Below, piece by piece: positions 1-64,000 of a DNA stretch of 64,000 nucleotides. Location of the stretch: the IMG/VR virus record IMGVR_UViG_3300033692_000022. The stretch is one strand, 5' to 3'. The number at the start of each line of letters is the position of its first letter. Position 1 is the first letter of the stretch. This DNA is from a virus (Duplodnaviria > Heunggongvirae > Uroviricota > Caudoviricetes). The notes under the pieces are model-generated. The model saw nothing but the letters and a program-made list of their open reading frames with translations. It did not search any database and had not been told where the DNA came from. The position numbers were made by a program, and so were the translations under genes.

Positions 1-4
1 AAAC

Positions 5-2392
5 ATGAAGTTTTATTACGGATCAGACGATTCTGAGATAGGAATAAATGTTTATCCTGCACTTCCTGAACCTAGTGAGAATGAAGACCACAAACTTGTA
101 AGTCTTGCAAGAACATTTCTTCTTGGCCAACCAACAACAGATGAACCAAATATGAGTTTCTATTTATTTAACCAGACTCCGTGGGATATATTCAATAAGC
201 TGGCCCTTGCGGTAGAGGATTTCGTTGTCAGTGCACAGCCTTTTGAAATGAGAAGTACACTTTACTATGGAAAATATGATTGGCCGTTTACTTATGGATA
301 TGGATACGATGGCGACTGGGTCAGTATAAATTCCGTAAGTGATATAAATACAAACAAAATATTACCAAAAAGAAAGACATTCCAGCAAGCACACTTTATA
401 AGCAGTGATTTAGATATTATTCATAACGGAATAAAAGCAAGCTCAAAAGATGTATATACCTATGCTATTCCCACATTTAAAGATGACTCATTCTTTACAT
501 TGGGACCAGAAAGCGAATCGGCAATGAAAGTGTTTGCAGATACAGATATAGACGAGCAGTACCAGAGACTGCTAAATGTTGAAACAGGTATACTGCATAA
601 AGGGATACTTCCTTATTTTTCAACAGATAAAATAGCAGAAAATATGGCAGCCTGTTCATTGAGGGACAGTCTTAAGGATATGTATAAAGGACAGATAACA
701 ATCATTGGAGATTCAAGTATAAAACCTCACGATTATATTTATCTTAACGACAGCTATAACTTCATGAATGGCCCGGTACTTGCCGAACAGGTTGTACATC
801 ACATGAGTATAGACACAGGTTTTATAACCAATATTACTCCCGACGCAGTAAGCCACGTCTCACCGTCCTCAATCAAGCCATATACAATGCTTGACGGTAT
901 ATTCGGTGTTACAGGCGTAATGACGACAATGGCCGCCTTAAGAGCCGTTTTAAGAGTTACAGACCCGGCCAGTATAGCCGAAAGATTTAGCAGACTGAAA
1001 AAGGGACTTGGTAGTTCTGGAACAGTAAAAAGTGCACTTGGTATAACAAATAGTGTAGGACGGAAAGTCAAGGAAGCTATAGAAGCTGCCGGTGGTAAAT
1101 TAAGCGGAAGTGAGATAGTAGAATCAATAAATAAATCTTTTGCAGATGAAATACTTCAGGCCGCTGAGGAAGGAACAGACCTACACAAAGTAGGCCTCGA
1201 CCTTAAGAAAGGATTAATCAACGTTAAAGAAGCTGGAGTAAAAGTAGCAGAATTTGCAGAGGATATGGATGATCTAAGACACATAAAGAATTTCTCATAC
1301 GCGGCAGAAAATTTGTCTAAGGTTACTTCCAAGGCTGGAGATGTTGCAGATGGAGCGGCAGATGCTGCTAGAATAACAAAGAGTCTATTCAAAGGATTTA
1401 AGTCTTCGACAAAAGTCGCCAAAGCTCTTAAATATATAGGTACATTTGGAATAATGATATTGGTCGAAGGAATGCAGGACTTATTCTTTAGATGGGCTAA
1501 AAACAGACAGCGTTGTATTATAATTCCACTTAAAAAGAACGGTAAAGAATTTAGTGCGGGGATTAAAGGACATCAGGGAATGGTCTGGGGAGAACCAAAA
1601 AGTATCTGGGATAAGGCAGTAAGTATCACAGGTAAGGCGATGGCACTACCTCCATTCTTCAATTTAAAAGGTTGGACTAATGATTATTACTCCCCTGGCA
1701 ATACTGAAGATGATAAAGATATAAGCGACATGTTTGGGGCGATCAAGGAATTCTTTAGGGACGATAAAAAGACCGGCGGTTATTACGACCCACCAAAAGA
1801 AGACGGAATAGTCCCTATGAGAAGAGATAGTTATTTTGATAGCGTAAAGGAAAAACAGGACAAAGAAGCTGAAGGATTTGCATTACATGACTATGAAGAA
1901 GTCAGAACAGGCAACTTTTATCAGTTCGAAAATGTAAGCAATAAAAAGGTAACAGCAAGAATGATAGAAGTTATGGATAGATTACAATCAGAACTAAGAC
2001 ATCTAGGGATAGATGAAGTAACAATCGATGCCGTTAATACTGACGATCTCTCATCTAAAATAGGTCATGACCCCTCAGTCTCTGTTGATGATAGTGAAGA
2101 ACCAAACTATACCAGAGGAAGTATAATCGGAGAGAGACCTGCCAGTCGTAATAAAGTTAATACTCATATAATAGGACCACATAAAACAGGGCAGGCTATA
2201 GATATAAAATACAGTACCGAAGAAGAAAAAGAAAGGCTAATAAGGGCTATTGAAAATACAGGTATAGGTAGAAAAGGTAAAAAAGTAGGCTCTTATTTTA
2301 TTAACGAACAGGAAGGTTATATCCAGATAGATTCAACTGGGCTATCTGAAAAAGGTAAGATAATAAACAACGATATAATAAGCGGGGGATGA
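5..2392 (+). CDS. Tail-associated protein (possible tape-measure C-terminal region or baseplate hub) with a putative C-terminal M15-like metallopeptidase motif. It may be 5'-partial: the reading frame is open to the window edge.
   Basis: 795-aa ORF directly upstream of the baseplate genes. It has a central coiled and hydrophobic segment (IGTFGIMILVEG). Near the C-terminus, THIIGPHKTGQAIDI fits the SxHxxGxAxD zinc-binding signature of VanY/M15 peptidases. Confidence 0.4.
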   Translation: MKFYYGSDDSEIGINVYPALPEPSENEDHKLVSLARTFLLGQPTTDEPNMSFYLFNQTPWDIFNKLALAVEDFVVSAQPFEMRSTLYYGKYDWPFTYGYGYDGDWVSINSVSDINTNKILPKRKTFQQAHFISSDLDIIHNGIKASSKDVYTYAIPTFKDDSFFTLGPESESAMKVFADTDIDEQYQRLLNVETGILHKGILPYFSTDKIAENMAACSLRDSLKDMYKGQITIIGDSSIKPHDYIYLNDSYNFMNGPVLAEQVVHHMSIDTGFITNITPDAVSHVSPSSIKPYTMLDGIFGVTGVMTTMAALRAVLRVTDPASIAERFSRLKKGLGSSGTVKSALGITNSVGRKVKEAIEAAGGKLSGSEIVESINKSFADEILQAAEEGTDLHKVGLDLKKGLINVKEAGVKVAEFAEDMDDLRHIKNFSYAAENLSKVTSKAGDVADGAADAARITKSLFKGFKSSTKVAKALKYIGTFGIMILVEGMQDLFFRWAKNRQRCIIIPLKKNGKEFSAGIKGHQGMVWGEPKSIWDKAVSITGKAMALPPFFNLKGWTNDYYSPGNTEDDKDISDMFGAIKEFFRDDKKTGGYYDPPKEDGIVPMRRDSYFDSVKEKQDKEAEGFALHDYEEVRTGNFYQFENVSNKKVTARMIEVMDRLQSELRHLGIDEVTIDAVNTDDLSSKIGHDPSVSVDDSEEPNYTRGSIIGERPASRNKVNTHIIGPHKTGQAIDIKYSTEEEKERLIRAIENTGIGRKGKKVGSYFINEQEGYIQIDSTGLSEKGKIINNDIISGG

Positions 2393-2396
2393 TAAA

Positions 2397-3263
2397 ATGG
2401 CAGATAATCCTTTAAGACAGGCAGTTAGAGATGTAATACGAGAAGAAATGAATAAAAATCTTGAGCCTCAGCTTGGAGTAATAAAAGAATACGACAATGA
2501 AGAAAATACTGCTGTTGTTAGTATTAGAGATACCAAAGCTAAAGGAGTTCGAGTTGCAAAAAATGTACCAGTAAGAATAATGAATGGAGTAGTAGATTAT
2601 GATCTAAAATCTGGAGACCAGGTGTTAGTAGAGTTTCATTCTGGTTCTCCAGATGCCCCCTATGTCTCTCAGATATTTGATGAAGATTATGCAACGAACA
2701 CGAGAGAAAATAGAAAGGCACCAGAAGATGCACCCAAGACAGATAGCAGCTTAAACTCTGGCAGTTATGAAGACAAAGAAGAAAAAAGATATATGGAAAA
2801 TGGACGGGTGGGGATAATCCACCCACAGCATAAATCTACCTACAGAATAGATAATACAAGCGGAGATGCCGAGATAATAGCCTCTAAAAATATTACCGAT
2901 CAGGAAGACTCAATAGCAAGAGCTGTAATGAGAGTTATGTCTAAAGGAACAATAGAATCTATAGCAGGCAGAGTAACAAATCACACAGCAGAATATAACA
3001 TCTATACAGACGAAAATAAATTTCACATAAATGACTACCCAATCAATGAAAAGATGGCTGAGGAGAACAACAAGTTCAGAGAAAGCATACTGATAAATAG
3101 GTTAGAAATAGACAGGCTAGAGGCAGCCATACAGGAGCTTCCAGGTGCTCAAGGTATAAAACTATACTCAGAAGCTACCTACGGGAGAAAGCGTACTGGA
3201 GACCTTAGAGACCTTGCTAAAAGAGCAGAAGAAATAGTATCAAAATACTTACCAGAATTGTAG
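2397..3263 (+). CDS. Putative baseplate spike / assembly protein (gpV-like position)
   Basis: 288-aa ORF immediately 5' of the gp25-like and J-like genes, with an AGGGGGATGA ribosome-binding site context. An OB-like N-terminal stretch (VVSIRDTKAKGVRVAKNVPVRIMNG) is typical of P2 gpV-type spikes. The call rests on position and weak motif only. Confidence 0.3.
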   Translation: MADNPLRQAVRDVIREEMNKNLEPQLGVIKEYDNEENTAVVSIRDTKAKGVRVAKNVPVRIMNGVVDYDLKSGDQVLVEFHSGSPDAPYVSQIFDEDYATNTRENRKAPEDAPKTDSSLNSGSYEDKEEKRYMENGRVGIIHPQHKSTYRIDNTSGDAEIIASKNITDQEDSIARAVMRVMSKGTIESIAGRVTNHTAEYNIYTDENKFHINDYPINEKMAEENNKFRESILINRLEIDRLEAAIQELPGAQGIKLYSEATYGRKRTGDLRDLAKRAEEIVSKYLPEL

Positions 3264-3272
3264 GTGAAGTAA

Positions 3273-3707
3273 ATGGGAGAATACAACAAAAAAGATATCA
3301 AGTTAAGTAAAGCTGGCGATATAGAACTTGAGGCTACAGCAGAAGATGAAGATGGTAACCCTCTCTATGATTTTAAGATGACCTCTGATACTGAGTCTTT
3401 AGAGCAGGATATATACAATAGAATAAAAACAAACTCTCCAGACTGGGAACTACACCCAGAAATAGGTGGGAACCTTGAAGATATAATAGGAGAAAAGAAC
3501 ACACAGGAAGTAGCACAGATTGCCGAGGACCAGCTAAGAAAGACTCTAACCTATGATAACAGAATAAAAACAGATGACCTTGAGGTATATGGAATCCCAA
3601 CCGACTACGATGAAGTAACATTTTATATAAAAGTACAGGTAGATAGTGTAAGTGAGCCTATAGTTATTCCAATACCATTCAACTTTATCAGGGGAATGTT
3701 AGAATAA
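3273..3707 (+). CDS. Baseplate wedge protein, gp25 / GPW-like
   Basis: 144 aa, matching the size and conserved pattern of the GPW_gp25 family (DIYNRIKTNSPDWELHPEIGGNLEDII...DQLRKTLTYDNRIKTDDLEV). It sits between the spike-like and J-like genes. Confidence 0.55.
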   Translation: MGEYNKKDIKLSKAGDIELEATAEDEDGNPLYDFKMTSDTESLEQDIYNRIKTNSPDWELHPEIGGNLEDIIGEKNTQEVAQIAEDQLRKTLTYDNRIKTDDLEVYGIPTDYDEVTFYIKVQVDSVSEPIVIPIPFNFIRGMLE

Positions 3708-3720
3708 AAGGAGGAAGAAA

Positions 3721-4539
3721 ATGCTAGAAAAAAAGACATATAATGAATTAATGGATGAAGCCCTTTATCTTATTCCTAGAAATACTGATATTACAAATGT
3801 GAACCCGGGCGGAATAGCAAGAAGTCTTTTAGAGATACAAAATAGACAGCTTGCTAAATACTATGACACTCTTGAGGTAAATCATGCTTTGGGATTCCTT
3901 TCAGAAACTAAGGGTGAATACCTTGATCTGATAGGTCAAATGATGGACTGTCAAAGAGAGCCAGAAGAGGGCGACGAAAATTACAGGTACAGGATAAGCC
4001 AGAAGGTAAATACAGCAGCTAAAGCAAATAAGATGGCTATTAGACTTGGATGTTTAAGTGTAGATGGAGTAAGAGATATAAAGATGAAACGATGGGTGCA
4101 GGGCACGGGTTCTTTTGCAGTTTATGTAATATCTGAAGAAGGAATAGTATCAGACGAGCTATTAGAGAGAGTACAGAAAAAGATAGATGAAGTACAGGCC
4201 TATGGCAACAAGGGTATAGCCGTCAAGCCCAATGAAATAAAACTTGAGATGAAAGTGCGTATAACCTATTCTTCAGATACCACTGAGGTAGAAAAAAGAA
4301 ATGTGGCCCTAGATGCAAGAAGAAACTTAAGAAAGTATATACAGAACTTAAGTATAGGTGAGGACTTAATAATAAACGAAGCCATAGAACGTGTAATGAA
4401 CACCAGTAATCAGATTAAAAATATGAATATCTACCATTTATCACTTAGAGGTAGGCCAGTATTGCTCAGTGATCAGACAGTTTACTGGGATGAGATAATA
4501 GTAGAATCAGATAAACCCAATTCAGTATATGTAAGCTAA
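3721..4539 (+). CDS. Baseplate J-like protein
   Basis: The N-terminal region (DEALYLIPRNTDITNVNPGGIARSLLEIQNRQLAKYYDTLEVNHALGFLSETKGEYLDLIG) matches the Baseplate_J family signature. Strong ribosome-binding site AAGGAGGAAGAAAATG. Confidence 0.6.
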   Translation: MLEKKTYNELMDEALYLIPRNTDITNVNPGGIARSLLEIQNRQLAKYYDTLEVNHALGFLSETKGEYLDLIGQMMDCQREPEEGDENYRYRISQKVNTAAKANKMAIRLGCLSVDGVRDIKMKRWVQGTGSFAVYVISEEGIVSDELLERVQKKIDEVQAYGNKGIAVKPNEIKLEMKVRITYSSDTTEVEKRNVALDARRNLRKYIQNLSIGEDLIINEAIERVMNTSNQIKNMNIYHLSLRGRPVLLSDQTVYWDEIIVESDKPNSVYVS

Positions 4540-4634
4540 TTTTAGAATAGATGAAAATTATTAGGGAAATAGGGTAAATCACTGTCAAAAAGACCCTTAA
4601 AACAGGTATTATATATATAGAGGTACTTTTAATA

Positions 4635-6035
4635 GTGCGTAACTTAAAGGAGAGGTATATCTTGTCTTATAATATTAATTATCCTTATTCAGATAAAACT
4701 CAAGAGATGTTCGATTATCTACCCAGCTGGATGGAGATGGCCAAAGAAAAAGAGTCTTCCGCACAGCAATTTATGAATTTCTTTGGGTTGAAATTTGAAG
4801 AGATGGATGAAATTTTAGAAGAATTATTAAATAATAGAATACTTGTTACAAATAGCACCGAACAGCCCGACATTATATACAAGATCGACCTCCCTTCGAT
4901 ATATATTGAAAGTAGCGAGGTTGAGATAAAAGGGGCTGGAAGAATATTAGAAGAAAAGAATGAGCTCAAAGAATTTTATAATACTGACGACTCATATATT
5001 ATAGATACGGAAAAGAATATAGCATACATCAGAAATTCTTATGGCGGCGAAGATACAGGTAAAGTAAATGTAAGCATATACAATAAATCAGAACTGGTCT
5101 TTGAAGAAGAAATAGAACTGAGAGTACACCATGTATGGAACTCATTAGACGAGTTCGGATTACTGCTTAACTTACCAAGAAACCACAATGAAGATAATGT
5201 ATCCTACAAAAAGAGACTGCTAAATGTATTTAGGTACCTGCCTAATTCGACAAAAAGCGGATTAACATATGGTATTTCAAATTCACTCGAGCTTATTAAA
5301 ACTATAGAGTGGCCAAATGATGATGTTGCTATTGAGATACAGGGAACACAGATACTTAAAAGTACCATAAAAGTAAATGGCAAAAATGTAGAAGAAGAAA
5401 ATATAACTAAGCTGGATAATGATAGATACAAGATAGACCCAGTTAATACTGGTTCAGAAAGTATTGTAACATATATCTGCGGAGTAGAGCTGCATTCACT
5501 CAGTGATAAAAAAGACGAAAAGTTCCAGAACCAACTCTATAAGACAAATAAGACGGCCACAAATAAATTAAAGTATTATGTAAATAGAATTACTGATGAT
5601 ATCCCTATTATGTGGGGATCGTTCTTATGGGACAGGGGCTGGTGGGACCCAGCAGAAAAGAACCTATTCGGTATAGATTTTCTACCGTCAATCTGGGATC
5701 CAAATGTAGAGAACTGGAAATACTTCGAAGAAGATGAAAAACAGCCTCTCGACGTAGAAGGCATGGAACACTTTATGTTCTCAAGTTACTGGGACGAAAG
5801 CCAGTACAACGGCAGACTGGGATTCAATAAAGGTAAACTATATGGTATACCTGTAGGAGAATTTACTTTTTCGGACGATGGTGGAAAAACTGATTACGAT
5901 TTAACTTCTGGCTTTGACAAGGGAGAACTTACAGATACTGAAGTAGAAGAGTTTTCTTTTTCAGATGATATAGCAGAAGTCCAATACAGCATGAAAAAAG
6001 GATTTAACTATGGATACTTCAGAGAGGAGGATTAG
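4635..6035 (+). CDS. Baseplate / tail-fiber-associated protein (gpI-position)
   Basis: 466-aa ORF between baseplate J and the first giant fiber. No recognisable catalytic motif; assignment is by synteny only. Confidence 0.3.
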   Translation: MRNLKERYILSYNINYPYSDKTQEMFDYLPSWMEMAKEKESSAQQFMNFFGLKFEEMDEILEELLNNRILVTNSTEQPDIIYKIDLPSIYIESSEVEIKGAGRILEEKNELKEFYNTDDSYIIDTEKNIAYIRNSYGGEDTGKVNVSIYNKSELVFEEEIELRVHHVWNSLDEFGLLLNLPRNHNEDNVSYKKRLLNVFRYLPNSTKSGLTYGISNSLELIKTIEWPNDDVAIEIQGTQILKSTIKVNGKNVEEENITKLDNDRYKIDPVNTGSESIVTYICGVELHSLSDKKDEKFQNQLYKTNKTATNKLKYYVNRITDDIPIMWGSFLWDRGWWDPAEKNLFGIDFLPSIWDPNVENWKYFEEDEKQPLDVEGMEHFMFSSYWDESQYNGRLGFNKGKLYGIPVGEFTFSDDGGKTDYDLTSGFDKGELTDTEVEEFSFSDDIAEVQYSMKKGFNYGYFREED

Positions 6036-6040
6036 CATAG

Positions 6041-9000
6041 ATGACAAAACGACTTAAGGCTTTTCAGTCAGGAATAGGAGACAATGAAGATCTATTCCCA
6101 AAAGCACCAGAAAGCTCAAATATTGTAGAAGAATTTAGTTACTATTTAAGATTAAAAGGAACAAAAATAAATAATAGGGCAACGTTCCCTGAAGCAGAAT
6201 TCAACGCTATGCTAACTCTCCATGCAAATCAAAAACAGGCTAATCACCCAGAAGAAAGTTATAATATTTTACTTAAGGGATATCCTGTTTTTAGAGTAGA
6301 CTATGAGGTAAAAGCTAAGGCAAGGCATAATCCTGCTACTTTTAAGTATAAAATTGGAGTTAAAACTGGCCAATGGTACAGGGAAACAGGAGAAAAGACC
6401 GGGCAGACAGTAAAAGATGGTCATTTTTATAAGTCTTCTAATAGTAGGGTAGAAGATATAATAACTTCAGATTCCAATATCCCCTCTGATGTATTCGGAG
6501 GTTCTTATACCGTTAAGAGCATAGCAATTATGGAATCAGGAACCAATAATACAAGCATCATAATATTCAGCCAAGATGGTGAGAATAAAATAGATAGTTC
6601 GGACACTAACGCTATCAGAGATAGTTATGTATATTCAAAGGGAAGTGTATATACTGGAGATATATATGAGCACAAGGGCTCATTCACGAGATCAGTAACC
6701 AAAAGAGATGGCCAGATTGATCTAGGTACTATTTTAAATCACAGCTTCCCAGAGCCGCCGGCCGGACAAACAGTAGACTACGAGATAATAGATAACTCCT
6801 TCCACAGAAATCACATCAACTTAAGATTCTCAAACGGCAGCAGCCAAACAACCAACCACAACAACAATATATTACTGGATACAGATTATTACATGACTAA
6901 AAGAATAACAGGAGACGTTAAATACGGAGAGCCAGCTTCTATAAAAATAGATTCAAAAAATGGATGGAACAGGTCTATACCTAATCCTAGTGGATTAAGC
7001 AGGCCAGATAGATTTTTGATAGAAAAAGACGACCAGTCAAGTAGTGGCTATATAAAAAGTAACTTTGGATTATCATCTTCTGCTTCCATCACAAAATTTT
7101 CGACATACAACGATGACGTTGATGATAGGTTTACTGATACAGACTACAAAATAGATGACTCACTGATAATAAAATCTACTCATGAAAACTATGTAGATGG
7201 AGCCTGGGTATCTAACCCTAGATTCTTTAATGGATTTGTAAACGGAGATGGACCATTGTGGATGAGAAAACCATATAAAGCAACGATAGAAATAAGCAGA
7301 CCGAAAAAAGTCGCAGAAGAAGATAAAGAATACTATATTATCGATTACGATATAATTAGTCTTGATTATTACAATTATAGGGGCAGCTACAAAATACCGG
7401 CCAGTATATATCCTGAGACCATAAAAGTCAAGTTGGAAATTATTTCCTATGAATATGACTATGATGGGGCACTAGATGATGACGGTGTTGATATTTACTT
7501 CGATGATCTAACAACAGAAAGAGACTTAGATAACGGGATACACGAAAATATAACTGTAAAATCTCAAACCTCGATAGAGGAAAATATTGAAAGAGAATGG
7601 ATATCTCCTGCTTTAAGTTATGACAAAATAAATATCAGACAGGGCGAGTCATATGATAGAGACTTACCAGATTACGGAGAATTCAATATACCAGATGATG
7701 TTGAACCTCCTTTCGATTATATTCTTGATTATGATAATCAAAACATCAATGCTGAAATAAATAATGGCGTGGTTTCCGCTTATGTTAGGAAATCAAACAA
7801 CTGGCCACTCAATATCCATAACGGTTATTATTATTTAAACCAAAAAGAAAATTACCTATATGCTAATAAAAAAGAAGTAGAGGTAAAAGATGTTGGTACA
7901 GACGTAGAAGATAGATATGAATTCAAACTCTCTTCTACTTGCGAAAGATCATTTAATGTACCAGAAAGTAAAGTAATAGAAGTAGATAGCAAGAGTGACT
8001 TCGAAAACAACAAAATAGCATCGAATATAGATCTAAAAACAGAAGAGGGAATAGCAAAATTAGCTGTAAATCCTTCTAGTAATGTTAAATATAGTTTCGC
8101 AGATGGCATGGATATAATTGACATGGCCATAGATTATGAAAGAAGCCAGATCATAGCAGGAACAGGTTTAAGCGGTTTAATAATATATGACTATTACAAT
8201 AAGGAAAAAGTTGCTCAATTAGATCATACTAACAGTCCTTTAAAAGATAGGCCAATATCTTCAGTAGCATACAGCAACGGTAGAATAGCAGTAGGTTATG
8301 AAGAAGATGGAGTAATTGTTATAGGCTCAGAAAATTATAGCAAGCTGGCAGAATATACCGATGAATCAGAGTTGAATCTTTACTGGCGTAATGGTAACAA
8401 AATAAGAGATTTATATTTAACTGACCAGTATTTGATTATAGGTAGTGGATACGGCGGCGGAATAGCCGTAATAGACTTCTCTACTAATATGATTGAATAC
8501 TACAGGACAAATGGTTATGAGGACTATATAACATCAATAGACTTTGATGGTGAATACATCTATGCTTCTTATAGTTACAGCTCTGGATTCAATAGTGGGA
8601 TAATTAAATGGACCTTTAAAGATGTCGATCCAGATAACACAGAAGAAATATATAGAGATACATCTACCTATCCTATAGTAGTAGATATCAAAGCTAAAGA
8701 CGGCAAGATATATGCAGCAAAAAGAGACGACAAGAAAGCACTAATAATAGATGAAAACGGAGAGATAGAAGAAATAGCAAGTCCAGATGGTACTCATTTA
8801 ATATGCGTAGATGTAGACAGTGATTACCTGTATCTTGGAACAATGTCCGGTGTTTACTTATATAATTTCGAGCACCAGGTAATAGAACAGGAAATAAATA
8901 ATATAGTAGATTTCGGTCTTGGTAATAATGCAAACTCCATAATCAAAGAAAAGGACAAGCTATTCGTTGGTACTGTAAATGGTATTGCAGAGTTAGGAAA

Positions 9001-10666
9001 GAAATATGAAAGTTACGGAGAGATGTTATCAGAAATCTATGACCTAAGTAGTGATGTTGCCGATATAGATGCAATAACATTTGATTCTATAGAGGAAGGT
9101 GGCACAAGGATAGTAGTTACAGCAAGAACTTCAGATGATATGGAGAACTGGTCTAACTGGGAGCTAAAGCCCCCTAAAAATAGATACTACCAGTTTAAAG
9201 TTGAAATGTGGAGTGATGATGCTTTAGATAACAGAATAACTCCTAAGCTGGATAAAATAACTATTCAGTATTACAAATCAGAAGACCGTACAGAAATGGT
9301 TGATATAGATACTGATCCTATTAAGTTTATAATCAGGCAGGACTCAAGATACCATCAGCTATTTAATGATACAGCAGAAGAAATATTAAAAGAACACATA
9401 GAAAATAAAACTGACTACTCTATTGATAAACTCGTTATTAAAGATATTAGAGCGGAAGAAATAAGCCCAAATATAGAGGTTGAAATACAGGATAATATAA
9501 TCTATGCAAAAACAATCTTTAACCAGGACGACAGTAATATTGACTTCATATTAAATGAGGTGCCACAACAGGGTAGCCCTATAATAGTAACAGACCTTGA
9601 GACCGGTAATAAACTTAGAGCTGTAAAATTCCAGAACGAATTCGGACAGTACTCAATAATGAAAACTGAAACCCTTGAAATAACAAAAAATAGTACTGTA
9701 ATCGCCTCGTTTACTGACATAAAAGATGTTGTAGCTTACGACCTTGATGGTGATTTACTGGATGTATCTGGTGTAGATGAAAATGAAGTTACTGTATACA
9801 AGGGAAGAGACAGCCTACCAAAAGGACAAAAAATAGAGCTATCATATATCTTGAGAGATTCATTCATAGCAGATCAAAACTTCGGAGAAGAACAGACGAG
9901 GTTTACCTTTTCAAGAAAGTACGAGAATATAAAAATCGAATATGAAGGAAGTAAATTTAGTAAATTCTACAGCGCCGAAGAGGTAGAGTTAAACCCGATA
10001 TTCAGTCCTTATGTCAATGGATTTAGTTATATAAGCGAAGATAAAAAAGACCCATTCTATTTAAAGTTGGAAGTGTCTCCAGAATGGACATTCTTCGGAG
10101 TAGAAGAAAACATATCAGTATTCTGTATGATAACAGACATATTGGGTAACCCTATACAAAACCACGGCATAGAATTATTCACAAATACCGGCAGCATAGA
10201 AGTAGAAAATGAGAGTAAGACAGATCAATACGGAGTCGTTAGGGGCATATTAAAACCAGACGATGAAGCCAGACGAATTACAGTAACAGCAAGAGTAGAC
10301 GGTACAACACTAACTGAAAGCAAAAGTGTTAACGTAATCGAGGATAAGACCCCTGATTATTACTTGTTCGTAAACTCAGATACAGACCTTCTTGCTACTA
10401 CCGATGGTGATGACCTACAGGAAACACTGGTCAAGGCAAGGCTTGTTGATGAGAAATGGAACCCAGTATATGATGAAGAGATAATGTTTAATATAGTAAG
10501 CGGAAGAGGCTCAATATCTGGGAGGAAAAGAACAAATAATGCTGGAGTTGCTACTGCAGTTTACACATCGGGAAGCAATAGCGGAATATCAACTATAAAG
10601 GCAACAGCAGAAATAAACACAAAATACTATTCTGACACAAAAGAGATAGAAGTAATAGATATATAA
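6041..10666 (+). CDS. Giant tail fiber / adhesin (1541 aa) with beta-propeller-like repeats and a C-terminal bacterial Ig-like (Big_1-type) domain
   Basis: Sits in the P2 gpH position. The central region carries repeated strand motifs (IAVGYEEDGVIVIG, YLIIGSGYGGGIAVIDF, YIYASYSYSSG). The C-terminus (ARLVDEKWNPVYDEEIMFNIVSGRGSISGRKRTNNAGVATAVYTSGSNSGISTIKATAEI) resembles invasin/intimin Ig-like domains. Confidence 0.5.
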   Translation: MTKRLKAFQSGIGDNEDLFPKAPESSNIVEEFSYYLRLKGTKINNRATFPEAEFNAMLTLHANQKQANHPEESYNILLKGYPVFRVDYEVKAKARHNPATFKYKIGVKTGQWYRETGEKTGQTVKDGHFYKSSNSRVEDIITSDSNIPSDVFGGSYTVKSIAIMESGTNNTSIIIFSQDGENKIDSSDTNAIRDSYVYSKGSVYTGDIYEHKGSFTRSVTKRDGQIDLGTILNHSFPEPPAGQTVDYEIIDNSFHRNHINLRFSNGSSQTTNHNNNILLDTDYYMTKRITGDVKYGEPASIKIDSKNGWNRSIPNPSGLSRPDRFLIEKDDQSSSGYIKSNFGLSSSASITKFSTYNDDVDDRFTDTDYKIDDSLIIKSTHENYVDGAWVSNPRFFNGFVNGDGPLWMRKPYKATIEISRPKKVAEEDKEYYIIDYDIISLDYYNYRGSYKIPASIYPETIKVKLEIISYEYDYDGALDDDGVDIYFDDLTTERDLDNGIHENITVKSQTSIEENIEREWISPALSYDKINIRQGESYDRDLPDYGEFNIPDDVEPPFDYILDYDNQNINAEINNGVVSAYVRKSNNWPLNIHNGYYYLNQKENYLYANKKEVEVKDVGTDVEDRYEFKLSSTCERSFNVPESKVIEVDSKSDFENNKIASNIDLKTEEGIAKLAVNPSSNVKYSFADGMDIIDMAIDYERSQIIAGTGLSGLIIYDYYNKEKVAQLDHTNSPLKDRPISSVAYSNGRIAVGYEEDGVIVIGSENYSKLAEYTDESELNLYWRNGNKIRDLYLTDQYLIIGSGYGGGIAVIDFSTNMIEYYRTNGYEDYITSIDFDGEYIYASYSYSSGFNSGIIKWTFKDVDPDNTEEIYRDTSTYPIVVDIKAKDGKIYAAKRDDKKALIIDENGEIEEIASPDGTHLICVDVDSDYLYLGTMSGVYLYNFEHQVIEQEINNIVDFGLGNNANSIIKEKDKLFVGTVNGIAELGKKYESYGEMLSEIYDLSSDVADIDAITFDSIEEGGTRIVVTARTSDDMENWSNWELKPPKNRYYQFKVEMWSDDALDNRITPKLDKITIQYYKSEDRTEMVDIDTDPIKFIIRQDSRYHQLFNDTAEEILKEHIENKTDYSIDKLVIKDIRAEEISPNIEVEIQDNIIYAKTIFNQDDSNIDFILNEVPQQGSPIIVTDLETGNKLRAVKFQNEFGQYSIMKTETLEITKNSTVIASFTDIKDVVAYDLDGDLLDVSGVDENEVTVYKGRDSLPKGQKIELSYILRDSFIADQNFGEEQTRFTFSRKYENIKIEYEGSKFSKFYSAEEVELNPIFSPYVNGFSYISEDKKDPFYLKLEVSPEWTFFGVEENISVFCMITDILGNPIQNHGIELFTNTGSIEVENESKTDQYGVVRGILKPDDEARRITVTARVDGTTLTESKSVNVIEDKTPDYYLFVNSDTDLLATTDGDDLQETLVKARLVDEKWNPVYDEEIMFNIVSGRGSISGRKRTNNAGVATAVYTSGSNSGISTIKATAEINTKYYSDTKEIEVIDI

Positions 10667-10678
10667 GGAGGGAAGTAG

Positions 10679-11464
10679 ATGACAGAATCTTTTAAGAAAG
10701 AAATTGAAGACGGAAAATACAGATTAAAGATTGGAAAGCAGGTTCCAGAAGACGATGTTAATATATGTTATCTTGATACCCCTCCTTTAAAATCTACCGA
10801 GAATGTGTATCTTACTGATCTGTCCGAAGGGATAGCAGAAAACAGCTGGGGCGCAAGCAGCAAAGAAAGAACAATGTATTCTGGAGAAGATGGTAAGTTA
10901 TATAATGAATCATTTACAGTAGACAGTGTACCAACTGAAGATGTGCTTGTAACAGATATCTATATGGATCAAGATAACCTTAATGGCCCACTATATTATA
11001 AATACAACCTCTTATATGAACACAGAGACTACACCACAGAGGTTACAGACAATATCAACATACTAAAAGAAGATGGGTCAAAAGTAAGTAAGGAAAGATA
11101 CAAAATTGAATACACCAAAACAGCAGAGGCGACTTACGAGGTCACTCTCTTTTTGTCGTTTAACTCAGATGAAAATAACACATACAGAGTAGAGTACGAC
11201 GCCTTAAATTTCGACAAAATAGTTAAAAGAGACCATACTGAAATACTTAATGCTGAAAAGATATTTAAAGAAACATCTATCAGTGAGGTAAGAGACCATA
11301 GTAATATAGGTAAGAAAATATACGCCAAGAAGGTAGACCAGGAAACAAACGGTTATAATATTTATGTTCCAGTTAAATCTTCAGAGACAGAAGGATCACT
11401 TCACAATAAAGAGATAAATGCTGACCTTCCATTACCATTTAAGTATGAGCAGTTCATTTTGTAA
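10679..11464 (+). CDS. N-terminal segment of a split vWA-domain structural protein (continues in the −1 frame at 11449)
   Basis: 261-aa ORF ending FIL*. The downstream vWA beta-1/MIDAS motif begins in the −1 frame with no start codon (see finding). Confidence 0.5.
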   Translation: MTESFKKEIEDGKYRLKIGKQVPEDDVNICYLDTPPLKSTENVYLTDLSEGIAENSWGASSKERTMYSGEDGKLYNESFTVDSVPTEDVLVTDIYMDQDNLNGPLYYKYNLLYEHRDYTTEVTDNINILKEDGSKVSKERYKIEYTKTAEATYEVTLFLSFNSDENNTYRVEYDALNFDKIVKRDHTEILNAEKIFKETSISEVRDHSNIGKKIYAKKVDQETNGYNIYVPVKSSETEGSLHNKEINADLPLPFKYEQFIL

Positions 11465-13407
11465 TAGATAAGTCTGGTTCTATGAGAGGGGAAGACCCCT
11501 GGAACCCTATGAGAAATGCTGTCAGATACTTTAGAGATTTAGAGAATGTAGACTGTAAGTTTAATGTTACCTATTTCGATAATGATGTTCGTACTGTTTA
11601 CGGTGGTTATGTTAGCCCTTCAACAATACTAGGCTGGAATAACCCTGGTATGGGAGGATCAACAGCTTTCTATGATGCGACCAATGCTGCAGTAAGTAAG
11701 ATGATAAATTATAATAACCTACCAGAAGACCATTCCAAAACTCTTAAAGGATGGAAAAAGGTAATAATAACCATGACTGACGGTCACGACAATGCAAGCA
11801 GCTGGAGACCGCATGATGTAAAAAATAGAGCAGATAAAAACATGGACTCATTAATCTATGGAATTGCCTTTGGTGGCGGGGCGGATACAGGTGCTGTTAA
11901 TGCCATATCACACAAACACAGAAGCGACTCCTCATTGGAGCAGGCTTTTATAGAGATAAGTGAAGAAGTTAAACCGGTACCATTTTCAGACAGGATACTT
12001 GTAGGTTCTGGTCTTGTATCGGAGAACAACAGCCCACTCAAACTAAGACAGTTGATGCTCAATATAACTGATGATATGATGATCGATTCTGTAGAGATAA
12101 CAATGAATGACACCAGTAATGACGTTCACACATTCTTCATGAATGAAAATAACGGCAATAGAGTGGGTACAAGTTTTGACGGCGAGGACCACAGTAAAAT
12201 ATACGCTAAAGACCTCTTGTTTTTCAATGACTCTAAAAGTAGTTGGGAATATGACACAGACAATAGAATATATGTTTACGCCGAGACTGACAAAAAGACA
12301 AGAATATACTCAAGGCAGTATGATGTAAAGATGAAGGAAAGCAAGGGTATATATGCAAGAATGCCAGACATAGATAACATATTCAAAAACTGGTATTTAG
12401 AAGTTCATAACGGCAGGTTCAATACTGAAGTAGTATCTGGAGATGAGATATACAGCTATAATTACTACCTACCAGAATACGAAAGACAATTAAGTGTTAC
12501 CGATGGCAACAACTCTATTAGGGTAAACCAAGAGATTCCAGAAATAATTGATAGAAACCAGCTAAAGCTGGCCCATAAGCCACTTGAAGTAATATCTGAA
12601 AGAGTAGACGGAAAAAGAAATATAAAAAATATAACAGTTAAGCAGGACGAACAGGAGATAGAAATTGAAGACTTCAATGCTGAAGGCGGAATACTGTTCT
12701 TAAAAGATAATATAGATCATACCAAAGATGTCAGAGTTAGTTATTCATACACTAATGAGTGGTATACCTATAAAGGATACTACGATGAAAAGAGAGATAA
12801 ATTTGTATCACTTGACTTAAATCCATTTAATGGTCATAAATACACCAAGAAGTTAGGTAACAATACTTATGTTGAAGAAGACACAAGAGACTTATTCAAT
12901 AAAGTTATCTACCTATATTTAAGACCCGCAGATACAACCAAGAAAAGACCAGGCCGGCCTTATGAAATAGTTTTAGGTAGTAAAAATGATTACACTATAT
13001 TCCATACAATAGGACATAAGTTAAGCGAGTCTGACAGTATGTATTCTGAAAATGTAAAAGAATTAGCCATGATATATCTAAAACCAAACTCTACACAGGA
13101 AGATATATCAGTCATAGATGGCAGAAAAAGAGGCGGCGGCCTAAAGGAAACCATAAACCAGGAGATTATCGAACAGATTAATCCAGAGTCTAATTACTAT
13201 TGGGATATCGGATACTTAGACGGTAAAGCATACCCTGGCAACTCTGTAATAATAGTCAAGCTACCCAAAGAGATATTAAAAGATTATGGAGGCAAATTTG
13301 AAACACAGGAAGTAGAAGAAATAATAGATGAACACATAGCTTATGGATCTTACTTTATCATTGAATATATAGATGACGAAGACTTCATAAGTGATTACGA
13401 GCTCTAG
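11449..13407 (+). CDS. von Willebrand factor A (vWA/MIDAS) domain virion protein. The frame is open from 11449, and the ORF track starts it at ATG 11482, which lies inside the domain.
   Basis: Translation from 11449 gives AVHFVIDKSGSMRGED...GGSTAFYDATNAAVSKM...KKVIITMTDGHDNAS. This contains the DxSxS, T and D residues of a MIDAS site. No ATG/GTG/TTG precedes the DKSGSM motif in this frame. Confidence 0.6.
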   Translation, partial: AVHFVIDKSGSMRGEDPWNPMRNAVRYFRDLENVDCKFNVTYFDNDVRTVYGGYVSPSTILGWNNPGMGGSTAFYDATNAAVSKMINYNNLPEDHSKTLKGWKKVIITMTDGHDNASSWRPHDVKNRADKNMDSLIYGIAFGGGADTGAVNAISHKHRSDSSLEQAFIEISEEVKPVPFSDRILVGSGLVSENNSPLKLRQLMLNITDDMMIDSVEITMNDTSNDVHTFFMNENNGNRVGTSFDGEDHSKIYAKDLLFFNDSKSSWEYDTDNRIYVYAETDKKTRIYSRQYDVKMKESKGIYARMPDIDNIFKNWYLEVHNGRFNTEVVSGDEIYSYNYYLPEYERQLSVTDGNNSIRVNQEIPEIIDRNQLKLAHKPLEVISERVDGKRNIKNITVKQDEQEIEIEDFNAEGGILFLKDNIDHTKDVRVSYSYTNEWYTYKGYYDEKRDKFVSLDLNPFNGHKYTKKLGNNTYVEEDTRDLFNKVIYLYLRPADTTKKRPGRPYEIVLGSKNDYTIFHTIGHKLSESDSMYSENVKELAMIYLKPNSTQEDISVIDGRKRGGGLKETINQEIIEQINPESNYYWDIGYLDGKAYPGNSVIIVKLPKEILKDYGGKFETQEVEEIIDEHIAYGSYFIIEYIDDEDFISDYEL

Positions 13408-13810
13408 AAAGGAGGATTCAATGCCTAAAAGCGACTATCCAAACAATATAGATAGATTCCCTAAAGCGATAGCAAATTCTGATGGGGTGGTCGATTTAAC
13501 CCCTGAAAACTTAAATAAAATACAGGAAGCTATAATGTCAGTACAAAATGAGTTAGGGGTAGAACCAAGTAAAGATAAAGAAGATGTCAGGTCAGTGCTC
13601 GAAAATATAATAGATACTAAAGTAACTAAAGGCACTCCGATGAATCTGAATATGGAGTTAGTTGAAGATGAGAACGGAGATCAGGTTATAGATTTATCAT
13701 TTTCATACGTAGACAACAAAAATTTAGAGTATTTTATTCTGGAAGTATGGGATGAAGAACGACAAAAATACGTACCCTATGATAATAAATTAGGGGTAAT
13801 AAGAAAGTAG
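13391..13810 (+). CDS. Hypothetical virion protein
   Basis: 139-aa ORF with ribosome-binding site AAGGAGGATTCAATG. No recognisable motif. Confidence 0.3.
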   Translation: MITSSRKEDSMPKSDYPNNIDRFPKAIANSDGVVDLTPENLNKIQEAIMSVQNELGVEPSKDKEDVRSVLENIIDTKVTKGTPMNLNMELVEDENGDQVIDLSFSYVDNKNLEYFILEVWDEERQKYVPYDNKLGVIRK

Positions 13811-13818
13811 GTGCTTAC

Positions 13819-14241
13819 ATGGAAGATTTAACTATTAAAAATCTGGATGCTAAAAAAATAAGGTTAAAATTTGGTGATGAAGCTATAGTAGCAACCAGGA
13901 AAAAATTAAATACAAAGCATGTAGGTGCCAAAAGGGTACGCATAAGAGCAGTAATCAATGGAGACAAAAAAGAATTTTGTTATTTTGGGAGGTTCAAACT
14001 CCCTGTAAAGGATAAAAACAAAGTTAGAATCAAAGGCAACAATGGTCAGTGGGTTGAAGGAAAAACGATCAACCTGCTCAAACCACCTACTATATCTTCT
14101 TCTACAGTAAGAAAACCATATTCTCCAAATCTTCAAGTGGAGGTGATTAATACTCCAATAAGGCCAGACACCCTATCTGTTTATAATGAAAAAGTATTGC
14201 AGCACCCCAGAAAAATAGAAACAAGTACCAAAAAAATATAA
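13819..14241 (+). CDS. Hypothetical basic virion protein
   Basis: 140-aa ORF, Lys/Arg-rich, with a TACATGG start context. Confidence 0.3.
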   Translation: MEDLTIKNLDAKKIRLKFGDEAIVATRKKLNTKHVGAKRVRIRAVINGDKKEFCYFGRFKLPVKDKNKVRIKGNNGQWVEGKTINLLKPPTISSSTVRKPYSPNLQVEVINTPIRPDTLSVYNEKVLQHPRKIETSTKKI

Positions 14242-14253
14242 GGAGTTGGTAAT

Positions 14254-15459
14254 ATGCCAAAAAGAACAAAATTAGTATTTGATAGAAACAGTGATGACAC
14301 ACAAAAGTACAATGTCTACAGAGGCAACCAGACAGGAGTTACAAGTTCTTCTGAGCTTGTAATGGAAATTTCCCAGCCAGCAGCACAGTCTGTTATTAAA
14401 GATGTAGTTGGAGAAACTCTTAGTGCAGACGCAGAATTTTTAGTCTATACAGCTGGTCACAAAAATATAATAAACGATGGAACAAATTATCCAGTTACAG
14501 TTTATGTTAATGGGACAGAACAAACAACAGGATTCACCATTAACTATTTACTCGGTAAAGTTACATTTGATGTAGCTTTAACAGTAAATGATGTAATTAC
14601 AATGGATTACAGTTATGACGCGGTAGAGGTTTTAGATGATGACGGTACACAGACTAATGTAACATTCTTAGGAACAGTAGCACAAGACTTAGCTGCTCCA
14701 GATATTCCTGCAAACCCAGGCATAGTTGGAGACGACGCCAATAACAAAGCGATAGTATCATGGGATGGAGTATTAGCAGATAACGGAAGTCAGTACTTTT
14801 ACAAAGTAGAAGCAGAAGATGAGGTAGGAAATAAATCTACATTAACTGCAGAAGTAGCAGCAGTATTAACTGAGGGACTTCATGCAAACCCTTATGTTCT
14901 TGAGAAATCAGAAGACGGAGGAAACACCTGGAGTATAGTAGGAGAATTTAGTACTACTTCCTATGAGGAGACAGGAGTAGATACTACTGCACCAGATGGA
15001 GTGGCTTCTTTAGTATCTACAGTTACAGAAGTTGGAGATCCATTAAAACCAGCTGTTCAGCTTACATGGCAAAACCCTGCTGATGACAATGAAACAATGT
15101 CTCTGACTTATAGAGTTAAATCACAGGATGCTAATGGGAATGTTTCTAGTCCAGGAGCTGCAGTTGGACCGGTTCCAGTATCAACAGGACTTAAAAGAGT
15201 ATTCATTAAGCGTAAGGTAGATGACGGAACTTACCCAACTAATAACGATACCTCTCTTGTAGTATTCGATTCTACAGATTTCACAAATCAATCTTTTGTT
15301 GATTTAGATGTAGCAGAAGATACAATATACAACTACTCAGTTTTTGTTGAAGATAATGCAGCGAACGTATCGGTTGCGGCTACAGTTCAGGCTTCAGTTG
15401 GAGACTTCACTGCTCCTGAAACAGTAACTGGATTAGCAGCTGAGGAAGTAACTATATAA
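14254..15459 (+). CDS. FN3/Ig-like repeat structural protein, possibly an abundant tail or decoration protein
   Basis: It carries several fibronectin-III-like modules (QYFYKVEAEDEVGNKSTL; LTYRVKSQDANGNVSSPG). A strong GC hairpin terminator follows, and its N-terminus is paralogous to the next gene. Ribosome-binding site AAGGAGTTGGTAATATG. Confidence 0.4.
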   Translation: MPKRTKLVFDRNSDDTQKYNVYRGNQTGVTSSSELVMEISQPAAQSVIKDVVGETLSADAEFLVYTAGHKNIINDGTNYPVTVYVNGTEQTTGFTINYLLGKVTFDVALTVNDVITMDYSYDAVEVLDDDGTQTNVTFLGTVAQDLAAPDIPANPGIVGDDANNKAIVSWDGVLADNGSQYFYKVEAEDEVGNKSTLTAEVAAVLTEGLHANPYVLEKSEDGGNTWSIVGEFSTTSYEETGVDTTAPDGVASLVSTVTEVGDPLKPAVQLTWQNPADDNETMSLTYRVKSQDANGNVSSPGAAVGPVPVSTGLKRVFIKRKVDDGTYPTNNDTSLVVFDSTDFTNQSFVDLDVAEDTIYNYSVFVEDNAANVSVAATVQASVGDFTAPETVTGLAAEEVTI

Positions 15460-15472
15460 TACTAAATAAATA

Positions 15473-15492
15473 GGCGGGGGCTTCCCCGCCTT
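15473..15492 (+). terminator. Rho-independent-like terminator hairpin (GGCGGGG-gctt-CCCCGCC)
   Basis: A 7–8 bp all-GC stem directly after the stop of the FN3-repeat gene, followed by a short TT. Confidence 0.5.
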
Positions 15493-15515
15493 AAGATACA
15501 TAAAGGAGTGATAAA

Positions 15516-16055
15516 ATGCCACTAGGTATAAGAATTTCATGGAATAAAAACAATGATGACACAGTAGAATACGGAGTCTGGAGGAGAACAGAGTCAACAG
15601 AACTCTCAGAAATAACAAGAGTGCCTCAACCTACAGATCAAACTAGCCCATCTTATAACGATGAAAATATAGATATAGCGGATCCAACAGCGCCTGGTAT
15701 TACAATAAATAGACCAACGACCACAAGTGCAACTGTAGAGATAACAACAGTATCTACAGATGCAGCAAATCCTGTTTATTACTATTCAATAAAATCATAT
15801 GATGAGGCCGGCAACAGCTCACCATTGTGTCCAGAGGTAAGTCTGCAGCCTTCAAATGCAATAGATAGATATGAATGGACACTAATAAATGATGCAGATT
15901 CAAGCACAGTAGACAGTGGAGTAATAGACCCACTTAATCCAGTATCAGCAGAGACAACACTAACAGCTGGAGAAACTTATCATTACGAAGTTAAAGCTGT
16001 AGATCTTGACGGAAACGAAAGTACATTAACTTCATCCGAGCCATTTACAGTATAA
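15516..16055 (+). CDS. FN3-like structural protein, paralog of the 14254 gene N-terminus
   Basis: ISWNKNNDDTVEYGVWRR aligns with FDRNSDDTQKYNVYRG of the upstream gene. YYYSIKSYDEAGNSSPL is an FN3-like strand motif. Confidence 0.4.
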   Translation: MPLGIRISWNKNNDDTVEYGVWRRTESTELSEITRVPQPTDQTSPSYNDENIDIADPTAPGITINRPTTTSATVEITTVSTDAANPVYYYSIKSYDEAGNSSPLCPEVSLQPSNAIDRYEWTLINDADSSTVDSGVIDPLNPVSAETTLTAGETYHYEVKAVDLDGNESTLTSSEPFTV

Positions 16056-16069
16056 GAGAGGTGAAATAA

Positions 16070-16615
16070 TTGACTACAGAATTTGAAAGACACTATGATA
16101 ATATAGGAGAAATTATAGATGCTCAAGACGTCAATGAGCTGCAAGATGTAATAAATATCAATGAACAAAATATCCAGATGTTAAGAGATGTTGATTTCGA
16201 AGATTTTTCCCTTTGGCTACTTAAAAACAGGGAGGAATTCAATCGTTTATGGATAGATACATTCAATGACAAGACTAAGATAGATGAAGTTGAAAGCTCA
16301 AAATTAATATACCTACCTAAAGATAGAATGGTAAAAGTCAGGAGAGATCAGGATTTTGCAGAGCTTTATTCTAAAGCCTATAATGATGATGAAAATATAA
16401 ATAGAGCTATCCTGCTAACACAGACCGCGGTGCATAATAGTGAAGATTTAATAAAATTTCAAATATCTATTAATGGTATGTCTTTTGAGGATATACAACC
16501 TAACGAGTTATTCGAGCCTGATAATATAGGTAATAGTTTTAAGTTAAAAGCGCTGTTTAACAAAGATAGTGAGAAAGGACCAGAGCTCTACAGATGGGCT
16601 TTGCTCTGGGGATAA
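16070..16615 (+). CDS. Hypothetical protein (TTG start)
   Basis: 181-aa ORF with GAGGTGAAATAATTG ribosome-binding site spacing. Confidence 0.3.
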   Translation: MTTEFERHYDNIGEIIDAQDVNELQDVININEQNIQMLRDVDFEDFSLWLLKNREEFNRLWIDTFNDKTKIDEVESSKLIYLPKDRMVKVRRDQDFAELYSKAYNDDENINRAILLTQTAVHNSEDLIKFQISINGMSFEDIQPNELFEPDNIGNSFKLKALFNKDSEKGPELYRWALLWG

Positions 16616-16638
16616 TATATTAAGGAAGGAGTGAAGGA

Positions 16639-17529
16639 ATGCCTCGGATACAAAAACTTATAGATGGTACATTTAAAAAAGTTGACAATAAAAGAGAAAG
16701 AGAACTACATGAAAAAATCGACCAGGAGATATTAGAAAGAATATCTGAAGATGATCGGATAGAGGATAAATTCACTAAAATAACAAATGATTTAGAGATA
16801 GATATAGATAATGTAGAAGAAGCACTTAACCAATTTATAATTGAACAAAATAATATAAATGATGAACTTAAAGATGAAATAGATACAGAAAGAAGTCAAA
16901 GACTTGAGGCAGATGACACACTCCAGTCCAATATAGATTCTGAAGAGAATGCTCGTAAATCAGAAGATCAAGCAATAAGGAATGCGATACAGAACGAAGC
17001 AGAAGAAAGAGCCTACGAAGACCAAAAACTTCATAATAAAATAGATGATGAGATATATGACAGAGAACAGGCAGATATAGAACTCAATGAAGTTATCAAC
17101 ACTGAAAGGTCCGAAAGAATAGAAGCTATAAACGATCTCGATTCCAGGCTAAGGCAGGAGATTGTTGATAGAGAAGACGCTGATAATTCTTTAGAGAAAA
17201 AAATAGAGCGCGAGACAAACGAAAGAAAACTTGATGTTAGAATCCTTAATCATAGAACAGATGAAGATACCATTCTTACAAATATGATAATGGATCTTGA
17301 CAGTGAGCTCCAATCTGAGACTAATGCAAGAGAAGCAGAAGACCAAGCACTGCATGCTAAGATAAACCAAGAAATAGCCGATAGAGAAAGTGATGTCTCA
17401 ACTCTTACAACAAATCTCGACAATGAAATACAAACTAGAGTGTCTGAAGTTAATAGACTTGATCAGAGAATAGATGATCATACTGATTCCAACAACTCAG
17501 ATCCGACAATAATCTACAGACTCAAATAG
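16639..17529 (+). CDS. Tail fiber coiled-coil repeat protein, N-terminal part of a split gene
   Basis: Acidic heptad-like repeats (LQSNIDSEENARKSEDQAIRNAIQNEAEERAYEDQ...). The same repeat continues in the −1 frame from 17487. Confidence 0.5.
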   Translation: MPRIQKLIDGTFKKVDNKRERELHEKIDQEILERISEDDRIEDKFTKITNDLEIDIDNVEEALNQFIIEQNNINDELKDEIDTERSQRLEADDTLQSNIDSEENARKSEDQAIRNAIQNEAEERAYEDQKLHNKIDDEIYDREQADIELNEVINTERSERIEAINDLDSRLRQEIVDREDADNSLEKKIERETNERKLDVRILNHRTDEDTILTNMIMDLDSELQSETNAREAEDQALHAKINQEIADRESDVSTLTTNLDNEIQTRVSEVNRLDQRIDDHTDSNNSDPTIIYRLK

Positions 17530-19064
17530 ATGAACTTGATACTATGCTATCGGATGAAGAAACTACAAGGTTTAATGCCGATAAGGCCTTGAGGGATGAC
17601 CTTGACGCTGAAGAGGCAGCAAGAATAGCCGGGGACAACAACCTACAGAACACAATAGACCAGTCAATAGATAATCTTCTGGCCAGAGAATTCTACGGGG
17701 TCGCAGAAGAGACACTCGGAACAGTAACTACTACAACATATGACTTAAATACATCTCAGGAAATAGTACAGGATGTAAGATATTTTGTAGTAATGAATAA
17801 TGACGGCACAGAGGTTATTGGAGATAGCGGCAGTCCAGTTAGTGTTGTAGACATATCTAATAAAACTATCACTTTTAGTGAAACTCCTAATCAAGATGTT
17901 GTTGTTCAGTTCGCAATCAAAAAAACATTAGGCACACTGCCTGCGGACGCACTAATAACTTATGATACCGTAGGTACTAAATTAGATGCAGATATTACCG
18001 AAGTTATAGGGGCCGCGTATTATGATGGGCGAAAGAATGTAGCAGATAACTTCTCACTGGATGTAAGAATAGAAAACGAGATAGAAGATAGAACCAACGC
18101 TGATAATTCTCTCCAAAGCAATATAGACTCTGAAGAGGCGGCAAGAATAGCAGCTGATAATACACTGCAGGATAATATAGATGCAGAAGAGGCGGCTAGG
18201 ATAGCAGCAGATAACGCCTTAGAGCAGACTATTGAAGACGAGGTACAAACAGCAATCACTCAGCTTCAGGCAGATATAGCGGCGGAAGAACAGGCCAGAA
18301 TAGATGCCGATAATGAACTGCGTAACACTATAGAAAATGAAGTCCAAACTGCAATAACACAAATGGAAGAAGACCTTGCGGCGGAAACAGCAGCCAGACA
18401 GCAGCAGATAGCAGACCTACAGGAACAAATAGATAATGATATACAGATAGCCATTGACCAGATGCAGTCAGATCTACAGGCCGAAAAGACAGCCAGACAA
18501 AATGCCGACGACGCATTACAGGCTCAAATAGATACACTTAATACTGAAGTAGCTTCTAAGTTTGATGACCTATATGATGACTTCTATGCTCACCACCACG
18601 ATTCTCAGTACGTAAATCAAGACGGAGACGAAATGACAGGAGACTTAAGTTTCTCTGCCGGTAAAGGAATAGAGTGGTATGAGAATACTGATGGGGCTGA
18701 AATCAAGTTTAACAGTGATAGCGATAGCGCCCAACAGTCTAATCTTGAGTTTAGAGTAAGAGACAACATGGATGAAGGCTTTAAGTTTATAGCATATAAC
18801 GATGGTGTAGACGTAGACGGCATAGAGCTAATGTATATGAATAAAGATAACTTTGATTATCGCGGCCATGAAATCTGGCATGCAGGAAACGATAGCCACA
18901 ACTCAGGTTTAAATGCAGATATGGTCGACGGAGAACACAAAACAGAAGTTAAAGATAATGCTAGAAAACAAACAAATGAATTGAGATTAGAGACTAGAAC
19001 TTCTGATCCAGCAAATGCTGAGGTGGGTAGAATATGGTTAAGAACAGACTTAGTACCAGAGTAA
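17487..19064 (+). CDS. Tail fiber coiled-coil repeat protein, C-terminal part, ending in a DGDEMTGDL-type fiber tip domain. The frame is open from 17487 and the track ATG is at 17544.
   Basis: Repeats DNSLQSNIDSEEAARIAADNTLQDNIDAEEAARIAADNALEQ are followed by HHHDSQYVNQDGDEMTGDLSF, a motif recurrent in phage fiber distal domains. Confidence 0.5.
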   Translation, partial: FQQLRSDNNLQTQIDELDTMLSDEETTRFNADKALRDDLDAEEAARIAGDNNLQNTIDQSIDNLLAREFYGVAEETLGTVTTTTYDLNTSQEIVQDVRYFVVMNNDGTEVIGDSGSPVSVVDISNKTITFSETPNQDVVVQFAIKKTLGTLPADALITYDTVGTKLDADITEVIGAAYYDGRKNVADNFSLDVRIENEIEDRTNADNSLQSNIDSEEAARIAADNTLQDNIDAEEAARIAADNALEQTIEDEVQTAITQLQADIAAEEQARIDADNELRNTIENEVQTAITQMEEDLAAETAARQQQIADLQEQIDNDIQIAIDQMQSDLQAEKTARQNADDALQAQIDTLNTEVASKFDDLYDDFYAHHHDSQYVNQDGDEMTGDLSFSAGKGIEWYENTDGAEIKFNSDSDSAQQSNLEFRVRDNMDEGFKFIAYNDGVDVDGIELMYMNKDNFDYRGHEIWHAGNDSHNSGLNADMVDGEHKTEVKDNARKQTNELRLETRTSDPANAEVGRIWLRTDLVPE

Positions 19065-19080
19065 TGGAGGTGAATTATAG

Positions 19081-22000
19081 ATGGCAGGACAAAAGTTAGT
19101 ATATGATTACTATAGAGAAAGAAGAGGTAGCTGGTACTGGCTTAGCTCAAATCTAAGAGAATGGCTAAATAGCGACCAGGAAAATGTAGGATATACTAAT
19201 GAACCTCCAAATAGTAGCAACCTAGGTTCTGATAGTTATGCGGATGAAGCCGGATTTTTAACTAACTTTACAACAGCAGAAAAAAATGCTATAGCAGTAA
19301 CAAGACACAGAGGGTATACCAGAGGTGTTGATAGTTCCGTAAAGGATGGTGGGAGTACTGATTTAAACTTTTCTTCGTCTTTTGATACTCCATTTGCTAA
19401 CTATTATTGCTCGGGTGTTGAAGATAATTGGGGCTCTTTTAATTATAAAATTTCAGATGATAAAGTATTTTTATTTTCTCCAGTAGAAATTCACCATTAC
19501 TCACAAAGTAGAAATTTCAACATAAAAAAAGCGCCTTCCCAGTATATAAGAAATAAATATAATATATCTTCAAATTATATAAAGTATACCGTTCAGAATG
19601 GGGAGCACTACGACAGACTTTGCGCAATTAGCGATGAAGGAACATTCTCTTCTACTAACTCTGACTCTACAACAGGAATAGCACCTGCTATACATCTCAA
19701 ACCCGATTATACGTTGGATAGTGGGAAAAAAGTATCAAATTTAAAAGTTGGAGAAGAAGTCGTATTTGGTAATTATGGTGGACACCAAATATCGTGGATA
19801 GTAGTTAATAAAACTCCAGATGACTTTGCATTGCTCTGGTCAAAAGAAGTAATAACTTTAAAAGCATACGATTCTCCTAATGATGACTTCTCCTGGGAGT
19901 ATTCAGACCATATAAATTTCAGCAACTATGATGTAAATATAATTAACGACCTTCAAAAATGGTATCCAACAAATGATAAAACTTTACCGAGACTTTATCT
20001 TCTCAATGAAGACGATCTAAATTCAAGACAAGACGGCGGATGGACCTTAAAATTACAGGCAGAAGATACAGGGTCCGGCATAGAAAAGATAGTATTACCT
20101 GATGGTACCGAAGTTTATGATAACTACGCTGAATATTATATTACTGAAAATAAAAGATATTTCATGCACACTGTAGACAATGCTGGGAATAGAAATAATC
20201 TAACTATTCCAGTAAGTAATATAAACCCACCTTCTTCTGTGGACATCAACTCATCATCTGATGGATGGACTAATTCAGACGTAAATGTAGAGATAAAAGC
20301 ATCTAATGACGTAAATGATTATTATGCAAATGAAATAATAACAAATAGTAGAGACTGGTATGGTCCAGCTTGGCCGAATTCTATATCTTACACTGGAAAA
20401 ACCTTCAGAGTGACAGGTAATATAGAATTAATAGATCACAGCGCAGATTTAGGTAATGTAAGAGCAAATGTGGGTTTTAGATATATAAGAAGATATAATA
20501 AAAACGATGGGTACGACATATCGAATAGTTGGCCCACAATAGAACATTTTTATCTTAGGGATATTAACGGAACACAGGCTAGTTTTGATTTTGAATACAC
20601 AGTACCTGGGGATTATTATAAAGATATAAGGCCATTTTTACAGATTGGAGTAGCACATCATAATCATAATTATACAGTAAAATACACTAATGTTAAATAC
20701 GAATTACTTGATAAAAGTGACTTTGGTATAGATTACATCAAACTACCAAATGGTCAGAAAATATATCAAGACACTTATACAACCACAATCACAGAAGAGG
20801 GAACGTATACTTTTGAGGTTATGGATAATAGAGGCGTAGTTACATCAAGAACTATAGAGGTGCTGATAGAAACTAACCCTCCAGATCTAAATATAAGTCA
20901 GGAAGTAACCAAGAAAACCAATCAAAGTTATGACCTCATTGTAAATGCTTCAGATTCCGAAAGCGGAGTTAAAAGAATACTGCAGCCCAACGGCGAATGG
21001 GTTGAATCTGATTCTTTAAGGTATAATATTTATCAAAATGGAACCTATGAGTTTACAGCAGAAGATAATGCTGGTAATAGAAAAACTAAATCAATAACAG
21101 TATCAAATATAGACAAGACTAGCCCAGTAGACCCCAATATCCATGTAGTTGATAAAGGAGAAAATCACGTAACACTTAATTGGATAGCAGATGATACAGA
21201 GTCAGATATAGATTCAATCAGGTTATATTTCCAAGAATCAGACAGTGATGGTAATCATCTGAAAGATATAGATATCAACGGAGATGGAAACACAGAATAC
21301 GACGTTGATGTTACTGGCCAGGAATCATATACGATTAATGGATTAAATGATTACACATACTACAGATATTATTTAAGAGTGATAGATTCAGTAGACAATG
21401 TAAGAAATGACGGCTATCATACCGTAAGAACTCAAGACACTACGGGGCCAATAGTAGATATAACATCGCACAACGATAATACTAATATCGGATATATCGA
21501 CGGCAATCAACTCACTTTAAGCGGAACAGCAGATGACAATGGAGAGGTTGATAGAGTAATCTTAAACGCTTCGGGCGCAGTCACACTTAATGACTTAGTT
21601 ATAGACGACAGCTCACCAGAAAACTGGAGTTATACAAGATCATATCCCGAAGGTCATACAAGACTAGAAGTTAAAGCAATAGACAAAGCCGGCAACGAAT
21701 CGGATGCCAAGTATATAGAATTTGATGTAGATACTGAAGCTCCTCAGATTGTATGGAATAATCACACAGATAAGAGCTGGCGCAACACTGTACCTGATGT
21801 CCACACTAATAATATAGATATAAACTCTGGTATTAGCACCTCAAAACTAGCAGTAACCTCAAATACAACTAAACCTTCCGACTGGATTAATGACTCCTCA
21901 CCTAGTAACACATACTTCCAAAACACATTAGAAGGAAAACCAGATGGTGAATGGTACTGTCATGTTGAAGTAACAGACAACAACGGCAACAGTACTTATA

Positions 22001-22830
22001 GTTACCAGGGACCATTTAAGATAGACAGAAGTGAGCCTACACATGTGTCACATTCCATATCTGGAGCAGATTATGTAAGAGATAATAATTACTATGTTAA
22101 ACCTAATAGGGAATTTTATATAGAAGTAGAGGGAGAAGAAAACACACTCCTTTCTCATAACTACCTAAATCTAAATGGTGACAACGTTGATATAAGAGCA
22201 TATCAGGTACTATCAGACGAATCATTTAATGAGTACAGAACAGGAAACTATGCTGAGATAATATCGGCTGAGAAGGTAAATTCAACAACTACAAAATTTA
22301 AAGTAAGAATAAAAGATAATGCACCTAACGGATTTATTTTCAATGTAAACGGATGGCACAAAAACGAGGCCGGCACATTAAGCAGATTCACTACTGATAT
22401 AGATATAATAGTAGATGCTAATCCTGCTCAAATGAATGGGTGGGAGATAAAGAACGCACCCTATTTCGATGGCAACACTTATTGGGGTAAACAGGGTGAT
22501 CAGATGACTTTTAACCTCAAGGGCTATGACGACGTAAGCGGGGCAAAAAGAGGTTACATTCAATTAGTTAACAAAGAGACCGGCGACGCCGAACACGCCT
22601 CATACAATAGGGATGAGGGCTATCTCAGCGATTCTAGGGAAGAGCCTAATGTAGATGTAACAACTGGTAGACTAATAAGCAGCGATGATAAAAATATGGA
22701 GATAGAGTTTGATTTTACTCTAGGTAATCAGCCGACAAATTATGACTTATGCTGGTACTGGTACGATAATGTTAAGAACACAATGGATTATACAGATACC
22801 GGCAAAGATATAGGAATAGAAATATCATAG
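19081..22830 (+). CDS. Giant Ig-like/FN3-rich tail fiber (1249 aa), truncated by a frame break
   Basis: It carries three copies of an approximately 90-aa Ig-like module (DSGSGIEKIVLPDGTEV...VDNAGNR; DSESGVKRILQPNGEWV...AEDNAGNRKTKSITV) and an FN3 module with a DINGDG loop. Confidence 0.5.
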   Translation: MAGQKLVYDYYRERRGSWYWLSSNLREWLNSDQENVGYTNEPPNSSNLGSDSYADEAGFLTNFTTAEKNAIAVTRHRGYTRGVDSSVKDGGSTDLNFSSSFDTPFANYYCSGVEDNWGSFNYKISDDKVFLFSPVEIHHYSQSRNFNIKKAPSQYIRNKYNISSNYIKYTVQNGEHYDRLCAISDEGTFSSTNSDSTTGIAPAIHLKPDYTLDSGKKVSNLKVGEEVVFGNYGGHQISWIVVNKTPDDFALLWSKEVITLKAYDSPNDDFSWEYSDHINFSNYDVNIINDLQKWYPTNDKTLPRLYLLNEDDLNSRQDGGWTLKLQAEDTGSGIEKIVLPDGTEVYDNYAEYYITENKRYFMHTVDNAGNRNNLTIPVSNINPPSSVDINSSSDGWTNSDVNVEIKASNDVNDYYANEIITNSRDWYGPAWPNSISYTGKTFRVTGNIELIDHSADLGNVRANVGFRYIRRYNKNDGYDISNSWPTIEHFYLRDINGTQASFDFEYTVPGDYYKDIRPFLQIGVAHHNHNYTVKYTNVKYELLDKSDFGIDYIKLPNGQKIYQDTYTTTITEEGTYTFEVMDNRGVVTSRTIEVLIETNPPDLNISQEVTKKTNQSYDLIVNASDSESGVKRILQPNGEWVESDSLRYNIYQNGTYEFTAEDNAGNRKTKSITVSNIDKTSPVDPNIHVVDKGENHVTLNWIADDTESDIDSIRLYFQESDSDGNHLKDIDINGDGNTEYDVDVTGQESYTINGLNDYTYYRYYLRVIDSVDNVRNDGYHTVRTQDTTGPIVDITSHNDNTNIGYIDGNQLTLSGTADDNGEVDRVILNASGAVTLNDLVIDDSSPENWSYTRSYPEGHTRLEVKAIDKAGNESDAKYIEFDVDTEAPQIVWNNHTDKSWRNTVPDVHTNNIDINSGISTSKLAVTSNTTKPSDWINDSSPSNTYFQNTLEGKPDGEWYCHVEVTDNNGNSTYSYQGPFKIDRSEPTHVSHSISGADYVRDNNYYVKPNREFYIEVEGEENTLLSHNYLNLNGDNVDIRAYQVLSDESFNEYRTGNYAEIISAEKVNSTTTKFKVRIKDNAPNGFIFNVNGWHKNEAGTLSRFTTDIDIIVDANPAQMNGWEIKNAPYFDGNTYWGKQGDQMTFNLKGYDDVSGAKRGYIQLVNKETGDAEHASYNRDEGYLSDSREEPNVDVTTGRLISSDDKNMEIEFDFTLGNQPTNYDLCWYWYDNVKNTMDYTDTGKDIGIEIS

Positions 22831-23369
22831 AGATAGATATTAATGTCGAGGACAGTCAGTCAGGAGTAAAAAGTGTCGAATACAAATTCGACCACAGCAC
22901 TCATTACTCTGGAGACAACTTAAGAACTACTGGTACTCAGGATACCCTCTTTATAGAAGCCCACGGTGAATGGTATCTTCATATAAGAGCAGAGGACAAT
23001 GCCGGGAATGTTGTAAGACAGACATTCGGTCCTTATGTTAATTACTCGGACCCTAAAAGATATATGAAGATCCAGACACCCGGCGGCGAACAGGAAATAC
23101 CACTATATGAACTCAATCAAAGAGTAGACAACAGGCTGAGAATAAAAGCAGCAGATGAAGTGGTATGTATAGGATTAGTCCCACCAGATGATAAGAGGGC
23201 AACAGAAATAAGAGTTAAGATGCCTGAAGCAATATATGCAGTAGAAGGGAACAGAAATGTATTCAGATTCTCAGAGATCGATCCTAACTTAAGTAATGAC
23301 TTTACTCTTGGGGAAGATGAAATAACAATAGATACTCAAAGAGGATTCGACGGTGGAGAATTAGTATAA
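22776..23369 (+). CDS. C-terminal continuation of the 19081 fiber in the −1 frame. It includes a fourth Ig-like module, and there is no start codon before 23064.
   Basis: The frame is open from 22776. It encodes DINVEDSQSGVKSVEYKF...HGEWYLHIRAEDNAGNVVRQTF, the same module as in the upstream ORF, with 290 nt lacking ATG/GTG/TTG. Confidence 0.5.
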   Translation, partial: EHNGLYRYRQRYRNRNIIEIDINVEDSQSGVKSVEYKFDHSTHYSGDNLRTTGTQDTLFIEAHGEWYLHIRAEDNAGNVVRQTFGPYVNYSDPKRYMKIQTPGGEQEIPLYELNQRVDNRLRIKAADEVVCIGLVPPDDKRATEIRVKMPEAIYAVEGNRNVFRFSEIDPNLSNDFTLGEDEITIDTQRGFDGGELV

Positions 23370-23383
23370 ACTAGGAGGCAGAA

Positions 23384-23791
23384 ATGAGTATATTAAATAA
23401 CTTACCCAACTGGAATGCACAGTCAGATAGGGTTGTAGAACCAGATAACGATAAGAAAGCAGCTGGGTGGAGGCTCGGTGAAGAGCCACCTCCTGGTTAC
23501 TTTAACTGGTTCTGGAATCTCGTATCCGATTCATTAAATATTTTAGATACACATAATCACGATGATAGATATTACACCAAAGGTTACTTTGATTCTCACG
23601 ATCATGACAGTTTATATTACAGAAAAGATTACATCGATTCTCACGAGCACGACGACAGATATTACACAAAAAATGATGTTAATAGTATGCTCGGGGCCAC
23701 CTATATTGAAAGCCCAACTGTTGGTAATATATTAGTATCAGACACCGAGCCAACTAATGCAGAAGAAAACGACATATGGATAAAGTTATAA
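23384..23791 (+). CDS. Short tail fiber protein: conserved N-terminal anchor domain plus HxHD-RYY histidine repeats
   Basis: LPNWNAQSDRVVEPDNDKKAAGWRLGEEPPPGYFNWFWNLVSDSLNILDTHNHDDRYYTK is shared with five other fiber genes. It also has repeats SHDHDSLYYRK and SHEHDDRYYTK. Confidence 0.45.
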   Translation: MSILNNLPNWNAQSDRVVEPDNDKKAAGWRLGEEPPPGYFNWFWNLVSDSLNILDTHNHDDRYYTKGYFDSHDHDSLYYRKDYIDSHEHDDRYYTKNDVNSMLGATYIESPTVGNILVSDTEPTNAEENDIWIKL

Positions 23792-23804
23792 AGGAGGCAG
23801 TAAA

Positions 23805-25667
23805 TTGGGATATATAACACCAGATAAATCACCGGGTATATACATGGACCCGATTACTGTCAACTTTAGTGTTGATAGCAGGGTAGTAAATATAGCAGAA
23901 ACTCAGGATGGCAGCAACCCAACAATAGCAAAATATATAGCATATGATAATCTAAACCCACCTAATCCATTCATAGCGACCGTACAGGACGGCAGGGGTA
24001 ATGTTCTGTTCGATGGTGGATTTCCAAAATACTACAATATGAGAGTAAATTCTTCCTGGACTTCATTTTCTCAACTTAATGATACATTTAAGTATTTTCA
24101 TAATGCTTTAGATTGGATAGCAAACGATGATAAGGTATCAGAAGGTAATCGTAAGATGTTATTTCTTGGTGATTCAAACCCTGGAGAATCTTACAACATC
24201 AAACAAACAGGCGGCAGTGATTTTAAAACATCTATAGAAACAATGTGTACTACTGGTAACTGGGACCCTACCTATCTGACAAGAGAAGATTTCAGCGGCG
24301 GCCAAATCGATTTAAGTTATGCTGATTTAGAGCCTTATGTTGGCGTATTCCTGATGTCGAGTAGGCATACATCTAATAGATATATAACTCAATCAACTGT
24401 AGATAATCTATTGGCTTTTAGAGAAGCCGGTAACGGTATGTTTATCATAACAGACCATGGTTCTAGTGCAGACAACGGTTTTTATAGAACTGCTAATTTC
24501 ATAGCTGAAGAACTTGGGGCTCAATTTTTAGGATATTATAATAGATCACCTGTTAATGTTGGTTTCTTAATAGATAACTACGGTAATCATCCTTTATGGT
24601 CTGGTATGGATAGGAGTGGATATGTCCACGCTGGAAGTTCGGAGTCTGAAATAATTGTAGATGAAACACCAACTACTACAACAGCAGACTCTCTTACTGT
24701 AAGTGAACAGGGTTTTAAGACAGCAAGATTCTTAATAGAGCTCGATACAGGAGAAAAGGTATTTGAAACATATTCCTACGGATTGAATGCTGGAGACCCT
24801 ATTACTTTCAATAACGATATTCAAAATGGAGAGCTTAAAATAGGATTCGGCAGAACTATAGATTTAGATTTCGATATAAATTTAGGAATAATGGACAGCG
24901 CTTCAGGGCTAGTAAGAAGGAACAGCGATGTAATAGCTCAGTGGTCAAAAGACAGCGGCGGAATGACAACAGAATGGTTTACCGAAAGTGGTAACAGTAC
25001 CATTAAGGTAGATGATGGGGACTCAATAAAGGTAGCCTTACAGTCTCCAGTCTATTATGCAGAGTCTTTTACTATTAATGCAGCACCTCGAACTTCGACA
25101 GCCATCGACATAAACCTCGAAGATAAGACAAGTAAATACATTTCACTAAGCTGGACCTATGATAGCAGGATAGAACTAGACCATCTCGAGCTTATCTTTT
25201 TAAAAAGCGACGGATCACAGATAGATATAGATGATGACGGTACATTAGAAGATAGGTTAAACCTCAATAAAAGCCTATCATTTAGTGCAAGTAATCTTGA
25301 GCCGGCAACAGAATATAAGTTCAAACTAAGAGTATATGATGTTAACGGCGGCAGTTTAGACAGCAGCTATTATACAGCTAAAACAAACGGAGTACTTAAG
25401 ATACTTGTCGATAATACCTACAAGATACCACGCAACGCTCTAGTAAAAAAAGGAACAGGCTGGTCGAATTTTACAACTCAAATAAAGAATAACGGAGAGT
25501 TTGAGGAAATCGACATAGGGCCTACGATACAAACTTCCATGTTTACTACTGACATGTGGACAGAGTTTTCAAAAGAGGTGCGGGCAATCCACCTGTTAGA
25601 TAATGACTCTGATCTATATGGCAGCAGCCTTGATATTATAGATGTAATAGACTCCTATGGAATATAG
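23805..25667 (+). CDS. Tail protein paralog A, part 1: N-terminal hydrolase-like domain (GDS / TDHG motifs), FN3 module, beta-rich region
   Basis: TTG start after ribosome-binding site AAGGAGGCAG. It is approximately 75% identical over its N-terminal 260 aa to the 27431 ORF. It contains LFLGDSNPGES and FIITDHGSSADNGF. Confidence 0.45.
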   Translation: MGYITPDKSPGIYMDPITVNFSVDSRVVNIAETQDGSNPTIAKYIAYDNLNPPNPFIATVQDGRGNVLFDGGFPKYYNMRVNSSWTSFSQLNDTFKYFHNALDWIANDDKVSEGNRKMLFLGDSNPGESYNIKQTGGSDFKTSIETMCTTGNWDPTYLTREDFSGGQIDLSYADLEPYVGVFLMSSRHTSNRYITQSTVDNLLAFREAGNGMFIITDHGSSADNGFYRTANFIAEELGAQFLGYYNRSPVNVGFLIDNYGNHPLWSGMDRSGYVHAGSSESEIIVDETPTTTTADSLTVSEQGFKTARFLIELDTGEKVFETYSYGLNAGDPITFNNDIQNGELKIGFGRTIDLDFDINLGIMDSASGLVRRNSDVIAQWSKDSGGMTTEWFTESGNSTIKVDDGDSIKVALQSPVYYAESFTINAAPRTSTAIDINLEDKTSKYISLSWTYDSRIELDHLELIFLKSDGSQIDIDDDGTLEDRLNLNKSLSFSASNLEPATEYKFKLRVYDVNGGSLDSSYYTAKTNGVLKILVDNTYKIPRNALVKKGTGWSNFTTQIKNNGEFEEIDIGPTIQTSMFTTDMWTEFSKEVRAIHLLDNDSDLYGSSLDIIDVIDSYGI

Positions 25668-26824
25668 GACACTGCAGACTTAATATAACAGAACCACCAC
25701 CTCTTGTAGCAAACGATGACTCATTTGAGATATACGAGGGTGGATATATAAATATTTATAAATCTCAGATGTTAGACAATGATTACGATGAAAGCGGGAA
25801 CGAACCAATCGAAATCATAGGTTTCTCTGGTGTTACTGGAGGAACACTAACCGAGTACGACAACTACATTAGATTCGATGTAACAAGTCAGGTAGGAGAA
25901 CCTGCAGAGTTTAAATATACAATAACTAACGCAGTAGGCATAGAAACTACAGCCTATGTAAAGTTAATTATTAAAAAGGGACTTATTGCAGGAATAGATA
26001 ATACTGATTCATATAAAGATATCGAAAAGACCATTCCTATTTCAACCCTCGACATAACAGACATTTCAGAAAACCCACCAATTAAGTTAATAGGTGTTAC
26101 AGATCCAAGCGGCGGAACAGTAACCTTTGACGATTATAACATCTATCTTACCTCAACAGCTGCGGCTGGCAGTAATATTTCATTCAATTATACAGTGCGA
26201 AATGATATTAATCTTACAGATACAGGAACTGTTAATGTGAAAGTTATGCCTACTCCTCAGATACAAACAGCTGATGATACATTCGAAGTTACCCAGGGTA
26301 ATCAGATATTGATTTCTAAATCTGGACTCACCAATAATGATACAGATGAAGGAGGATATTACCCACTAACAGTAACCAATGTATACAACGTAACAGGTGG
26401 AACACTTGATGTAAGCGGAGATACTATTACATTTACTTCTACAAGTCTTGCGGGAGAAGCCGCAGGTTTTAAGTATGATGTAGAAAACACTCAGGGCGTA
26501 ACTCAGACAGGAAATGTATATATCACTGTTAATCCACTTCCAGCCGTAGACTCCTTAATTTTTAGCGACGCACAAACAACCCAGGATAAGCTAAACGAAT
26601 ATACTCCTGATAGTATGCAGGACGTATTTACAAGCTGGTATAGATTCTCTCATCAAGGCGGGAATATACAGGTCAACCCTCTTACTATGTATGACGGCAC
26701 TACTCAATACGATTTATATAGCGAAAATATATGGAAGTACCACGCCGATGAAGATAGAATAGCCTGTCAGCAGAATACTCCTCAGCATGTTGGCTTTCTT
26801 CGCCGGGTGGAGATGATGACATGA
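25634..26824 (+). CDS. Tail protein paralog A, part 2, continuing part 1 in the −1 frame. The track ATG is at 25769.
   Basis: The frame is open from 25634 and encodes NIGHCRLNITEPPPLVANDDSFEIYEGG. This aligns to YIGHCEIKTSQTPNLVAMDDSFEVYEGG of the 28206 ORF, with no start codon upstream of 25769. Cadherin-like or Ig-like repeats follow. Confidence 0.45.
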   Translation, partial: YYRCNRLLWNIGHCRLNITEPPPLVANDDSFEIYEGGYINIYKSQMLDNDYDESGNEPIEIIGFSGVTGGTLTEYDNYIRFDVTSQVGEPAEFKYTITNAVGIETTAYVKLIIKKGLIAGIDNTDSYKDIEKTIPISTLDITDISENPPIKLIGVTDPSGGTVTFDDYNIYLTSTAAAGSNISFNYTVRNDINLTDTGTVNVKVMPTPQIQTADDTFEVTQGNQILISKSGLTNNDTDEGGYYPLTVTNVYNVTGGTLDVSGDTITFTSTSLAGEAAGFKYDVENTQGVTQTGNVYITVNPLPAVDSLIFSDAQTTQDKLNEYTPDSMQDVFTSWYRFSHQGGNIQVNPLTMYDGTTQYDLYSENIWKYHADEDRIACQQNTPQHVGFLRRVEMMT

Positions 26825-27411
26825 TCGGTATAGTTTTAGCCTATACTGAAACTTCTAATCCTTATGATGAACATACACTCATAGCTCAAAGAACTCACGG
26901 GGGGATAGGCGGAGGCGAATGGGCTATAATTTATAATAAATCAAAATCTGGGGATAGTGTGATAATAAACGATAGCATATCTGGTGATGATATAAGTGGG
27001 GGTTGGAGTGGAGATCGCACAAGAGTAAGAGCTGAGAGAGAAGGAAATATCATAAAAGTATATGCTTCTCCAATGAATTCAACTACTCTTGATCCAAATT
27101 CAATGTTCGAAATAGATTTAAGCTCAGATAGTAGACTCCACAAATTTATGGACGGAGGATCATACGGGTATTGTTGTTTATCACAGGACAGATCAACATT
27201 TACCGATATACAGTTCGAAGGTGGATTAGACAAATCCATAATCTTAGATATTGAAAATAATATAGTCTGGGAATATAGCTTCGAACAAAGCCAATGGATA
27301 GATACAGGAAGAACTATTCAGGACGAAATAGGATATGTAAGAGAGGTATATAATCCAAACACTGGTGATAGATACCTTGTTAAAGAAAACGAAATAATCA
27401 AAATGACTTAA
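26758..27411 (+). CDS. Tail protein paralog A, part 3, continuing part 2 in the −1 frame. The track ATG is at 26821.
   Basis: Upstream in the same frame, SPGGDDDMIGIVLAYTE aligns with SSNGDNDVIGLVIAFDRD of the 28206 ORF. The C-terminal YVREVYNPNTGDRYLVKENEIIKMT is nearly identical to the paralog B C-terminus. Confidence 0.45.
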   Translation, partial: NSLSAEYSSACWLSSPGGDDDMIGIVLAYTETSNPYDEHTLIAQRTHGGIGGGEWAIIYNKSKSGDSVIINDSISGDDISGGWSGDRTRVRAEREGNIIKVYASPMNSTTLDPNSMFEIDLSSDSRLHKFMDGGSYGYCCLSQDRSTFTDIQFEGGLDKSIILDIENNIVWEYSFEQSQWIDTGRTIQDEIGYVREVYNPNTGDRYLVKENEIIKMT

Positions 27412-27430
27412 GGAAAAGGAGGGGAATTTT

Positions 27431-28228
27431 ATGGGATACGTAATACCAGATAAACAACCTGGAATATATAAAGAACCATTTACTGTAGATTTTAATGTAG
27501 ATAGTAGTGTATCAAATGTAGTAGACACTCAAGATGGAAGCAATCCGACCATAGCAAAGTATATAGCATATGACAATTTAAACCCGCCAAATCCATTTAT
27601 AGCAACAGTTCAAGATGGTAAGGGTAATGTATTATTCGATGGTGGCTTCCCTAAGTACTATAATCACAAATGTGATACATCTTGGAGTTCGTTTTCCGAC
27701 CTTAATAACACCTTTAAGTATTTTTATAATGCTTTGAATTGGATAGCAAATGAAGAAAAAGTAGCTGAAGGGAATCGCAAAATACTTTTTATAGGAGATG
27801 CTATTCCAGGCGAGCCTTACAATATAAAAGAAACTGGCGGTAGTGATTTTAAAACATCAATAGAAACAATATGTAGAGTTGGGAATTGGAACCCTACTTA
27901 TAAGATAAGGACTGATTTTCCTAATAATCAAATAGATTTAAGCTATACAGACTTAGAACCTTATGTAGCGGTATTTCTAATGTCAAGTAGACACACTAGC
28001 ACTAAACATATCACAGATAGTACAGTAAATAACATGCTTGCCTTTAGAGAAGCAGGCAACGGTATATTCATGATTACCGATCATGGATCAAGTGCAGATA
28101 ATGGTTTTTATAAAACTGCTAATTACATTGCAGAAGAACTTGGTGCACACTTCATTGGTGATTATGATAGAACTCCAGTTAACGTAGGCTACCTTATCGA
28201 TAATTATGGCAACCATCCATTGTGGTGA
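27431..28228 (+). CDS. Tail protein paralog B, part 1 (hydrolase-like N-terminal domain)
   Basis: Ribosome-binding site AAGGAGGGGAATTTTATG. It matches paralog A residues 1–265 closely (IAKYIAYDNLNPPNPFIATVQDG identical). It ends at NYGNHPLW*, where paralog A continues. Confidence 0.45.
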   Translation: MGYVIPDKQPGIYKEPFTVDFNVDSSVSNVVDTQDGSNPTIAKYIAYDNLNPPNPFIATVQDGKGNVLFDGGFPKYYNHKCDTSWSSFSDLNNTFKYFYNALNWIANEEKVAEGNRKILFIGDAIPGEPYNIKETGGSDFKTSIETICRVGNWNPTYKIRTDFPNNQIDLSYTDLEPYVAVFLMSSRHTSTKHITDSTVNNMLAFREAGNGIFMITDHGSSADNGFYKTANYIAEELGAHFIGDYDRTPVNVGYLIDNYGNHPLW

Positions 28229-31200
28229 GACTCCTATATCTACCAGCACAGACCCTCTGGTAGTTGATCAGTCAGGCTATAAAACAGCAAGGTTTTTGAT
28301 AGAGCTAGACAATGGAGAAACTAAATTCGAAAGTTATTCTTATGGGTTAAATACTGAAGAGCCGATTGTATTTAATCACAGCCTAATAGATAATAAATTG
28401 GATTTAGGACTTAAGCGAGATTTCAATTTAGATTTCAGTATAGTACTAGGAGTGATGGACAGCGCCAACGGGTTTATTAAAAGAAATAACGAAGTAGTTG
28501 GCCAGTGGTCGAAAGACCAGACTTCTTTTGATAAGACCTGGTTTACCGATAGCGGCACCAACAATATTAAAGTAGAACTAGGAGATTTAATAGAAATAAC
28601 ATTAGAAGATCCTTTGTATTACAGTAAATCAATGACAATAGATGGTAAAGAGCCTATCTTAAATACGTCTCCGCAATCTAGTGGTAACTATGTGGCTCTT
28701 GAATGGGATGTTAGTGATGGCTCACAGGATTTCACATATATGCTTCACAAAAAGAAGTCCTCAGATAGTGTATTCCAAACTATACCAGCTAAAGAAAACC
28801 TTAAGATACTTAATGTATATCCAGAAAATGGGGTAAGTGAAACAATAACCTTCACAAACTGGAAAGGAGAAACTACGACAACCTTAAAATCTGCCTCCCT
28901 AAAGAAATGGATGGAAGAACCAAATAACACACATTCAAAAGGATGGGGTAAAGGCCTTATAGATGTCGATATAGTTTCATTACTGGACTTTAATAATTCA
29001 CCAGACAGTTATCTTAAGACTAATGGCAGTTATGACTATGATGTTGTAGTATTTGGAACCTGGGATTGTAATGGAGATTGCTCAAGCGGTGGAGATACTA
29101 GCGCAGCTGCGGCAGCAAGCATAGAAACTTTCATCAAGACGGGCAGGGGTGTTCTACTCGGTCATGATACATTACACAAAAACCATCCTAATTTCAATAG
29201 TCTTGTTAGTTATTTTAATGTTACTTTAGATACAACGGGTATAGGATATACAGAACTTGAAATAACTAAAAAAGGATTACTCACCAACTATCCCTGGTAT
29301 ATAGGAGATATCGGAGATAAACTATCTATTCCCATGGCACATGTAACCAATCAGATGGCGCATGGAGATGTATGGTTTAAATTTACCGATGACACCTGGG
29401 GTGGTTATGACTATGTTGCTAATGACCTAACAAGAAATTTTTATCTTACTACATGGAATAATACTGCCTTAATTCAGACCGGTCACAGTGATGCTCAGGC
29501 GACTTCTGATGAACAGAAACTACTTGCTAACACACTATTTTATCTAGGTCAGGTTACAACCGCAACTAGCTGGAATGATATGTCCGGGCAGGATCTCGCC
29601 GGGCCAGAAAAACCAGTCATAAATAACGTAAAAATAAACCAAGACACTAAGAAAATAGAAATAGATTACAGTTCTCCAAATGATAATGGAACCACATATG
29701 ACTACTACGTTACTGCAAAAGGTAGTGAAGGATTAACAACCCAAACCAACACTTCTACTTGTACTATAAAAACAAATATTGCCGGTTATTCAATATTGGT
29801 AGATGACAGTCCAAGTAGTGTGCCCAATAACGATATAAACACTACAGAAACTTCATATGATTTGGAACATGAAAAATATGATAATTTCTATGTCCATATT
29901 GCAGCAGTAGATAATGCAGGAAACATATCAAAAACCTCACACTATCATTATACAGACAATACCGCTCCTGATTTAGATTTAACACAAAAAATATCAGAGT
30001 GGACACCTACAGAAGAAACTATAGTTGCTGAAGCTACTGATATAGGGTCTGGGGTTAGCAGAATACAACTCCCTAACGGTGAGTGGGTTAATCAATCAAA
30101 AGTAGAATTTAAAGCCACATCAAATGGTGATTATACTTTCACTGCAGAAGATTATACCGGCAACAGAACAACAAAGACTATTACCGTATACGGAGTTGGA
30201 CCAGAAAGTAATCCATTAATAAATTTAAAAATAACAGAAGTTACAAGTAGTACCATAGACCTTAGATGGGAAATATCAGAAACCATAGATGTAGACTATA
30301 TAAATTTAATGTTCCTCAAAAAAGACGGAGAAGAGTTTAAAAATATAGATATTAATGGTGACGGCTCTATAGATGATTATCTAAATATAAACGATGCAAC
30401 TTCATACAGTGTTAATAAACTCGAGCCCAGAACAGAATATTACTTTAAAATAATAGTCTATGACAATGACCAAACTCAGATGAGCAGTGCTTTATTGTCG
30501 GCAAAAACAAAAGGGCTAATAAAGGTAAATAAGAATGGCAGTTTCAAAATAGCAAAAGATGTACTCGTTAAAAAGAATAATGACTGGGAGTCCTTTAGCG
30601 GTAAAATAAAGAAGGACGGTAAACAGGTTAAGGTAGATATAGGTACTACAATTAAAACAAATCTATACGAAGAAGATGTCTGGCCGGGCTTCGAAAAAGA
30701 AATAAGGGCCATTCACTTATTAGAAGATGATAGTGATATATATGGAGATACTGATCTTAATATTGTCGATATCAAAAACGTATACGGAGGGGATGCCGAA
30801 TTCGTAGGAAGCGATTCTCTGGTAGAAACATCAGTAAACTTTAGAAATAATGCTGAGATAGGAGAAACTGCTGGTTTTACTTATGTAGTAGAAAACTCCA
30901 GAGGTAGAAGATATATCGGGCATTGTGAAATAAAGACATCTCAAACTCCAAACTTAGTAGCAATGGATGACTCGTTTGAAGTTTATGAAGGCGGATTTGT
31001 TGATATATATAAGTCGCAAATACTAGCCAATGATTATGATACAGAAAATAATACTCCAATAGAAATAGTAGATGTATTCGATGCAAAAGGTGGGACTCCT
31101 ACTGTATATGATAATTATATTAGATTCCAGGTGAATGATGAAATTGGAGATCCTGCTCAATTTAGATATACAATCAGAAACTCAATAGGTCAAGAAACAA

Positions 31201-32696
31201 CTGCATACGTAAAATTACTAATCAAAAGAGGATTAAAAGCTGAAGATCAAACTCTAACTGGTTATAAAGGAAAGGAAAAATTAATTCCTCTATCGCAGTT
31301 AAATATTACAGACCTATCAGAGTCGCCTCCATTCGAAATCACAGAGATTAAAGATACAGCAAATGGCAGCTTGATAAGTTATAACAAAGATGAAATAAGA
31401 TTTGTACCAACTGGAGAGATCGGCGAGGAAGCTAGTTTCGTATATCAAGTCAAAAATCAAACAGAATTAATTGATGAAGCCAAAATTACTCTAACCATAG
31501 AAGAGCCACCACAGATAACCTGTAATGACGATTTATTTGAAGTCACTCAAGGAAAAGAACTTATAATATCAAAATCAAATTTAAGCGATAATGATACAGA
31601 CTCGAAGGGGTTATACCCTTTAAGTGTAACTTCAGTTAAAGAACCTATTGGATGTAGTTTGAGCACTGATGGAGATACCATAATAGTAACACCAATAGTA
31701 AATGCAATGGAAGAATGTGGGTTCAAATATGAAGTAGAAAATACCGAAGGGATAAAAGGTAGTGGTAATGTGTTTATTAATGTTAAGCCATTACCAGAAA
31801 TAGAAGCTCTAATTTACGAGAATCAAAACGAAATAGATAATGAAATCGAGAATATCGTACCTCCTACAATGAAAAATATATTTAATCAGTGGGATAGATT
31901 CGATGGGGATAATTTATACACAGCAGGCTCTAGTTATGATGGCAACGCCTCATCCTGGCAATTTAGTGAAAACCCGGACAGAGTGATACAACCCGTAAAT
32001 GTGGCGCCCTATAATGGGTTTTTAAGCAACAAAGAAGTAGACTTTTATAGTCACGAAGCAACGCTAACTTCTAGCAATGGGGATAATGATGTTATTGGTC
32101 TTGTTATAGCTTTTGATAGAGATAACAATAAAAATCATACGTTAAGTGTAATAATATCAAAAGGTGATCCTATACCTAAAAGCGGTTACGGTATTGTATA
32201 TGACTATGATTATACTCATGGTGGAAGAATTCATGATAGAGATTGGATTGTTGAAGAAAAAAATGTTATATCTACCGCTGCTGGGTGGAGTGGTAACAAA
32301 ATCAGAGTAAGAGTAGATAGAGATAAAGATATAATAAAGGTATATTGCTCTGGTTGGAATAATTTGTCAAGCTATAAGATAGAGTCAGAGATAGTTATAG
32401 ATTTAAATAGTGATCCAAGACTAGAACGGTTTAAAGGAAAAAAGAAATATGGCTACGGGAACTACTCTCAAGCCAATACCACATATTTAGATATAGATTT
32501 CAAAGGTGGTATTAACTACACTAAGATGTATAACTTCGAAACAGAAACTGTATATAAATATAATATAGATAGCAATTCTTGGGAGGCGACGAATACTACT
32601 ATCCAGGATGAATTAGGGTATGTAAGAGAAGTGGTTAACCCGAAAACAGGAGAAAGATATCTTATCAAAGAAAACGAAATAATTAAAATGACATAG
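28206..32696 (+). CDS. Tail protein paralog B, part 2 (1496 aa): beta-rich region, a ThuA/GATase1-like domain, Ig-like and FN3 modules, cadherin-like repeats and a C-terminal lectin-like domain
   Basis: Contains YDVVVFGTWDC...GRGVLLGHDTLH (GATase1/ThuA-like), EATDIGSGVSRIQLPNGEWV...AEDYTGNRTTKTITV (Ig-like module) and an FN3 module with DINGDGSIDD. The C-terminus matches the 26821 ORF. Confidence 0.5.
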   Translation: MATIHCGETPISTSTDPLVVDQSGYKTARFLIELDNGETKFESYSYGLNTEEPIVFNHSLIDNKLDLGLKRDFNLDFSIVLGVMDSANGFIKRNNEVVGQWSKDQTSFDKTWFTDSGTNNIKVELGDLIEITLEDPLYYSKSMTIDGKEPILNTSPQSSGNYVALEWDVSDGSQDFTYMLHKKKSSDSVFQTIPAKENLKILNVYPENGVSETITFTNWKGETTTTLKSASLKKWMEEPNNTHSKGWGKGLIDVDIVSLLDFNNSPDSYLKTNGSYDYDVVVFGTWDCNGDCSSGGDTSAAAAASIETFIKTGRGVLLGHDTLHKNHPNFNSLVSYFNVTLDTTGIGYTELEITKKGLLTNYPWYIGDIGDKLSIPMAHVTNQMAHGDVWFKFTDDTWGGYDYVANDLTRNFYLTTWNNTALIQTGHSDAQATSDEQKLLANTLFYLGQVTTATSWNDMSGQDLAGPEKPVINNVKINQDTKKIEIDYSSPNDNGTTYDYYVTAKGSEGLTTQTNTSTCTIKTNIAGYSILVDDSPSSVPNNDINTTETSYDLEHEKYDNFYVHIAAVDNAGNISKTSHYHYTDNTAPDLDLTQKISEWTPTEETIVAEATDIGSGVSRIQLPNGEWVNQSKVEFKATSNGDYTFTAEDYTGNRTTKTITVYGVGPESNPLINLKITEVTSSTIDLRWEISETIDVDYINLMFLKKDGEEFKNIDINGDGSIDDYLNINDATSYSVNKLEPRTEYYFKIIVYDNDQTQMSSALLSAKTKGLIKVNKNGSFKIAKDVLVKKNNDWESFSGKIKKDGKQVKVDIGTTIKTNLYEEDVWPGFEKEIRAIHLLEDDSDIYGDTDLNIVDIKNVYGGDAEFVGSDSLVETSVNFRNNAEIGETAGFTYVVENSRGRRYIGHCEIKTSQTPNLVAMDDSFEVYEGGFVDIYKSQILANDYDTENNTPIEIVDVFDAKGGTPTVYDNYIRFQVNDEIGDPAQFRYTIRNSIGQETTAYVKLLIKRGLKAEDQTLTGYKGKEKLIPLSQLNITDLSESPPFEITEIKDTANGSLISYNKDEIRFVPTGEIGEEASFVYQVKNQTELIDEAKITLTIEEPPQITCNDDLFEVTQGKELIISKSNLSDNDTDSKGLYPLSVTSVKEPIGCSLSTDGDTIIVTPIVNAMEECGFKYEVENTEGIKGSGNVFINVKPLPEIEALIYENQNEIDNEIENIVPPTMKNIFNQWDRFDGDNLYTAGSSYDGNASSWQFSENPDRVIQPVNVAPYNGFLSNKEVDFYSHEATLTSSNGDNDVIGLVIAFDRDNNKNHTLSVIISKGDPIPKSGYGIVYDYDYTHGGRIHDRDWIVEEKNVISTAAGWSGNKIRVRVDRDKDIIKVYCSGWNNLSSYKIESEIVIDLNSDPRLERFKGKKKYGYGNYSQANTTYLDIDFKGGINYTKMYNFETETVYKYNIDSNSWEATNTTIQDELGYVREVVNPKTGERYLIKENEIIKMT

Positions 32697-32707
32697 GAGG
32701 TTATTAA

Positions 32708-33325
32708 ATGTCGATACTAGGAGAATTACCAGATTGGGATGCGCCGTCTAATAAAATAATAGAACCAGATATAACTAAAAAAACTAGTGGCTGGAATCCA
32801 GGGGAAAGGCCTCCAGCCTACTATTTTAATTGGTTCTGGACGAGAGTATCAAACGCTCTAAAAATTTTAGACGCACACAATCACGATAGTTTGTATTATA
32901 AAAAATCCGAGATAGACAGCAAAATACAGCAATCAGTAGCAAGCAATGAAGACTTGGTAGAATCAATGTACCCAATAGGATCAATTTATATTAATGCAAC
33001 AAACAATACCAATCCTGGCACTTTATTAGGCTTTGGAACTTGGGAAAGATTTGGTGAAGGTAGAGTATTAGTCAGCCAAGATAGCACAGATGCGGATTTT
33101 GATGCAATTGGCGAAACAGGCGGAGAAAAAACACATCAATTAACTGAATCAGAAATGCCATCGCATAATCACAATTATACCAGAGTATCGGGAGGTTATG
33201 GAGGTGGTGGTCTTAATGTAGATGGCAGCACAAGTACAGTACCTACTAGTCTAGCTGGCGGCGATTCTCCCCATAACAACCTTCAACCATACATCACAGT
33301 TTATATGTGGGTAAGAATATCATAA
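32708..33325 (+). CDS. Tail fiber with conserved N-terminal anchor and a C-terminal phage tail-collar-like domain
   Basis: N-terminal LPDWDAPSNKIIEPD...GWNPGERPPAYYFNWFWTRVSNALKILDAHNHDSLYY. The C-terminal PIGSIYINATNNTNPGTLLGFGTWERFGEGRVLV...GGEKTHQLTESEMPSHNHNY...PHNNLQPYITVYMWVRI fits the Collar (PF07484-like) pattern. Confidence 0.55.
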   Translation: MSILGELPDWDAPSNKIIEPDITKKTSGWNPGERPPAYYFNWFWTRVSNALKILDAHNHDSLYYKKSEIDSKIQQSVASNEDLVESMYPIGSIYINATNNTNPGTLLGFGTWERFGEGRVLVSQDSTDADFDAIGETGGEKTHQLTESEMPSHNHNYTRVSGGYGGGGLNVDGSTSTVPTSLAGGDSPHNNLQPYITVYMWVRIS

Positions 33326-33355
33326 AAACTAAATTAAGAAAGAGGAAGTGATAAA

Positions 33356-34129
33356 ATGGATAGCTTTTATCTTCCAGAATGGACCCCACCAGCCAATATG
33401 CTGGTGGAACCAGAGATTGAAAGAAGAAACCTAGGATGGGGCGCTGGAGAATCACCACCTGCAGGTGTGTTTAACTGGTTTTGGAATAAGACATATAATG
33501 CTTTAAAAGTAATAAGAGACCACGATCATGATGCAAGATATTATACTAGAATGGAAATGGGAAATATTATTTCCAATATGGCCCCAAAGGAACATGAACA
33601 CGAAGGTTCAGATATTATATCTAAAGTATCAGAGGCAGCAAATGCAGACGAGGCAACAAACTCACAAACACTTCAGGGCAGACCACCAGAACAGTTTGCC
33701 GACAATGTACACTACCACGATGATAGATACTACACAGAAGACGAGATCGATCAAAAGCTAGGCTTCAAATCCAACACTGGCCACACTCACAACTACGCGC
33801 CAGCAGAACACATCCATGATGATATATATAAAACTGAATCAGAGATAATTAATCTTGCCAAAGCAGTTAGCGTAGAAGATATATCAATAATCCAGGGGAC
33901 AATAGAAGACGGAGAGAAACTACCATTACCAAACGGCTACACTGAAAGTCAATGCAGTTGGGTAGTATCACCAAGACAGGTGGCCACAACCGGTAGAACT
34001 GACGGATATGACGATGGTAAGGGAATAAGATTCTATGCAGATAATGATCGTAACGTTATTGCTAGATTCGATGGGCTTGGTGAAGTTTCTGGTACTGCTA
34101 ACTTTATAGTTATAGGAGTTAAAAAATAA
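33356..34129 (+). CDS. Tail fiber with conserved N-terminal anchor and His-rich HxHD-RYY repeats
   Basis: N-terminal LPEWTPPANMLVEPE...GWGAGESPPAGVFNWFWNKTYNALKVIRDHDHDARYYTR. Further repeats KEHEHEGSD, VHYHDDRYYTEDEIDQKL, GHTHNYAPAEHIHDDIYKTESEI. Confidence 0.5.
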   Translation: MDSFYLPEWTPPANMLVEPEIERRNLGWGAGESPPAGVFNWFWNKTYNALKVIRDHDHDARYYTRMEMGNIISNMAPKEHEHEGSDIISKVSEAANADEATNSQTLQGRPPEQFADNVHYHDDRYYTEDEIDQKLGFKSNTGHTHNYAPAEHIHDDIYKTESEIINLAKAVSVEDISIIQGTIEDGEKLPLPNGYTESQCSWVVSPRQVATTGRTDGYDDGKGIRFYADNDRNVIARFDGLGEVSGTANFIVIGVKK

Positions 34130-34144
34130 ATAGGGGGAATTAGA

Positions 34145-34582
34145 ATGTATGTACTAATTAATTTAGATAAAAAATCTATATATGGCTTTTCTTCTAGTAA
34201 GCCAAACATAAAAGATCTTATTTCAATCAATAGAACAGCCGTAGAATATACTGGAGAACTCAGTTATGACTCGCTAAGGCCAGTTATTGATAATGGTGAC
34301 GTAATATCGGTAAAAGAAAAGACTAAATATCAGTTAAGTGCGTCTACAACTCAAATAAATGCTGGCGGCGAAGATAGAACATTTGTAAACATCAAAGTAG
34401 ATGATGGAGACGAAGATCAGGTAATGTTTAAAGTAAATGATGAAAAAGTAGGTACTGTATATACTGAGGGAGGCACAACCGAACTCGAATTTACAGCTGA
34501 TAGTCCCGGTATCTACACAATAACAGCAGAAAGTATTAATAAAAGGTATATCAGTAACTCAATAGACATAGAGGTGATATAA
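34145..34582 (+). CDS. Small Ig-like (Big_2-type) domain protein
   Basis: TFVNIKVDDGDEDQVMFKVNDEKVGTVYTEGGTTELEFTADSPGIYTITAES is a Big_2-like beta-sandwich pattern. Confidence 0.35.
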   Translation: MYVLINLDKKSIYGFSSSKPNIKDLISINRTAVEYTGELSYDSLRPVIDNGDVISVKEKTKYQLSASTTQINAGGEDRTFVNIKVDDGDEDQVMFKVNDEKVGTVYTEGGTTELEFTADSPGIYTITAESINKRYISNSIDIEVI

Positions 34583-34704
34583 TGAGCGGCCTTAAATTTA
34601 ATGGCAAGAATCCTAAAGAAAAGACCGACAAAGAAAGAATAACTGAACTCGAAGAAAAGATAGCAAAATTGGAAAAAATCATAGAAGAAAATACAACTAA
34701 TTAG
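34582..34704 (+). CDS. Small coiled-coil protein (40 aa), absent from the ORF track
   Basis: The ATG overlaps the upstream stop (TAATG) and is preceded by GAGGTGA. The product is MSGLKFNGKNPKEKTDKERITELEEKIAKLEKIIEENTTN. Confidence 0.25.
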   Translation: MSGLKFNGKNPKEKTDKERITELEEKIAKLEKIIEENTTN

Positions 34705-34715
34705 GAGGTTTTTAG

Positions 34716-35543
34716 ATGTCTTTTTTAGACCAACTACCAGAATGGAATGCACCAACAATGAAAATTCACACCCCAACTCCCAAGAAACAGGAAGAGGGTT
34801 GGAATATAGATGAAAGACCTCCTGCCGGTTATTTTAACTGGTTTTGGACAACTGTGTCTGACGCATTAAGAATCTTAGATACTCACAATCATGACTACAA
34901 GTATGTAATTAGAGGGGAAGACAATGTAATATCTTCTGAGATGATACAAAAAAACATCATCAATGAAGAACATTTTAGAGAAAATATAGACTTTAAACAG
35001 TTTATACCAGAAATAGACAGCCACCAGCATGATAACTATTTACAAAAAGACGGAGACACCATGAGTGGCCCTCTAAGACTTGGCGATAATTCAACACTAG
35101 TTAAAGAAACACCAAATGGAGATCACATTATAATAGATGAAAACGGTAGAGTATGGAACTCTGTTTACAATGATATCGCAGAACTTTATGAAGCTGACCC
35201 AAAAGTCAAAGAAGGCCAGGTACTAATCTGGGACGGAGAAAAAGTAAGAACAACATTTAAAGCAGAAGACGAGAGAGTTATAGGAGTATATTCAAATACA
35301 TTTGGATACTGTCTTGGAGGACAGCCAACTACTATTAATAAAGTTCCTATAGGTATTAGCGGTAAAGTCAAGACAAAGGTTAAAGGCCCAGTTAGACCAG
35401 GAGACCTCCTGACTACTTCAGAAATACCCGGGGTTGCTAAAAAGTCCGAGAATAAAAAACTTGGAACAATATTTGGTAAAGCCATGGAAGACATAGAAAA
35501 AGATAAGATTAAGACAATCTGGGTATTCATTGCGGTGATATAA
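34716..35543 (+). CDS. Tail fiber with conserved N-terminal anchor and a DGDTMSGPL fiber motif
   Basis: N-terminal LPEWNAPTMKIHTP...GWNIDERPPAGYFNWFWTTVSDALRILDTHNHDYKY. SHQHDNYLQKDGDTMSGPLRLGD is a recurrent phage fiber motif. Confidence 0.5.
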   Translation: MSFLDQLPEWNAPTMKIHTPTPKKQEEGWNIDERPPAGYFNWFWTTVSDALRILDTHNHDYKYVIRGEDNVISSEMIQKNIINEEHFRENIDFKQFIPEIDSHQHDNYLQKDGDTMSGPLRLGDNSTLVKETPNGDHIIIDENGRVWNSVYNDIAELYEADPKVKEGQVLIWDGEKVRTTFKAEDERVIGVYSNTFGYCLGGQPTTINKVPIGISGKVKTKVKGPVRPGDLLTTSEIPGVAKKSENKKLGTIFGKAMEDIEKDKIKTIWVFIAVI

Positions 35544-36374
35544 ATGGGATTATTAAATAATATACCGGGCTGGAATGCCCCAGAAGAAAAAGTAGTAGAG
35601 CCAAAACAGGTAAAAAAAGATAGCGGCTGGAATCCAGGAGAAAGACCACCCGCATATGTATTTAACTGGATGTGGAACATGGTATCAAATGCCCTAGAAA
35701 CACTGAGCAATCACTTACATGATGATAGGTACTCAAAGAAAGACCACACTCACAGCGTGACTGAAGTATCTGGTAAGATAGATAATGCAGCTTATGCTGA
35801 TAACGCAGACAAGTTAGATGGTAGAGACGCCTCGGATTTTGCCTCAAGTTCACACTCCCACCCCTACTCTCCAGAAAACCACACCCATGATGGAAGATAC
35901 TATAAAGAATCTGAAGTCAACAACCTTATAAATAACCTACAAAATGAAGTAAACAATCTTAAAAACCAATCTATGGATCTTGAAAATGTTTATCCAGTAG
36001 GATCGCTATATTTTAATGCAGTCAGCGGTCAAAACCCTGAAACTCTTTTAGGTTTTGGTAAGTGGCAGCGCTTTTCTAAAGGTAGAGTATTAGTAGGATT
36101 AGATGAAAGTGATGGTAATTTTAACGGGTTACAGGAAAGAGGAGGAGCAAAAACACACAGACTTACCGATGCAGAAATGCCAAAACACAAACATATCTCG
36201 CCTTATGGTGATACTTGGAACACTCCATGGGGGACATATGGTAACTGGAAAACAGGTTCTGGGGATTCAGATAGTGACAACCACTACCACTGGACAAGTC
36301 CAGCAGGAGGAGATAAGCCACACAACAACCTGCAGCCTTATATCACGGTCTATATTTGGCGCAGAACACAGTAA
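35544..36374 (+). CDS. Tail fiber with conserved N-terminal anchor, HxH repeats and a tail-collar-like C-terminal domain
   Basis: N-terminal IPGWNAPEEKVVEPK...GWNPGERPPAYVFNWMWNMVSNALETLSNHLHDDRYSKKDHTH. The C-terminal PVGSLYFNAVSGQNPETLLGFGKWQRFSKGRVLV...GGAKTHRLTDAEMPKHKHI...PHNNLQPYITVYIWRRT is paralogous to the 32708 C-terminus. Confidence 0.55.
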   Translation: MGLLNNIPGWNAPEEKVVEPKQVKKDSGWNPGERPPAYVFNWMWNMVSNALETLSNHLHDDRYSKKDHTHSVTEVSGKIDNAAYADNADKLDGRDASDFASSSHSHPYSPENHTHDGRYYKESEVNNLINNLQNEVNNLKNQSMDLENVYPVGSLYFNAVSGQNPETLLGFGKWQRFSKGRVLVGLDESDGNFNGLQERGGAKTHRLTDAEMPKHKHISPYGDTWNTPWGTYGNWKTGSGDSDSDNHYHWTSPAGGDKPHNNLQPYITVYIWRRTQ

Positions 36375-36387
36375 AGGAGGTGCTTAG

Positions 36388-38367
36388 ATGCCACTAACAG
36401 AAACAGAAGTAGAAAATAGGATTATAGAGTTAGAGTCGGCTCTCGACTTACACAATCATATAACATCGTTTAGTGATGGTAGTGGTGGCAATCCGATACA
36501 AAGTAACGCATTAGATTCTGAGCTTAAAACAGAGATAGAAACTAATATCTCTCACAGAGATGTAGTCGACGCAAATCCACATCAAACAAAAGCCCACCAG
36601 ATACAGATAACAGCAGGAGATTATGCTTCACATAATATCCAACAGGCACTAGATATAATAAAGTCTAAAAGCAAAAATGACTATAGCGAGTTAGAAGAGT
36701 TAAGCAATGCCCTTGCTAATACGATTAAGACTGGCGATGCAGTAACTGATTGGACAATAGAAGAGTCATCTATTAAAAACAACAGAGCTTTATTTAATAA
36801 GATAGAATCTCATAATCATGATTCAAGATATACGAAACCATTTGAGCTAGAAAATGAGATTAACAGTCACTCTGAAAGCAACGCTCATGATGAAAGATAT
36901 TACACTAAAAACTATTTAGACAGTGAATTTGGAACAAAATCTGATAAGACACATCTTCATGATGCAATCTATCTTAGAAGACCAGAACTTGATGACTTAT
37001 ATTTTAATGTAGCCGATGACGAATTAAATATCGACCTAGAAATCAATAAGACATCTCCTAAGCTGACATTAAATGATGAATCAACCAATGGTAAGCTGGT
37101 AGAGATAACCTCCACAGATGAAAGATTCCTGCTTAAGATGAACGGCAATAATAAGCTGGACCTTCAAAATGATTTAGTAGTGGATATACCTGGTAATATA
37201 ATTCTTAGAGACACTCCAGTATCACTCGAAGGACACGTGCATGATAATAGATATTATCAAAAATATCAGGTAGAAGACTTACTATCAACTAAATCGGAAC
37301 AAGGCCATATTCATGATCATATATATTACAGACAGTCAAAGGTTCATAGCCTATTGGATGAGAAGACAGATTTAGATCATAAACACGAAGATATTTATTA
37401 CAATAAAACAGCAGCAGATAATAGGTTTGTTAATAATACCGTAGACACAATAGATGAATTAACAGTAAATGACAAACTGAACCTTAACGACAGGGCATAT
37501 TTTGATGAAAGTGGTTTGATTTTTAAAAGCTACAATTCAACAATAAGTATCGATAATGATAGTGATAATAATTTAGGTCTCAATATTAGGTCTGGAAACT
37601 TAGATCAAATATATCTCAATACGGATAAAGTAAAAGTAAGAAGTAATCTTGAAGTTGTAGGAGATATTCATCTAGGCCATAAAATAAATGGAGTCAAAAT
37701 AGAAGATTTTAAAGCAGAATATGATTTCCACGCATCAAAAGATGATGCTCACCATGAAAAATATACTGACCGAGAAGCAAGGGTCGCAATATATAATGAT
37801 GGCAACCATTATGAAATGGCAGACCATGTGCATAATCACAACACCCTTTATTATAAAAAAGAGTATATAAATTCAGCTCTATCCCAGAAGGCCGATAAAG
37901 ATCATGACCATGATTCAATGTATATGAGAATAGAAGAGGTAATAGAAAGACTAGATAATAAATCAGACAAGGGTCATCTCCACGATACAAGATACTATAC
38001 TAAAGATGAGATGAATCAACAGATAACCCTAATCGGAGATGAACTCCAGCTTAAGTCTGATAAGGGTCATGATCATAATGAAACATATTATACTCAGGCT
38101 GAAGTGGACCAGGAGATAAAAGATAAGACAGGTAATAGTGCCTATGTTGTAAGTGGTGAAATAATAACAGACATCAATGGTAGAGCAAAATTACCAATAC
38201 CATCCGGCTTTGATAGGCACGAGTGCCATTATATGGCCTCTGCTGGCCAGAATACTTTAGTTCCTTATTCCAGCTCTGGCGTGGAGATAAACAGAAATAC
38301 TGGAGATATACAAGTAAGTCCAAGTAGTGTAGATGCAGTAAACTATATGGTAATTGGAATCAGGTAG
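36388..38367 (+). CDS. Long fiber protein (659 aa) built from approximately 12 HxHD-x-RYY-TK histidine repeats
   Basis: Repeats include SHNHDSRYTK, AHDERYYTKNY, THLHDAIYLRR, GHVHDNRYYQKY, GHIHDHIYYRQS, DHKHEDIYYNK, HVHNHNTLYYKKEY, DHDHDSMYMRIEE, GHLHDTRYYTKDE, GHDHNETYYTQAE. Confidence 0.5.
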   Translation: MPLTETEVENRIIELESALDLHNHITSFSDGSGGNPIQSNALDSELKTEIETNISHRDVVDANPHQTKAHQIQITAGDYASHNIQQALDIIKSKSKNDYSELEELSNALANTIKTGDAVTDWTIEESSIKNNRALFNKIESHNHDSRYTKPFELENEINSHSESNAHDERYYTKNYLDSEFGTKSDKTHLHDAIYLRRPELDDLYFNVADDELNIDLEINKTSPKLTLNDESTNGKLVEITSTDERFLLKMNGNNKLDLQNDLVVDIPGNIILRDTPVSLEGHVHDNRYYQKYQVEDLLSTKSEQGHIHDHIYYRQSKVHSLLDEKTDLDHKHEDIYYNKTAADNRFVNNTVDTIDELTVNDKLNLNDRAYFDESGLIFKSYNSTISIDNDSDNNLGLNIRSGNLDQIYLNTDKVKVRSNLEVVGDIHLGHKINGVKIEDFKAEYDFHASKDDAHHEKYTDREARVAIYNDGNHYEMADHVHNHNTLYYKKEYINSALSQKADKDHDHDSMYMRIEEVIERLDNKSDKGHLHDTRYYTKDEMNQQITLIGDELQLKSDKGHDHNETYYTQAEVDQEIKDKTGNSAYVVSGEIITDINGRAKLPIPSGFDRHECHYMASAGQNTLVPYSSSGVEINRNTGDIQVSPSSVDAVNYMVIGIR

Positions 38368-38385
38368 GAGGAAAGGAGGATTAAT

Positions 38386-38844
38386 ATGTATTACTTATTA
38401 GACAAAGACACATTAGAAATTAAAGCCTCCTTAAGAGGTAAACCAAACATGGAGGAGATTGAAAAAAATAATATAACAGCAATTAATTCATCATATCAAT
38501 ATTCTCCTAGAAAACTTAAGGCCATTGAAAAAGATGGAGAAATAAATATAGAGTTCAGACCAGAAATCAAAGCAAAAATAAAAAATACAGGAAACTATAT
38601 AAAAGTAGATGCAATGGTTAGAAGAGAAGACGGAACGGTTAATCAAGAAATAAATGATGAACTTACTATTACAGTAGAAAAATATGAAGACAAGGAGATA
38701 ATTACAGAAAAAACACTAATCATAAATTCTGGAGAGGGTTTCAAAAACTTTAACATTGGAGAAACTGGAAGATTTGTGGTTAGAGTTAAGCACGATAAGT
38801 TTAGTGAAGCCTCTGATTATATATCTGTTAAGGAGGTTATGTAA
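38386..38844 (+). CDS. Hypothetical virion protein
   Basis: 152-aa ORF with ribosome-binding site GGAGGAAAGGAGGATTAATATG. Confidence 0.3.
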   Translation: MYYLLDKDTLEIKASLRGKPNMEEIEKNNITAINSSYQYSPRKLKAIEKDGEINIEFRPEIKAKIKNTGNYIKVDAMVRREDGTVNQEINDELTITVEKYEDKEIITEKTLIINSGEGFKNFNIGETGRFVVRVKHDKFSEASDYISVKEVM

Positions 38845-39452
38845 TGCCAAAAATAGTAAAAAAAGCAGATGGAACATATGAAATAAGAAAAACTGAATTC
38901 GAGATAGAAGTTGAAAATAATATAAAAAATCTATGGGAAACTGTTGAACTAAATAATGAGGAATCAATAAAAAGAGATGAAGAACTTGAAGAGTTAATAA
39001 TAAAAAACACAGATGAATTAAGAAGCTCATTAGATAAAGAAATAGCAGATAGAGAAGAAGACATATCTGAAATAAATAATAAAATAGATAATCAAACAAA
39101 TACTATAAATGCCGAGATAAACAGAATAGGAATAAAACTTGATAATGAAATAAGAAATAGCCTATCTGAAGCTGAAAGGTTAGACCAAAGGATAACTGAT
39201 GAAGCAAATAAAAGATACAATAGAGACTTAGAGATAGAAGAAAGTATAAATAACTTCAAAAGTCAGTTTGATTATGAAATAGACCGTCTAGATGGAGACA
39301 TAGAAAATATAGATAGGATAAATTCTTCTTTAAATCAAGTTCTCAATGAAAAAATGGAAATAATGGTAGTATCAGAACAAATGAGAAATATAATAGTTTC
39401 ACTAGAAGAACCAGTAGATGCAGAAGAGAATGACCTATGGGTTATAGCTTAA
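38844..39452 (+). CDS. Coiled-coil protein
   Basis: 202 aa, highly charged with heptad periodicity (EELEELIIKNTDELRSSLDKEIADREEDISEINNKIDNQ). Confidence 0.3.
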   Translation: MPKIVKKADGTYEIRKTEFEIEVENNIKNLWETVELNNEESIKRDEELEELIIKNTDELRSSLDKEIADREEDISEINNKIDNQTNTINAEINRIGIKLDNEIRNSLSEAERLDQRITDEANKRYNRDLEIEESINNFKSQFDYEIDRLDGDIENIDRINSSLNQVLNEKMEIMVVSEQMRNIIVSLEEPVDAEENDLWVIA

Positions 39453-39469
39453 AATAAAGGGGCGGTAAA

Positions 39470-39835
39470 GTGAAAAATATCGCCCTAAAAGGAGGTTCCA
39501 ATAATATGTACGAATACAAAGCAGTAGTTACAAGAATCATAGATGGTGACACATTCGAAGCCAACATAGATTTAGGCTTTAAAACCTACCAGCAGCAAAC
39601 ATTTAGGTTAAAAGGAGTAGATACTCCAGAAGTCTACGGCGCAGAAAAGGCAAGAGGGCTTAAGGCTTCAGATGTTGTAGAAAGAATGATACTTGGTAAA
39701 GAAGTAATAATCAGATCAGAAAAGTCTGGCAGCTTCGGCCGCTGGATAGCAGATGTAGATATAGAAACAGACAGAGGAAAAGTAAACTTAAACCAGTTTC
39801 TTTTGGATAATGGGTTAGCAAATAAATATGAATAG
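39470..39835 (+). CDS. Staphylococcal-nuclease (SNase/thermonuclease)-like protein
   Basis: YKAVVTRIIDGDTFEANIDLGFKTYQQQTFRLKGVDTPEVYG...GKEVIIRSEKSGSFGRWIADV matches the SNase core (V.DGDT....RL.G.D.PE...GR). Confidence 0.55.
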   Translation: MKNIALKGGSNNMYEYKAVVTRIIDGDTFEANIDLGFKTYQQQTFRLKGVDTPEVYGAEKARGLKASDVVERMILGKEVIIRSEKSGSFGRWIADVDIETDRGKVNLNQFLLDNGLANKYE

Positions 39836-39847
39836 AGGTGCATAATA

Positions 39848-42334
39848 GTGGCCAATGATTATATAGAAGATTTCATGAGCACACTTCCAAAGTACCAGAG
39901 AAAAGAAATGCACAAGATACTCGGGGAAGAGGAAGAACTCGACCTAATAAAGAGCAAAGAAGAATATGAGTCAGAGCTTGAGAAACTTATAAGTAAGATA
40001 AATGAAGAGTCTCCAGAACCCCTGATGAAGACCAGGGAGCAGAAAAACAAAACCAACTCTGAAGATTTCAACGAAACTTTTAGCGAAGTAAATATAGACC
40101 TCAATTCATTATTTCACCAATCGACAGGTCTCGACAATATAATTTCTAAACATCATCAGCTAAATAAATCGGGACTTATGATGATAAAAGACAATATCAA
40201 ACAAATTGAAAATGAAGTGGAAAGATACATGATGCTGCTTGGGAACAATGAAGGTTTTGTCGATTCCTTCTATGAAACATTTTTGACATCTTCCAATGTT
40301 GAAAAAGACAGCAAGTACTACACGGATCCTGCAAGTGGTGGCATTATAGAAAATGACAGGCGAGCAGAGATAGACCAGACAGGAGAGTCTTTAAAGCTGG
40401 CCACTACAGAAAGCATTGATGCTATCACAAACGATAACGGCTCTAAGATGGCCAAAGTTAATATCTTAAGGCAACCCGGCAGTGGATTTATAGGCGAAGC
40501 CAACAAAACATACGACATAGAAAAAGCGATAGATACTGACCTTGAGAGCTTCTGGGGAGAAGTAATACTATCAGACAAAGAAATGAGAATAGACTTTAGT
40601 GATTTTAATATAACTGAAGGTGCCTTCTGTGAGTTCGAGGTAGTATTTAACTCGTTATCTGTTATATCCGAGATAACAATGGCCCCTTTTACAGAGTTCC
40701 CAATAGATGTGCTTGGCATTAGATCATATGACGGCCTTGAGGATTCTGCAGAGATAACAGAAATAATAACTCCAGATAATTCGATACCAATCGACGAACC
40801 AGAAACTATACAGTTTGAAGCTATAGAGTCGCGAAGATTAGTATTTGTAGTAAACCAGAAACACTACCGAGAAAACAACTATCTTATCAAAAAATCAGAG
40901 AGAAATAATATAGAGATGTGGCAGAAAATAAGCAACAAGGAAAAAGAAGTAACTCTTTCTGGTAACTGGGAGGATGAGGAGAGAGAGAACATCAACCCTA
41001 CAGTAAGTCAGGATTTTCTCAATACAATAAGCGGCTGGGACCTATACGAAAGAAAACTTAAAGAGTTTAATAGAATGGTCGCTAAAAACAGAAGTTCTTC
41101 TAATACCTGGGGTCTTATCGGAGGCATACTAACAGCAGGAGCTGTAGTAATGACCGGCGGCGCACTATCACCAGCATTAACACTGGGAGCATTAGGTGCC
41201 GGGATAGGAGTAGGTAACGCGATCAAAGAAGGACTCTTAGAAGATTACGACTTCAGAAAAGATAAACTTGTAGAAGTAGATAAAAAAGAATACATCTACG
41301 GCCTCTATGACCTTGATATAAGAGGTAATAAATACCTAAACAGTTCGATATATGTATCAAAACCGATCAGTACACCACCAAATCTAGCTCAGGTGGCACT
41401 TGATACAACTGAAGTGCACCCAGATGTTGATGGTAAAGAAGTAACAGATATAGAATTTTATGTTACTAATATGGATGAACCTACAGATGATGACTGGTAT
41501 CCCATACTTCCTAACAATAAAAAAATAATAAAGTCTGAAAGATTATTTTTAGATGCCAGAACAAGTAAGGCCAGGCTTAAATTTGAAGTAGAGAAAATGA
41601 ACAGCATAGAGATATATAAGAATAGCGAAAAACTTCCAGCTTCTAAGTATGATATTAGTAATATCTCAGAGAATGGAAGAGTAATAACAGAAGTTACATT
41701 CCACGACTTCGAGATAAACGCTATCTATTCTGCCTCCTACAGACCTAAAAGTAGTGCACATCTGATTGATTTTACAAGCTCTGAAGACACAACCAAACTC
41801 ACAGCAACAGAGAAGTTCAAGAATGGAGCTGGCAGAAACGGCAGCATAAACTTAAAACACTATCCATATATAGACTACGAGAAAATAAATATGGCCGAGA
41901 AAGCAGAGGAAGATGGTTATGATCCAAATACTAACAATTATCGCCCGATAGAAGTAAAACTTAACGGCGAGTTCGAGGGTATAAACACATCTGTAATTCA
42001 ACCATATCATAAGAATACAGCCGGGCCAGCAACCAAAAACACTACTGATTATACAAGTAAGATACAGACTACTCTTAGAGGTTATGATAAAGATAGCAAT
42101 CCTTATTTCGAGTACAGACAGGATGGCAATAAACTATTTTTTAATGACACATTTAATGAATACGACAATGTAGACAGCATAAGGGCTAATGCAGAAATAG
42201 AGGTAAAGTATTCCTACCTTATCTCAAAGCTAAGAGTAAAAGCCGTAATGAGAAGAAATGTTCCCGGCAATGAATCTGTAACTCCAATACTTGAAGATTA
42301 CACCCTTAAGTTTAAGACAGTTAATATAGGGTAG
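39848..42334 (+). CDS. Large virion-associated protein, paralog family member 1, with discoidin/F5-8-type-C-like domain and a glycine-zipper hydrophobic segment
   Basis: N-terminal coiled region with EDFNETFSEVNIDL. IDTDLESFWGEVIL is an FA58C-like motif. WGLIGGILTAGAVVMTGGALSPALTLGALGAGIGVGNAI is a Gly-zipper TM-like segment. Confidence 0.4.
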   Translation: MANDYIEDFMSTLPKYQRKEMHKILGEEEELDLIKSKEEYESELEKLISKINEESPEPLMKTREQKNKTNSEDFNETFSEVNIDLNSLFHQSTGLDNIISKHHQLNKSGLMMIKDNIKQIENEVERYMMLLGNNEGFVDSFYETFLTSSNVEKDSKYYTDPASGGIIENDRRAEIDQTGESLKLATTESIDAITNDNGSKMAKVNILRQPGSGFIGEANKTYDIEKAIDTDLESFWGEVILSDKEMRIDFSDFNITEGAFCEFEVVFNSLSVISEITMAPFTEFPIDVLGIRSYDGLEDSAEITEIITPDNSIPIDEPETIQFEAIESRRLVFVVNQKHYRENNYLIKKSERNNIEMWQKISNKEKEVTLSGNWEDEERENINPTVSQDFLNTISGWDLYERKLKEFNRMVAKNRSSSNTWGLIGGILTAGAVVMTGGALSPALTLGALGAGIGVGNAIKEGLLEDYDFRKDKLVEVDKKEYIYGLYDLDIRGNKYLNSSIYVSKPISTPPNLAQVALDTTEVHPDVDGKEVTDIEFYVTNMDEPTDDDWYPILPNNKKIIKSERLFLDARTSKARLKFEVEKMNSIEIYKNSEKLPASKYDISNISENGRVITEVTFHDFEINAIYSASYRPKSSAHLIDFTSSEDTTKLTATEKFKNGAGRNGSINLKHYPYIDYEKINMAEKAEEDGYDPNTNNYRPIEVKLNGEFEGINTSVIQPYHKNTAGPATKNTTDYTSKIQTTLRGYDKDSNPYFEYRQDGNKLFFNDTFNEYDNVDSIRANAEIEVKYSYLISKLRVKAVMRRNVPGNESVTPILEDYTLKFKTVNIG

Positions 42335-42344
42335 GAGGTATAAA

Positions 42345-44369
42345 ATGGCGGATAAATATAGAATAAAAAAACACAGCAATATCCTAATCAAGCAAGCTAA
42401 AGACATCATAGATAAGATAGGAAATAAGATAAGAGATAATAACCTATCAGAAGCCTCTAAAGTAACAAGAGAAATGCTTGAAGGATTAAAAGATATGTTT
42501 ACTAATATAGGTAAACCCGTAATGAAAAAGAGATATGCACCGGTTGATGGACCACCTTGGTCTGAGGATTACAATAAGACCATGGAAGAAATTAATGAGG
42601 ATTTATGGACTGCCTATAATGAAATGGAATCACTACAGGACGGAGTTAAAACTGACTTTAACTTTAACAGCACACAGAGAGAGAACCTGAAAAATAGAAT
42701 AAAAGTACTTGAAGAAAGATTAGAAGATTTTGTACTATTTACAAATATAGATAATGACTTAGTGCACGCTAAGGATACTTTTAAAAACTTAAGTAAAGTT
42801 GATGTTCGAGGTACGAGGCTCAAATCAGCAGATGTAGAAACCGAAACAGGTCTTGTTACGCTAGAAAAGTCAGGATCAGAAAACCTATCTAGCAGCTGCA
42901 AGGTAAATATAGTAAGAAGCGACTCCAATGGTTTTCCTGGAAACTTACATCAAGTTAAAAATATAGCTTATGATGGAGCGACTCGTTTTAAACCTATAAA
43001 AAGAAAAGAACCAGAATGGAAGTTCTATGGCGAAGAAGATATGCACATCGTACCCGAGTACATGATAGATGAAAATCCAGATACCTGGTTTGAATATGAA
43101 ACTTGTGACATCCCAGTAGGCAAAAAAAGGCAACAGAAATTTTACGGTTTTGACTATAAGGGAGGAGAACAGTGGAGCAGAGACCCAGTAGAGCCTTACA
43201 AAAGAAGTGGAAACTATCAGGATACAAACAAACCAAACACTGAAAAACCATTAAGGCTTAGTATAGAACTTTCTTTAGAAGAAGCTCAAGTAATAAACTG
43301 GATAAATGTAAATCCTTATATACCGGCATTCGATGGTTCTGCTCCTCCTAAGATAATTGATATCTTAGTGTCAGACGGAGCAGGTTACGAGACTTCAGTA
43401 CTTGATTCAAATCATAAAAACCTAACACTATCAGAAGAACTCAATGAAACAAATCAGACTTATGAAAAAGATGAGGTAACGGGCAACAAAAACTTCGCTG
43501 GACAAGCAGTGTTCACATTCCCACCCACTAAAGCTAAAGTAATATCAATAATAATAGAACAGGAATCGCCTTATAACTGTAGGATAGGACATATTTACTA
43601 TCAGAGAGTAGATAAAATAAAGATTGAAGAAAGCGGCGCCTTTGGAGGTCTATTTGGAGGGGATGAGACCTCATACGAAACTAAAAGAACATATATTGAA
43701 GGGCCGAAAGTAGGATTATCACAATTGTATACAGAATGGGATGATAACTTAGGTATTACAGATTTGGGTGAAGATACATTCTTAGAGCCTATAACAGACA
43801 TATTGGGAGGGATATCAGGGTTCTTATTTGGCAGCACTGAAAAATCTCTTGTTAGCTCAAAGATAGAGTCTGGAATACATGGCTTCGAGGGATGGCGATG
43901 GGCTATAGGCGTTAAAGGAATAAACGTTTATGCTTTTGAGTATGCAGAACAGGGCGAGCTTTTATCAAAGACCCATATAGTTGGAGATAAAATAAAAAGA
44001 GTATCTCTTAATGTAAATGAAGAAATACCTGATATATTCGTCAATAACGAAAACTATGATAGAAGAAATGACTGGATTAAATACTATATATCTATTGACG
44101 GTAATACCTGGCACCGCATAAGCCCAGAAGGGCACGATGAAACAATAGAAAACGATGAGCTGGTACCAGAAGTATACATTATAAATAGTGAGGTTTCAGA
44201 AGAGAATAGAAACCCAAATGCAGGATACATCGAAACCGAAACTGATCCAGTAAACATCAAATTCAAGGCCATACTATCAAGGCCAACTAATATAGAGCAG
44301 GCAGAACATTTTACTCCAGTACTAAGAGGATATGCTCTAAAAATGCAAACTGAAGGTGAGAATGTATGA
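42345..44369 (+). CDS. Large virion-associated protein, paralog family member 2 (discoidin-like domain)
   Basis: The N-terminal block SEDYNKTMEEINEDLWTAYNEMESL is shared. MIDENPDTWFEYETCDIPV is the FA58C-like motif. ILGGISGFLFG is a Gly-rich hydrophobic patch. Confidence 0.4.
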   Translation: MADKYRIKKHSNILIKQAKDIIDKIGNKIRDNNLSEASKVTREMLEGLKDMFTNIGKPVMKKRYAPVDGPPWSEDYNKTMEEINEDLWTAYNEMESLQDGVKTDFNFNSTQRENLKNRIKVLEERLEDFVLFTNIDNDLVHAKDTFKNLSKVDVRGTRLKSADVETETGLVTLEKSGSENLSSSCKVNIVRSDSNGFPGNLHQVKNIAYDGATRFKPIKRKEPEWKFYGEEDMHIVPEYMIDENPDTWFEYETCDIPVGKKRQQKFYGFDYKGGEQWSRDPVEPYKRSGNYQDTNKPNTEKPLRLSIELSLEEAQVINWINVNPYIPAFDGSAPPKIIDILVSDGAGYETSVLDSNHKNLTLSEELNETNQTYEKDEVTGNKNFAGQAVFTFPPTKAKVISIIIEQESPYNCRIGHIYYQRVDKIKIEESGAFGGLFGGDETSYETKRTYIEGPKVGLSQLYTEWDDNLGITDLGEDTFLEPITDILGGISGFLFGSTEKSLVSSKIESGIHGFEGWRWAIGVKGINVYAFEYAEQGELLSKTHIVGDKIKRVSLNVNEEIPDIFVNNENYDRRNDWIKYYISIDGNTWHRISPEGHDETIENDELVPEVYIINSEVSEENRNPNAGYIETETDPVNIKFKAILSRPTNIEQAEHFTPVLRGYALKMQTEGENV

Positions 44370-46393
44370 GCATAAAAAGAAGACACATCAGAGAAAAACT
44401 TGAGAAAGTAATCAAGGAAGAGATACAAAAAGGGAAATATCCGAGCACAGAAACCATAAATAAGAGAATGAGCGATGAATTTGATAAGCATACTCCTGGA
44501 CTACCAAAGTTTAAACCTATAGAGGCCCCCAAAAACGGAGTCTCCGATCCTCACGACTATAACGAAATGATAGATAATATCTATGACGATCTGCATATGG
44601 TATTTTCAGAGACATCATCTCAGGCAAAACGGCTCTTAAAGAACTTCGACTACGGGGAGGTCGAAAGAAATAAGATACTAAAGAGACTCGAGAGATTAAG
44701 TGATAATATAGATAACCTGCTTCTTTTAGCCGAAAACACCGAAGGCTATTTGGAAAGTCTTTATGATAACTTCCACGACTACTCTAAGGTTAATATGGAA
44801 AACACTACAGCAAATGTTGATCTTAGCAGCAGGGAAGTTACTTTAAGCCAGATAAAAAGCGATGGTAAAAAATATTCACTCAGAAACAGAAGGTACAGTA
44901 TAAACACTTTAGATGATGGCAGCAGCATAGAAAATATAGAATCATTTAATAATGCACTCGATGATTATCTCAATACAGCCTGGCTATCTAAGGTAACTAA
45001 GAAAGAAAAGGGGCCAGCCTCAATAGAGGTAGTAATAAACCTAACAGAACTCGATAACGATAAGGATAATCCGCTGGCAGATGAGATACCAGTAAGCTCA
45101 ATAAGTTTTGTAGATTCAAGTCCAGATATCACAAACCTATCTGTTATGTGGTCTAATGATGACATAAATTACTTCTATATAGACGATAACAAAAGAAGTG
45201 TTGATGTAATAGAAAAAGAGACATTTACCTGTGAAGAAACATATATGCAGTACATCAAACTAATCTTAACCAAAGATAAACCAGACGAACAGTTAAGCGA
45301 TGGCCGCTATATATACAGGTTCGGCGCCAAAGGAATAGATGTTAAAAAGGTAGGGTTTAAGGAAGCAGGTAGATTTGAGTCTAAGTATCTTACAATAGAA
45401 AACACAGATGAAACCAATCCTATTAATCAGGTAGCTTTAAATGTTGAAGATGAGACTCCTAAATTCACTTCGATAGATTACTTCCTCCGCTTTCCACAAA
45501 GTAACGGCTTCATTCCAATCAGTCCGATAGATGATCCTAATCCTAAACACCAGAAGGTAATAAACCTCGAAAACATCTCCACACCTAACCCTGTAAATAT
45601 ATCGGGCGGCAAAAACAACTATTTAACCCACAACGGTATAGACTTCTATAAACTTAAGACACTTGAACATACCCCAAGAAAAAATAGCGTAGAGCTATTC
45701 AGGGGTAAAAACATGTGGAAGAAGGAAGAATTTAATACCTCGACTTATGAGGGAATGGATACAAGGCATAACCCGATAGGAAAAGACTGGCTTAACCTAC
45801 CAGAAGATGTATCAGAAAAGGATATTAAAAAGAGCTTCATTAATGCAACTGGCAACCTGAGCAAAGATAGCAGCAAGGGTACGATGACCAGATGGACTAC
45901 TTACCTTTACTGCAGTTCAACTAAGGTAGTAAAAGAAACAATGACAACTGCAGGAGATATAAACTCTAATATTATTCTAAATGGAAGTACTATCAGCATA
46001 GATGAAAACGGAAAGTATGTTTTAAGAATACCAGAAGGCTGGAATAAGATAGAAGTCCTAAATTACAATATAAATGGTCACAGCGGCAACTTAAACATTA
46101 ATTTCAATCCAAAGACTGTAGGGAAGATGATAGCAGAAAATGCTCCACTCCAAGAAGTTAGTCTATATGACTTAAAGAATAATGTTTTGATGAATGACAA
46201 CAATAAGTTTGCTATGGACGAAGATAAAATCATATTAAATTATAATCCAGACGGTATTGGATACGAGGTAAGCTATTCTTACGGGATAGCAAATAACTTC
46301 AATGAAATAAAGTTTGCTGCAGAGTTAAAGAGAGAAAAAGATATAGCAGATCTTACTCCGAGACTCAAAAAGTACAACATAAGGATATCTTAG
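44366..46393 (+). CDS. Large virion-associated protein, paralog family member 3 (discoidin-like domain)
   Basis: PHDYNEMIDNIYDDLHMVFSETSSQ and ALDDYLNTAWLSKV motifs. The start overlaps the upstream stop (ATGA). Confidence 0.4.
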   Translation: MSIKRRHIREKLEKVIKEEIQKGKYPSTETINKRMSDEFDKHTPGLPKFKPIEAPKNGVSDPHDYNEMIDNIYDDLHMVFSETSSQAKRLLKNFDYGEVERNKILKRLERLSDNIDNLLLLAENTEGYLESLYDNFHDYSKVNMENTTANVDLSSREVTLSQIKSDGKKYSLRNRRYSINTLDDGSSIENIESFNNALDDYLNTAWLSKVTKKEKGPASIEVVINLTELDNDKDNPLADEIPVSSISFVDSSPDITNLSVMWSNDDINYFYIDDNKRSVDVIEKETFTCEETYMQYIKLILTKDKPDEQLSDGRYIYRFGAKGIDVKKVGFKEAGRFESKYLTIENTDETNPINQVALNVEDETPKFTSIDYFLRFPQSNGFIPISPIDDPNPKHQKVINLENISTPNPVNISGGKNNYLTHNGIDFYKLKTLEHTPRKNSVELFRGKNMWKKEEFNTSTYEGMDTRHNPIGKDWLNLPEDVSEKDIKKSFINATGNLSKDSSKGTMTRWTTYLYCSSTKVVKETMTTAGDINSNIILNGSTISIDENGKYVLRIPEGWNKIEVLNYNINGHSGNLNINFNPKTVGKMIAENAPLQEVSLYDLKNNVLMNDNNKFAMDEDKIILNYNPDGIGYEVSYSYGIANNFNEIKFAAELKREKDIADLTPRLKKYNIRIS

Positions 46394-46403
46394 GGGGGAT
46401 ATA

Positions 46404-46649
46404 ATGAGCAATTATAATATAGAGATGAAAAAGAGAAATGCCCGTTATCGCGGAGCAACTGAAAGTTATAAGTATTTAATAGATGCTCATGAAAGAATAG
46501 CCGACTTTCAAAACGCCTATGAAAATATAGAAAACACCAGAGAAAGTCTGGGAGATAGGAATAACTTAAGGCAGGAAAAAGATGAAAATGCCGCGCGGAT
46601 TACAGTAGTCAAAAAAGAATTAGATGCAATAATAAAGGAGGTAAGTTAA
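46404..46649 (+). CDS. Small hypothetical protein
   Basis: 81-aa ORF with ribosome-binding site TAGGGGGGATATAATG. Confidence 0.3.
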   Translation: MSNYNIEMKKRNARYRGATESYKYLIDAHERIADFQNAYENIENTRESLGDRNNLRQEKDENAARITVVKKELDAIIKEVS

Positions 46650-47897
46650 ATGGATAACGAGTTTACTCCAAGTTTAAAGAAACCCAATGTGAGATACAGA
46701 GGTAAAACCTCCAGTGAAGAATATAACCAGATGACAGAAGATCTATACTACGATCTGAGCAACATCTTCACTGAGACAAACAAAAACTCAAAGTATGCAA
46801 CCGAGCTAGTAGAACAACTTACACTAGAAAACAATATCTTAAGTAACCAGATAGATGAACTGGAAAGCAAGCTCGAAAACGTAAAGAATCTATTAGTAGA
46901 AATTCAAAAGCGGAATAACCAGTTTAATAAATCGGTATTTGTTGGTGATTTCATAGAGGATCAGGAGCAAAATAACATCAACAAAGCCTTTATAGATAAA
47001 GAACACAGGGTAACTACTCTCCCCATAAGCGGGAAAGGAATAAGTAAGACACATATTTATGATTCATTTAAGGAGGAGGTGTTTATACCAGATGAGCTAA
47101 AGATATATTTCGACAAAGAGATCAACAGCTATCCAGACGCTGAAGAGAACGACCCTAAGAACGCATTTGATGGCCAGGACGAATCAGTGTGGATTAGACA
47201 GATAAGGTATCCAGAAGACGAGCCAAGATCAGAAGAAGAACTGACAATGTATGTCAAACTTCCTGAGAACATCATCAATAATAGACTAATGAATACTATA
47301 GTCGTCCATCCATTTCCTATTAATGGCTTAGATATCTTAAGTATAGAGTACTCAAAAGATGTAACCAATGATATGTCAAAGGCTAACTGGCAGATGATAC
47401 CAGGCTGGCCAAGAGACGAAAAACAGGACCTTACTACAGTTAATGATTCTGGCCCGGTCAAGTTCTGCTTTGAAGATATTAAAGCAAGCTGGATCAAGGT
47501 TAAATTAAGGCAGAAAAACAGTATAGTTAAGGGTAACATGAAGATATTTAACATAGGCTTAAAGCAGTTTGATATCAAATACAACAACTATACTTCAGAA
47601 AAGGCTTCATTTATAGTACCTGTAGACCTAACTGCACCAGAATCAGTACTTTATACAGTAAAAGACATACAAGCTGTAATAGATAATCAAAGCACTATTT
47701 CTAAAGATTATAGGCCTCTAACCTATGAGATATACGGAGTCAACCAGTTCGGAGAATTAGAATACATTGGGGATAACTTACCAATCAAAAACATTAAGTT
47801 TGAGAGGATTCAGATTAAAGCCACGATACATGCAGATAAAAACAAGGAATCAACTCCTGCGGTATCAGCCTTTAAGGTATTTTATGAGTCCATTTAA
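46650..47897 (+). CDS. Virion-associated protein, paralog family member 4 (discoidin-like domain)
   Basis: SEEYNQMTEDLYYDLSNIFTETNKN shared block. NAFDGQDESVWIRQI...VKFCFEDIKASWIKVKL is a galactose-binding-like / FA58C pattern. Confidence 0.4.
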   Translation: MDNEFTPSLKKPNVRYRGKTSSEEYNQMTEDLYYDLSNIFTETNKNSKYATELVEQLTLENNILSNQIDELESKLENVKNLLVEIQKRNNQFNKSVFVGDFIEDQEQNNINKAFIDKEHRVTTLPISGKGISKTHIYDSFKEEVFIPDELKIYFDKEINSYPDAEENDPKNAFDGQDESVWIRQIRYPEDEPRSEEELTMYVKLPENIINNRLMNTIVVHPFPINGLDILSIEYSKDVTNDMSKANWQMIPGWPRDEKQDLTTVNDSGPVKFCFEDIKASWIKVKLRQKNSIVKGNMKIFNIGLKQFDIKYNNYTSEKASFIVPVDLTAPESVLYTVKDIQAVIDNQSTISKDYRPLTYEIYGVNQFGELEYIGDNLPIKNIKFERIQIKATIHADKNKESTPAVSAFKVFYESI

Positions 47898-47924
47898 AAT
47901 CTAACAGTAAAGGAGGAACTAAAT

Positions 47925-48440
47925 GTGGCGATCCCCCAGCGCATCATGCAGGCAGTCTTTGAATTTCTATATGGAAGTATAAATCATACCCTGTCTGCAT
48001 TCTTCCTATTTTCTGTAATAGCAATCATAGTCGCGTATTTCGCAGGAAAGGCAGAAGAGGTCAAGGAACAGTTAAAATTCATAGGGGTATACAACATACT
48101 TATTATAATAGCACACCATATAGATTTAATAATGATAAATAATCTAGCACCAGCTGAAGACACCACACGGATATTAGTTATCATACTGATGTCTGGAAGA
48201 GTATTAAACGAGATCTTTGCTTACCTTAAAGCGGGTGGTATATCAGTTCCCAAAATACTAACACTAAGTGTTGAAAAAATGGAAGAAGTAGACAATCCAA
48301 AAGAAAAAGAGAAAGAATGGGACGAAGAAAAAATTAGCAGACAGATTGAGTATGTCAGCGAGAAGATAAGGAACTTCGAGGAGCTGGAAAAAGAGATATA
48401 CGATAAACTCGATCTGAAGGGAGGCGACGATAAAGAATGA
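47925..48440 (+). CDS. Membrane protein, holin candidate (GTG start)
   Basis: Two or three predicted TM helices (LSAFFLFSVIAIIVAYFAG; IGVYNILIIIAHHIDLIMI) with a charged C-terminal tail. It lies immediately upstream of the endolysin. Confidence 0.3.
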   Translation: MAIPQRIMQAVFEFLYGSINHTLSAFFLFSVIAIIVAYFAGKAEEVKEQLKFIGVYNILIIIAHHIDLIMINNLAPAEDTTRILVIILMSGRVLNEIFAYLKAGGISVPKILTLSVEKMEEVDNPKEKEKEWDEEKISRQIEYVSEKIRNFEELEKEIYDKLDLKGGDDKE

Positions 48441-49162
48441 CATTTGTAAGAATAGCAACTACAATCTTCCTTGAGCTATGTGTCGGATTATTTATCGGTT
48501 TACTAATTAAAGACGGCAAGCAAGAGGAAACAATTCAAGAGATTAAGATTTCAACACTTTTATTTATAGTAGTAATAATTACATGGTATTTTGGGTCTAA
48601 GATACACATTATAGAAACAGTTTATGAGGTAAGCTATCTTTGGGTAGCACTTGTTTTCGGAGTATTTGTGGGGGATTACTTAAAGGGCAGATTCTTCGAG
48701 AAAATAGTGTTTGTTCTAAAGAAAAAAGACGTACAGCTTGCTATCACCGAGTTTGAGATAGTGGCTAATCAGGTTGCAATAATGGATAACCTAAGCAGTC
48801 AGGAGAAGATGTATGCAAAACTCGATGAGATTAACGAATTAATTATAGGATTAGAGGCCTATAAAAAGTATCAGACAGAACAATGGATGGAACATTTAAA
48901 AGAGATAACTCTATTATGCCATGAATATGCTGCTTTAAGTAAATCAATAGGAGAGAAGGAAAGCGACAGAGAACTGAGAGATAAGCTAATGGAAACCGGC
49001 GAGGATCTTTCAGAGATAGTCTATCATACACTAAACCATACTGAAAGAGAGCTTAACACAATAGGACTAATAATAAATAGAGGTGGTCATAATGCGAAAA
49101 GAAGAAGGAAAAAGCCTAAAAGAAAACCTAAACCTGAAAGGAGCTCAAAAGATGAACAATAA
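48437..49162 (+). CDS. Membrane protein with a basic C-terminal tail (lysis-associated candidate)
   Basis: N-terminal TM helices (TIFLELCVGLFIGLLI; LLFIVVIITWYFG; VALVFGVFVGDYL). The C-terminus is RGGHNAKRRRKKPKRKPKPERSS. Overlaps neighbours by 4 nt. Confidence 0.3.
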   Translation: MTFVRIATTIFLELCVGLFIGLLIKDGKQEETIQEIKISTLLFIVVIITWYFGSKIHIIETVYEVSYLWVALVFGVFVGDYLKGRFFEKIVFVLKKKDVQLAITEFEIVANQVAIMDNLSSQEKMYAKLDEINELIIGLEAYKKYQTEQWMEHLKEITLLCHEYAALSKSIGEKESDRELRDKLMETGEDLSEIVYHTLNHTERELNTIGLIINRGGHNAKRRRKKPKRKPKPERSSKDEQ

Positions 49163-49712
49163 GATATTAGAAGGTAAGAAGTTTATAGTGGATGCCGGTC
49201 ACGGCGGAAAAGATCCTGGAGCTGTTGGAGTCAACGGTCTAACCGAATCAGAAACAACTCTTAAAATGGCTTATCTAATAGGATTTAAACTAAAAGAGAT
49301 GGGCGCAGAGGTCGTATTAACCAGACCTACTGAAGAGTTTGTAACATTAAAAGGCAGAGTAATAACTGCTAAAGAGCACAGAGATGCTGATGCCTTCATC
49401 TCGATCCACTGCAATGCCGTAGGCAATAGAGAAGTAGAAGGAATAGAAACTTACTACTACAGAAACAGTACAATAAGCCCAGAGCTTGCAGAAAAGATAC
49501 AGAAATCAATGATGGCAGAGTTTGATGAACACAACGATAGAGGAACAAAAGGAGCAGGCTATTACGTAACAAAGTACACACCAATGGCTGCCGCTTTAGT
49601 CGAAATGGAGTTCATCTCTAACCCAGACATAGAGGAGCAATTAAAAAACCCTACTATTATATATAGGTACGTAAACAGTATCGTAAACGGTATTGTCGAT
49701 TACGTCAACTAG
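49152..49712 (+). CDS. N-acetylmuramoyl-L-alanine amidase (Amidase_3 family) endolysin. The track start 49083 is probably upstream of the true start.
   Basis: FIVDAGHGGKDPGAVG...ADAFISIHCNA...GAGYYV are Amidase_3 (CwlD-like) zinc-ligand motifs. The ribosome-binding site AAGGAGCTCAAAAGATG favours ATG 49152. Confidence 0.7.
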   Translation: MNNKILEGKKFIVDAGHGGKDPGAVGVNGLTESETTLKMAYLIGFKLKEMGAEVVLTRPTEEFVTLKGRVITAKEHRDADAFISIHCNAVGNREVEGIETYYYRNSTISPELAEKIQKSMMAEFDEHNDRGTKGAGYYVTKYTPMAAALVEMEFISNPDIEEQLKNPTIIYRYVNSIVNGIVDYVN

Positions 49713-49723
49713 GAGGTGAAAAG

Positions 49724-50032
49724 ATGTTGGAATTCTTAGGTTTTCTCGGATTACCAGAGATAGGCATTATAGGCTTTATACTCGGGGCAGCTGCTGGGAG
49801 GTACTTTAAGACAGAAGATACAGATACTCTCGTAGAAACTGTATTTAAACTGGCTGAGATTGCTGTCCGTAGCACTGAACAGCAACGAGGTGATGAACCC
49901 GGTGTTACCAAGAAAGAAGTTGCAAAGATGAAACTTAAAACTGAAATGCAGGAAATGGGCTTAAATATAGCTTCTGGCGTGATAGAAGAGGCTATTGAAG
50001 GTGCAGTACAGAAGATGAACTCAGACAAATAA
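49724..50032 (+). CDS. Small single-TM membrane protein (holin- or spanin-like candidate)
   Basis: N-terminal TM (FLGFLGLPEIGIIGFILGAAAG) with a charged helical tail. Ribosome-binding site AGGAGGTGAAAAGATG. Confidence 0.3.
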   Translation: MLEFLGFLGLPEIGIIGFILGAAAGRYFKTEDTDTLVETVFKLAEIAVRSTEQQRGDEPGVTKKEVAKMKLKTEMQEMGLNIASGVIEEAIEGAVQKMNSDK

Positions 50033-50042
50033 TTTTTATTAG

Positions 50043-50098
50043 TCCCCTATTTAACGGCGACCACAAATGGTCATAACCCCGCTAGATAGGGGATTTCT
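50043..50098 (+). terminator. Structured terminator-like element: 8-bp stem TCCCCTAT/ATAGGGGA enclosing an inner GACC-acaaat-GGTC hairpin
   Basis: Inverted repeat directly after the stop of the last late gene, followed by TTTCTAT. It separates the structural and lysis unit from the early promoter. Confidence 0.35.
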
Positions 50099-50162
50099 AT
50101 ACTCTGTTTGTAGTCTCAACTAATTTTATTCTTGCATTTCGCAGTTTTAGCACATTTTTATA

Positions 50163-50191
50163 TTGACAGTGTTTCATCTCTATGGTATAAT
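50163..50191 (+). promoter_or_regulatory. Consensus sigma-70-type promoter (TTGACA–17 nt–TATAAT) for the replication and recombination module
   Basis: ttgacaGTGTTTCATCTCTATGGtataat, with a perfect −35 and −10 and a 17-nt spacer, 65 nt upstream of the Rad52-like gene ribosome-binding site. Confidence 0.6.
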
Positions 50192-50255
50192 TAATTTGCA
50201 GTCGAAAGAAGTCGGCGTTACGCAGTTTATTAGTCAAAACTAAAAGGAGGTAGCG

Positions 50256-51080
50256 TTGATGAATATTAAAGAAGTTATGATGGCAGAACAGCCAGAAAAC
50301 GCAAAAGAGGTTATTGAGAGGAAATTGGACCCGAATTGGATTAAGCAAAGAAAGGGTAGAGGCGGAATTATGCTCGACTACCTAGAGGGGCACAGAGTAA
50401 TTGCTATTTTAAATGAGGCCTTTGATTACAAGTGGAGTTTCCAAGTTTTAAAAAAAGAAACAATCTCCCCGGGCAAAGGTAAAGAATTTGTAGAAGTCAT
50501 GGGTAGACTTACAATTCCAGGTGTCGGTGTTAAAGAGGCATACGGAACAAAAGAGCTTTACGGTGATCAGTCACAAGCGGCTAAAGCAGCAGCAACTGAC
50601 GCACTGAAAAAAGCAGCCAGTATGGCAGGAATTGGACTAGAACTTTGGAACGATGATGACGATTATAACTCCAACAATAGTTATGGTGGTAATAACAGTT
50701 ATGGAAATAATAACAGCTATAATAACAATAACTACAATAATAATAATGGTGGCAGTACTAATACTGGTACTAATACCAATACTGGTACTAATACTGGTAC
50801 CAAAAATGGTGGTAATAATGGTGGTAATAGTCAGCAGTCTAGTCAGGCCAACAACTCTAGAGGCGGAAAAACATGGGCGCAACCAGAAATAGTACAGGCG
50901 GCCAACAACCTAAAGACTAATAAACAGGCTTTAGGAGTCAAAAAGAACGAAGAGTTAAATGAGTACGTTAAGGAATGGTCTAATAACGACCTGAACTCAT
51001 GGCAGGATATTACTCCAGATAACATTCAAGATTTCAACAGCTGGCTACAGAACAATAAAATAGCAAAGCTATCAGCATAA
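50256..51080 (+). CDS. Rad52-family single-strand annealing protein with a low-complexity N/G/T/S-rich C-terminal tail
   Basis: GHRVIAILNEAFDYKWSFQV...VMGRLTIPGVGVKEAYG...AAKAAATDALKKAASMAGIGLELW matches the Rad52/Rad22/Sak N-terminal annealing domain. The tail is NNSYGGNNSYGNNNSYNN...TNTGTNTNTGTNTGT. Confidence 0.6.
   Translation: MMNIKEVMMAEQPENAKEVIERKLDPNWIKQRKGRGGIMLDYLEGHRVIAILNEAFDYKWSFQVLKKETISPGKGKEFVEVMGRLTIPGVGVKEAYGTKELYGDQSQAAKAAATDALKKAASMAGIGLELWNDDDDYNSNNSYGGNNSYGNNNSYNNNNYNNNNGGSTNTGTNTNTGTNTGTKNGGNNGGNSQQSSQANNSRGGKTWAQPEIVQAANNLKTNKQALGVKKNEELNEYVKEWSNNDLNSWQDITPDNIQDFNSWLQNNKIAKLSA
50690..50860 (+). repeat. Short tandem codon repeats (AAT-AAC-AGT-TAT-GGT; ACT-AAT-ACT-GGT) encoding the low-complexity tail of the Rad52-like protein
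   Basis: aatagttatggtggtaataacagttatggaaataataacagctat... and actaatactggtactaataccaatactggtactaatactggtacc. Confidence 0.6.
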
Positions 51081-51162
51081 AAAGTTCACTGAAGTCCCTG
51101 TCGGTATAAAACCCGATGGGGACTAAACTCTTGAAAAGCACAAAAAGAATGGAGGTAATCCT

Positions 51163-51840
51163 ATGGGTTCAAGAATAGATTTAATGGTTTATTATGTAAA
51201 GAAGATGTATACAAAAAAGCCCAACGATGTTCAGAGGAATCAAATAATTACTACTATTACTAATGCACTAGACAATGGGTATTCAGAAAGAGATATAAAG
51301 CTGATAATAGATAAGCACGGAAGAAATTACGGTAGAGAAACTGATATAACAAAAGTAATCCAGATGGAAGGTAAGAAACCTACCGATGATGTAAACTTAC
51401 TCAAGCAGGATAAGTTCTATTATCACTCCGAGCTTAGAATAGTCCCTGGTCCTCCAGTAACAAAGTATAATCCAGAGACTAAAGACTTCACAAGAAAGCA
51501 GGAGGATTATTACTTAGAGCTTAAAGCAAGTTTCACTATGAGTGAATTAATAGATTACTACTGTGACACTATGAAAATAAAAAAGAATGACGCTAATATA
51601 AAAAGGTTTGAGGCAGTATTTAAGAGTCTCTTGGGTTCTTACAAGCTGGATCTTATACTATTTACGATAGATGCAGCTGCTGATATAAGAACAGAAAACC
51701 ACTTAAATCCCCTAATAAATCCGTTTAATCTTACAGACTATATGAATGTTGGAGAACAAAACTTTAATTTAAAAGTTAGCTTAAGTAAGCAGGAAGGTGT
51801 TGATCAAATTGTCTACAAAAAAAGAGAAGCTCTTTTCTAA
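51163..51840 (+). CDS. Hypothetical replication-associated protein
   Basis: 225-aa ORF between the annealing protein and primase genes. No recognisable motif. Confidence 0.3.
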   Translation: MGSRIDLMVYYVKKMYTKKPNDVQRNQIITTITNALDNGYSERDIKLIIDKHGRNYGRETDITKVIQMEGKKPTDDVNLLKQDKFYYHSELRIVPGPPVTKYNPETKDFTRKQEDYYLELKASFTMSELIDYYCDTMKIKKNDANIKRFEAVFKSLLGSYKLDLILFTIDAAADIRTENHLNPLINPFNLTDYMNVGEQNFNLKVSLSKQEGVDQIVYKKREALF

Positions 51841-52855
51841 AATAGAATTTGGTTGCCACTTACCTAATGGATACTTTAAAAGGGGAATGTTTATTGACGA
51901 AGGTGATTTACTTGAAAAGAGAAAAGAATTTTCAAACACTGGAATCTATAAAACAATATATTCTTACCAGAGTAAAGAGGTTGAGGGTAATCCAATCTAC
52001 GGTCCCTTTTATTTAGATTTTGATGCTGAGATGTGGGATGTTGACCCCAAAACAGCAGCCAAAAACTTAAAGAAAGTACAGGAAGATTTTAAGCAGGCGA
52101 TAACTTTCTTTGAGGTAATCTACAATATACCAAGAGAATATGCAAGAACATATTACTCAGGCAAAAAGGGCCTACATCTTATCTATCCGCCAGAGCTTTT
52201 TGCGATAGAACCCAGAGAAGACCTAAACAGAATCTTTAAATTAATCAAAGATGATGTCTGTAAGTATACAAAGAATGATACAGTAGACCAGAGAATTTAT
52301 GATAATAAGAGATTATTTCGAGTCACAAACTCGAGACACCAGGATACAGGATTATATAAGGTGCCGGCAGAGCCAGAGTTCTTACTTAATGCAACAGTTA
52401 AGGAATTACATGAGTATGCTAAAACACCAAAGGTAGTCGAATTTAAAGAGCCAAGAACGATAAGGAAAACCGCAAAGCATTATCGATCAGTAGTTGATAA
52501 ATTCGAATACAAAAAGAAGGAGCGGCAAAAGAGGTTGGAAAGATACAAGGACAAACCTCTAAAACACACTCCACCCTGTATAGACCACTTATTAAAAGAA
52601 GGGGCCAGAAAAGGATACAGAAATAACTCAATGGCCGCACTCACAAGTTTCTTAAAACAAAAAGGCTTAACAGAAGATGAGGTATTCATGAAGATTAAAA
52701 AATGGGGTAAAGAACAGTGCGTCCCACCAATACCTACCAATGAGATAAGGGCAACGGTGCCTTCTGTATATAGCAGTAATAAAAACTATGGATGTGCAGC
52801 ACTAAAAGAGTTATCAGAATGCGATATAGATAATTGCAAACTGGTTAAGAATTAA
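51797..52855 (+). CDS. Archaeo-eukaryotic-type primase (AEP / PrimPol-like) domain protein
   Basis: YLDFDAE (DxD metal site), SGKKGLHLIY (motif II) and LFRVTNSRHQDTGLYK (motif III-like) occur in the expected order and spacing. Confidence 0.5.
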   Translation: MLIKLSTKKEKLFSKIEFGCHLPNGYFKRGMFIDEGDLLEKRKEFSNTGIYKTIYSYQSKEVEGNPIYGPFYLDFDAEMWDVDPKTAAKNLKKVQEDFKQAITFFEVIYNIPREYARTYYSGKKGLHLIYPPELFAIEPREDLNRIFKLIKDDVCKYTKNDTVDQRIYDNKRLFRVTNSRHQDTGLYKVPAEPEFLLNATVKELHEYAKTPKVVEFKEPRTIRKTAKHYRSVVDKFEYKKKERQKRLERYKDKPLKHTPPCIDHLLKEGARKGYRNNSMAALTSFLKQKGLTEDEVFMKIKKWGKEQCVPPIPTNEIRATVPSVYSSNKNYGCAALKELSECDIDNCKLVKN

Positions 52856-53762
52856 AGGGGTCTTTTTCATTAACTTCCTTTTCTAAGACAGAATCAACAA
52901 CATGAGTATATATCTCAGTAGTGCCAAGATTAGAGTGGCCAAGTAACTGCTGAAGATGTCTAATATCCATCCCGGCTGAATGATAGAGCGTAGCGAATGT
53001 ATGTCGCAATGTGTGGCTAGAAACTTTCTTATTTAAGTCTAAATTTTTAACTAACTTTTTAACTATCCAGTGGATAGTATGTCGGGATATACGATTCTTT
53101 TTCTTAGAAACGAAGAGAGCATCAAGTTTAGTTCTAGGACGCTTATCGAGATAATCTGTTAACAGCGAATATGAGACACTATTTAGATAAGCATAGCGTT
53201 CCTTATTACCCTTACCCAAGAGTTTTATTCGTTTCTCTTTTAAGTTCAAATCCTGAATATCAATTCCAGTAACTTCGCTTACACGAAGTCCGGCCATTGC
53301 CATCAGAGCAAGCATAGCCTTGTTTCTCGCATAAAATTCTGTAAAGGTATTATCTACGCCGTCCAAAATTAGCTTAACTTGATCAGAACCCAAGTAAAGA
53401 GGTAACTTTTTGCTTCTAGGGGCATCGTAGTCAATCTTTTCCATAGGATTAAAATTTATCATGCCCTTATTGGCAACGAAGTTAAAGAAGGAATTGAGAG
53501 AAGAAACCTTCCTCGATACTGTTGTGGCGGCGTTCTCTCTGTCATCACTACAGTAATGAAGAAAGGATCTGACATGTTCTGGTGTAATTTCATCGAAAGT
53601 TTTAGGACCCGAATCGAGCTTTAATTCAAAGAAAAAAAGCAAAACTTCGATATCTCGAAGGTATTCTTCGATAGTTGTAAGGGATTTGTTCTTTTCGATT
53701 CTAAGATGATTACGCCAGGAGTTGAGTATTTCTTTTTCATTTTTCACAGTAGATTCCTCCAA
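52845..53762 (-). CDS. Tyrosine site-specific recombinase (phage integrase / XerC-D family)
   Basis: MAGLRVSEVTGIDIQDL...SHTLRHTFATLYHSAGMDIRHLQQLLGHSNLGTTEIYTHV gives the R..H..R..Y catalytic tetrad and LGH motif. It is the only sizeable minus-strand gene. Confidence 0.8.
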   Translation of the reverse strand: MEESTVKNEKEILNSWRNHLRIEKNKSLTTIEEYLRDIEVLLFFFELKLDSGPKTFDEITPEHVRSFLHYCSDDRENAATTVSRKVSSLNSFFNFVANKGMINFNPMEKIDYDAPRSKKLPLYLGSDQVKLILDGVDNTFTEFYARNKAMLALMAMAGLRVSEVTGIDIQDLNLKEKRIKLLGKGNKERYAYLNSVSYSLLTDYLDKRPRTKLDALFVSKKKNRISRHTIHWIVKKLVKNLDLNKKVSSHTLRHTFATLYHSAGMDIRHLQQLLGHSNLGTTEIYTHVVDSVLEKEVNEKDPFNS

Positions 53763-53910
53763 TTCAACAAAATGTGTATTTTGTTTAGTTAGACCTTATA
53801 TTATATATTATTGTACATTTATCATGAAAATCCTTTATTTATATAGATAATCCCATTCTGCCAAGTTACCTTTGGATTTTGGGACAGAAGAAAAAATTAG
53901 GAGGCAGACT

Positions 53911-55047
53911 ATGAGCGCAAATCCTCAGACTGAATATCATCCACTGGCTGAAGATGATATCGACGAAATAAATAATAATAGCGATTCTGACGCAATGGCG
54001 CCACCACCAATGGTGGAAAACTATGATGACCCAAACGCGGGTAGTAACTTACCGCCTATTCAATCAATGACTCAGGATCAGTTAGACAGCATGCCAGAGT
54101 ATATGAGGAATACGGCAATGCTGATAGAAGAATTTGATAGATATTGTAAAGAAAATCCCGACGGCGGGTATATGACAGGTATGGAGCAGTTAGACGACGC
54201 GATAATCGGATTCCAGCCGGGACTTCACTTTGTTGCTGGAATGAGTAATGCAGGTAAATCCTCCTTTCTTTTAAATCTAGCGTGGAAAGTAGCACATAAT
54301 AACGATGACGCCTATGCTCTTTACATCACTCTTGATGATGGTACTAATGACCTTCTACCCCGTATAGTCGCTATGGAGCAGCAGGTTCCAATTAATACTG
54401 CTCGTTATCCTGGTCGTTATACAGATTTTGATGACTTAATAGAAACTCGTGAGGAAGGTATTAGAATACTCTACGACAATGTAGATAAATTTGGAATAAT
54501 GAATAAAGATTACGGCTGGCCGGCAGAAAATTTAGAAGAACTCGTAAAAGAGTACAGAATGCAGTTAGCCGCAAGTGGATCAGACAGAGACCTTTGTATC
54601 TTTATTGATAACTTTCACGACCTCTCCTCTGAAAAAGTCTCAATCGGTACCGACCAGAATGCTAGATTTGAGCAGGCAGGTGGAGCACTAAAGAATATTT
54701 CAGAAACATACGACGTACCAATAATCGCAACAGCAGAATACAAAAAGCTCGAAGGTAAATCAAGGCCCGTTATCTCTGATATTAAGCAGACTGGTAAAAC
54801 AATCTATCAGGCTAAAACAGTTATGCTCTGCTATAACGAAGTTGGAGTTAAAGACGAAATGGCCAAAGTATATTTTGCCCGAGAAGAAAGAGACAGAAAA
54901 AGCCCAATATTTGAAGTACACATCGCAAAAAATAAGAGTTCAGACATGAAGTCTCGTCTCTTCTACGAATTCTATGAGGAAATGGCAAGGTTCGAAGAAG
55001 TACCAAAGACTCAATCTGGACACTATCTCAATATGCTAGGAGGTTAA
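53911..55047 (+). CDS. DnaB-like / RecA-fold replicative helicase. The track start 53872 is probably spurious; a ribosome-binding site supports ATG 53911.
   Basis: Walker A GMSNAGKSSFLLNLAWKVA, followed by YITLDD and FIDNFHDL (Walker B-like), and a C-terminal TGKTIYQAKTVMLCY typical of DnaB C-terminal domain helicases. AGGAGGCAGACTATG. Confidence 0.55.
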   Translation: MSANPQTEYHPLAEDDIDEINNNSDSDAMAPPPMVENYDDPNAGSNLPPIQSMTQDQLDSMPEYMRNTAMLIEEFDRYCKENPDGGYMTGMEQLDDAIIGFQPGLHFVAGMSNAGKSSFLLNLAWKVAHNNDDAYALYITLDDGTNDLLPRIVAMEQQVPINTARYPGRYTDFDDLIETREEGIRILYDNVDKFGIMNKDYGWPAENLEELVKEYRMQLAASGSDRDLCIFIDNFHDLSSEKVSIGTDQNARFEQAGGALKNISETYDVPIIATAEYKKLEGKSRPVISDIKQTGKTIYQAKTVMLCYNEVGVKDEMAKVYFAREERDRKSPIFEVHIAKNKSSDMKSRLFYEFYEEMARFEEVPKTQSGHYLNMLGG

Positions 55048-55049
55048 TT

Positions 55050-55439
55050 ATGAACGATCAAGTTATTATAGGCAGTATGCTTCACTCTAAAATGGAGCAG
55101 CTGCTGATACCATATAAGACAGTTAAAATGATATCCGATAAAGTAACACTACCCAAACAGGTGGTTAAGGATAAGGAAAATGAATATATTAAAAAGAATA
55201 TGAAAAAGTGGAATATGTTTTCTAAAGAAGAAAAATCATATATGAGAGAAACCTGGTATGAAGAAGCTGCCGTATTAGATTACCTAAGAGAAAAAGGAGT
55301 CATTGATAAAACACCTCCCGGTGATGTTGAGATGCTCTGGCAGGAAGATCAGGACGGTAACATAATCAGCTGTGACATTAGACTCTATTATAACAGCACC
55401 GGGCAGTTAGGAGGCACCAGACAAAATGTTCAAAAGTAA
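55050..55439 (+). CDS. Hypothetical protein
   Basis: 129-aa ORF with ribosome-binding site GGAGGTTAATTATG. Confidence 0.3.
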   Translation: MNDQVIIGSMLHSKMEQLLIPYKTVKMISDKVTLPKQVVKDKENEYIKKNMKKWNMFSKEEKSYMRETWYEEAAVLDYLREKGVIDKTPPGDVEMLWQEDQDGNIISCDIRLYYNSTGQLGGTRQNVQK

Positions 55440-55674
55440 TAAAAAGATACTGAAGAAAAAAGCTAAATGTGACGAATACTTCCCCTGCCCTCTCTGCTAT
55501 CGCTGTATGGCAGAAAGCTCTCACAATCCTAAATGTAAGGACTGCAAAGCCGGTAACTGCAAGCATAATGACGAGCAGCGGGCAAAGCTAATTAAAAGAG
55601 AAAACTTTAGACTAAATGTTAACGATGATGTTAAAGAAGCTATCAAAAATATGGAGGGTGAGCAATGTACGTAA
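55426..55674 (+). CDS. Cys-rich zinc-ribbon-like small protein
   Basis: CDEYFPCPLCYRCMAESSHNPKCKDCKAGNCKHND has 8 Cys in 35 residues. Confidence 0.3.
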   Translation: MFKSNKKILKKKAKCDEYFPCPLCYRCMAESSHNPKCKDCKAGNCKHNDEQRAKLIKRENFRLNVNDDVKEAIKNMEGEQCT

Positions 55675-56222
55675 GAAATTTAGGAACTAAAGGAAACTGG
55701 CGTGAAGTAGCAGATGCCGCAAGGACTACAATAGGTATGGAAGCAGGTTCTGGTGAACCGTCTTCTGAATGGAAAAGAAGGATTTTAAAAGCAGAACACT
55801 CTCCTATTCGCTTACTTAAATTTAAGTGGCAGTGGGTAGACCTAAAAAGCTGGATCTCTGTTCACTTTGTCAGACATAAGTTTGGCATAGAACACTTCGT
55901 AAGAAGTCAGCGCAATGACAGACAGGATGAATATGACAGGGACTCTGCTCCTCAATCGACTCTTATAACACACGAGGCCGAAGCTAATGCTCAGGCTATT
56001 ATAAACATCTCTCGTAAAAGACTCTGCGGGCAAAGCCATGCAGAAACAGCTAGCGCCTGGATAGAATTTTTAGAGACAGTTATTAAACCAAATGAGCCAG
56101 AGCTATATGATGTTTGTGTTAGGGAATGTATATACCGTGGAACATGTACTGAAATGGAATCTTGTGGTTATGATATGAGTACTGATTATTTAAGGGAAGT
56201 CGAAAGATATCAAATGTATTAA
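55665..56222 (+). CDS. thyX: Flavin-dependent thymidylate synthase ThyX-like (short form)
   Basis: EHSPIRLLKFKWQWVDLKSWISVHFVRHKFGIEHFVRSQR gives the ThyX H-E-S and RHR-x7-8-S-x-R signature with K replacing the third R. At 185 aa it is shorter than typical ThyX (approximately 220 aa). Confidence 0.5.
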   Translation: MYVRNLGTKGNWREVADAARTTIGMEAGSGEPSSEWKRRILKAEHSPIRLLKFKWQWVDLKSWISVHFVRHKFGIEHFVRSQRNDRQDEYDRDSAPQSTLITHEAEANAQAIINISRKRLCGQSHAETASAWIEFLETVIKPNEPELYDVCVRECIYRGTCTEMESCGYDMSTDYLREVERYQMY

Positions 56223-56256
56223 ATAATAGGAGTTGAACTAATTGGAAGACAAGAAA

Positions 56257-56421
56257 ATGATTGTTAAGACTTATGATTATAAACGAGTTAAGGAAAATGC
56301 TGAAAAGTATCATGATGCCAGAGATCTCTTAACTGAGATTAAGGAATATATAGATGCAGGAACTATTGAAATAGAACAGGATAGAATAGTTTCCGAAATA
56401 GACAGATTAATCAAAAATTAA
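56257..56421 (+). CDS. Small hypothetical protein (54 aa), absent from the ORF track
   Basis: Ribosome-binding site AGGAG upstream. MIVKTYDYKRVKENAEKYHDARDLLTEIKEYIDAGTIEIEQDRIVSEIDRLIKN. Alternative TTG start at 56243. Confidence 0.25.
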   Translation: MIVKTYDYKRVKENAEKYHDARDLLTEIKEYIDAGTIEIEQDRIVSEIDRLIKN

Positions 56422-56439
56422 AGGAGGAATTTATTAATT

Positions 56440-56655
56440 ATGACATTAGAAGATATTGTAGGAAAGAAAGTTGAGACTATTACTAAGGGACAAAACGGTG
56501 GATACTGGGTTGTATTAGAAGACGGAAGTGCAGTAGGCTTCTCCCCTTCTATGCGTCAGATCGACAATAACACATTTAATCTAGCTTTAGATATTAACTC
56601 TCTGCCTGCAAAAGGTACTACTCCAGATGCTAATGCAGAAAAAGCTGATATCTAA
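56440..56655 (+). CDS. Small hypothetical protein
   Basis: 71-aa ORF with ribosome-binding site AAGGAGGAATTTATTAATTATG. Confidence 0.3.
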   Translation: MTLEDIVGKKVETITKGQNGGYWVVLEDGSAVGFSPSMRQIDNNTFNLALDINSLPAKGTTPDANAEKADI

Positions 56656-57062
56656 TGAGAATACTACATGTTAAGGTTGACAGCAACCTGCCCTCGGACA
56701 TCAAAGAAACAGTAAGGTCCGGGGTGCAGGAAATGTTTAATGGTAAGAATGTAAAGTCAATGATAACTCAGGATGATGATGTTGAGATCTCTTTTTTAGA
56801 TACCAACGTCCTCTCCGAGATTAAATCAGAGCTCGAGGAAATAAAGGAGCTCTTAAAATATCCACCTATTGTCGTAAACGATAACCCTAACCGCAAAGAT
56901 GATTTTCCGCCTGATTTCAGCAAGGAATTACAGAGGCAGCTTAAAGAACTTGAAAAATTGGATGAAGGTGAGGTTCCAGTTGATCCTCTTCCCAGGCAAC
57001 CTTTTAAGGAAAACGACATGATGTATTTCCATAATGAAGTAACAAGTGATGGAGGTGAGTAA
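56655..57062 (+). CDS. Hypothetical acidic protein
   Basis: 135-aa ORF whose start overlaps the upstream stop (TAATG). Confidence 0.3.
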   Translation: MRILHVKVDSNLPSDIKETVRSGVQEMFNGKNVKSMITQDDDVEISFLDTNVLSEIKSELEEIKELLKYPPIVVNDNPNRKDDFPPDFSKELQRQLKELEKLDEGEVPVDPLPRQPFKENDMMYFHNEVTSDGGE

Positions 57063-57326
57063 ATGAAAAAATTCGAAGATGTAGTTGGCAAATCAGTACA
57101 GACTAAATTAGATAGAGATGCAGCTTACGGAGAAAGCGATTTAAAACCAACACAGGGTAACCTTGAGGAAGGCCCACTACCGCCAAGCGGTGCTATTAAA
57201 TGCAGGTTATGTGGGGAGCCTATTTATATTAAACCGAAAGCACCTGTTTATAGATGGGAAGTAGCAAACGCTGCTCATGTTACATGTGCTAAGAAGTATG
57301 CTGATGAACAAAATAAAGGGGACTAA
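57063..57326 (+). CDS. Small Cys-containing (zinc-ribbon-like) protein
   Basis: KCRLCGEPIYIKPKAPVYRWEVANAAHVTCAKKY. Ribosome-binding site GGAGGTGAGTAAATG. Confidence 0.3.
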   Translation: MKKFEDVVGKSVQTKLDRDAAYGESDLKPTQGNLEEGPLPPSGAIKCRLCGEPIYIKPKAPVYRWEVANAAHVTCAKKYADEQNKGD

Positions 57327-57356
57327 GAGGCAATGCCTCTCCCCTTTTAAGGGGGA
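57327..57356 (+). terminator. Tandem hairpins GAGGC-aat-GCCTC and CCCCtttaGGGG after the zinc-ribbon gene (terminator candidate)
   Basis: Perfect 5-bp GC stem immediately after the stop, then a CCCCTTTTAAGGGG stem-loop with a T tract. Confidence 0.4.
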
Positions 57357-57361
57357 ATTAC

Positions 57362-57754
57362 ATGAAGGAACTAGTTTATAAATACCTAAAAGAGGTAGAG
57401 GAATATACGAAGACAATGGCCAGATTTGGTTTTAATAGCTTAAATGTTTTAAACTTACCGGGTCTACATAATCATCCCGGCCCTCTTGATAATCAGGGTA
57501 GTTATGAAGTCTTTTATTTGAGAAGAAGAGCAGGCAAACTCGAGGCAATAGCTTTCGTAAGTGATAAAAAAATTAAATACAATATAGAAGATATTTATGT
57601 TATTGATATTATGGCTCAGGATAAAGGGATACATGTAGTCTCTGGACTTATAGATCAGTACAACGACCCGTCAGTTTTAGGAAACAGTATTCATTTTGAT
57701 GTGGTAAGTGATAGAGATACTCTGGAGGAATTATTTGATATAGAGATAGTATAG
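57362..57754 (+). CDS. Hypothetical early protein, KYLxEVE N-terminal family member
   Basis: MKELVYKYLKEVEEYTK shares the N-terminal motif with the 57754, 58415 and 61747 genes. Confidence 0.3.
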   Translation: MKELVYKYLKEVEEYTKTMARFGFNSLNVLNLPGLHNHPGPLDNQGSYEVFYLRRRAGKLEAIAFVSDKKIKYNIEDIYVIDIMAQDKGIHVVSGLIDQYNDPSVLGNSIHFDVVSDRDTLEELFDIEIV

Positions 57755-58434
57755 TGGGGGTGTATGTTATGGATAAAGATTTAATAAAAAAATATTTAGA
57801 AGAAGTAGAAGGATTAGATTACGAAAATGTTAAGGCTGATAGGTACTTTATTTTCCACGATAAGAGATTTAAGCTCAGAGAAATAGAAACAGTAACTACA
57901 GATAACAGGCGACAACGGGCAGAATATAACGCTCTATTCGGTACTATGGGGTACCACGAACCAATGGTGAGTTTTACCATGAACTTTACCTTTACCGAAG
58001 AAGGCACAAGGGATAGATACGAAATAGAAGTCTCTTTTGATAATGAAAGACTATACGAGAGAGTAATGAATATCTTAAACGAGTATTATGCTGGTGAGAT
58101 TACAAAGTTAGGTAGCGACATAGACCTAAGTCCATATGTAAGACAGATTAATGTAGCACCTTATTGCACTGTTGATACAATCTGGACTACTCCTTCTATT
58201 GATGATAGCTCAGTTCATACGGGAGAAATAAGTGTCGGTGAACCATTAACACGAGAAAACATAATGGCACATACACATATAGACGAAGATAACTTCAATC
58301 CCGATGTCTATGTTGCTGGTGGTGCTAATGTAAGTATGGAAGCCCCAATAGAGGAAGATTTAAGAGTGGATTTAGAAGAGTTTCAACGACAGATAATGGG
58401 GTCTTTTACAGTGCGTGGTGATAATATTGAATAG
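57754..58434 (+). CDS. Hypothetical early protein, KYLxEVE N-terminal family member
   Basis: DLIKKYLEEVEGLDYENV. 226 aa. Confidence 0.3.
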   Translation: MGVYVMDKDLIKKYLEEVEGLDYENVKADRYFIFHDKRFKLREIETVTTDNRRQRAEYNALFGTMGYHEPMVSFTMNFTFTEEGTRDRYEIEVSFDNERLYERVMNILNEYYAGEITKLGSDIDLSPYVRQINVAPYCTVDTIWTTPSIDDSSVHTGEISVGEPLTRENIMAHTHIDEDNFNPDVYVAGGANVSMEAPIEEDLRVDLEEFQRQIMGSFTVRGDNIE

Positions 58435-58876
58435 CTTAATAGATAAATACTTAATAGAAGTAGAAAAAAAGAACCCCGGTAAAGTTTATGCTCAAATGAA
58501 TATGCCGCTTAAAGCAAGAGATGTAAGATTCAGTCCTGGAGATATAAAAGAGATATATGCTAACTTTGATTGCGATATAAGTGGGATGGCCCAGATAGAA
58601 TTTGAGGTAGTCAGGGATAGTAAAAAGTACAACATATTACTTCAAATTAGCCAGCCACCTATAGAAAACGAGGAACTGGTAATACAGGAATTAACAAACA
58701 GAAAATTCTTCGACCAGCCGACAATGGAATTAAGTATTGAAGTAGTTTTAGATAACTATGTAACTCAGATATATGAATCCGAAGTAGAAACAAATGAAAA
58801 ACAAGAAAATATAACAGAAAAAACTATCAGAGAGATAGTAGAGGAAATTTTCGATGAGGCAAGGGAGCAATTATAA
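58415..58876 (+). CDS. Hypothetical early protein, KYLxEVE N-terminal family member
   Basis: LIDKYLIEVEKKNPGKVY. 153 aa. Confidence 0.3.
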   Translation: MVIILNSLIDKYLIEVEKKNPGKVYAQMNMPLKARDVRFSPGDIKEIYANFDCDISGMAQIEFEVVRDSKKYNILLQISQPPIENEELVIQELTNRKFFDQPTMELSIEVVLDNYVTQIYESEVETNEKQENITEKTIREIVEEIFDEAREQL

Positions 58877-59370
58877 TGAAAAGATCTCTTATAAAAGCCT
58901 ACAAAGAAGTATTCAATGAGGACGAAGGAGTATTTATCGACGATATCTTTTATAAATATGAGGATATGCACATCGATTCTTATGAACTTGTTTTAATAAG
59001 AAATCCAAAGGAAATAAAACACCACATAGACCTTGCTATTTATAGAGGTGGCAACGAATACTTTGTGGTTGAGCTCTTACTTAAAACTGTTAAGTTTATC
59101 AAACTTTTAGACAGACTGGAAAATACAGATGAACTCTTAAATAATATAGCTTACGAACTTGAGCACACTGGCCGCAGCTTGTATTCAGAAAGAAACTATA
59201 CAAGAACGGTAGACAGGATTTATGATAAATGTTTGAAACAAGAAATAGACTTCAGTATCAGGTTCAATCAGGATGAAATCAGAGATAGAAACTTAATACA
59301 CCAGCTTAATATTAAATTCGATATGGAATACTCAACAGACAATCAAAATTACTATACTTACACATACTAA
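58876..59370 (+). CDS. Hypothetical early protein
   Basis: 164-aa ORF overlapping the upstream stop by 1 nt (TAATG). LIKAYKEVFNEDEG is a weak family match. Confidence 0.3.
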   Translation: MKRSLIKAYKEVFNEDEGVFIDDIFYKYEDMHIDSYELVLIRNPKEIKHHIDLAIYRGGNEYFVVELLLKTVKFIKLLDRLENTDELLNNIAYELEHTGRSLYSERNYTRTVDRIYDKCLKQEIDFSIRFNQDEIRDRNLIHQLNIKFDMEYSTDNQNYYTYTY

Positions 59371-59382
59371 AGAGGTGCAGAT

Positions 59383-60144
59383 ATGGAGTTTACAGTCAAA
59401 CAATTACAGGAATTTGGAAGATGCCCGTTAAAATATAAGTTCGGATTTGCTGATGATTTAAGATACCGCAAAGACAGAGATGAAGAACTTGCCGACTCTC
59501 TAAAATCAGCCACTACCTGGTTTTTCGATAAGGTAGAGATGGGAGTACCGCCCACAAAGAGAATGCTCAGACAAAAGTGGGGGAAGATATGGCATGACGG
59601 GAAGAATGTATACGACATATTATTTGACACCTCTTATAAATATGAAAGGCGCCGCAACATCAAGGGTATTAAAGTATTAGACAAGTTTTATGACAGATTC
59701 ATAGAAGATCCCGGGATAATAATCCTCAACAACTATCCCTTTGAGGTCCCAATAAAAGGGGGACATATCCTAAAGGGTAGGTTTGATGTGGTTAGAGAGA
59801 TAGATGACGGGACAAATAAGAAGTTAGAACTAATGAACTTCAGAAGTGATAAATATGCCCCACAGCTTAGAGTTAAAGAAAGAGATTTACTGCTTACAAT
59901 GCACGATTATGCCTTTAGGAAGACATTCGAACAAATCCCCGATCAACTAGCTTATTATGCTTTTAAAAACGACAGGCTCGAAGCGATAAGCCCAATGGAT
60001 GAAAAAAGATTCGCTCGTATGGAGGCTATGGTTAACAACATTGCTTCTATTGTAGAGCAGGAACTCTACTATCCGCGCTTCGACGAAAAACACTACATGT
60101 GCCGGCACTGTGATTATTCAACACTGTGCTCAAGATGGCGCTAA
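59383..60144 (+). CDS. Cas4-like PD-(D/E)XK nuclease with Fe-S-type Cys cluster (phage exonuclease)
   Basis: N-terminal Cys (EFGRCPLKYKF), core GRFDVVREIDDG...LELMNFRSDK (D-x-n-E-x-K), and C-terminal CRHCDYSTLC. One N-terminal plus three C-terminal Cys is the Cas4/RecB-family arrangement. Confidence 0.5.
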   Translation: MEFTVKQLQEFGRCPLKYKFGFADDLRYRKDRDEELADSLKSATTWFFDKVEMGVPPTKRMLRQKWGKIWHDGKNVYDILFDTSYKYERRRNIKGIKVLDKFYDRFIEDPGIIILNNYPFEVPIKGGHILKGRFDVVREIDDGTNKKLELMNFRSDKYAPQLRVKERDLLLTMHDYAFRKTFEQIPDQLAYYAFKNDRLEAISPMDEKRFARMEAMVNNIASIVEQELYYPRFDEKHYMCRHCDYSTLCSRWR

Positions 60145-60159
60145 TACGGAGGTGACACA

Positions 60160-60324
60160 ATGATTGAATTTAAGAATCCAGATGGTAAGAAAGTCATGGA
60201 AATGAATGATGAAGGCGAGAACAAAATTGTTGACCCAGAATACTTTAATGAAATAAGCGAAGAAAATGAAGGAAAATACAGAGTTGATGAAAGCGGGGAA
60301 ATCAAAGAAGTAGAATCTGAATAA
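60160..60324 (+). CDS. Small acidic protein (54 aa), absent from the ORF track
   Basis: Ribosome-binding site GGAGGTGACACAATG. MIEFKNPDGKKVMEMNDEGENKIVDPEYFNEISEENEGKYRVDESGEIKEVESE. Confidence 0.3.
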   Translation: MIEFKNPDGKKVMEMNDEGENKIVDPEYFNEISEENEGKYRVDESGEIKEVESE

Positions 60325-60337
60325 GGAGCTGAACTAA

Positions 60338-60850
60338 TTGATTATACTAGGGATTGACCCATCTACAGTCGCAACAGGATACTCAGTAATGGAGATAGAG
60401 GATCCAGGGGATCACTTCTCTCCTCTGGTCTTTTCTCCTACTGTTATTGAATACGGAGCTATTAAAACAAAAAGAAGTAACAGAATGTCTGATAGAATCA
60501 CAAAGATATACGATAACCTAGAGGATTTAATAGAGAAATACGAACCAGATATCGTAGTCTCTGAAGATCAGTACGGAGGCCGCGTAAACGCAGTAAAAGC
60601 CCTAAGTCACGTAAGAGGAGCAATCATGGTCTTATGTTCTAAGAGAGAACTTCCCCTCTATTTACTGGCACCAAGCCGCGTTAAAAAGACTATGACCGGC
60701 AAGGGTAACTGCAACAAACAGAAAGTAATAGAACATGTAAGCAGCAAATTTGGAATAGACGAAGATGATTTAACAAGCGATATGGCAGACGCTATAGCAA
60801 TAGCATATACCTACCTCTTTTTCGAAGACGATAAGCTACGCACCGCATAA
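60338..60850 (+). CDS. ruvC: RuvC-family Holliday junction resolvase
   Basis: MIILGIDPSTVATGYSVMEIED...DIVVSEDQYGG...DAIAIAYT matches the RuvC catalytic acidic residues and N-terminal signature. TTG start with AGGAGCTGAACTAATTG. Confidence 0.7.
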   Translation: MIILGIDPSTVATGYSVMEIEDPGDHFSPLVFSPTVIEYGAIKTKRSNRMSDRITKIYDNLEDLIEKYEPDIVVSEDQYGGRVNAVKALSHVRGAIMVLCSKRELPLYLLAPSRVKKTMTGKGNCNKQKVIEHVSSKFGIDEDDLTSDMADAIAIAYTYLFFEDDKLRTA

Positions 60851-60878
60851 CACAATACTCAAGGAGGCATATTTTAAA

Positions 60879-61670
60879 TTGGACGACAAAACATACACTT
60901 CAGAAGAAATCGAAGAACTAGTCTTTAATTATAAAGAGAGTGGGGAAAAGCAGAAGGCAGCTAAGGAGCTGCTGGACGCCTTCTTTCCTCTTCATAATAA
61001 ATACGTCAAGATACTAAAGAAAGGTACATGTAATGTTACAGACTCAGACACCAGAGGATTTCTGCACTTATGGATTGAAGATACTACAGAAAAGTACAAA
61101 TTCTTAAATAACTATAATACAGACTGGGCCAGAAGCTACGGAGCTAACATAGCCTCTTTCCTTACTGACCTATGTAAAACATTAAGTTATGATGACTTGT
61201 ACCAGGAACTCAGACTGATCACCCTAAAACTAGCAGATAGATATGAAGATATGGGTAAGTCTTTTCTTGCCTACATCAGTAAATCTTTTAAGTATGAGCT
61301 AAGAAGGAGCCTTAAGACTTTAATCGAGGACCCAGTTATTTATCTTCAAAACTATAATATGTATTATGATGATGAAGATGTTGAGTCTGGATTAAACGAT
61401 AGCTTTAACTCGGATACAAGACTTCAGTATAACGAGAAAGCATTCAGTATGGAATATAAACATCTGGGCCCTATGTGGCTGAAAGGTAAAACCTGCTCTG
61501 AAAAGTTTAAAGAACTCACTTTAGTGGAACGCAAGATTATTAAAATGTATTATTTAGATGGATTGCCAGATAAAGATATTGCAGAGGAGCTGGGCTATAG
61601 CCGCTCTTGGGTTAACTCTCTTCGCAAAGATATCGTAGAGAAATTAGAAGATGAAGAAAAAGTTTCTTAA
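60879..61670 (+). CDS. Phage-encoded sigma-70-family sigma factor
   Basis: Region 2-like LYQELRLITLKLADRYEDMGKSFLAYISKSFKYELRR and a region 4 HTH DKDIAEELGYSRSWVNSLRKDIVEKL. Confidence 0.5.
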   Translation: MDDKTYTSEEIEELVFNYKESGEKQKAAKELLDAFFPLHNKYVKILKKGTCNVTDSDTRGFLHLWIEDTTEKYKFLNNYNTDWARSYGANIASFLTDLCKTLSYDDLYQELRLITLKLADRYEDMGKSFLAYISKSFKYELRRSLKTLIEDPVIYLQNYNMYYDDEDVESGLNDSFNSDTRLQYNEKAFSMEYKHLGPMWLKGKTCSEKFKELTLVERKIIKMYYLDGLPDKDIAEELGYSRSWVNSLRKDIVEKLEDEEKVS

Positions 61671-61706
61671 TTTAGTAAATGAAATATAAAAATGTAATAA
61701 AAACGT

Positions 61707-61735
61707 TTGACATCTATGTTTCATTATGCTATAAT
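61707..61735 (+). promoter_or_regulatory. Second consensus sigma-70-type promoter (TTGACA–17 nt–TATAAT)
   Basis: ttgacaTCTATGTTTCATTATGCtataat, sharing the GTTTCAT spacer core with the 50163 promoter, 12 nt upstream of the nuclease gene ribosome-binding site region. Confidence 0.6.
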
Positions 61736-61746
61736 AAATATATCAG

Positions 61747-62472
61747 ATGGAAGGGGGAGACAAAATGCCTACAGAATTAGTTAGAGGTTATCTTGAAAAA
61801 GTAGAAGGATACGGCGAAGATTACAGTCTTGCTGATTTAATAAATAATAAACTCAGACAGGAAGAAATCTTTTCAGAACGCGATATGACGGTTTTCCACC
61901 CCTCTTCTGTTGGGTACTGCGCGAGAAAGGTGGCTGCCGACATGATCGGTACCTACCCTAAAGAACAGATTGAAGAAAGAATCTTAAGGGTATTTCAAAA
62001 CGGCCACTCTTCTCACGAAAGAATACAGAACTGGTTTAATGAGATGGGAATCATGGTCGAGGAAGAAAAGCGACTTACTGATGACGAACTCAATATAAAG
62101 GGTAACTGCGATGGGGTGCTTGAACTTGGTGATGATGGCCTATTTGTCTTAGAAATTAAGACTATAAGTGCCAAAGGCTATAGATACATTAAGGAGCCAA
62201 AACCAAAGCACTACGCACAGATACAGCTTTATATGCACCTTGCAGAAATCCATAAGGGGATTCTCTTTTACGAGTGCAAGGATGACCAGAGAATAAAAGA
62301 ATTTAAAGTCGAATATGACGAAGAATTTGTTGAAGAACTGATAGAAAAGATAAAATATATAAATGAATGTGTGGCTAACCGAGAGCTACCAGAAAGACAG
62401 TATGAGAAAAACAGCTTTGACTGCCGCTATTGTGAATACAGAGAAACAATATGCTGGCCAGACGAAGACTAA
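61747..62472 (+). CDS. Second Cas4-like PD-(D/E)XK nuclease with C-terminal Cys cluster. It also carries the YLEKVEG N-terminal motif.
   Basis: Core GNCDGVLELGDDGLFVLEIKTIS (D..E.K) with Q-h-x-x-Y (HYAQIQLYMH), CARKVAAD N-terminal Cys, and a C-terminal CRYCEYRETICW. Confidence 0.5.
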   Translation: MEGGDKMPTELVRGYLEKVEGYGEDYSLADLINNKLRQEEIFSERDMTVFHPSSVGYCARKVAADMIGTYPKEQIEERILRVFQNGHSSHERIQNWFNEMGIMVEEEKRLTDDELNIKGNCDGVLELGDDGLFVLEIKTISAKGYRYIKEPKPKHYAQIQLYMHLAEIHKGILFYECKDDQRIKEFKVEYDEEFVEELIEKIKYINECVANRELPERQYEKNSFDCRYCEYRETICWPDED

Positions 62473-62795
62473 CAAATTTACCAACACACATACCATGACA
62501 ATAAATCCTCGAAATAGGGAGTACCGACAATTAGCTTACCAGCTGGGTACTCCAAAAACTTAGCCGGGTCAACAATTAAATGGCTCAATGTTTGGTAAGC
62601 ACAAAGCCAGCCCGGTATTTTGTCGAAGAAGTTAGTAAGTCCACAGAACAAGTGGCATTGCTCAGAGAGCTATGGGGTTTACAATCGACTAAATATCGTA
62701 TCCTGCATATTGGGTTTTATTTAATTTTCCCCTCTATGCAGGACGATATAATACTTTCTTTATTCGTTATTGAATAAATTAGTTTGTTTCATATT

Positions 62796-63137
62796 GGGAA
62801 GGTGTGATGAGCCTTCCCTCTCCTTTCAAAATGGGATTAAGTAGTAGGAGGAGGTCTTGAAGGGTCCTCCTCCCTACGTAAACAACAGACTATACCAGTC
62901 TGCTGACATAGATTTATTGAATATATTTACTTATCCATTATTAGGGGAGGTCTATCCTCCCCACTCCTTAAGAAATCAACGGGCCTTGTAGTCCGATGAT
63001 ATAGATTTTCCTGAAAAGTTATTTTATATATGGGGGGGGGAGCTAATCTCTCCCTTCCTACAACAGCCACAGACCTTATGGTCTGTTGACATACATCTCC
63101 TAATTCCGCCCCTGAAATATTGGGGCGGTAATTTTAT
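62796..63137. repeat. GC-hairpin-rich intergenic region: five purine/pyrimidine (SD/anti-SD-like) hairpins plus two copies of a approximately 35-nt element containing a CAGAC-loop-GTCTG hairpin and TGACATA
   Basis: Hairpins at 62796–62818 (GGGAAGG/CCTTCCC), 62847–62873 (GGAGGAGG/CCTCCTCC), 62944–62962 (GGGGAGG/CCTCCCC), 63038–63054 (GGGAG/CTCCC) and 63106–63128 (CCGCCCC/GGGGCGG + TAATTTTAT). Repeat copies at 62882–62913 and 63062–63096. Confidence 0.5.
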
Positions 63138-63165
63138 CCCTAAAATATGAGAAAGAGGTGATTTA

Positions 63166-63372
63166 ATGGGATGGGGCGCAATGTTCATCTTCTTTATCTT
63201 ACTTATAATAATTGCAATATTACTACTTCTATTTGGCATAATGCCTAAGATCGGTGCAAAGTTTACTAAATATTTTAAGTGGGAAGAAGAGGATGTCGAT
63301 TACAACAAAGAACCAGACAATGCTGAGAAACCAGACACAGAAAAAGAAAATATCAAGGGGGAAACAATTTAA
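63166..63372 (+). CDS. Small membrane protein with an acidic C-terminal tail
   Basis: WGAMFIFFILLIIIAILLLLFGIM is a TM helix. Ribosome-binding site AGAGGTGATTTAATG. It lies directly upstream of, and abuts, the SPFH gene. Confidence 0.4.
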   Translation: MGWGAMFIFFILLIIIAILLLLFGIMPKIGAKFTKYFKWEEEDVDYNKEPDNAEKPDTEKENIKGETI

Positions 63373-64000
63373 ATGACAAACAAAGAAAAAGGAATTTTAG
63401 GACTAGTTATAGCAGGAGCAGTACTACTGTTAGCACTAATCGGTTTTTTCATGATTACGGAAAATATCGAACCAGGGTTTGTAGGATACGTCTATGATAG
63501 AACAATCGATCCAGACAGTCCCGAAGATAATGTAGTACCAGTATTACAAGGTACTTCTGTAATCGATAAGCCAAGATATGGTCTTGTATTTTTAAATCCA
63601 TTCACTCAGGAAATGTATATCTCTCCTACTACAGTGGTAAGTCGAAGCTGGACCAGGACAACCCAAGAAGGATCTAACCAAGATGATTCTATAGCAGCAG
63701 GAACAATCGAATCAAAAAATGTACCAGTAGATATTTATTTATCAGTACAGCCTTCAGATGTAGGTAAGATTATTAAAAACTGGGGTGTTGATAGAAGTTT
63801 CGAATCTATTGTTGATGATGAACTTTACGGAGTTATGAAGGGTGAGGTTAAGAAAGTAACCAGAAAAGTATCTGTTTATAACTTCCAGGCTAAAGTAGAA
63901 GAAATGCAGAAAGAAATATTTGAGAACTTAGACAAAGTACTCCAAACAAGATATGGTATTAAACTTGTTAGATTTGAGTTTGGTAATGTTCATATTCCAC
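63373..64000 (+). CDS. SPFH / band-7 (prohibitin-HflKC-like) membrane protein, 3'-partial at the window edge
   Basis: N-terminal TM (GILGLVIAGAVLLLALIGFFMI) followed by GFVGYVYDRT...VPVLQGTSVIDKPRYGLVFLNPFTQEMYISPTTV...DIYLSVQPSDV, typical of the SPFH domain start. No stop codon before the window end. Confidence 0.5.
   Translation, partial: MTNKEKGILGLVIAGAVLLLALIGFFMITENIEPGFVGYVYDRTIDPDSPEDNVVPVLQGTSVIDKPRYGLVFLNPFTQEMYISPTTVVSRSWTRTTQEGSNQDDSIAAGTIESKNVPVDIYLSVQPSDVGKIIKNWGVDRSFESIVDDELYGVMKGEVKKVTRKVSVYNFQAKVEEMQKEIFENLDKVLQTRYGIKLVRFEFGNVHIP

Follow-up and report, generated by a model that had tools for sequence, protein, structure and literature searches.

Ig-like domains added to the C terminus of phage proteins by programmed frameshifting have been described for the capsid of T3, for Lactobacillus phage A2, and for the Listeria phages A118, A500, and PSA (PMC5009743). 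The locus described here resembles these cases in having an out-of-frame Ig-like module immediately after the stop codon of a structural gene, but it has no slippery site, the module is in frame in an intact allele, and the linker in front of it has been removed. It falls outside this class of frameshift-appended extensions. A second point of comparison is provided by genes of metagenomic contigs split through local assembly defects or short deletions, where a pair of neighboring ORFs, each in its own frame, corresponds to a single ORF of near-identical genomes, no start signal precedes the second piece, and there are several breaks per contig, all of which also apply here. However, usual split genes derive from homopolymer errors of 1 to 2 nt, while the gaps found here are clean (no overlap and no Ns), measure 43 to 124 nt, and number eight within 17 kb. 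Regarding the protein, its modules are like those of OmpL47-type and other bacterial Ig-like repeat proteins (NF047446; Pfam Big_13, Big_7, and DUF7743), which begin with D-x-SG-V/I and carry D-x-A-G-N near the end, although in this case they belong to a predicted phage virion protein with a DUF6273 N terminus and an orphan C-terminal domain. The series of very large, repeat-rich structural genes around it recalls jumbo phages (0305phi8-36, phiKZ-like phages, and Salicola phage SCTP-2), but, unlike their baseplate and fiber modules, the 1,464-aa protein has neither a PHROG match nor a phage homolog at the tblastn level.

In the 64,000-nt stretch of phage DNA analyzed here (the window), an ORF of 1,249 aa (19081..22830, plus strand) is terminated by a TAG at 22828 to 22830. 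The −1 frame is free of stops from 22776 to a TAA at 23367 to 23369, and it reads ...NIIEIDINVEDSQSGVKSVEYKFDH...HGEWYLHIRAEDNAGNVVRQTFGPYV...; translated from 22824, it gives IIEIDINVEDSQSGVKSVEYKFDH...HGEWYLHIRAEDNAGNVVRQTFGPYV..., followed by ca. 100 more residues. The earliest ATG, GTG, or TTG in this frame is located at 23064. A first-pass annotation had already described this frame as open from 22776, lacking a start before 23064, and encoding an Ig-like module akin to those upstream, and our translation, the ORF list, and the homology searches bore out the three observations. The open −1 frame is non-random, since several lines of evidence converge. Stops take up 123 and 165 of 1,249 codons (ca. 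10% and 13%) in the two noncoding frames of the upstream gene, rates from which the chance of 96 stop-free codons before 23064 can be calculated as ca. 5 × 10^-5. In blastp, the −1-frame peptide matches the upstream ORF at residues 912 to 986 (32% identity, E = 1e-6) and, more weakly, at residues 618 to 666 (E = 0.004). The NCBIfam model NF047446 (OmpL47-type beta-barrel domain) matches residues 6 to 63 of the 22824-to-23366 translation (E = 1.1e-7, 32.1 bits for the window fragment alone), and an exhaustive HMMER search of a 1.84-billion-protein library retrieved 520 large multi-repeat proteins. The core of this OmpL47-type Ig-like beta module, as delimited by NF047446 and blastp, lies at 22839..23012 (+) and follows the scheme D-S-Q-SG-V ... 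GEWY ... AEDNAGN.

The ATG at 23064..23066 (+), from which a 101-aa ORF (P0001) was called, is a miscalled start. There is no Shine-Dalgarno sequence upstream of it (ggaccctaaaagatatATG), unlike most genes in the window, which have AGGAGG-like sites 5 to 10 nt upstream, and the 234-nt “intergenic” stretch that precedes it is at odds with the tight gene packing of the region.

The intact counterpart of this locus was found in the 90%-identity cluster of the 1,249-aa product, whose second member, P0152, is a protein of 1,464 aa encoded in the ENA contig k141_29228 (202,621 bp). P0152 and the window protein have the same sequence as far as ...TDTGKDIGI, after which P0152 continues with DTAPPFVDVGPYVTMRRPN, and then with IIEIDINVEDSQSGV..., which is the text of the window's −1 frame. 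The ENA DNA was retrieved through the neighboring 135-aa gene and then walked base by base against the window. Along this walk, 52 nt (CACTGCTCCTCCATTTGTAGATGTTGGGCCTTATGTAACAATGAGAAGGCCT) turned out to be absent from the window between 22820 and 22821 (+), shifting the frame by −1, and the junction reads GGAATAGA|AATATCAT. The TAG at 22828..22830 (+) is a stop only through this gap, as the intact gene reads ...AAT ATC ATA GAG.... The 5' part of the split gene (19081..22820, +) corresponds to residues 1 to 1247 of the intact protein and contains, according to the ORF list and Pfam, the DUF6273, several OmpL47-type/Big Ig-like modules, and the FN3 domain. The 3' part (22821..23369, +, −1 frame) contains the last OmpL47-type module and the orphan C-terminal domain of ca. 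120 aa and runs to the genuine stop codon, the TAA at 23367 to 23369. The Met codon at 23064 is internal in P0152, and DIGIDTAPPFVDVGPYVTMR is a predicted peptide of the single 1,464-aa product. The same gene has a second gap, at 23276..23277 (+), where 54 nt are absent in frame; these account for the 18 additional residues (YYGRSVFNTYHGMGYGQF) that P0152 carries ahead of IDPNLSND.

The same 52 nt are present in L002/L020 (ENA ERZ27245728) and in L004 (JGI 3300033746). The JGI contig (Ga0373123_459, L004) is uninterrupted across the junction, includes both the 52- and the 54-nt segments, and differs from the ENA contig (L002) by two SNPs, so it represents an independent assembly. These two are the assemblies that span 22821, and both carry the 52-nt segment, while the 54-nt segment was found in four samples (L002, L003, L004, and L005), with two Logan assemblies among the carriers. 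Furthermore, the missing 52 nt encode (I)DTAPPFVDVGPYVTMRRP(N), an ID-T-A-P-P linker between modules. An I/V-D-x-x-x-P linker follows every other module end (D-x-A/N-G-N) of the protein, with the versions NINPPS, IETNPPD, NIDKTSP, VDTEAPQ, and IDRSEPT, and GIDTAPP at this point. As these 52 nt encode a linker found after all the other modules, the long form is the native one. The earlier proposal of one gene running from 19081 to 23369 was thus right as to the single gene, P0152 and Ga0373123_459 both being uninterrupted, although the length of ca. 1,430 aa suggested for it fell short of the 1,464 aa of the intact form. Neither the TAG at 22828 nor the ATG at 23064 is a true boundary of the gene, and the 1,249- and 101-aa “genes” need to be fused into one and restored to the 1,464-aa form. 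In the phage as it is seen in other samples, the frame break is no biological feature.

Given the precedents among phages (PMC5009743), we considered programmed −1 ribosomal frameshifting, or another type of recoding near 22815 to 22828, through which some of the protein molecules would gain the Ig-like module. The switch of frame does take place a few codons from the 0-frame stop, and there is a hairpin-rich stretch at 22855 to 22916 (folding z = −2.7). However, no slippery heptamer X XXY YYZ was found in any phase between 22770 and 22836, and the longest homopolymer run in the overlap (22776 to 22830) is AAA. The structure begins ca. 27 nt past the stop, compared to the 5 to 9 nt expected for a stimulatory structure, and its z value is unexceptional, since 2 of the 47 windows taken from this gene reach z ≤ −2.5. 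The break is not conserved either, since otherwise identical contigs encode a continuous 1,464-aa ORF, and the junction removes half of a conserved linker. Moreover, seven other genes or sites of the contig have the same type of gap. Recoding is therefore very improbable, and the frame break as a recoding signal is effectively refuted by the intact allele. A bypass of the T4 gene 60 type, from the TCA at 22825 to the TCA at 22860, was also discarded because the module homology (IEIDINVEDSQ) spans the would-be gap up to the stop. For other phages with an out-of-frame Ig-like module after a structural gene, near-identical genomes should be compared before recoding is claimed.

The first-pass annotation had also suggested that one A was missing in gaaata. 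The arithmetic is correct, and one added A does give a continuous frame (GIENIIEIDIN...), but a single-base sequencing error fails as the cause. The intact allele differs by a unique segment of 52 nt instead of 1 nt, the AAA at 22820 to 22822 arises at the deletion junction itself (GA|AATATC), and there is not one single-base difference over 64 kb. We regard such an error as the least probable of all the explanations, with hardly any chance of being correct. In contrast, it is practically certain that 52 nt are missing from the window, that the ORF is intact elsewhere, and that frameshift signals are absent.

The comparison was then extended to the whole window, with a reference put together from four overlapping stretches of the ENA contig k141_29228. 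Not one base was substituted over the 64 kb, and the window lacked eight segments: 43 nt (gap followed by window base 11449), 78 nt (17253), 52 nt (17502), 52 nt (22821), 54 nt (23277), 124 nt (25662), 46 nt (26794), and 62 nt (28227). All of them fall between 11449 and 28227, i.e., within 17 of the 64 kb, and the stretches 1 to 11448 and 28228 to 64000 are identical to the reference. Microhomology at the gap ends was of 0 to 1 nt, with none at 22820|22821, and in six cases the length is not divisible by 3. The gaps disrupt five large structural genes for which intact versions exist in other assemblies, with products of 923 (VWA), 851, 1,464, 1,258, and 1,775 aa, and the fragments downstream of the gaps have no Shine-Dalgarno sites. 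At least four large structural genes neighboring the one studied here call for the same repair. As the break at 22820|22821 is one of eight similar gaps, it reflects a defect of the contig as a whole and not a property of the fiber gene.

None of the gap junctions appeared in other assemblies, all of which contain the respective segment wherever they cover a gap site. Nine truncated products (1,249, 101, 261, 641, 506, 351, 196, 265, and 1,496 aa) are each found on one contig only, the 134,508-bp JGI/IMG record, while two further fragments, as delimited here, had no exact sequence match in the collection. The intact 923-, 1,258/1,245-, and 1,775-aa forms are found in several contigs from JGI, ENA, and Logan. 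The gene calls of the truncated proteins in JGI/IMG run directly across the junctions, and so there is no run of Ns at these points in the public record.

Several causes for the gaps were examined and rejected. Repeats collapsed by the assembler were ruled out because the segments are unique sequence. Structure was inconsistent among the segments, contrary to what hairpins skipped by a polymerase or a reverse transcriptase would require, and splice-like excision would have no boundary consensus and would destroy ORFs. The GC content of the segments (0.33 to 0.48, versus 0.36 to 0.41 in the flanks) does not fit a dropout of GC extremes, and strain-variable patches were discarded since the SNPs of other strains fall outside the segments. 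No motif common to the eight segments was found.

Two main origins can be considered for the gaps. In the reading that we favor, a single gene has been split by gaps that are artefacts of the assembly or of the record and not of biological origin, for which, as a whole, we estimate a probability of roughly 0.7. Some stretches would have failed to assemble, and their flanks would then have been joined without filler, leaving eight clean gaps. At 22820|22821, the linker IDTAPPFVDVGPYVTMRRP would have been lost with the 52 nt, without any recoding being involved. In the gapped allele a ribosome would read GIEIS followed by the stop, leaving the remainder of the gene in the −1 frame without a start codon or a ribosome-binding site. 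We favor a defect in the construction of the contig because there are eight clean deletions and no substitutions, no sign of selection for frame, five essential-looking genes hit, and a single contig affected. As no Ns are present at the junctions, a scaffold gap from which the Ns were removed requires an additional step, and we know of no standard assembler behavior that joins flanks without overlap. That the gaps are artefacts is inferred from the assemblies.

The alternative is that the eight gaps are real deletions and that the contig represents a defective variant, e.g., a decaying or inactivated prophage, in which break-and-rejoin events had disabled the tail-fiber and baseplate genes, making the 1,249-aa product a genuine truncation. 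This would agree with public gene calls that cross clean junctions without Ns, with the confinement of the gaps to one functional module (11449 to 28227), and with the presence of an integrase (52845 to 53762), thanks to which a noninfective copy could persist in the host. In addition, the end of L004 coincides exactly with the left edge of the 46-nt segment (26793|26794), as expected for a branch of an assembly graph containing both alleles; the chance of an end coinciding with a gap boundary was estimated at ca. 0.005. However, the same contig spans three other gap sites unbroken and with their segments intact. The junctions appear in no other assembly or protein record, the gap ends lack microhomology, and five essential-looking structural genes would have been lost simultaneously. 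Eight deletions beside no substitutions in 64 kb also seem unlike spontaneous mutation. Altogether, we consider real deletions unlikely, at well under even odds, and an artefact remains the most likely of the two. A more specific version, in which a lysogen suffered targeted breaks followed by end joining (e.g., self-targeting by a nuclease or CRISPR, plus NHEJ) that selectively inactivated the tail-fiber/baseplate module of a temperate jumbo-size phage and left the other 47 kb untouched, seems improbable. If the gaps were real, the contig would document a host-recognition module of a phage inactivated, unusually, by multiple hits.

The clustering of the gaps and the end of L004 at 26793|26794 could mean that deletion-bearing molecules do exist in some samples, and, under targeted breakage, this end would mark coexisting alleles.

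Coming back to the intact protein, the 1,464 aa comprise an N-terminal DUF6273 (residues 11 to 207), an FN3 domain (684 to 768), ca. seven Ig-like modules ending in D-x-A/N-G-N plus the I/V-D-x-x-x-P linker, and the C-terminal domain of ca. 120 aa, for which no relatives were detectable. Against NF047446, P0152 scored 59.1 bits (cutoff, 40) over three stretches, the best of which (1271 to 1328) is the module that lies in the −1 frame of the window. Sequence searches with the 1,464-aa protein gave no match among solved structures or PHROGs, and blastn and tblastn against 50,697 phage records revealed no relatives beyond short Ig-like stretches. Likewise, pattern scans with the −1-frame peptide found no relatives in IMG/VR, JGI metagenome contigs, or GTDB genomes, and an exact 39-mer was not found in IMG/VR. 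Exact-product look-ups of the 101- and 1,249-aa proteins returned no contig, and a word-indexed protein search with the hand-fused C terminus returned nothing, this search apparently not reporting the clusters of the window itself either. A single-sequence AlphaFold2 model of the intact C terminus placed strands only in the module, with a mean pLDDT of 40.

The 1,464-aa gene is flanked by genes for a sheath initiator, Baseplate_J, and Gp10_C, together with neighbors that have tail-fiber PHROG matches, and on the basis of this gene context its product is predicted to be a fiber or a baseplate-peripheral virion protein. The phage is large, its contig measuring at least 202 kb, carries the integrase mentioned above, is probably temperate, and has ribosome-binding sites of the Firmicute type. 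Neighboring genes match ORF164 of Bacillus phage 0305phi8-36 and the virion protein family phrog_11065 of the phiKZ group.

Compared with otherwise identical contigs, the window carries six more clean gaps beyond the 1464-aa gene, at 11448/11449 (43 nt absent), 17252/17253 (78 nt), 17501/17502 (52 nt), 25661/25662 (124 nt), 26793/26794 (46 nt), and 28226/28227 (62 nt). Four genes are cut into pieces by these gaps: a 923-aa VWA-domain protein (now 10679-11464 and 11482-13407), an 851-aa coiled-coil, fiber-like protein (16639-17529 and 17544-19064), a 1258-aa protein, which appears in three pieces (23805-25667, 25769-26824, and 26821-27411), and a 1775-aa protein (27431-28228 and 28206-32696).

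An independent contig, JGI 3300033746 Ga0373123_459 (6,313 nt), terminates exactly at the base preceding the 46-nt segment absent from the window at 26793/26794. This contig end could represent a branch of the assembly graph, i.e., reads holding both alleles, or alternatively it could be a reproducible assembly break.

The neighboring 1258-aa and 1775-aa proteins are paralogs that have an N-terminal domain in common (window 23806-24953 versus 27432-28226), and the nucleotide identity between the 5' parts of their genes ranges from ca. 71% (1,161 nt) to 74% (795 nt). This domain belongs to phrog_11065, a family of virion structural proteins found elsewhere in phiKZ-like Pseudomonas and Ralstonia jumbo phages and in Salicola phage SCTP-2. 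In the interrupted VWA-domain protein, the C-terminal half (11482-13407) showed 31% identity to ORF164, a virion structural protein of the Bacillus jumbo phage 0305phi8-36, with a second match in Moorella phage MTATph1.

A local RNA hairpin region is located at 22855-22916, where the 1464-aa gene encodes its final Ig-like module. The fold of 22800-22920 had a minimum free energy of -23.9 kcal/mol (z = -2.7), nothing out of the ordinary for this gene, and the hairpin was discarded as a frameshift stimulator because its distance to the frame break is too great.

Other genes detected were a tyrosine integrase encoded on the opposite (minus) strand (52845-53762), an amidase-holin lysis cassette (49152-50032), a sigma-70-like factor (60879-61670), and a PD-(D/E)XK/Cas4-like nuclease (61747-62472). 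The phage looks temperate, despite a contig size of at least 202 kb.

What the first reader, a model, noticed from the sequence alone, without database searches (positions are those of the whole stretch)
23384..38367. Recurrent H-x-H-D-x-R-Y-Y-T-K histidine repeat in seven fiber genes
**What the sequence shows**
- The motif (GHLHDTRYYTKDE, HNHDDRYYTKG, VHYHDDRYYTEDE, NHLHDDRYSKKDHTH, about 12 copies in the 36388 gene) recurs with roughly 12–25-aa spacing.
- It is always HxH followed by an aromatic pair.

**Interpretation**
- HxH repeats in trimeric fibers coordinate Fe or Zn ions along the three-fold axis, as in T4 gp37 and gp12.
- This motif resembles a distinct, highly regular variant and may define a metal-stapled beta-helical fiber shaft family.
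Basis: partly seen in the sequence, partly recalled or inferred. Interest (0 to 1): 0.55.

Follow-up and report, generated by a model that had tools for sequence, protein, structure and literature searches.

The report
Histidine-pair repeat in phage tail fibers
Several tail-fiber genes of this large uncultured phage carry a real, highly non-random H-x-H-D-x-R-Y-Y repeat, but it is a local example of a very widespread, already catalogued phage fiber repeat (Pfam "PTR") whose probable metal-binding role has never been shown.

Summary
The motif is real. H.H[DNE]..Y occurs 20 times in the + strand ORFs, against 0.1 expected. It lies in six genes inside the range (23384, 32708, 33356, 34716, 35544, 36388) and one outside it (17544). 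A repeat profile is significant in only five of these. Gene 36388 has 10 copies, not about 12. The Tyr at +6 is invariant, but the second aromatic residue is present in only about two-thirds of copies.

It is not a new family. Homologues score above threshold on Pfam PF12789 (PTR, "Phage tail repeat like") on exactly this sequence. A 35-column profile finds 8,727 protein clusters in 1.84 billion representatives, and the exact codon pattern occurs in genomes of many bacterial phyla and Methanobrevibacter. The family unit is 24 residues: GKSDTG-HTHDDRYYTETEVDTLLA.

Indirect support is good:
- The proteins are trimeric-type fibers, with a conserved N-terminal domain shared with annotated tail fiber proteins and T4 gp10-like heads.
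- The two His are kept or lost together: 958 HxH, 107 GxL and only 4 single-His among 1,076 cores.

"Beta-helical" is not supported. A low-confidence model gives a short helix per unit.

Verdict: new member of a known kind, moderate-low interest.

The parts
23384..23791 (+). Short fiber gene (135 aa). It has a ~55-aa N-terminal tail-fiber domain, then three repeat cores 15 aa apart (nt 23552-23587, 23597-23632, 23642-23677: HNHDDRYYTKGY, HDHDSLYYRKDY, HEHDDRYYTKND). The short C-terminus ends in ...NAEENDIWIKL.
   Evidence: N-terminus matches phrog_7389/2126 tail fiber. The repeat profile gives E 2.4e-13 with 3 domains.
32708..33325 (+). Short fiber gene (205 aa). It has the same N-terminal domain, one repeat core (nt 32876-32911, HNHDSLYYKKSE) and a T4 gp10-like C-terminal head domain. 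The head has its own collar-type HxH (EMPSHNHN, nt 33164-33172).
   Evidence: Gp10_C PF21939, E 1.6e-33. Repeat profile E 5.9e-8.
33356..34129 (+). Fiber gene (257 aa). It has the N-terminal domain and three repeat cores (nt 33521-33556, 33710-33745, 33809-33844). It also has HEHE (33593-33601) and an HTHNYAPAE spacer unit (33782-33790). The C-terminal ~85-aa domain is shared with 36388 and with Aeromonas phage tail fibers.
   Evidence: (E 1e-35, 3 domains). Its homologues carry PF12789.
34716..35543 (+). Fiber gene (275 aa). It has the same N-terminal domain but only degenerate nuclei of the motif (HNHDYKYV at nt 34884-34919; HQHDNY at 35022-35030). The C-terminal part gives a weak hit to the Peptidase_G2/IMC autoproteolytic domain.
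   Evidence: (22.2 bits, below the cut-off of 25). The repeat profile is not significant (E 3).
35544..36374 (+). Fiber gene (276 aa). It has the N-terminal domain and repeat cores at nt 35712-35747 (HLHDDRYSKKDH) and 35880-35915 (HTHDGRYYKESE). It also has short HxH units (HTHSV at 35745-35753, HSHPY at 35853-35861) and a T4 gp10-like head with collar-type EMPKHKHI (36186-36194).
   Evidence: Gp10_C E 1.8e-31. T4 gp10 structures 2fkk/2fl8/5hx2 match at E 1e-12 to 2e-10. Repeat profile E 1.8e-8.
36388..38367 (+). Long fiber gene (659 aa), without the shared N-terminal domain. It has ten repeat cores in three blocks: aa 142-200 (nt 36811-36987), aa 283-342 (nt 37234-37413) and aa 482-572 (nt 37831-38103). 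HxH-to-HxH spacing is 24, 24, 24, 24 and 31. The blocks are separated by non-repeat domains. The C-terminal domain is related to that of 33356.
   Evidence: (E 3e-61, 9 scoring domains). There is a weak PTR hit at aa 501-564 (17.5 bits). The ortholog P0002 (61% identity) keeps every HxH.
17544..19064 (+). Coiled-coil-rich fiber-like gene outside the stated range (506 aa). It has a single degenerate nucleus, HHHDSQYV (nt 18591-18626). This is probably the 'seventh' gene.
   Evidence: The repeat profile is not significant. phrog_19567 tail fiber, E 2.5e-9.
34145..34582 (+). Small Ig-like ORF directly downstream of fiber 33356. It is a paralog of 38386-38844 and a candidate fiber accessory protein. 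It does not carry the motif.
   Evidence: Weak Big_7/Invasin_D3 hits. 25% identity to 38386, E 1e-4.
38386..38844 (+). Small ORF directly downstream of fiber 36388. It is a paralog of 34145-34582 and a candidate fiber accessory protein. It does not carry the motif.

Best explanation
The window is part of the tail module of a roughly 200-kb uncultured phage that encodes a battery of fibers.

**Architecture (shown)**
- Five short paralogous fibers share a ~55-aa N-terminal domain that also heads annotated tail fiber proteins in cultured phages. I infer that it attaches the fiber to the baseplate. Each carries a different C-terminal head.
- One long fiber (36388) lacks that domain.
- Their shafts are built from a phage fiber repeat already catalogued as Pfam PTR (PF12789).
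- The unit is typically 24 residues: ...K-S-D-x-G-H-x-H-D-x-R-Y-Y-T-(E/K)-x-E-(V/I)-D-x-x-L-x-x... A 15-residue short form occurs in 23384.

**Mechanism (inferred)**
- In the trimer, the extended H-x-H segment of each chain points both imidazoles at the three-fold axis.
- Three chains together would form an octahedral His6 site for a divalent metal (Fe2+ or Zn2+; the identity is unknown).
- The following Asp, Arg and Tyr-Tyr would brace and cap the site.
- The T-E-x-E-V-D-x-L-L segment would form a 2-3 turn helix that packs as a short three-helix layer.

The shaft would then be a stack of short coiled-coil layers stapled by metal ions: about 9-10 per 36388 trimer and 3 per 23384 trimer. The metal staples would give rigidity and register to a thin fiber and help trimerisation.

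**Status of each step**
- Shown: motif, periodicity, family breadth, fiber context, coupled conservation of the two His.
- Inferred: trimer-axis geometry, metal binding, helical layers.
For: **The motif is real.** There are 20 motif hits against 0.1 expected. In 36388, four 24-residue spacings occur against 0.0035 expected.

**Family membership**
- Homologues of 33356 carry PF12789 above threshold, on 'KLSTKADSGHDHDGRYFTKEQVNSAIAGKADTGHTHD'.
- Profile A3 finds 8,727 clusters at E<=1e-3 and 454 at E<=1e-30, with up to 37 copies per protein.
- The consensus from 623 units has H0 and H2 fixed by the way units were selected. The other conserved positions are D3 86%, Y6 98%, Y7 85%, T8 90%, E11 89%, L16 95% and K19 91%. 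The dominant period is 24.

**Fiber and trimer context**
- The N-terminal domain matches phrog_7389/2126 tail fiber families and the N-termini of the Bacillus phage Sam112 gp24 'gpH-like tail fiber receptor binding protein', Aeribacillus AP45 and D6E tail fibers.
- Gp10_C heads match solved T4 gp10 structures.

**Joint role of the two His**
- Of 1,076 D-x-R-Y-Y-T-E cores, 958 have H-x-H, 107 have G-x-L and only 4 have a single His.
- G-x-L units occur in 20 of 144 proteins.
- A hydrophobic Leu replacing the second His argues that this position faces the core.

**Precedent**
- HxH/His6 metal sites on trimer axes occur in the T4 gp37 needle (PMC12609058, PMC11705849) and the P2 gpV apex (PMC11448403).
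- An Fe held by six His sits inside the helical stem of the 80alpha RBP (PMC7048315).

**Secondary structure.** The AF2 fragment model gives one helix per unit, starting just after YY. The one 31-residue unit (24+7) simply has a longer helix. It is conserved in ortholog P0002, which has the same 31-residue spacing.
Against: - There is no structural or chemical evidence for metal binding. Both AF2 models are of low confidence (mean pLDDT 32.7 and 55.6), are monomeric, and say nothing about the axis.
- The Foldseek search with the second model returned only noise.
- No PDB chain contains the repeat. The two weak partial hits (80alpha FibU, DT57C LtfA) lie in unmodelled regions.
- The window's own proteins score below the Pfam PTR gathering threshold (17.5 against 27 bits).
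- The His statistics come from proteins retrieved with a profile that contains HxH, so the high share of HxH units is partly built in. The near-absence of single-His units is less affected.
- Spacing increments in the family do not form a clean heptad series, so the coiled-coil part is weak.
Confidence: 0.6

Rival explanations
1. The repeat is a purely structural fiber unit, and the His pairs do not bind metal. They would form an inter-chain hydrogen-bond or stacking ladder with the adjacent Asp and Tyr, or act as a pH-sensitive switch. They are conserved for packing reasons only.
For: - No metal evidence exists.
- The invariant neighbours D3, R5 and Y6 could make a self-sufficient polar network.
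- Units with G-x-L in place of H-x-H exist in the same proteins, so the fold does not need the His.
Against: - The strictly pairwise presence or absence of the two His (958 against 4 single-His) is what a shared ligand set predicts. A hydrogen-bond ladder would tolerate single substitutions (Asn, Gln) more often.
- i/i+2 His pairs on trimer axes bind Fe or Zn in the solved phage fibers and spikes described in the papers read here (PMC12609058, PMC11448403, PMC7048315).
Confidence: 0.25
2. The repeat is a divergent member of the T4 gp37/gp12-type beta-structured shaft, a beta-helix or six-stranded needle with HxH iron sites.
For: - It shares the HxH signature and the fiber context.
- Short 9-11-residue HxH units (HTHNYAxxSHTHD) between the long units look more like an extended beta array.
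Against: - Full proteins and repeat profiles find no gp37, gp12, pyocin-fiber shaft or any other PDB chain.
- The only T4 similarity is the separate gp10-like head domain.
- AF2 predicts a helix in every unit and no strands (low confidence).
- The T-E-x-E ... L-x-G-K pattern looks like a helix N-cap and C-cap (inference).
Confidence: 0.1
3. The motif is a compositional or low-complexity artefact of His/Tyr/Asp-rich sequence and has no specific meaning.
For: The proteins are His-rich, at 4-5.6%.
Against: - Residue shuffles that keep composition give 0.1 hits against 20 observed. For 36388 they give 2.0 HxH against 12.
- The same 24-residue unit is conserved in thousands of unrelated contigs.
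Confidence: 0.01

Closest known systems
Pfam PF12789, PTR ('Phage tail repeat like')
   Same: It is the same repeat. Homologues of 33356 score 28-38 bits (cut-off 27) on ...K-A-D-x-x-H-x-H-D-x-R-Y-(F/Y)-T-K-x-x-V-N-x-x-L-x-G-K-A-D-x-x-H-x-H.... The window's 36388 and its ortholog hit the same model at 17.5 and 24.4 bits.
   Different: - The window copies are divergent: K instead of E at +9, and variable second Tyr. They fall below the curated threshold.
- I found no functional or structural description of the family: 'PF12789' occurs in only 2 papers of the library and the family's full name in none.
- Gene 23384 uses a 15-residue short form.
T4 gp37 long-tail-fiber needle domain (HxH iron sites); similar tips in Bas63 and Sf14 fibers
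   Same: It is a trimeric fiber with repeated i/i+2 His pairs, proposed here to form His6 sites strung along the axis (PMC12609058; PMC11705849).
   Different: - There is no sequence similarity.
- The gp37 needle is a six-stranded beta barrel made by the chain doubling back at the tip. Here the units are tandem, 24 residues long, and predicted to contain a helix.
- The D-x-R-Y-Y-T-E signature was not recovered in any PDB chain, gp37 included.
T4 gp10 / gp12 head (collar) domain
   Same: The C-termini of 32708 and 35544 are Gp10_C domains (E about 1e-33 and 1e-31) that match solved gp10 structures. They contain their own 'MPxHxH'. In gp12 a comparable His pair binds Zn (my own knowledge).
   Different: This is a separate globular domain, not the shaft repeat. 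It accounts for only 2 of the roughly 35 HxH in these genes.
Staphylococcus phage 80alpha / phi11 RBP stem and 80alpha FibU (gp68)
   Same: - The RBP stem is a helical trimer with an Fe held by six His (PMC7048315). This is the closest architectural analogue of the model proposed here.
- FibU carries a partial copy of the motif (PKNHNHDERYV, aa 329-339).
   Different: - The RBP has a single site and no repeat.
- The FibU hit is weak (E 0.14) and lies in the unmodelled part beyond residue 123.
Tail fiber proteins of Bacillus phage Sam112 (gp24, annotated 'gpH-like'), Aeribacillus phage AP45 and Geobacillus phage D6E
   Same: They share the N-terminal ~50-aa domain (LPxW...GWxxGExPPxxxFNWF) at 40-54% identity. 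Sam112 gp24 lies directly after the baseplate J-like and I-like genes, which suggests this domain attaches the fiber to the baseplate.
   Different: The Sam112 fiber has no HxH repeat after that domain. The repeat is therefore a separable module.

Membership tests
Pfam PF12789 PTR (Phage tail repeat like) | Score at or above the curated gathering threshold (27 bits) on the Pfam HMM | tested here: inconclusive
   Gene 36388 scores 17.5 bits and its ortholog P0002 24.4 bits, both below the cut-off. More than 100 homologues found with 33356 carry PF12789; six were re-scanned and score 28.5-37.7 bits on the aligned repeat.
Pfam PF12789 PTR (Phage tail repeat like) | Tandem units with HxH, then D-x-R-Y-(Y/F)-T, then a K-(S/A)-D loop, with the next HxH about 24 residues on | tested here: met
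   Window units align without gaps to units of PF12789-bearing proteins. Profile A3 retrieves P0074, which also carries PF12789. 24-residue spacing occurs in 33356 and 36388.
T4 gp37-type HxH iron-binding needle | Detectable sequence or profile similarity to the gp37 tip or related solved fibers | tested here: not met
   There is no PDB hit for 36388, 33356, P0004 or P0120, or for profiles A1 and A3.
T4 gp37-type HxH iron-binding needle | His pairs of three chains coordinate metal ions on the three-fold axis | not testable with these tools
Indirect support comes from the all-or-none His pairs.
T4 gp37-type HxH iron-binding needle | Beta-structured shaft (six-stranded needle or beta-helix) | tested here: inconclusive
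   The AF2 fragment model shows helices and no strands, but mean pLDDT is only 55.6. The full-length model is unusable.
T4 gp10-like C-terminal head domain (PF21939) | Pfam score above threshold and a match to solved gp10 | tested here: met
   Gene 32708 scores 117 bits and 35544 scores 110 bits, against a cut-off of 27. 2fkk matches at E 1.3e-12. This applies to these two genes only.
Tail fiber N-terminal domain (phrog_7389 / phrog_2126; annotated 'gpH-like' in Bacillus phage Sam112) | Conserved ~55-aa N-terminus shared with annotated tail fibers that sit next to baseplate J/I genes | tested here: met
   PHROG hits range from E 1e-6 to 8e-11 in all five short genes. There are 16 invariant columns among the five. 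tblastn matches Sam112, AP45 and D6E fibers, and the Sam112 gene context fits.

The most novel reading that the evidence does not exclude
PTR repeats would be a structurally uncharacterised, metal-stapled fiber-shaft fold, distinct from the T4 gp37 needle. It would consist of short three-helix layers alternating with His6 metal sites every 24 (or 15) residues. It is used by thousands of phage and prophage fibers across bacterial phyla and archaeal viruses. A single 36388 trimer would hold about 10 metal ions, and the fibers of this phage together dozens. That would greatly widen the set of phages that sequester Fe or Zn in their tails. The natural GxL units would be the metal-free version of the same fold.
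Probability: 0.45. Interest if true: 0.55.

Novelty: new member of a known kind. Interest (0 to 1): 0.32.

Why it matters
For this window it mostly matters as annotation.
- It marks six or seven genes as fibers and shows their modular build: a shared N-terminal domain, a repeat shaft and swappable heads.

More generally:
- The repeat is one of the commonest fiber motifs in sequence space (8,727 clusters), yet no solved structure contains it and I found no description of its function.
- If the His pairs do bind metal, the repeat would be a simple sequence marker for metal-loaded fibers in metagenomes. It would also be a designable staple for engineered fibers.
- The paired HxH/GxL alternation offers a ready-made natural control.

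Tried and rejected
1. **DNA and protein searches of the cultured-phage collection**
- Queries 32000-39000, 36388 and the repeat-rich P0144 found nothing. BLAST's low-complexity filter probably hides the repeat.
- A 61-aa two-unit query found only three records, all Methanobrevibacter viruses.
2. **PDB sequence searches.** Two window proteins, two family members and two repeat profiles gave no usable hit.
3. **NCBIfam.** No hit.
4. **AF2 of full-length 36388 with a 2-sequence alignment.** Mean pLDDT 32.7, so the model was discarded.
6. **AF2 of a four-unit fragment with 44 in-register family segments.** Mean pLDDT 55.6, used only as a secondary-structure hint. Foldseek against the PDB with it gave noise, best E 4.9.
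7. **The search for related loci with the repeat alignment.** I replaced it with a degenerate DNA pattern scan.
8. **Heptad increments in unit length, as a coiled-coil test.** The distribution (24, 25, 15, 35, 31, 37, 28, 21...) is not clean enough.
9. **Literature searches** for the motif strings and for the Pfam family name found nothing relevant.
10. **Chance or low complexity** was rejected by shuffling.

Full report
**Setting**

The window is a one-strand structural (tail and baseplate) module. The exact protein of 36388 lies on an ENA metagenome contig of 202,621 bp and on several other metagenome contigs. Nothing similar at the DNA level exists among 50,697 deposited phage genomes. This is therefore an uncultured large phage.

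Yes.
- A six-frame scan finds H.HD..Y 17 times, all in + strand coding frames. Sixteen are inside 23384-38367 and one is at 18591.
- With the slightly looser H.H[DNE]..Y there are 20 hits in the + strand ORFs. Residue shuffles give a mean of 0.105 and a maximum of 2 in 1000.
- In 36388, which is His-rich (5.6%), shuffling predicts 2.0 HxH and 0.0035 pairs of HxH 24 residues apart. The gene has 12 and 4.
- Gene 23384 has three copies exactly 15 residues apart.

Several details of the finding need correcting.
- Six genes in the range carry the motif: 23384, 32708, 33356, 34716, 35544 and 36388. The seventh, 17544-19064, is outside it.
- I built a profile of the full unit from HxH-to-HxH segments (alignment A3). 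It is significant in only five genes. Genes 34716 and 17544 retain only an HxHD nucleus.
- Gene 36388 has ten copies, one of them single-His (NAHDERYY).
- Tyr at +6 is invariant, but the second aromatic residue is present in only about two-thirds of copies.
- The 8.9 kb between 23805 and 32696 encodes fn3/Big_9/cadherin-like proteins without the motif.

**What are the genes?**

- Five of them (23384, 32708, 33356, 34716, 35544) share a ~55-residue N-terminus with 16 invariant columns. The first HxH always sits at residue 56-57.
- That N-terminus matches PHROG tail-fiber families. It also matches the N-termini of the tail fibers of Bacillus phages Sam112 and Sam46, Aeribacillus phage AP45 and phage D6E.
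- In Sam112 the fiber lies directly after the baseplate J-like and I-like genes and is annotated as gpH-like. This suggests the domain attaches the fiber to the baseplate.
- The C-termini differ:
  - T4 gp10-like head domains in 32708 and 35544 (Pfam Gp10_C, E about 1e-33 and 1e-31; solved T4 gp10 matches at E 1e-12).
  - A weak intramolecular-chaperone-type hit in 34716.
  - A domain shared by 33356, 36388 and Aeromonas phage fibers.
- The region therefore encodes a battery of modular fibers with a common attachment end, a repeat shaft and exchangeable heads.

**What is the repeat?**

It is not peculiar to this phage.
- Gene 36388 has few full-length relatives. Two more distant hits, P0003 and P0004, are packed with the same motif.
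- A search with 33356 returned 115 proteins. Nearly all carry Pfam PF12789, 'PTR, Phage tail repeat like'.
- Re-scanning shows the PTR model lies exactly on '...KLSTKADSGHDHDGRYFTKEQVNSAIAGKADTGHTHD'.
- The window's own copies hit PTR only weakly: 17.5 bits for 36388 and 24.4 for its ortholog, against a threshold of 27.
- Profile A3, searched against 1.84 billion representative proteins, finds 8,727 clusters at E<=1e-3, 2,767 at E<=1e-10 and 454 at E<=1e-30. Some proteins have up to 37 copies.
- From 623 units in the top 147 proteins the consensus is G-K-S-D-T-G-H-T-H-D-D-R-Y-Y-T-E-T-E-V-D-T-L-L-A.
- The dominant HxH-to-HxH spacing is 24, in 616 of 2,220 gaps. Secondary classes at 9-11 residues are short HTHNYAxSS units. 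Between successive cores there are minor spacing classes at 15, 21, 25, 28, 31, 35 and 37.
These come from Firmicutes, Actinobacteria, Bacteroidetes, Proteobacteria, Chloroflexi, Saccharibacteria and Methanobrevibacter. Methanobrevibacter viruses are also hit.
- In Sporomusa acidovorans the motif-bearing ORF lies in a prophage tail module beside baseplate J-like and lysis genes.

**Is its structure known?**

Apparently not.
- Neither the window proteins, nor two repeat-rich family members, nor two repeat profiles match any of 177,635 distinct PDB sequences convincingly.
- The only weak hits are 80alpha FibU (PKNHNHDERYV, E 0.14) and DT57C LtfA (YTKTEVDSALADKAD, E 0.01). In both structures that part of the protein was not modelled.
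- Literature searches for the Pfam name and for the motif strings found no description.

**How does it most likely work?**

Direct testing was not possible.
- The full-length 36388 model is useless, with mean pLDDT 32.7.
- A four-unit fragment with 44 in-register family segments reached only pLDDT 55.6. I use it only as a hint.
- In that model each unit has a non-helical HxHDxRYY stretch followed by an 8-10-residue helix. The one 31-residue unit (24+7) simply has a longer helix. The 31-residue spacing is conserved in the ortholog.
- No strands are predicted, so 'beta-helical' is unsupported. Foldseek with this model gave noise.

The most informative evidence is comparative.
- Among 1,076 D-x-R-Y-Y-T-E cores in the family, the two positions are H/H in 958, G/L in 107 and single-His in only 4.
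- G-x-L units occur in 20 of 144 proteins, side by side with HxH units.
- Two residues that are kept or lost together, with the second replaced by Leu, are what one expects of a joint, core-facing ligand pair.

Three points together make an axial His6 metal site the best explanation, at a confidence of about 0.6:
- the trimeric fiber context;
- the precedents of HxH/His6 sites in T4 gp37, P2 gpV and the helical stem of the 80alpha RBP (PMC12609058, PMC11705849, PMC11448403, PMC7048315);
- the i/i+2 geometry.

The metal-free structural ladder is the main rival, at about 0.25.

**Verdict**

- The idea of metal binding is reasonable and gains indirect support.
- The claim of a new family is wrong, because this is the Pfam PTR repeat, present in thousands of phage and prophage fibers.
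- The beta-helix claim has no support.
- For the window this is a new member of a known kind. The open question, which is real but not specific to this locus, is the structure and metal content of PTR shafts.

Noticed in passing
window 23805-27411 and 27431-32696: These are two paralogous copies of one very large fn3/Big_9/cadherin-like tail protein, each broken differently. The first is split into three ORFs (23805, 25769, 26821). The second is split into two ORFs (27431, 28206) that overlap by 23 nt in different frames. This could be a frameshift, a genuine split or an assembly error.
   Followed up: partly
window 34145-34582 and 38386-38844: These are weakly paralogous small ORFs (25% identity), and 34145 gives weak Ig-like hits. 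Each sits directly downstream of one of the two fibers (33356, 36388) that share a C-terminal domain. They are candidate fiber accessory, chaperone or distal adhesin proteins.
   Followed up: partly
window 23384-23791 (C-terminus), 38844-39452 (C-terminus), 17544-19064 (C-terminus): The three proteins share a C-terminal tail: ...EPTNAEENDIWIKL, ...EEPVDAEENDLWVIA and, more weakly, ...DPANAEVGRIWLRTD. This may be a common docking or assembly tag on otherwise different fiber-like proteins.
   Followed up: no
window 39470-39835: A staphylococcal-nuclease-fold gene (Pfam SNase, E 6e-10) is embedded in the tail-fiber module.
   Followed up: no
window 33164-33172 and 36186-36194: A second, unrelated class of HxH ('EMPSHNHN', 'EMPKHKHI') lies inside the T4 gp10-like head domains of 32708 and 35544. 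It resembles the collar-domain His pair that binds Zn in T4 gp12 (from memory, not tested).
   Followed up: partly
family proteins P0120, P0122, P0124, P0132, P0135, P0242 and others: A His-free version of the repeat (G-x-L-D-x-R-Y-Y-T-E, often with a 15-residue period) alternates with HxH units in the same proteins. Single-His units are almost absent (4 of 1,076).
   Followed up: yes
loci L006-L085 (genome scan); H24-H26 (Methanobrevibacter viruses): The exact HxHDDRYYTE motif occurs in genomes of many bacterial phyla, including Saccharibacteria, and in Methanobrevibacter and its viruses. The repeat therefore crosses the bacterial-archaeal virus divide. In L080 four matches lie exactly 72 nt (24 aa) apart.
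   Followed up: partly
window 19081-22830: A 1,249-aa protein with DUF6273, DUF7743, fn3 and Big_13 domains lies just upstream of the fiber cluster. It is another large adhesin-like tail component.
   Followed up: no

Follow-up and report, generated by a model that had tools for sequence, protein, structure and literature searches.

Five fibre-type proteins of a metagenomic jumbo myophage share an N-terminal module with a putative baseplate-docking role

Introduction

When several fibre genes of one phage open with the same short domain and end in different ones, the question arises of what the common domain does and whether all these fibres could be mounted on a single virion. The underlying principle, namely a conserved anchor, variable tips and several receptor-binding proteins per virion, is already well established in other phages. 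We addressed this question on a 64-kb stretch of viral DNA (the window, 64,000 nucleotides), which is best explained as the portion of a late operon that encodes baseplate and fibre proteins, from a metagenomic jumbo myophage with a genome of ~203 kb that belongs to the 0305phi8-36 lineage (source contig, 202,621 bp). The relationship to Bacillus phage 0305phi8-36 is a distant one, and the virion protein encoded at 39848 shows 29-31% identity with ORF171 of that phage and with KLEB27-3.

Results

The shared N-terminal module

The N-terminal regions of five ORFs were aligned over 66 residues, revealing a common domain of about 60 residues that in every case begins at residue 1. The first 66 residues were 43-59% identical to those of the first copy (23384), and 18 columns were invariant (M1, P8, W10, P20, G28, W29, E33, P35, P36, F40, N41, W42, W44, L51, H57, H59, D60 and Y63), in agreement with the motif of the ~55-residue anchor proposed in a preliminary description of this DNA. 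The similarity cannot be ascribed to chance, as pairwise BLASTP among the five proteins returned E values of 1e-16 to 1e-30. Two loops (P-x-W, E-P, K-K, G-W, G-E-x-P-P) make up the first part of the module and a long helix (F-N-W-F-W...L) the second, and the AF2 model of the 32708 protein showed pLDDT values of 87-97 for residues 1-50.

The preliminary description had counted six such genes. A six-frame HMM scan of the whole 64-kb window at maximum sensitivity returned exactly five copies, at 23384, 32708, 33356, 34716 and 35544 (E 1e-34 to 1e-39), and no sixth copy in any of the six frames, the next best match having an E value of 0.09; a broader 50-sequence profile recovered the same five. 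The number was thus corrected to five. The fibre genes at 36388 and 17544 were evaluated as partial carriers and rejected, having only the HxHDxRYY repeat in common with the module proteins.

Organisation of the module genes and their neighbours

The features of the locus are collected in Table 1. All five module genes are co-oriented, and the start of module gene 5 overlaps the stop of module gene 4. Module gene 1 is immediately followed by a giant Ig/cadherin-like gene, an arrangement conserved in related loci (L013-L017), with 83% module identity in the orthologue P0004. The two giant genes appear in the window as five ORFs broken by short deletions, and are intact in the public contig (ORFs of 1258 and 1775 aa). 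The orthologue of module gene 3 in the related locus L018 is 65% identical in the module and 71% in the remainder.

Table 1. Features of the window discussed in the text; positions refer to the whole 64-kb stretch.
Feature	Length (aa)	Coordinates	Strand	Organisation
Baseplate_J (P2 gpJ / T4 gp6-type) wedge protein		3721..4539	+	presumed docking platform component
Gene 3' of the J-like gene		4635..6035	+	candidate wedge-1 (gpI/gp7-position) partner of the module, from gene order only
Fibre without module	506	17544..19064	+	coiled-coil repeats, HHHD...DGDEMTGDL, C-terminal motif similar to that of module gene 1
Module gene 1	135	23384..23791	+	module (aa 1-60), three HxHDxxYY repeats, short C-terminal motif EPTNAEENDIWIKL
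Two paralogous giant Ig/cadherin/fn3-like virion genes		23805..32696	+	between module genes 1 and 2
Module gene 2	205	32708..33325	+	module, short helix, collar/Gp10_C domain (aa 84-204)
Module gene 3	257	33356..34129	+	module, HxH-repeat shaft, C-terminal ~85-aa domain
Small protein	145	34145..34582	+	downstream of module gene 3; weak Ig-like matches; paralogue of 38386
Module gene 4	275	34716..35543	+	module, DGDTMSGPL, C-terminal beta-rich domain
Module gene 5	276	35544..36374	+	module, HxH repeats, coiled coil, collar/Gp10_C domain
Fibre without module	659	36388..38367	+	many HxHDxRYY repeats; C-terminal end like that of module gene 3
Small protein	152	38386..38844	+	downstream of 36388; paralogue of 34145
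Coiled-coil protein without module	202	38844..39452	+

C-terminal domains and their exchange

The C-termini had been described as collar-type in two genes, HxH-repeat in two and DGDTMSGPL-type in one, which proved essentially right. A Pfam search assigned a collar/Gp10_C domain (PF21939, gathering cut-off 27) to the 32708 (E 1.6e-33, 117 bits) and 35544 proteins (E 1.8e-31, 110 bits), and in both proteins it matched the C-terminal domain of T4 gp10 (PDB 2fkk), with an E value of 1.3e-12 for 35544. HxH repeats characterise 23384 and 33356 but are not confined to them, being present in 35544 and 36388 too; the DGDTMSGPL motif belongs to 34716. The C-terminal domain of the latter weakly matched Peptidase_G2 (PF11962; phi29 gp12-type autoprocessing chaperone domain) with 22.2 bits and E 1.1e-4, under the cut-off of 25, as did three of eight homologues; the AF2 model intended for the fold comparison had a pLDDT of 40 and was unusable. 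The Pfam search detected neither an enzymatic nor a beta-helix domain in the five module proteins.

The view that the tips are swappable was corroborated by the recurrence of C-terminal modules on fibres that lack the N-terminal one. The C-terminal domain of 33356 resembles the end of 36388, the last 24 residues of the 38844 protein are 54% identical to the C-terminal end of 23384, and a 34716-type domain is carried by a module-less fibre of the relative L019 (43% identity, E 7e-46). Moreover, a relative encodes a different collar-type C-terminus at the position syntenic to 35544.

Not all five module proteins probably need be receptor binders. The product of module gene 1 is doubtful in this role because it is probably too short, and is probably an adaptor or a stub rather than a classical receptor-binding protein. 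A similar doubt concerns 32708 and 35544, whose Gp10_C domain serves attachment in T4. The 34145..34582 product is a putative fibre assembly or tip partner.

The module family and its distribution

The search for the same module in other phages returned 1582 protein clusters (50% identity) at E<=1e-3, and in 149 of the 150 best library matches, proteins of 63-1906 aa, the module begins within the first 18 residues. The family is uncurated and is covered by a model in neither Pfam nor NCBIfam. In all five proteins the module matched the N-terminal part of PHROG 7389 and 2126, both 'tail fiber protein' families (E 7e-9 to 8e-11), protein residues ~1-60 being aligned to profile positions ~3-66.

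In small Firmicute myophages the module forms the N-terminus of a single gpH-like fibre encoded right 3' of the J- and I-like wedge genes. The gpH-like fibres of Aeribacillus AP45, Bacillus Sam112/Sam46 and D6E (PHROG 7389/2126) have this module at their N-terminus (tblastn identity, 37-54%; PHROG E 1e-9 to 1e-11); in AP45, Sam112 and D6E the sole copy in the genome belongs to the fibre gene immediately 3' of Baseplate_J and an I-like/DUF2612 gene. In contrast, the window contains five copies located 19-31 kb downstream of the J-like wedge gene and not adjacent to it, with short and diverse distal parts. Outside the lineage all 14 loci examined carry one copy, whereas among the relatives two were found in L019 and at least four in the Ga0136556/Ga0136558 contigs.

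Orthologous modules in related phages are 65-83% identical, as opposed to 38-63% between the paralogues of this genome; orthologues being closer than paralogues, the paralogue set is old and has been kept. Signatures specific to each paralogue in the loop regions, such as GWRLGEEPPPGY, GWNIDERPPAGY, GWGAGESPPAGV and GWNPGERPPAYV, are kept between orthologues, which suggests that each copy may meet an environment of its own. Phage 0305phi8-36 itself lacks the module, both in the syntenic 45 kb by HMM scan and in the genome at the tblastn level, and the module is therefore not a core baseplate component of this lineage.

A putative docking role

The 50-sequence profile was compared with 177,635 PDB sequences and matched the PhiTE 'Short tail fiber' alone (residues 28-66, E 0.0021), the match spanning 39 residues with ~16% identity. 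A Foldseek search of the PDB, run independently, returned as top match the N-terminus of the same fibre (9cuy_a; prob 0.93, target-normalised TM 0.51), with an E value of 0.35 that is not significant alone. Each result is weak, and the two agree on the PhiTE chain; the 5-sequence module profile alone gave no match to this solved member (short tail fibre residues 3-92). Cryo-EM of PhiTE showed this region to be a trimeric globular joint attached to baseplate wedge 1 (PMC11972413). The remote homology to this joint, together with the gene order after J- and I-like wedge genes in the single-copy relatives, supports a role of the module as a baseplate docking domain, as the preliminary description had suggested. 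The link to PhiTE is remote, and the binding partner may differ here.

A family search with the 4635..6035 product gave no match, and a paralogue search found none for the J-like gene or for the candidate wedge-1 gene, one of each being present. Such a single pair offers no obvious sites for five kinds of fibre and counts against the docking reading, as do the distance of the module genes from the J-like gene and the lack of the module in 0305phi8-36.

Discussion

The set of module genes is a real and fairly ordinary case of several host-recognition fibres made from shared parts. We consider it reasonably probable that the five fibre-type proteins combine a shared wedge plug with different distal modules and derive from an expanded gpH-like gene. 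The proteins, presumably trimeric, all open with the ~60-residue domain, three copies of which, according to this explanation, would wrap into a globular joint plugging the fibre into the wedge periphery, as predicted from the homology to the PhiTE short tail fibre, and the module helix would lead into the start of a coiled-coil or HxH shaft. Past the plug, two genes provide a collar/Gp10_C knob, others HxH-repeat shafts with a small C-terminal domain and a chaperone-like partner gene, one a C-terminal domain weakly similar to gp12(phi29) and another the 135-aa stub. Within the lineage, the one gpH-like fibre gene found in simple myophages would have been duplicated two to five times and its distal domains shuffled, so that one virion design, if all five proteins co-assemble, could carry several distal functions, those of receptor binders and probably also of adaptors to other appendages.

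These adaptors might have a larger part, with some of the five proteins binding receptors and others anchoring further appendages via the shared plug; we regard this as a possible but not a likely arrangement, and one that is less a rival of the main explanation than a refinement of it. The stub encoded at 23384 would then hold the adjacent giant Ig/cadherin-like proteins, consistent with its small size and with its constant position, orthologues included, before a giant gene, while the two Gp10_C proteins would be branch points for the module-less 36388, 17544 and 38844, as T4 gp10 holds gp12. The recurrence of the 23384 C-terminal motif at the ends of 38844 and 17544, the presence of several operon fibres without module, and the gp10-like C-terminal domains of 32708 and 35544, gp10 being a baseplate connector, all agree with such a network. 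However, collar-type domains are also frequent receptor-binding tips, and in Ackermannviridae, whose tail-spike systems are branched, the branch points are gp10 domains other than the C-terminal one. Rather unlikely in our opinion is a competition of the five trimers for the same six (or twelve) wedge sites, with stochastic incorporation leading to mosaic virions or to a mixed population, a form of host-range bet-hedging. The single J-like and candidate wedge-1 genes and the universally conserved residues common to all five copies would fit a common site, whereas the paralogue-specific loop signatures kept between orthologues argue against it, and jumbo baseplates have many extra proteins that might offer further sites. 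We likewise doubt the broader proposal that one family of baseplate sites accepts five anciently diverged plugs, with loop residues addressing each to its position or plugs competing to give mosaic virions.

Instead of attaching the fibre to the virion, the shared N-terminus might nucleate folding or trimerisation, or be recognised as a tag by a common assembly chaperone. The long helix predicted at the end of the domain, which would start a coiled coil, and the small chaperone-like genes found 3' of some fibres are compatible with this possibility. It appears improbable considering that in PhiTE, the one homologue with a solved structure, this region touches the wedge, that the module occupies the extreme N-terminus in nearly all matches examined, and that the usual targets of phage fibre chaperones, and of intramolecular ones, are C-terminal parts. 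Finally, the genes had been proposed as a reservoir for fibre switching, one being used at a time and the tips exchanged by recombination or inversion as in Mu Gin/P1 Cin or in diversity-generating retroelements (DGRs). The clustering of genes with a common 5' part is the sole observation in its favour, and we judge it very improbable: long or near-identical repeats are absent, the module-coding DNA forming direct repeats of 60-75% identity; the inverted repeats, of only 18-23 nt with 77-89% complementarity, are at chance level; all genes lie on the same strand, and each has an SD and an ATG of its own; among the ORFs examined neither a recombinase nor a reverse transcriptase was annotated; and each paralogue is kept as an orthologue in related phages.

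The explanation by a shared plug with diverse distal modules gives the locus a wider meaning. A plug of ~60 residues with invariant P-W, E-P, G-W, E-x-P-P and F-N-W residues provides a sequence handle on fibre attachment in many Firmicute myophages and prophages, and an uncurated family is now tied, by remote homology, to a solved baseplate complex. The five-fold expansion would illustrate how the one gpH-type fibre of simple myophages can grow, in a jumbo phage, into a multi-appendage apparatus. In engineering, the end of the module marks where distal domains can be exchanged. If one site family does accept five plugs in a jumbo phage infecting Gram-positive hosts, a hyperbranched adsorption apparatus would in effect be assembled through a programmable 'socket and plug' system, and the family, with more than 1500 clusters, could be exploited for fibre retargeting in Firmicute phages and tailocins.

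Among known systems, the short tail fibre of the Pectobacterium myophage PhiTE (PDB 9cuy/9mjn; PMC11972413) similarly passes from N-terminal loops and a helix into a coiled coil, but PhiTE has one such fibre, a Gram-negative host and another fibre with a different N-terminus. With T4 gp10 and phage tail collar proteins, 32708 and 35544 have the C-terminal domain alone in common, the rest of gp10 being absent. As far as the published accounts describe them, multi-RBP phages (Klebsiella KP32-type; the jumbo phages phiKp24/RaK2/phiK64-1; Ackermannviridae TSP1-4; phi92) also have clustered fibre or spike genes whose products keep a conserved anchor at the N-terminus and vary in the C-terminal domains that set specificity (PMC6872550, PMC11414711, PMC10253068); their anchors are T7 gp17-like or T4 gp10 XD, their distal parts depolymerase/tailspike beta-helices and their hosts Gram-negative. 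The five module genes display the same clustering, conserved anchor and variable C-termini, whereas gp17 or XD anchors and enzymatic domains were not found by Pfam. Of the same phage lineage are the paralogue families a, b and c of 0305phi8-36, which, although made of other domains and devoid of the module, embody the same idea: they were proposed to be a 'virion anchorage system' in which recurring copies of a paralogous domain fix various fused domains on the virion (Hardies et al. 2007, PMC2147016).

Five genes share one N-terminal module

The fibre region belongs to a long series of co-oriented genes on the + strand, and ORF listing and translation showed that one motif opens five of them, each named here by its start coordinate. 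Over residues 1-66 the copies were 43-59% identical to that of gene 23384, with 18 invariant columns (M1, P8, W10, P20, G28, W29, E33, P35, P36, F40, N41, W42, W44, L51, H57, H59, D60 and Y63), and the full-length alignment of the five proteins broke down past about residue 65. Pairwise BLASTP among the five returned E-values of 1e-16 to 1e-30 for the module, and a five-sequence HMM, searched without filters against the window translated in all six frames, gave exactly five matches (E 1e-34 to 1e-39), the best non-module match having an E-value of 0.09. A 50-sequence profile recovered the same five copies, and a regular-expression scan concurred. These E-values rule out a chance or compositional likeness of the N-termini. 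The common N-terminus claimed in the preliminary description is thus real and is present in the five genes named there, but the count is five and not six, a sixth copy being ruled out by the six-frame HMM scans of the whole window. What the module-less genes 36388 and 17544 share with the module genes is limited to the HxHDxRYY repeat downstream of the module. The analysis shows that five paralogous fibre-type genes carry the N-terminal domain of a large tail-fibre family.

Coordinates of module genes, baseplate genes and deletions relative to the public contig
Feature	Position	Strand	Length	Remark
J-like protein	3721-4539			
Candidate wedge-1 gene	4635-6035			gpI/gp7 position; no recognisable family
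Module gene 23384	23384-23791	+	135 aa	
Module gene 32708	32708-33325	+	205 aa	
Module gene 33356	33356-34129	+	257 aa	
Module gene 34716	34716-35543	+	275 aa	
Module gene 35544	35544-36374	+	276 aa	
Window deletion	23276/23277		54 nt	
Window deletion	25661/25662		124 nt	
Window deletion	~26793/26794		46 nt	
Window deletion	28226/28227		61 nt	

Distal parts of the fibres

The C-terminal classes proposed earlier were largely recovered, namely a collar in 32708 and 35544, HxH repeats in 23384 and 33356 and a DGDTMSGPL type in 34716, with the amendment that 35544 combines its collar with HxH repeats and a coiled coil. The C-termini of 32708 and 35544 matched collar/Gp10_C (PF21939) with E-values of 1.6e-33 and 1.8e-31 respectively, and in the PDB the C-terminal domain of T4 gp10 (E 1.3e-12). 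In protein 33356 an HxH shaft is combined with a C-terminal domain similar to the one in 36388, a module-less fibre of 659 aa. In 34716, DGDTMSGPL is accompanied by a beta-rich C-terminal domain, which showed a weak match to the Peptidase_G2 (phi29 gp12-type) autoprocessing domain (22.2 bits, cut-off 25) that recurred in three of eight homologues. A word-indexed protein search returned three homologues of this C-part, and the AF2 model of 34716, built on a six-sequence alignment, was unusable (pLDDT 40). Enzymatic domains were detected in none of the five module proteins.

The HxHD(x)RYY(T/K)K repeat occurs at 12 sites between 23552 and 38094, in 23384, 33356, 35544 and 36388, and weakly matches the Pfam PTR 'phage tail repeat'; it is reminiscent of the metal-binding HxH shafts known from T4 fibres. 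In 23384 the module leads into three HxHDxxYY repeats, and the protein ends in a short motif (…EP..AEEND.W…), which is found at 23720-23791, 39381-39452 and 18990-19064, at the C-termini of 23384, 38844 and, more loosely, 17544. Over the last 24 aa, 23384 shares 54% identity with the end of 38844, and the motif may be a second common interaction element. Genes 33356 and 36388 (regions 33356-34582 and 36388-38844) are each followed by a paralogous protein of about 150 aa, 34145 and 38386 respectively. These two are 25% identical, with a similar N-terminal MY.L.DK motif, and the arrangement is the same in L019, a related 120-kb contig; such proteins may be fibre assembly or tip partners. A 40-aa ORF at 34582-34704, between 34145 and 34716, is a gene call in all public assemblies of the window phage.

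The module family

The module has no model in Pfam or NCBIfam, and the first ~60 positions of the PHROG 'tail fiber protein' families 7389 and 2126 match it. The search for it in other phages was productive: HMMER, run exhaustively over 1.84 billion representatives, returned 1582 clusters at E<=1e-3, and several cultured phages carry it. Among the best 150 of these clusters, with proteins of 63 to 1906 aa, the match begins at or before residue 18 in 149; the exception, protein cluster P0010, aligns to the profile in the HxHD tail only, a kind of match that the HxHD(x)RYY(T/K)K repeat inflates. The module is therefore a widespread fibre N-terminal domain carried on very different bodies.

By tblastn, Aeribacillus phage AP45, Bacillus phages Sam112 and Sam46, D6E, Pd_22F and vB_EauM-23 have one module per genome. 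In AP45, Sam112 and D6E the module gene is the annotated (gpH-like) tail fibre and directly follows Baseplate_J and an I-like/DUF2612 wedge gene. In P2-type baseplates, this slot after the J- and I-like genes is occupied by a fibre with a wedge-binding N-terminus. A genome scan with a narrow alignment gave nine loci, all in MAGs and mainly Clostridia, with the module detected in seven, one copy each. IMG/VR scans added three loci by peptide patterns and one by a degenerate DNA pattern, too few to estimate how frequent multi-copy modules are, and a word-indexed protein search with the module profile gave a single match, attributed to the index limit. In BFVD, the module model aligned with D9J0J6 (Brochothrix phage A9 gp49, 745 aa) over 60 columns at 2.4 A (prob 1.00, 27% identity); this modelled match suggests that the plug may also occur in SPO1-like phages.

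A remote structural link to a baseplate joint

An AF2 model of 32708 from a 100-sequence alignment gave pLDDT values of 87-97 for residues 1-50, the collar part being poorly modelled. In this model the module forms extended loops, with a short helix at 22-27 and a longer one at 37-57. The top Foldseek match in the PDB was the short tail fibre of the Pectobacterium myophage PhiTE, of which chain 9cuy_a models the N-terminal 90 residues (prob 0.93, target TM 0.51, rmsd 3.7 A, E 0.35). A five-sequence module profile found nothing in the PDB at E<=10, and a 50-module profile run against 177,635 PDB sequences returned one match, residues 28-66 of the PhiTE 'Short tail fiber' (E 0.0021). In PhiTE, the N-terminal region of this fibre is described as a trimeric globular joint bound to wedge 1 and leading into a coiled coil; the baseplate has six wedge protomers, each with a single wedge 1 chain and two of wedge 2 (PMC11972413).

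Since Foldseek and the PDB profile independently found the same PhiTE chain and synteny concurs, a 'baseplate plug' is the best-supported function of the module. The docking role proposed in the preliminary description is upheld to that extent, by two weak signals and a remote homology. By homology to PhiTE, three module chains would form a joint that plugs into the wedge periphery. The module helix would nucleate the fibre shaft, and all five module proteins would be virion components.

One J-like gene and one candidate wedge-1 gene stand against five module plugs, and no paralogues of the two proteins were found that could provide extra sockets. The five plugs might compete for the same sites. 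Alternatively, they might have distinct sockets on jumbo-specific baseplate proteins, as hinted at by paralogue-specific loop signatures kept between orthologues. A hierarchy is also possible, in which the module-less fibres and the giant Ig-like proteins would be attached through adaptors, namely the stub (23384) and the Gp10_C proteins.

Relatives, age of the copies and domain shuffling

Megablast with region 23000-36500 as the query found no match among 50,697 phage records. PHROG matches of the window comprised a baseplate wedge, many 'virion structural protein' families, a primase and a DnaB-like helicase. Two jumbo myophages of ~217 kb have a counterpart of the 828-aa protein encoded at 39848, which shares 29-31% identity with ORF171 of Bacillus phage 0305phi8-36 and with KLEB27-3. 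The public contig of the window is the metagenomic ENA ERZ27245728 k141_29228 (202,621 bp), and the fibre cluster occurs at 100% identity in three further assemblies. L019, with the gene order of the window, has two module genes; the Ga0136556/Ga0136558 contigs (L013/L017, L018 and L021) jointly hold orthologues of 23384, 33356 and 34716, and also a gene at the 35544 position. Outside this lineage, one copy was present in 14 of 14 loci (AP45, three IMG/VR, three JGI and seven MAG contigs, mostly Clostridia), and none in the syntenic 45 kb of 0305phi8-36.

Module identity was 83, 65, 65 and 78% between orthologues, compared with 43-63% between window paralogues and 38-63% over all non-orthologous pairs in the matrix. 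As the non-module parts of the orthologues were kept to the same degree (65-81%), these comparisons argue that the duplications are older than the divergence of these phages and that each copy has been maintained. In L018 a single giant gene directly adjoins the 33356 orthologue, so that 32708 and the second giant gene represent an additional duplication in the window phage.

The earlier proposal of swappable distal parts is supported. L019 encodes at 13348-14946 a 532-aa fibre without the module, whose N-part resembles 17544/16639 and whose C-terminal 185 aa are 43% identical to the 34716 C-part (E 7e-46); this is direct evidence that domains move between different anchors. At the 35544 position, L021/L012 have a different collar-type C-terminus (32% identity versus 58% in the module). 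Together with the L018 gene order, this points to shuffling of distal domains among fibres.

The other proposal, a reservoir for fibre switching, found no support in the analyses of repeats and DNA. In their module-coding DNA the copies share 60-75% identity and lack any long exact stretch, and the inverted repeats are short (nine in 16.5 kb, 18-23 nt, 77-89% complementarity). Every module gene comes with a GGAGG-type Shine-Dalgarno sequence and an ATG of its own, and neither a recombinase nor a reverse transcriptase turned up in the window ORFs scanned. A scan for promoters and terminators was no richer than shuffled sequence and is therefore uninformative on operon structure. The region looks like one late operon whose genes are translated independently, not like a cassette store.

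Virions with several receptor-binding proteins, which keep a conserved N-terminal anchor but vary at their tips, are known in Klebsiella phages, phiKp24/RaK2, Ackermannviridae and phi92, and the principle is established. Hardies et al. proposed repeated paralogous domains of 0305phi8-36 as a common 'virion anchorage system' (PMC2147016), which rests on other domains than the window module. What is new is this anchor family, widespread but not curated, together with its connection to the PhiTE joint and its expansion to five copies in a jumbo phage from the lineage of 0305phi8-36.

Public contig and neighbouring genes

The window is 100% identical to the public contig apart from short internal deletions. 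Besides those in the table, one of ~52 nt probably lies near 22830-22994. They fragment single ORFs of 1464, 1258 and 1775 aa of the ENA record, their junctions are without microhomology, and the five module genes are untouched; the deletions may be real variants or an artefact.

The giant Ig/cadherin/fn3-like virion gene has undergone a segmental duplication (23805-27411 and 27431-32696), the N-terminal 265 aa being 77% identical and later parts 41-48%. Within the structural operon, a stand-alone staphylococcal-nuclease gene (SNase, PF00565, 39470-39835) separates the fibre genes from the large virion proteins. Three of the latter, mutually distant paralogues of 828, 674 and 675 aa, follow one another at 39848-46393 and correspond to 0305phi8-36 ORF171 and its neighbours.

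What the first reader, a model, noticed from the sequence alone, without database searches (positions are those of the whole stretch)
25630..26825. Tail protein paralog A is in three pieces joined by two −1 breaks (at a GGAATA and at a CTTC run), each supported by alignment to paralog B
**Break 1**
- ORF 23805–25667 ends IDVIDSYGI*.
- The −1 frame, open from 25634, reads NIGHCRLNITEPPPLVANDDSFEIYEGG.
- This aligns with YIGHCEIKTSQTPNLVAMDDSFEVYEGG of the intact 1496-aa paralog.
- No start codon occurs until 25769.
- tatggaata read as tatggaaata gives DSYGNIGHC.

**Break 2**
- ORF 25769–26824 ends HVGFLRRVEMMT*.
- The −1 frame, open from 26758, reads LSSPGGDDDMIGIVLAYTE.
- This aligns to GFLS...SSNGDNDVIGLVIAFDRD of the paralog.
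- ctttcttcg read as ctttctttcg gives GFLSPGGDDDMIG.

**Interpretation**
- Paralog A would be roughly 1170 aa and contiguous.
Basis: seen in the sequence. Interest (0 to 1): 0.7.

Follow-up and report, generated by a model that had tools for sequence, protein, structure and literature searches.

The report
Tail-fibre gene broken by contig-specific deletions
The two "frameshifts" in this phage tail-fibre gene are the scars of a 124-base and a 46-base deletion found only in this one assembled contig, so they are not programmed recoding or single-base errors, and the finding is ordinary.

Summary
Paralog A lies in three frames (23805-25667, 25769-26824, 26821-27411), and all three pieces align colinearly to paralog B.

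The proposed cause, two single-base slips, is wrong. The whole 64-kb window is 100% identical to a 202.6-kb ENA phage contig except for eight blunt deletions of 43-124 nt, all between window 11448 and 28226.
- Break 1 is a 124-nt deletion at 25661|25662.
- Break 2 is a 46-nt deletion at 26793|26794.
- The "intact" paralog B is also broken, by a 62-nt deletion at 28225|28226. Its true length is 1775 aa, not 1496.
- Five more deletions split three upstream fibre-module genes.

Intact A is 1258 aa. Other assemblies (ENA, Logan, JGI) and a 65%-identical ortholog carry the missing segments. Only one 134.5-kb JGI contig, evidently the window's source, lacks them.

No break has a slippery heptamer, a homopolymer or a stimulatory structure. 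Eight blunt deletions with no substitutions in 64 kb, six of them out of frame, look more like a defect of that assembly than evolution. A real defective haplotype is not excluded without reads. Interest is low.

The parts
23805..25661 (+). Paralog A, codons 1-619 of the intact 1258-aa tail-fibre gene (frame 0). The annotated ORF runs on through ATA TAG to 25667.
   Evidence: TTG start with AAAGGAGG 8 nt upstream; 100% identical to L001 6205-8061.
25661..25662 (.). Junction of the 124-nt deletion (break 1). It removes codons 620-660 plus 1 nt, which is the core of the first Big_9/cadherin-like Ig repeat. There is no microhomology.
   Evidence: L001 8062-8185 is absent; the segment is present in L017 and L018; it is present in P0002 and paralog B.
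25664..26793 (+). Paralog A, codons 662-1037 (frame 2). Only 25769-26824 is an ATG-initiated ORF, and that ATG has no Shine-Dalgarno.
   Evidence: tblastn E=3e-93; upstream sequence atatataaatatttataaatctcagATG; 100% identical to L001 8186-9317.
26793..26794 (.). Junction of the 46-nt deletion (break 2). It removes 1 nt plus codons 1039-1053 (FVSTDKYKNYVHEAT). After it the old frame reads 10 wrong codons and stops at TGA 26822-26824.
   Evidence: the segment is present in L017. JGI contig L018 ends exactly at 26793.
26794..27411 (+). Paralog A, codons 1054-1258 plus stop (frame 1), the C-terminal tail-fibre domain. The ATG at 26821 is an internal Met of the intact protein, so the ATGA overlap is accidental.
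   Evidence: phrog_33406 tail fiber protein covers residues 979-1244 of intact A.
27431..28225 (+). Paralog B, codons 1-265 (frame 2, strong Shine-Dalgarno). It is 77% identical to A residues 1-265 and ends HPLW then TGA.
28225..28226 (.). Junction of the 62-nt deletion in paralog B. It acts as a +1-type break, with 1 nt of positional ambiguity, and removes SGMSRSDSISAGGSESEVVV(N).
   Evidence: the segment is present in L017 and in strain variants P0112 and P0113.
28227..32696 (+). Paralog B, codons 287-1775 plus stop (frame 0). The ATG at 28206 that the ORF list uses has no Shine-Dalgarno and is not the real start.
22820..22821 (.). Junction of a 52-nt deletion in the upstream 1464-aa fibre-like gene. 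The window ORF 19081-22830 is truncated to 1249 aa, and 23064-23369 is the detached C-terminus.
   Evidence: the segment is present in L018.
23276..23277 (.). Junction of an in-frame 54-nt deletion in the same 1464-aa gene.
   Evidence: the segment is present in L017, L018 and L019.
17251..17252 (.). Junction of an in-frame 78-nt deletion in the 851-aa tail-fibre-like gene.
17501..17502 (.). Junction of a 52-nt deletion in the 851-aa gene. It splits the gene into 16639-17529 and 17544-19064.
11448..11449 (.). Junction of a 43-nt deletion in the 923-aa VWA-domain gene. It splits the gene into 10679-11464 and 11482-13407.
   Evidence: The segment is present and invariant in L002-L007 (six samples).

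Best explanation
**Shown.** Paralog A is a single 1258-aa tail-fibre / virion structural gene. Its architecture is a conserved N-terminal anchor domain, an fn3 domain, Big_9/cadherin-like Ig repeats and a C-terminal fibre domain. It belongs to a ~200-kb myovirus-like phage.

In this window the gene is cut into three frames by a 124-nt and a 46-nt deletion. These are two of eight short blunt deletions carried only by this one contig, all inside the phage's fibre/host-range module. Nothing joins the pieces at translation: no frameshift signal and no hop. As written, the sequence encodes a 620-aa N-terminal fragment and no credible downstream products.

**Inferred.** The deletions are most likely defects introduced when this contig was assembled, gap-closed or polished in a strain-variable region. 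In that case the phage in the sample has the intact gene.
For: 1. **Identity apart from the deletions.** The window is 100.000% identical to ENA ERZ27245728 k141_29228 over all 64 kb, apart from eight gaps of 43, 78, 52, 52, 54, 124, 46 and 62 nt.
2. **The ENA version is the ancestral one.** With the segments present, all five affected genes are single ORFs of 923, 851, 1464, 1258 and 1775 aa. The missing peptides are conserved in the other paralog and in the 65%-identical ortholog P0002.
3. **Independent assemblies carry the segments.** These are Logan SRR5852467 and SRR34913713, JGI 3300033746, ENA ERZ27245802/808, and Logan SRR7004989, SRR34871449 and SRR34861975. The broken pieces occur on exactly one contig, a 134,508-bp JGI contig.
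4. **The pattern looks artefactual.**
   - There are zero substitutions against eight deletions.
   - Junction microhomology is 0,1,0,0,0,0,0,1 nt, which is chance level.
   - Lengths mod 3 are 1,0,1,1,0,1,1,2, so frame is not preserved.
   - Three of the five genes are hit twice.
   - All deletions lie within 16.8 of 64 kb (range test p about 5e-4, my calculation). That is the region where strains differ most.
5. **No recoding signals.** No break has an X XXY YYZ heptamer or a homopolymer of 4 or more. Downstream folding z-scores are only -0.6 to -1.4. The ATG at 25769 has no Shine-Dalgarno in a genome that otherwise uses AGGAGG.
Against: - A de Bruijn-graph contig can cross a blunt junction only if reads contain that junction. 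If the JGI contig came from such an assembler without gap closing, the deletions exist in DNA molecules of the library.
- JGI contig L018 ends exactly at 26793, the left edge of the 46-nt deletion. I estimate this as about 0.004 by chance. It suggests a real branch in some sample's read graph at that base.
- The deleted patches are not variable in the strains available. The simple "unresolved strain bubble" version of the artefact therefore has no direct support.
- I could not see reads or the assembly method.
Confidence: 0.6

Rival explanations
1. The eight deletions are real. The contig represents a genuine phage haplotype whose fibre-module genes, including A and B, are inactivated or truncated. 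It would be a defective or complemented variant, or one under relaxed selection, for example in a long-term enrichment or in a carrier or prophage state. A is then a pseudogene that makes at most a 620-aa N-terminal fragment.
For: - The pieces are in a deposited public assembly and were gene-called there.
- Graph-based assemblers need junction-spanning reads.
- L018 ends exactly at one deletion edge.
- The deletions sit in the module where phages vary most.
Against: - Zero substitutions in 64 kb against eight deletions is very far from any normal indel-to-substitution ratio.
- There is no microhomology at the junctions.
- Second hits in already-broken genes, and two in-frame deletions, argue against selection for loss of function.
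- Only one contig carries the deletions, while the assemblies covering each site (one to six per site), some 100% identical to the window, are intact there.
- L018 passes through three other deletion sites with the segments present.
Confidence: 0.33
2. The gene has become three (and B two) separately translated, functional subunits. This would be a modular split of a fibre, with A3 translationally coupled through the ATGA overlap at 26821-26824.
For: - There is an ATGA stop/start overlap at 26821-26824, with a GGAG 8 nt upstream.
- Fibre genes are split in some phages and fused in others (general knowledge).
Against: - The deletion removes the core of an Ig-like repeat.
- The A2 ATG at 25769 has no Shine-Dalgarno and drops 35 conserved codons.
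- The ATG at 26821 is an internal Met of the intact protein, and the GGAG encodes the conserved PGGDD.
- No relative has the split arrangement.
- The B start at 28206 also has no Shine-Dalgarno.
Confidence: 0.03
3. This is the first reader's reading: two single-base sequencing errors, at GGAATA and at the CTTC run, in an otherwise contiguous gene of about 1170 aa.
For: Inserting one base at each site does fuse the frames.
Against: - The identical-strain contigs differ at these sites by 124 and 46 nt, not 1 nt.
- No overlap contains a homopolymer of 4 or more.
- No relative has the 1202-aa product that the two one-base repairs give. All are 1245-1266 aa.
Confidence: 0.01
4. Programmed recoding joins the pieces. 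The candidates are -1 frameshifting, a +2 slip of tRNA-Ile on AUA-UAG at 25662-25667, or short hops.
For: - At break 1 the stop follows the junction immediately, and ATATAG would allow AUA to AUA re-pairing, giving SYGIGHC (my reading).
- At B's break the stop TGA is also at the junction.
Against: - There is no canonical slippery heptamer and no stimulatory structure.
- No relative conserves an overlapping two-ORF arrangement. All have one ORF with extra coding sequence at exactly these points.
- A recoded product would lack the core of a folded domain.
Confidence: 0.01

Closest known systems
Local assembly, gap-closure or polishing errors in metagenome contigs (short missing stretches in strain-heterogeneous regions)
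   Same: - The differences are deletions only, with perfect sequence on both sides.
- They are confined to one assembly and clustered in the strain-variable module.
- There is no regard for reading frame.
   Different: - I could not see the assembly method or the reads.
- Graph assemblers do not normally create blunt junctions.
- Another contig ends exactly at one junction.
Ordinary pseudogenisation or splitting of phage tail-fibre genes by out-of-frame deletion
   Same: A conserved fibre gene is interrupted by 3n+1 deletions, while intact alleles exist in sister genomes.
   Different: Eight such events with no substitutions and no microhomology are not what gradual decay looks like.
Programmed -1 ribosomal frameshifting in phage tail genes (lambda G/GT-type tail assembly chaperones, T7 gene 10A/10B)
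   Same: The gene lies in a tail module, and there is a -1 frame relationship between consecutive ORFs.
   Different: - There is no slippery heptamer and no conserved overlap.
- The relatives are single ORFs.
- The downstream frame resumes after a 41- or 15-codon loss rather than at an overlap.
Translational bypassing (T4 gene 60 hop)
   Same: A stop codon sits right at the break, and a possible matching codon (ATA...ATA) lies at break 1.
   Different: - There is no untranslated gap in this sequence. The coding sequence is missing, not skipped.
- There is no conservation in relatives.

Membership tests
Programmed -1 ribosomal frameshift site | Slippery heptamer X XXY YYZ in the zero frame, within the overlap of the two ORFs | tested here: not met
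   no such heptamer in any frame in 25630-25670, 26755-26826 or 28185-28230.
Programmed -1 ribosomal frameshift site | The two-ORF overlapping arrangement is conserved in relatives | tested here: not met
   relatives at 100% and 65% identity have one uninterrupted ORF of 1245-1266 aa.
Programmed -1 ribosomal frameshift site | Stimulatory downstream RNA structure | tested here: not met
   80-nt windows downstream of the breaks fold with z = -0.6 to -1.4 against shuffles.
Single-base (homopolymer) sequencing error | The break lies in a homopolymer run, and a 1-nt correction reproduces the sequence of close relatives | tested here: not met
   no run of 4 or more; the differences from identical-strain contigs are 124 and 46 nt.
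Translational bypass (gene 60-type) | An untranslated gap between matched take-off and landing codons, present in relatives | tested here: not met
   coding resumes 2 nt after the junction. The relatives have coding sequence there, not a gap.
Phage tail-fibre / virion structural protein (phrog_11065 N-terminal domain, Big_9/cadherin-like repeats, phrog_33406 C-terminal domain) | Significant profile matches across the protein, and a location in a baseplate/fibre gene block | tested here: met
   phrog_11065 at 9e-108 and phrog_33406 tail fiber at 1e-36. Big_9 at 5e-16, Cadherin_4/5 and fn3; neighbours are Baseplate_J, Sheath_initiator and Gp10_C.
Gene disrupted by deletion (pseudogene or assembly defect) | An intact orthologous allele exists, and the lesion is a non-3n deletion relative to it | tested here: met
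   124 = 3x41+1 and 46 = 3x15+1. There are zero amino-acid mismatches outside the gaps.
Gene disrupted by deletion (pseudogene or assembly defect) | The deletion is present in the DNA of the sample (reads span the junction) | not testable with these tools
   No read data. Indirect hints conflict: (one contig only) against (a contig end at the junction).

The most novel reading that the evidence does not exclude
The eight blunt 43-124-nt deletions are real and were made by a localized, deletion-only mutational process acting on the fibre/host-range module of a ~200-kb phage. Candidates are repeated nuclease attack, such as CRISPR or another defence system, followed by end-joining, or a phage-borne mechanism. 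The result would be a fibre-defective haplotype that persists beside the intact one.
Probability: 0.08. Interest if true: 0.55.

Novelty: not a real feature. Interest (0 to 1): 0.1.

Why it matters
The main value is as a caution. Frame breaks that align neatly to a paralog can look like programmed frameshifts or one-base errors when they are in fact multi-base deletions private to one assembly. Comparison with identical-strain contigs settles the question at once.

For annotation, the 620/351/196-aa and 265/1496-aa "hypothetical proteins" on the JGI contig should be read as fragments of the 1258-aa and 1775-aa fibre proteins. If reads showed the deletions to be real, the clustered, blunt, substitution-free pattern would deserve a closer look as a mutational signature.

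Tried and rejected
- **Programmed -1 frameshift:** rejected. There is no heptamer or structure, and the relatives are single ORFs.
- **+2 slip on AUAUAG at break 1 and Met-to-Met hop at break 2:** I considered both from the sequence. I dropped them once the intact allele showed 41 and 15 missing codons.
- **Stop-codon reassignment:** rejected. The old frame contains many stops after each break.
- **Apparent frame-1 similarity upstream of break 2** (YSSACWLSS against B YSHEATLTSS), which might have implied double reading: this is chance. The true HEATL lies in the deleted 46 nt.
- **Replication slippage or k-mer collapse between direct repeats:** rejected, because junction microhomology is only 0-1 nt.
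- **Deleted patches as hypervariable strain bubbles:** not supported. Strains L003-L007, L018, P0112 and P0113 are invariant there.
- **Deletions introduced by whoever prepared the window:** rejected. The broken pieces are gene calls on a public 134,508-bp JGI contig.
- **Searches that found nothing:**
  - megablast against phage GenBank
  - IMG/VR peptide scan
  - GTDB genomes, for the junction and for its left flank
  - literature search for the sample accessions
- **JGI metagenome scan:** it gave only two 68-69% relatives, both matched end to end.
Full report
**Observation**

- ORF 23805-25667 is in frame 0. It has a TTG start preceded by AAAGGAGG and ends DSYGI*.
- The -1 frame is open from 25634 and reads NIGHCRLNITEPPPLVANDDSFEIYEGG. 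It has no start codon before the ATG at 25769.
- ORF 25769-26824 ends GFLRRVEMMT*.
- The next -1 frame carries LSSPGGDDDMIGIVLAYTE, and ORF 26821-27411.

A tblastn of the 28206-32696 protein against the region gives three colinear HSPs in frames 0, 2 and 1, with E-values of 5e-45, 3e-93 and 9e-39. The three pieces are therefore parts of one gene. The same alignment shows that B residues 862-903 have no counterpart at break 1, and that about 15 residues have none at break 2.

**The "intact" paralog is also broken**

ORF 27431-28228 (265 aa, strong Shine-Dalgarno) is 77% identical to the first 265 residues of A. It ends HPLW* at TGG TGA. The 1496-aa ORF resumes the homology at ETP in the +1 frame, about 21 residues further on, and its nominal ATG at 28206 has no Shine-Dalgarno. 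That makes three frame breaks in two tandem paralogs, each coinciding with an alignment gap.

**What relatives look like**

A search with the conceptually fused A found three uninterrupted relatives:
- P0001 (1245 aa, JGI) and P0109 (1258 aa, ENA/Logan). Both are identical to window A except for 41 extra residues at break 1 and 15 at break 2.
- P0002 (1266 aa, 65% identity), which also contains both segments.
- P0003 (1775 aa), which equals the two B pieces plus SGMSRSDSISAGGSESEVVVN.

A multiple alignment shows zero mismatches between the window pieces and the intact proteins outside the gaps.

**Nucleotide comparison**

I fetched parts of ENA ERZ27245728 contig k141_29228 (202,621 bp) as loci L001, L002, L008, L012, L016 and L020. 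Together they cover the whole window, at contig positions 133,722-198,232. They are 100% identical to the window except for eight clean gaps in the window:

| Deletion follows window position | Length (nt) |
|---|---|
| 11448 | 43 |
| 17251 | 78 |
| 17501 | 52 |
| 22820 | 52 |
| 23276 | 54 |
| 25661 | 124 |
| 26793 | 46 |
| 28225 | 62 |

- Lengths mod 3 are 1,0,1,1,0,1,1,2.
- Junction microhomology is 0,1,0,0,0,0,0,1 nt.
- With the segments present, five consecutive genes are single ORFs of 923 (VWA), 851, 1464, 1258 (A) and 1775 (B) aa. In the window each of them is split.
- Break 1 of the finding is the 124-nt deletion. It removes codons 620-660 plus one base, which is the core of the first Big_9/cadherin-like repeat.
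- Break 2 is the 46-nt deletion, which removes one base plus codons 1039-1053.
- The ATGA overlap at 26821 is accidental. That ATG is an internal Met of the intact protein.

**How widespread is each allele**

Every other assembly that covers a deletion site carries the segment:

| Assembly | Locus | Deletion sites where the segment is present |
|---|---|---|
| Logan SRR5852467 | L017 | 54, 124, 46 and 62 nt |
| JGI 3300033746 | L018 | 52 (at 22820), 54 and 124 nt |
| Logan SRR34913713 | L019 | 54 nt |
| Five further samples | L003-L007 | 43 nt |

The 78-nt site and the 52-nt site at 17501 are covered only by the ENA k141_29228 contig.

The broken pieces do exist in the public protein collection, but only on one JGI/IMG contig of 134,508 bp. 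That contig is evidently the window's source, so the deletions are in that deposited assembly and were not introduced later. The break-1 junction sequence is absent from the GTDB genome collection.

**Recoding and one-base errors excluded**

None of the three overlaps contains an X XXY YYZ heptamer or a homopolymer of four or more. Downstream 80-nt windows fold no better than shuffles, with z from -0.6 to -1.4. The genome uses strong AGGAGG ribosome-binding sites, but the ATGs at 25769 and 28206 have none. Relatives conserve a single ORF, not an overlap.

**What the gene is**

- Intact A and B match phrog_11065 (virion structural protein, N-terminal ~430-520 aa) and phrog_33406 (tail fiber protein, C-terminal domain). 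Between these they have fn3 and Big_9/cadherin-like repeats.
- Neighbouring genes encode the sheath initiator, baseplate J, Gp10_C-domain proteins and other fibre-like proteins.
- This is the baseplate/fibre module of a large myovirus-like phage of a host that uses Shine-Dalgarno sites.

**Artefact or real variant**

Several features favour a defect of that one assembly.
- There are eight deletions and no substitution in 64 kb.
- The junctions are blunt.
- The reading frame is not preserved.
- Already-broken genes are hit twice.
- Only one contig carries the deletions.
- All eight lie within 16.8 kb (range test p about 5e-4, my calculation). That is the region where co-occurring strains diverge, and such regions are where assemblers, gap closers and polishers make local errors (my knowledge, not tested).

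Other points count against a pure software artefact.
- Graph assemblers need junction reads.
- JGI contig L018 ends exactly at 26793, the left edge of the 46-nt deletion. I estimate about 0.004 by chance, given roughly 28 contig ends inspected. This points to a real branch at that base in at least one sample.
- L018 nevertheless runs through three other deletion sites with the segments present. A linked eight-deletion haplotype in that sample does not fit either.
- The deleted patches are invariant in the known strains.

I put about 0.6 on an assembly defect and about 0.33 on a real defective haplotype. Only reads can decide between them.

**Verdict**

The one-base, contiguous-1170-aa interpretation is wrong in mechanism and in product. 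Nothing here suggests recoding. The finding reduces to a tail-fibre gene, and its paralog and three neighbours, damaged by contig-specific deletions. It is of low interest, apart from the unexplained clustered deletion pattern.

Noticed in passing
window 27431-32696: The paralog used as the intact reference is itself split. ORF 27431-28228 (265 aa) and ORF 28206-32696 (1496 aa) are one 1775-aa gene, interrupted by a 62-nt deletion at 28225|28226.
   Followed up: yes
window 10679-13407, 16639-19064, 19081-23369: Three further large fibre-module genes are split or shortened by five more deletions specific to this contig. In other assemblies they are 923 aa (VWA), 851 aa and 1464 aa. The deletions are 43, 78, 52, 52 and 54 nt.
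   Followed up: yes
L018 (JGI 3300033746 Ga0373123_459), end of contig = window 26793: An independent JGI contig stops at exactly the base before the 46-nt deleted segment. It contains the 52-, 54- and 124-nt segments, and it differs from the window by two SNPs at 25995 and 25999.
   Followed up: partly
window ~12300-17000 (contig 146-151 kb): Strain-level SNPs among six other samples are concentrated here, at up to 70 per kb, against about 0.1% upstream. This marks the fibre module as the strain-variable part of the genome.
   Followed up: partly
whole window vs Logan SRR5852467, SRR34913713 and ENA ERZ27245728: The same phage strain is 100% identical across assemblies from different sequencing runs. 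This suggests a stable, perhaps laboratory-maintained or recurrent, community. The environment could not be identified.
   Followed up: partly
window 52845-53762 (- strand): A tyrosine recombinase/integrase gene is the only sizeable minus-strand gene in the window. It sits between a PriCT_1 primase-like gene and a DnaB-like helicase in a ~200-kb phage.
   Followed up: no
window 59383-60144 and 61747-62472: There are two PD-(D/E)XK nuclease genes, the second with a weak Cas4 match. They flank a RuvC-like resolvase (60338-50) and a sigma-70 region-4 protein (60879-61670).
   Followed up: no
L020 16439-19006 (contig 200,053-202,620, beyond the window's right end): A NUMOD4/HNH_3 homing-endonuclease gene sits right after a 303-aa ATP-cone/RNR-alpha fragment. 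The ribonucleotide reductase gene may be interrupted by an intron or a homing element.
   Followed up: no
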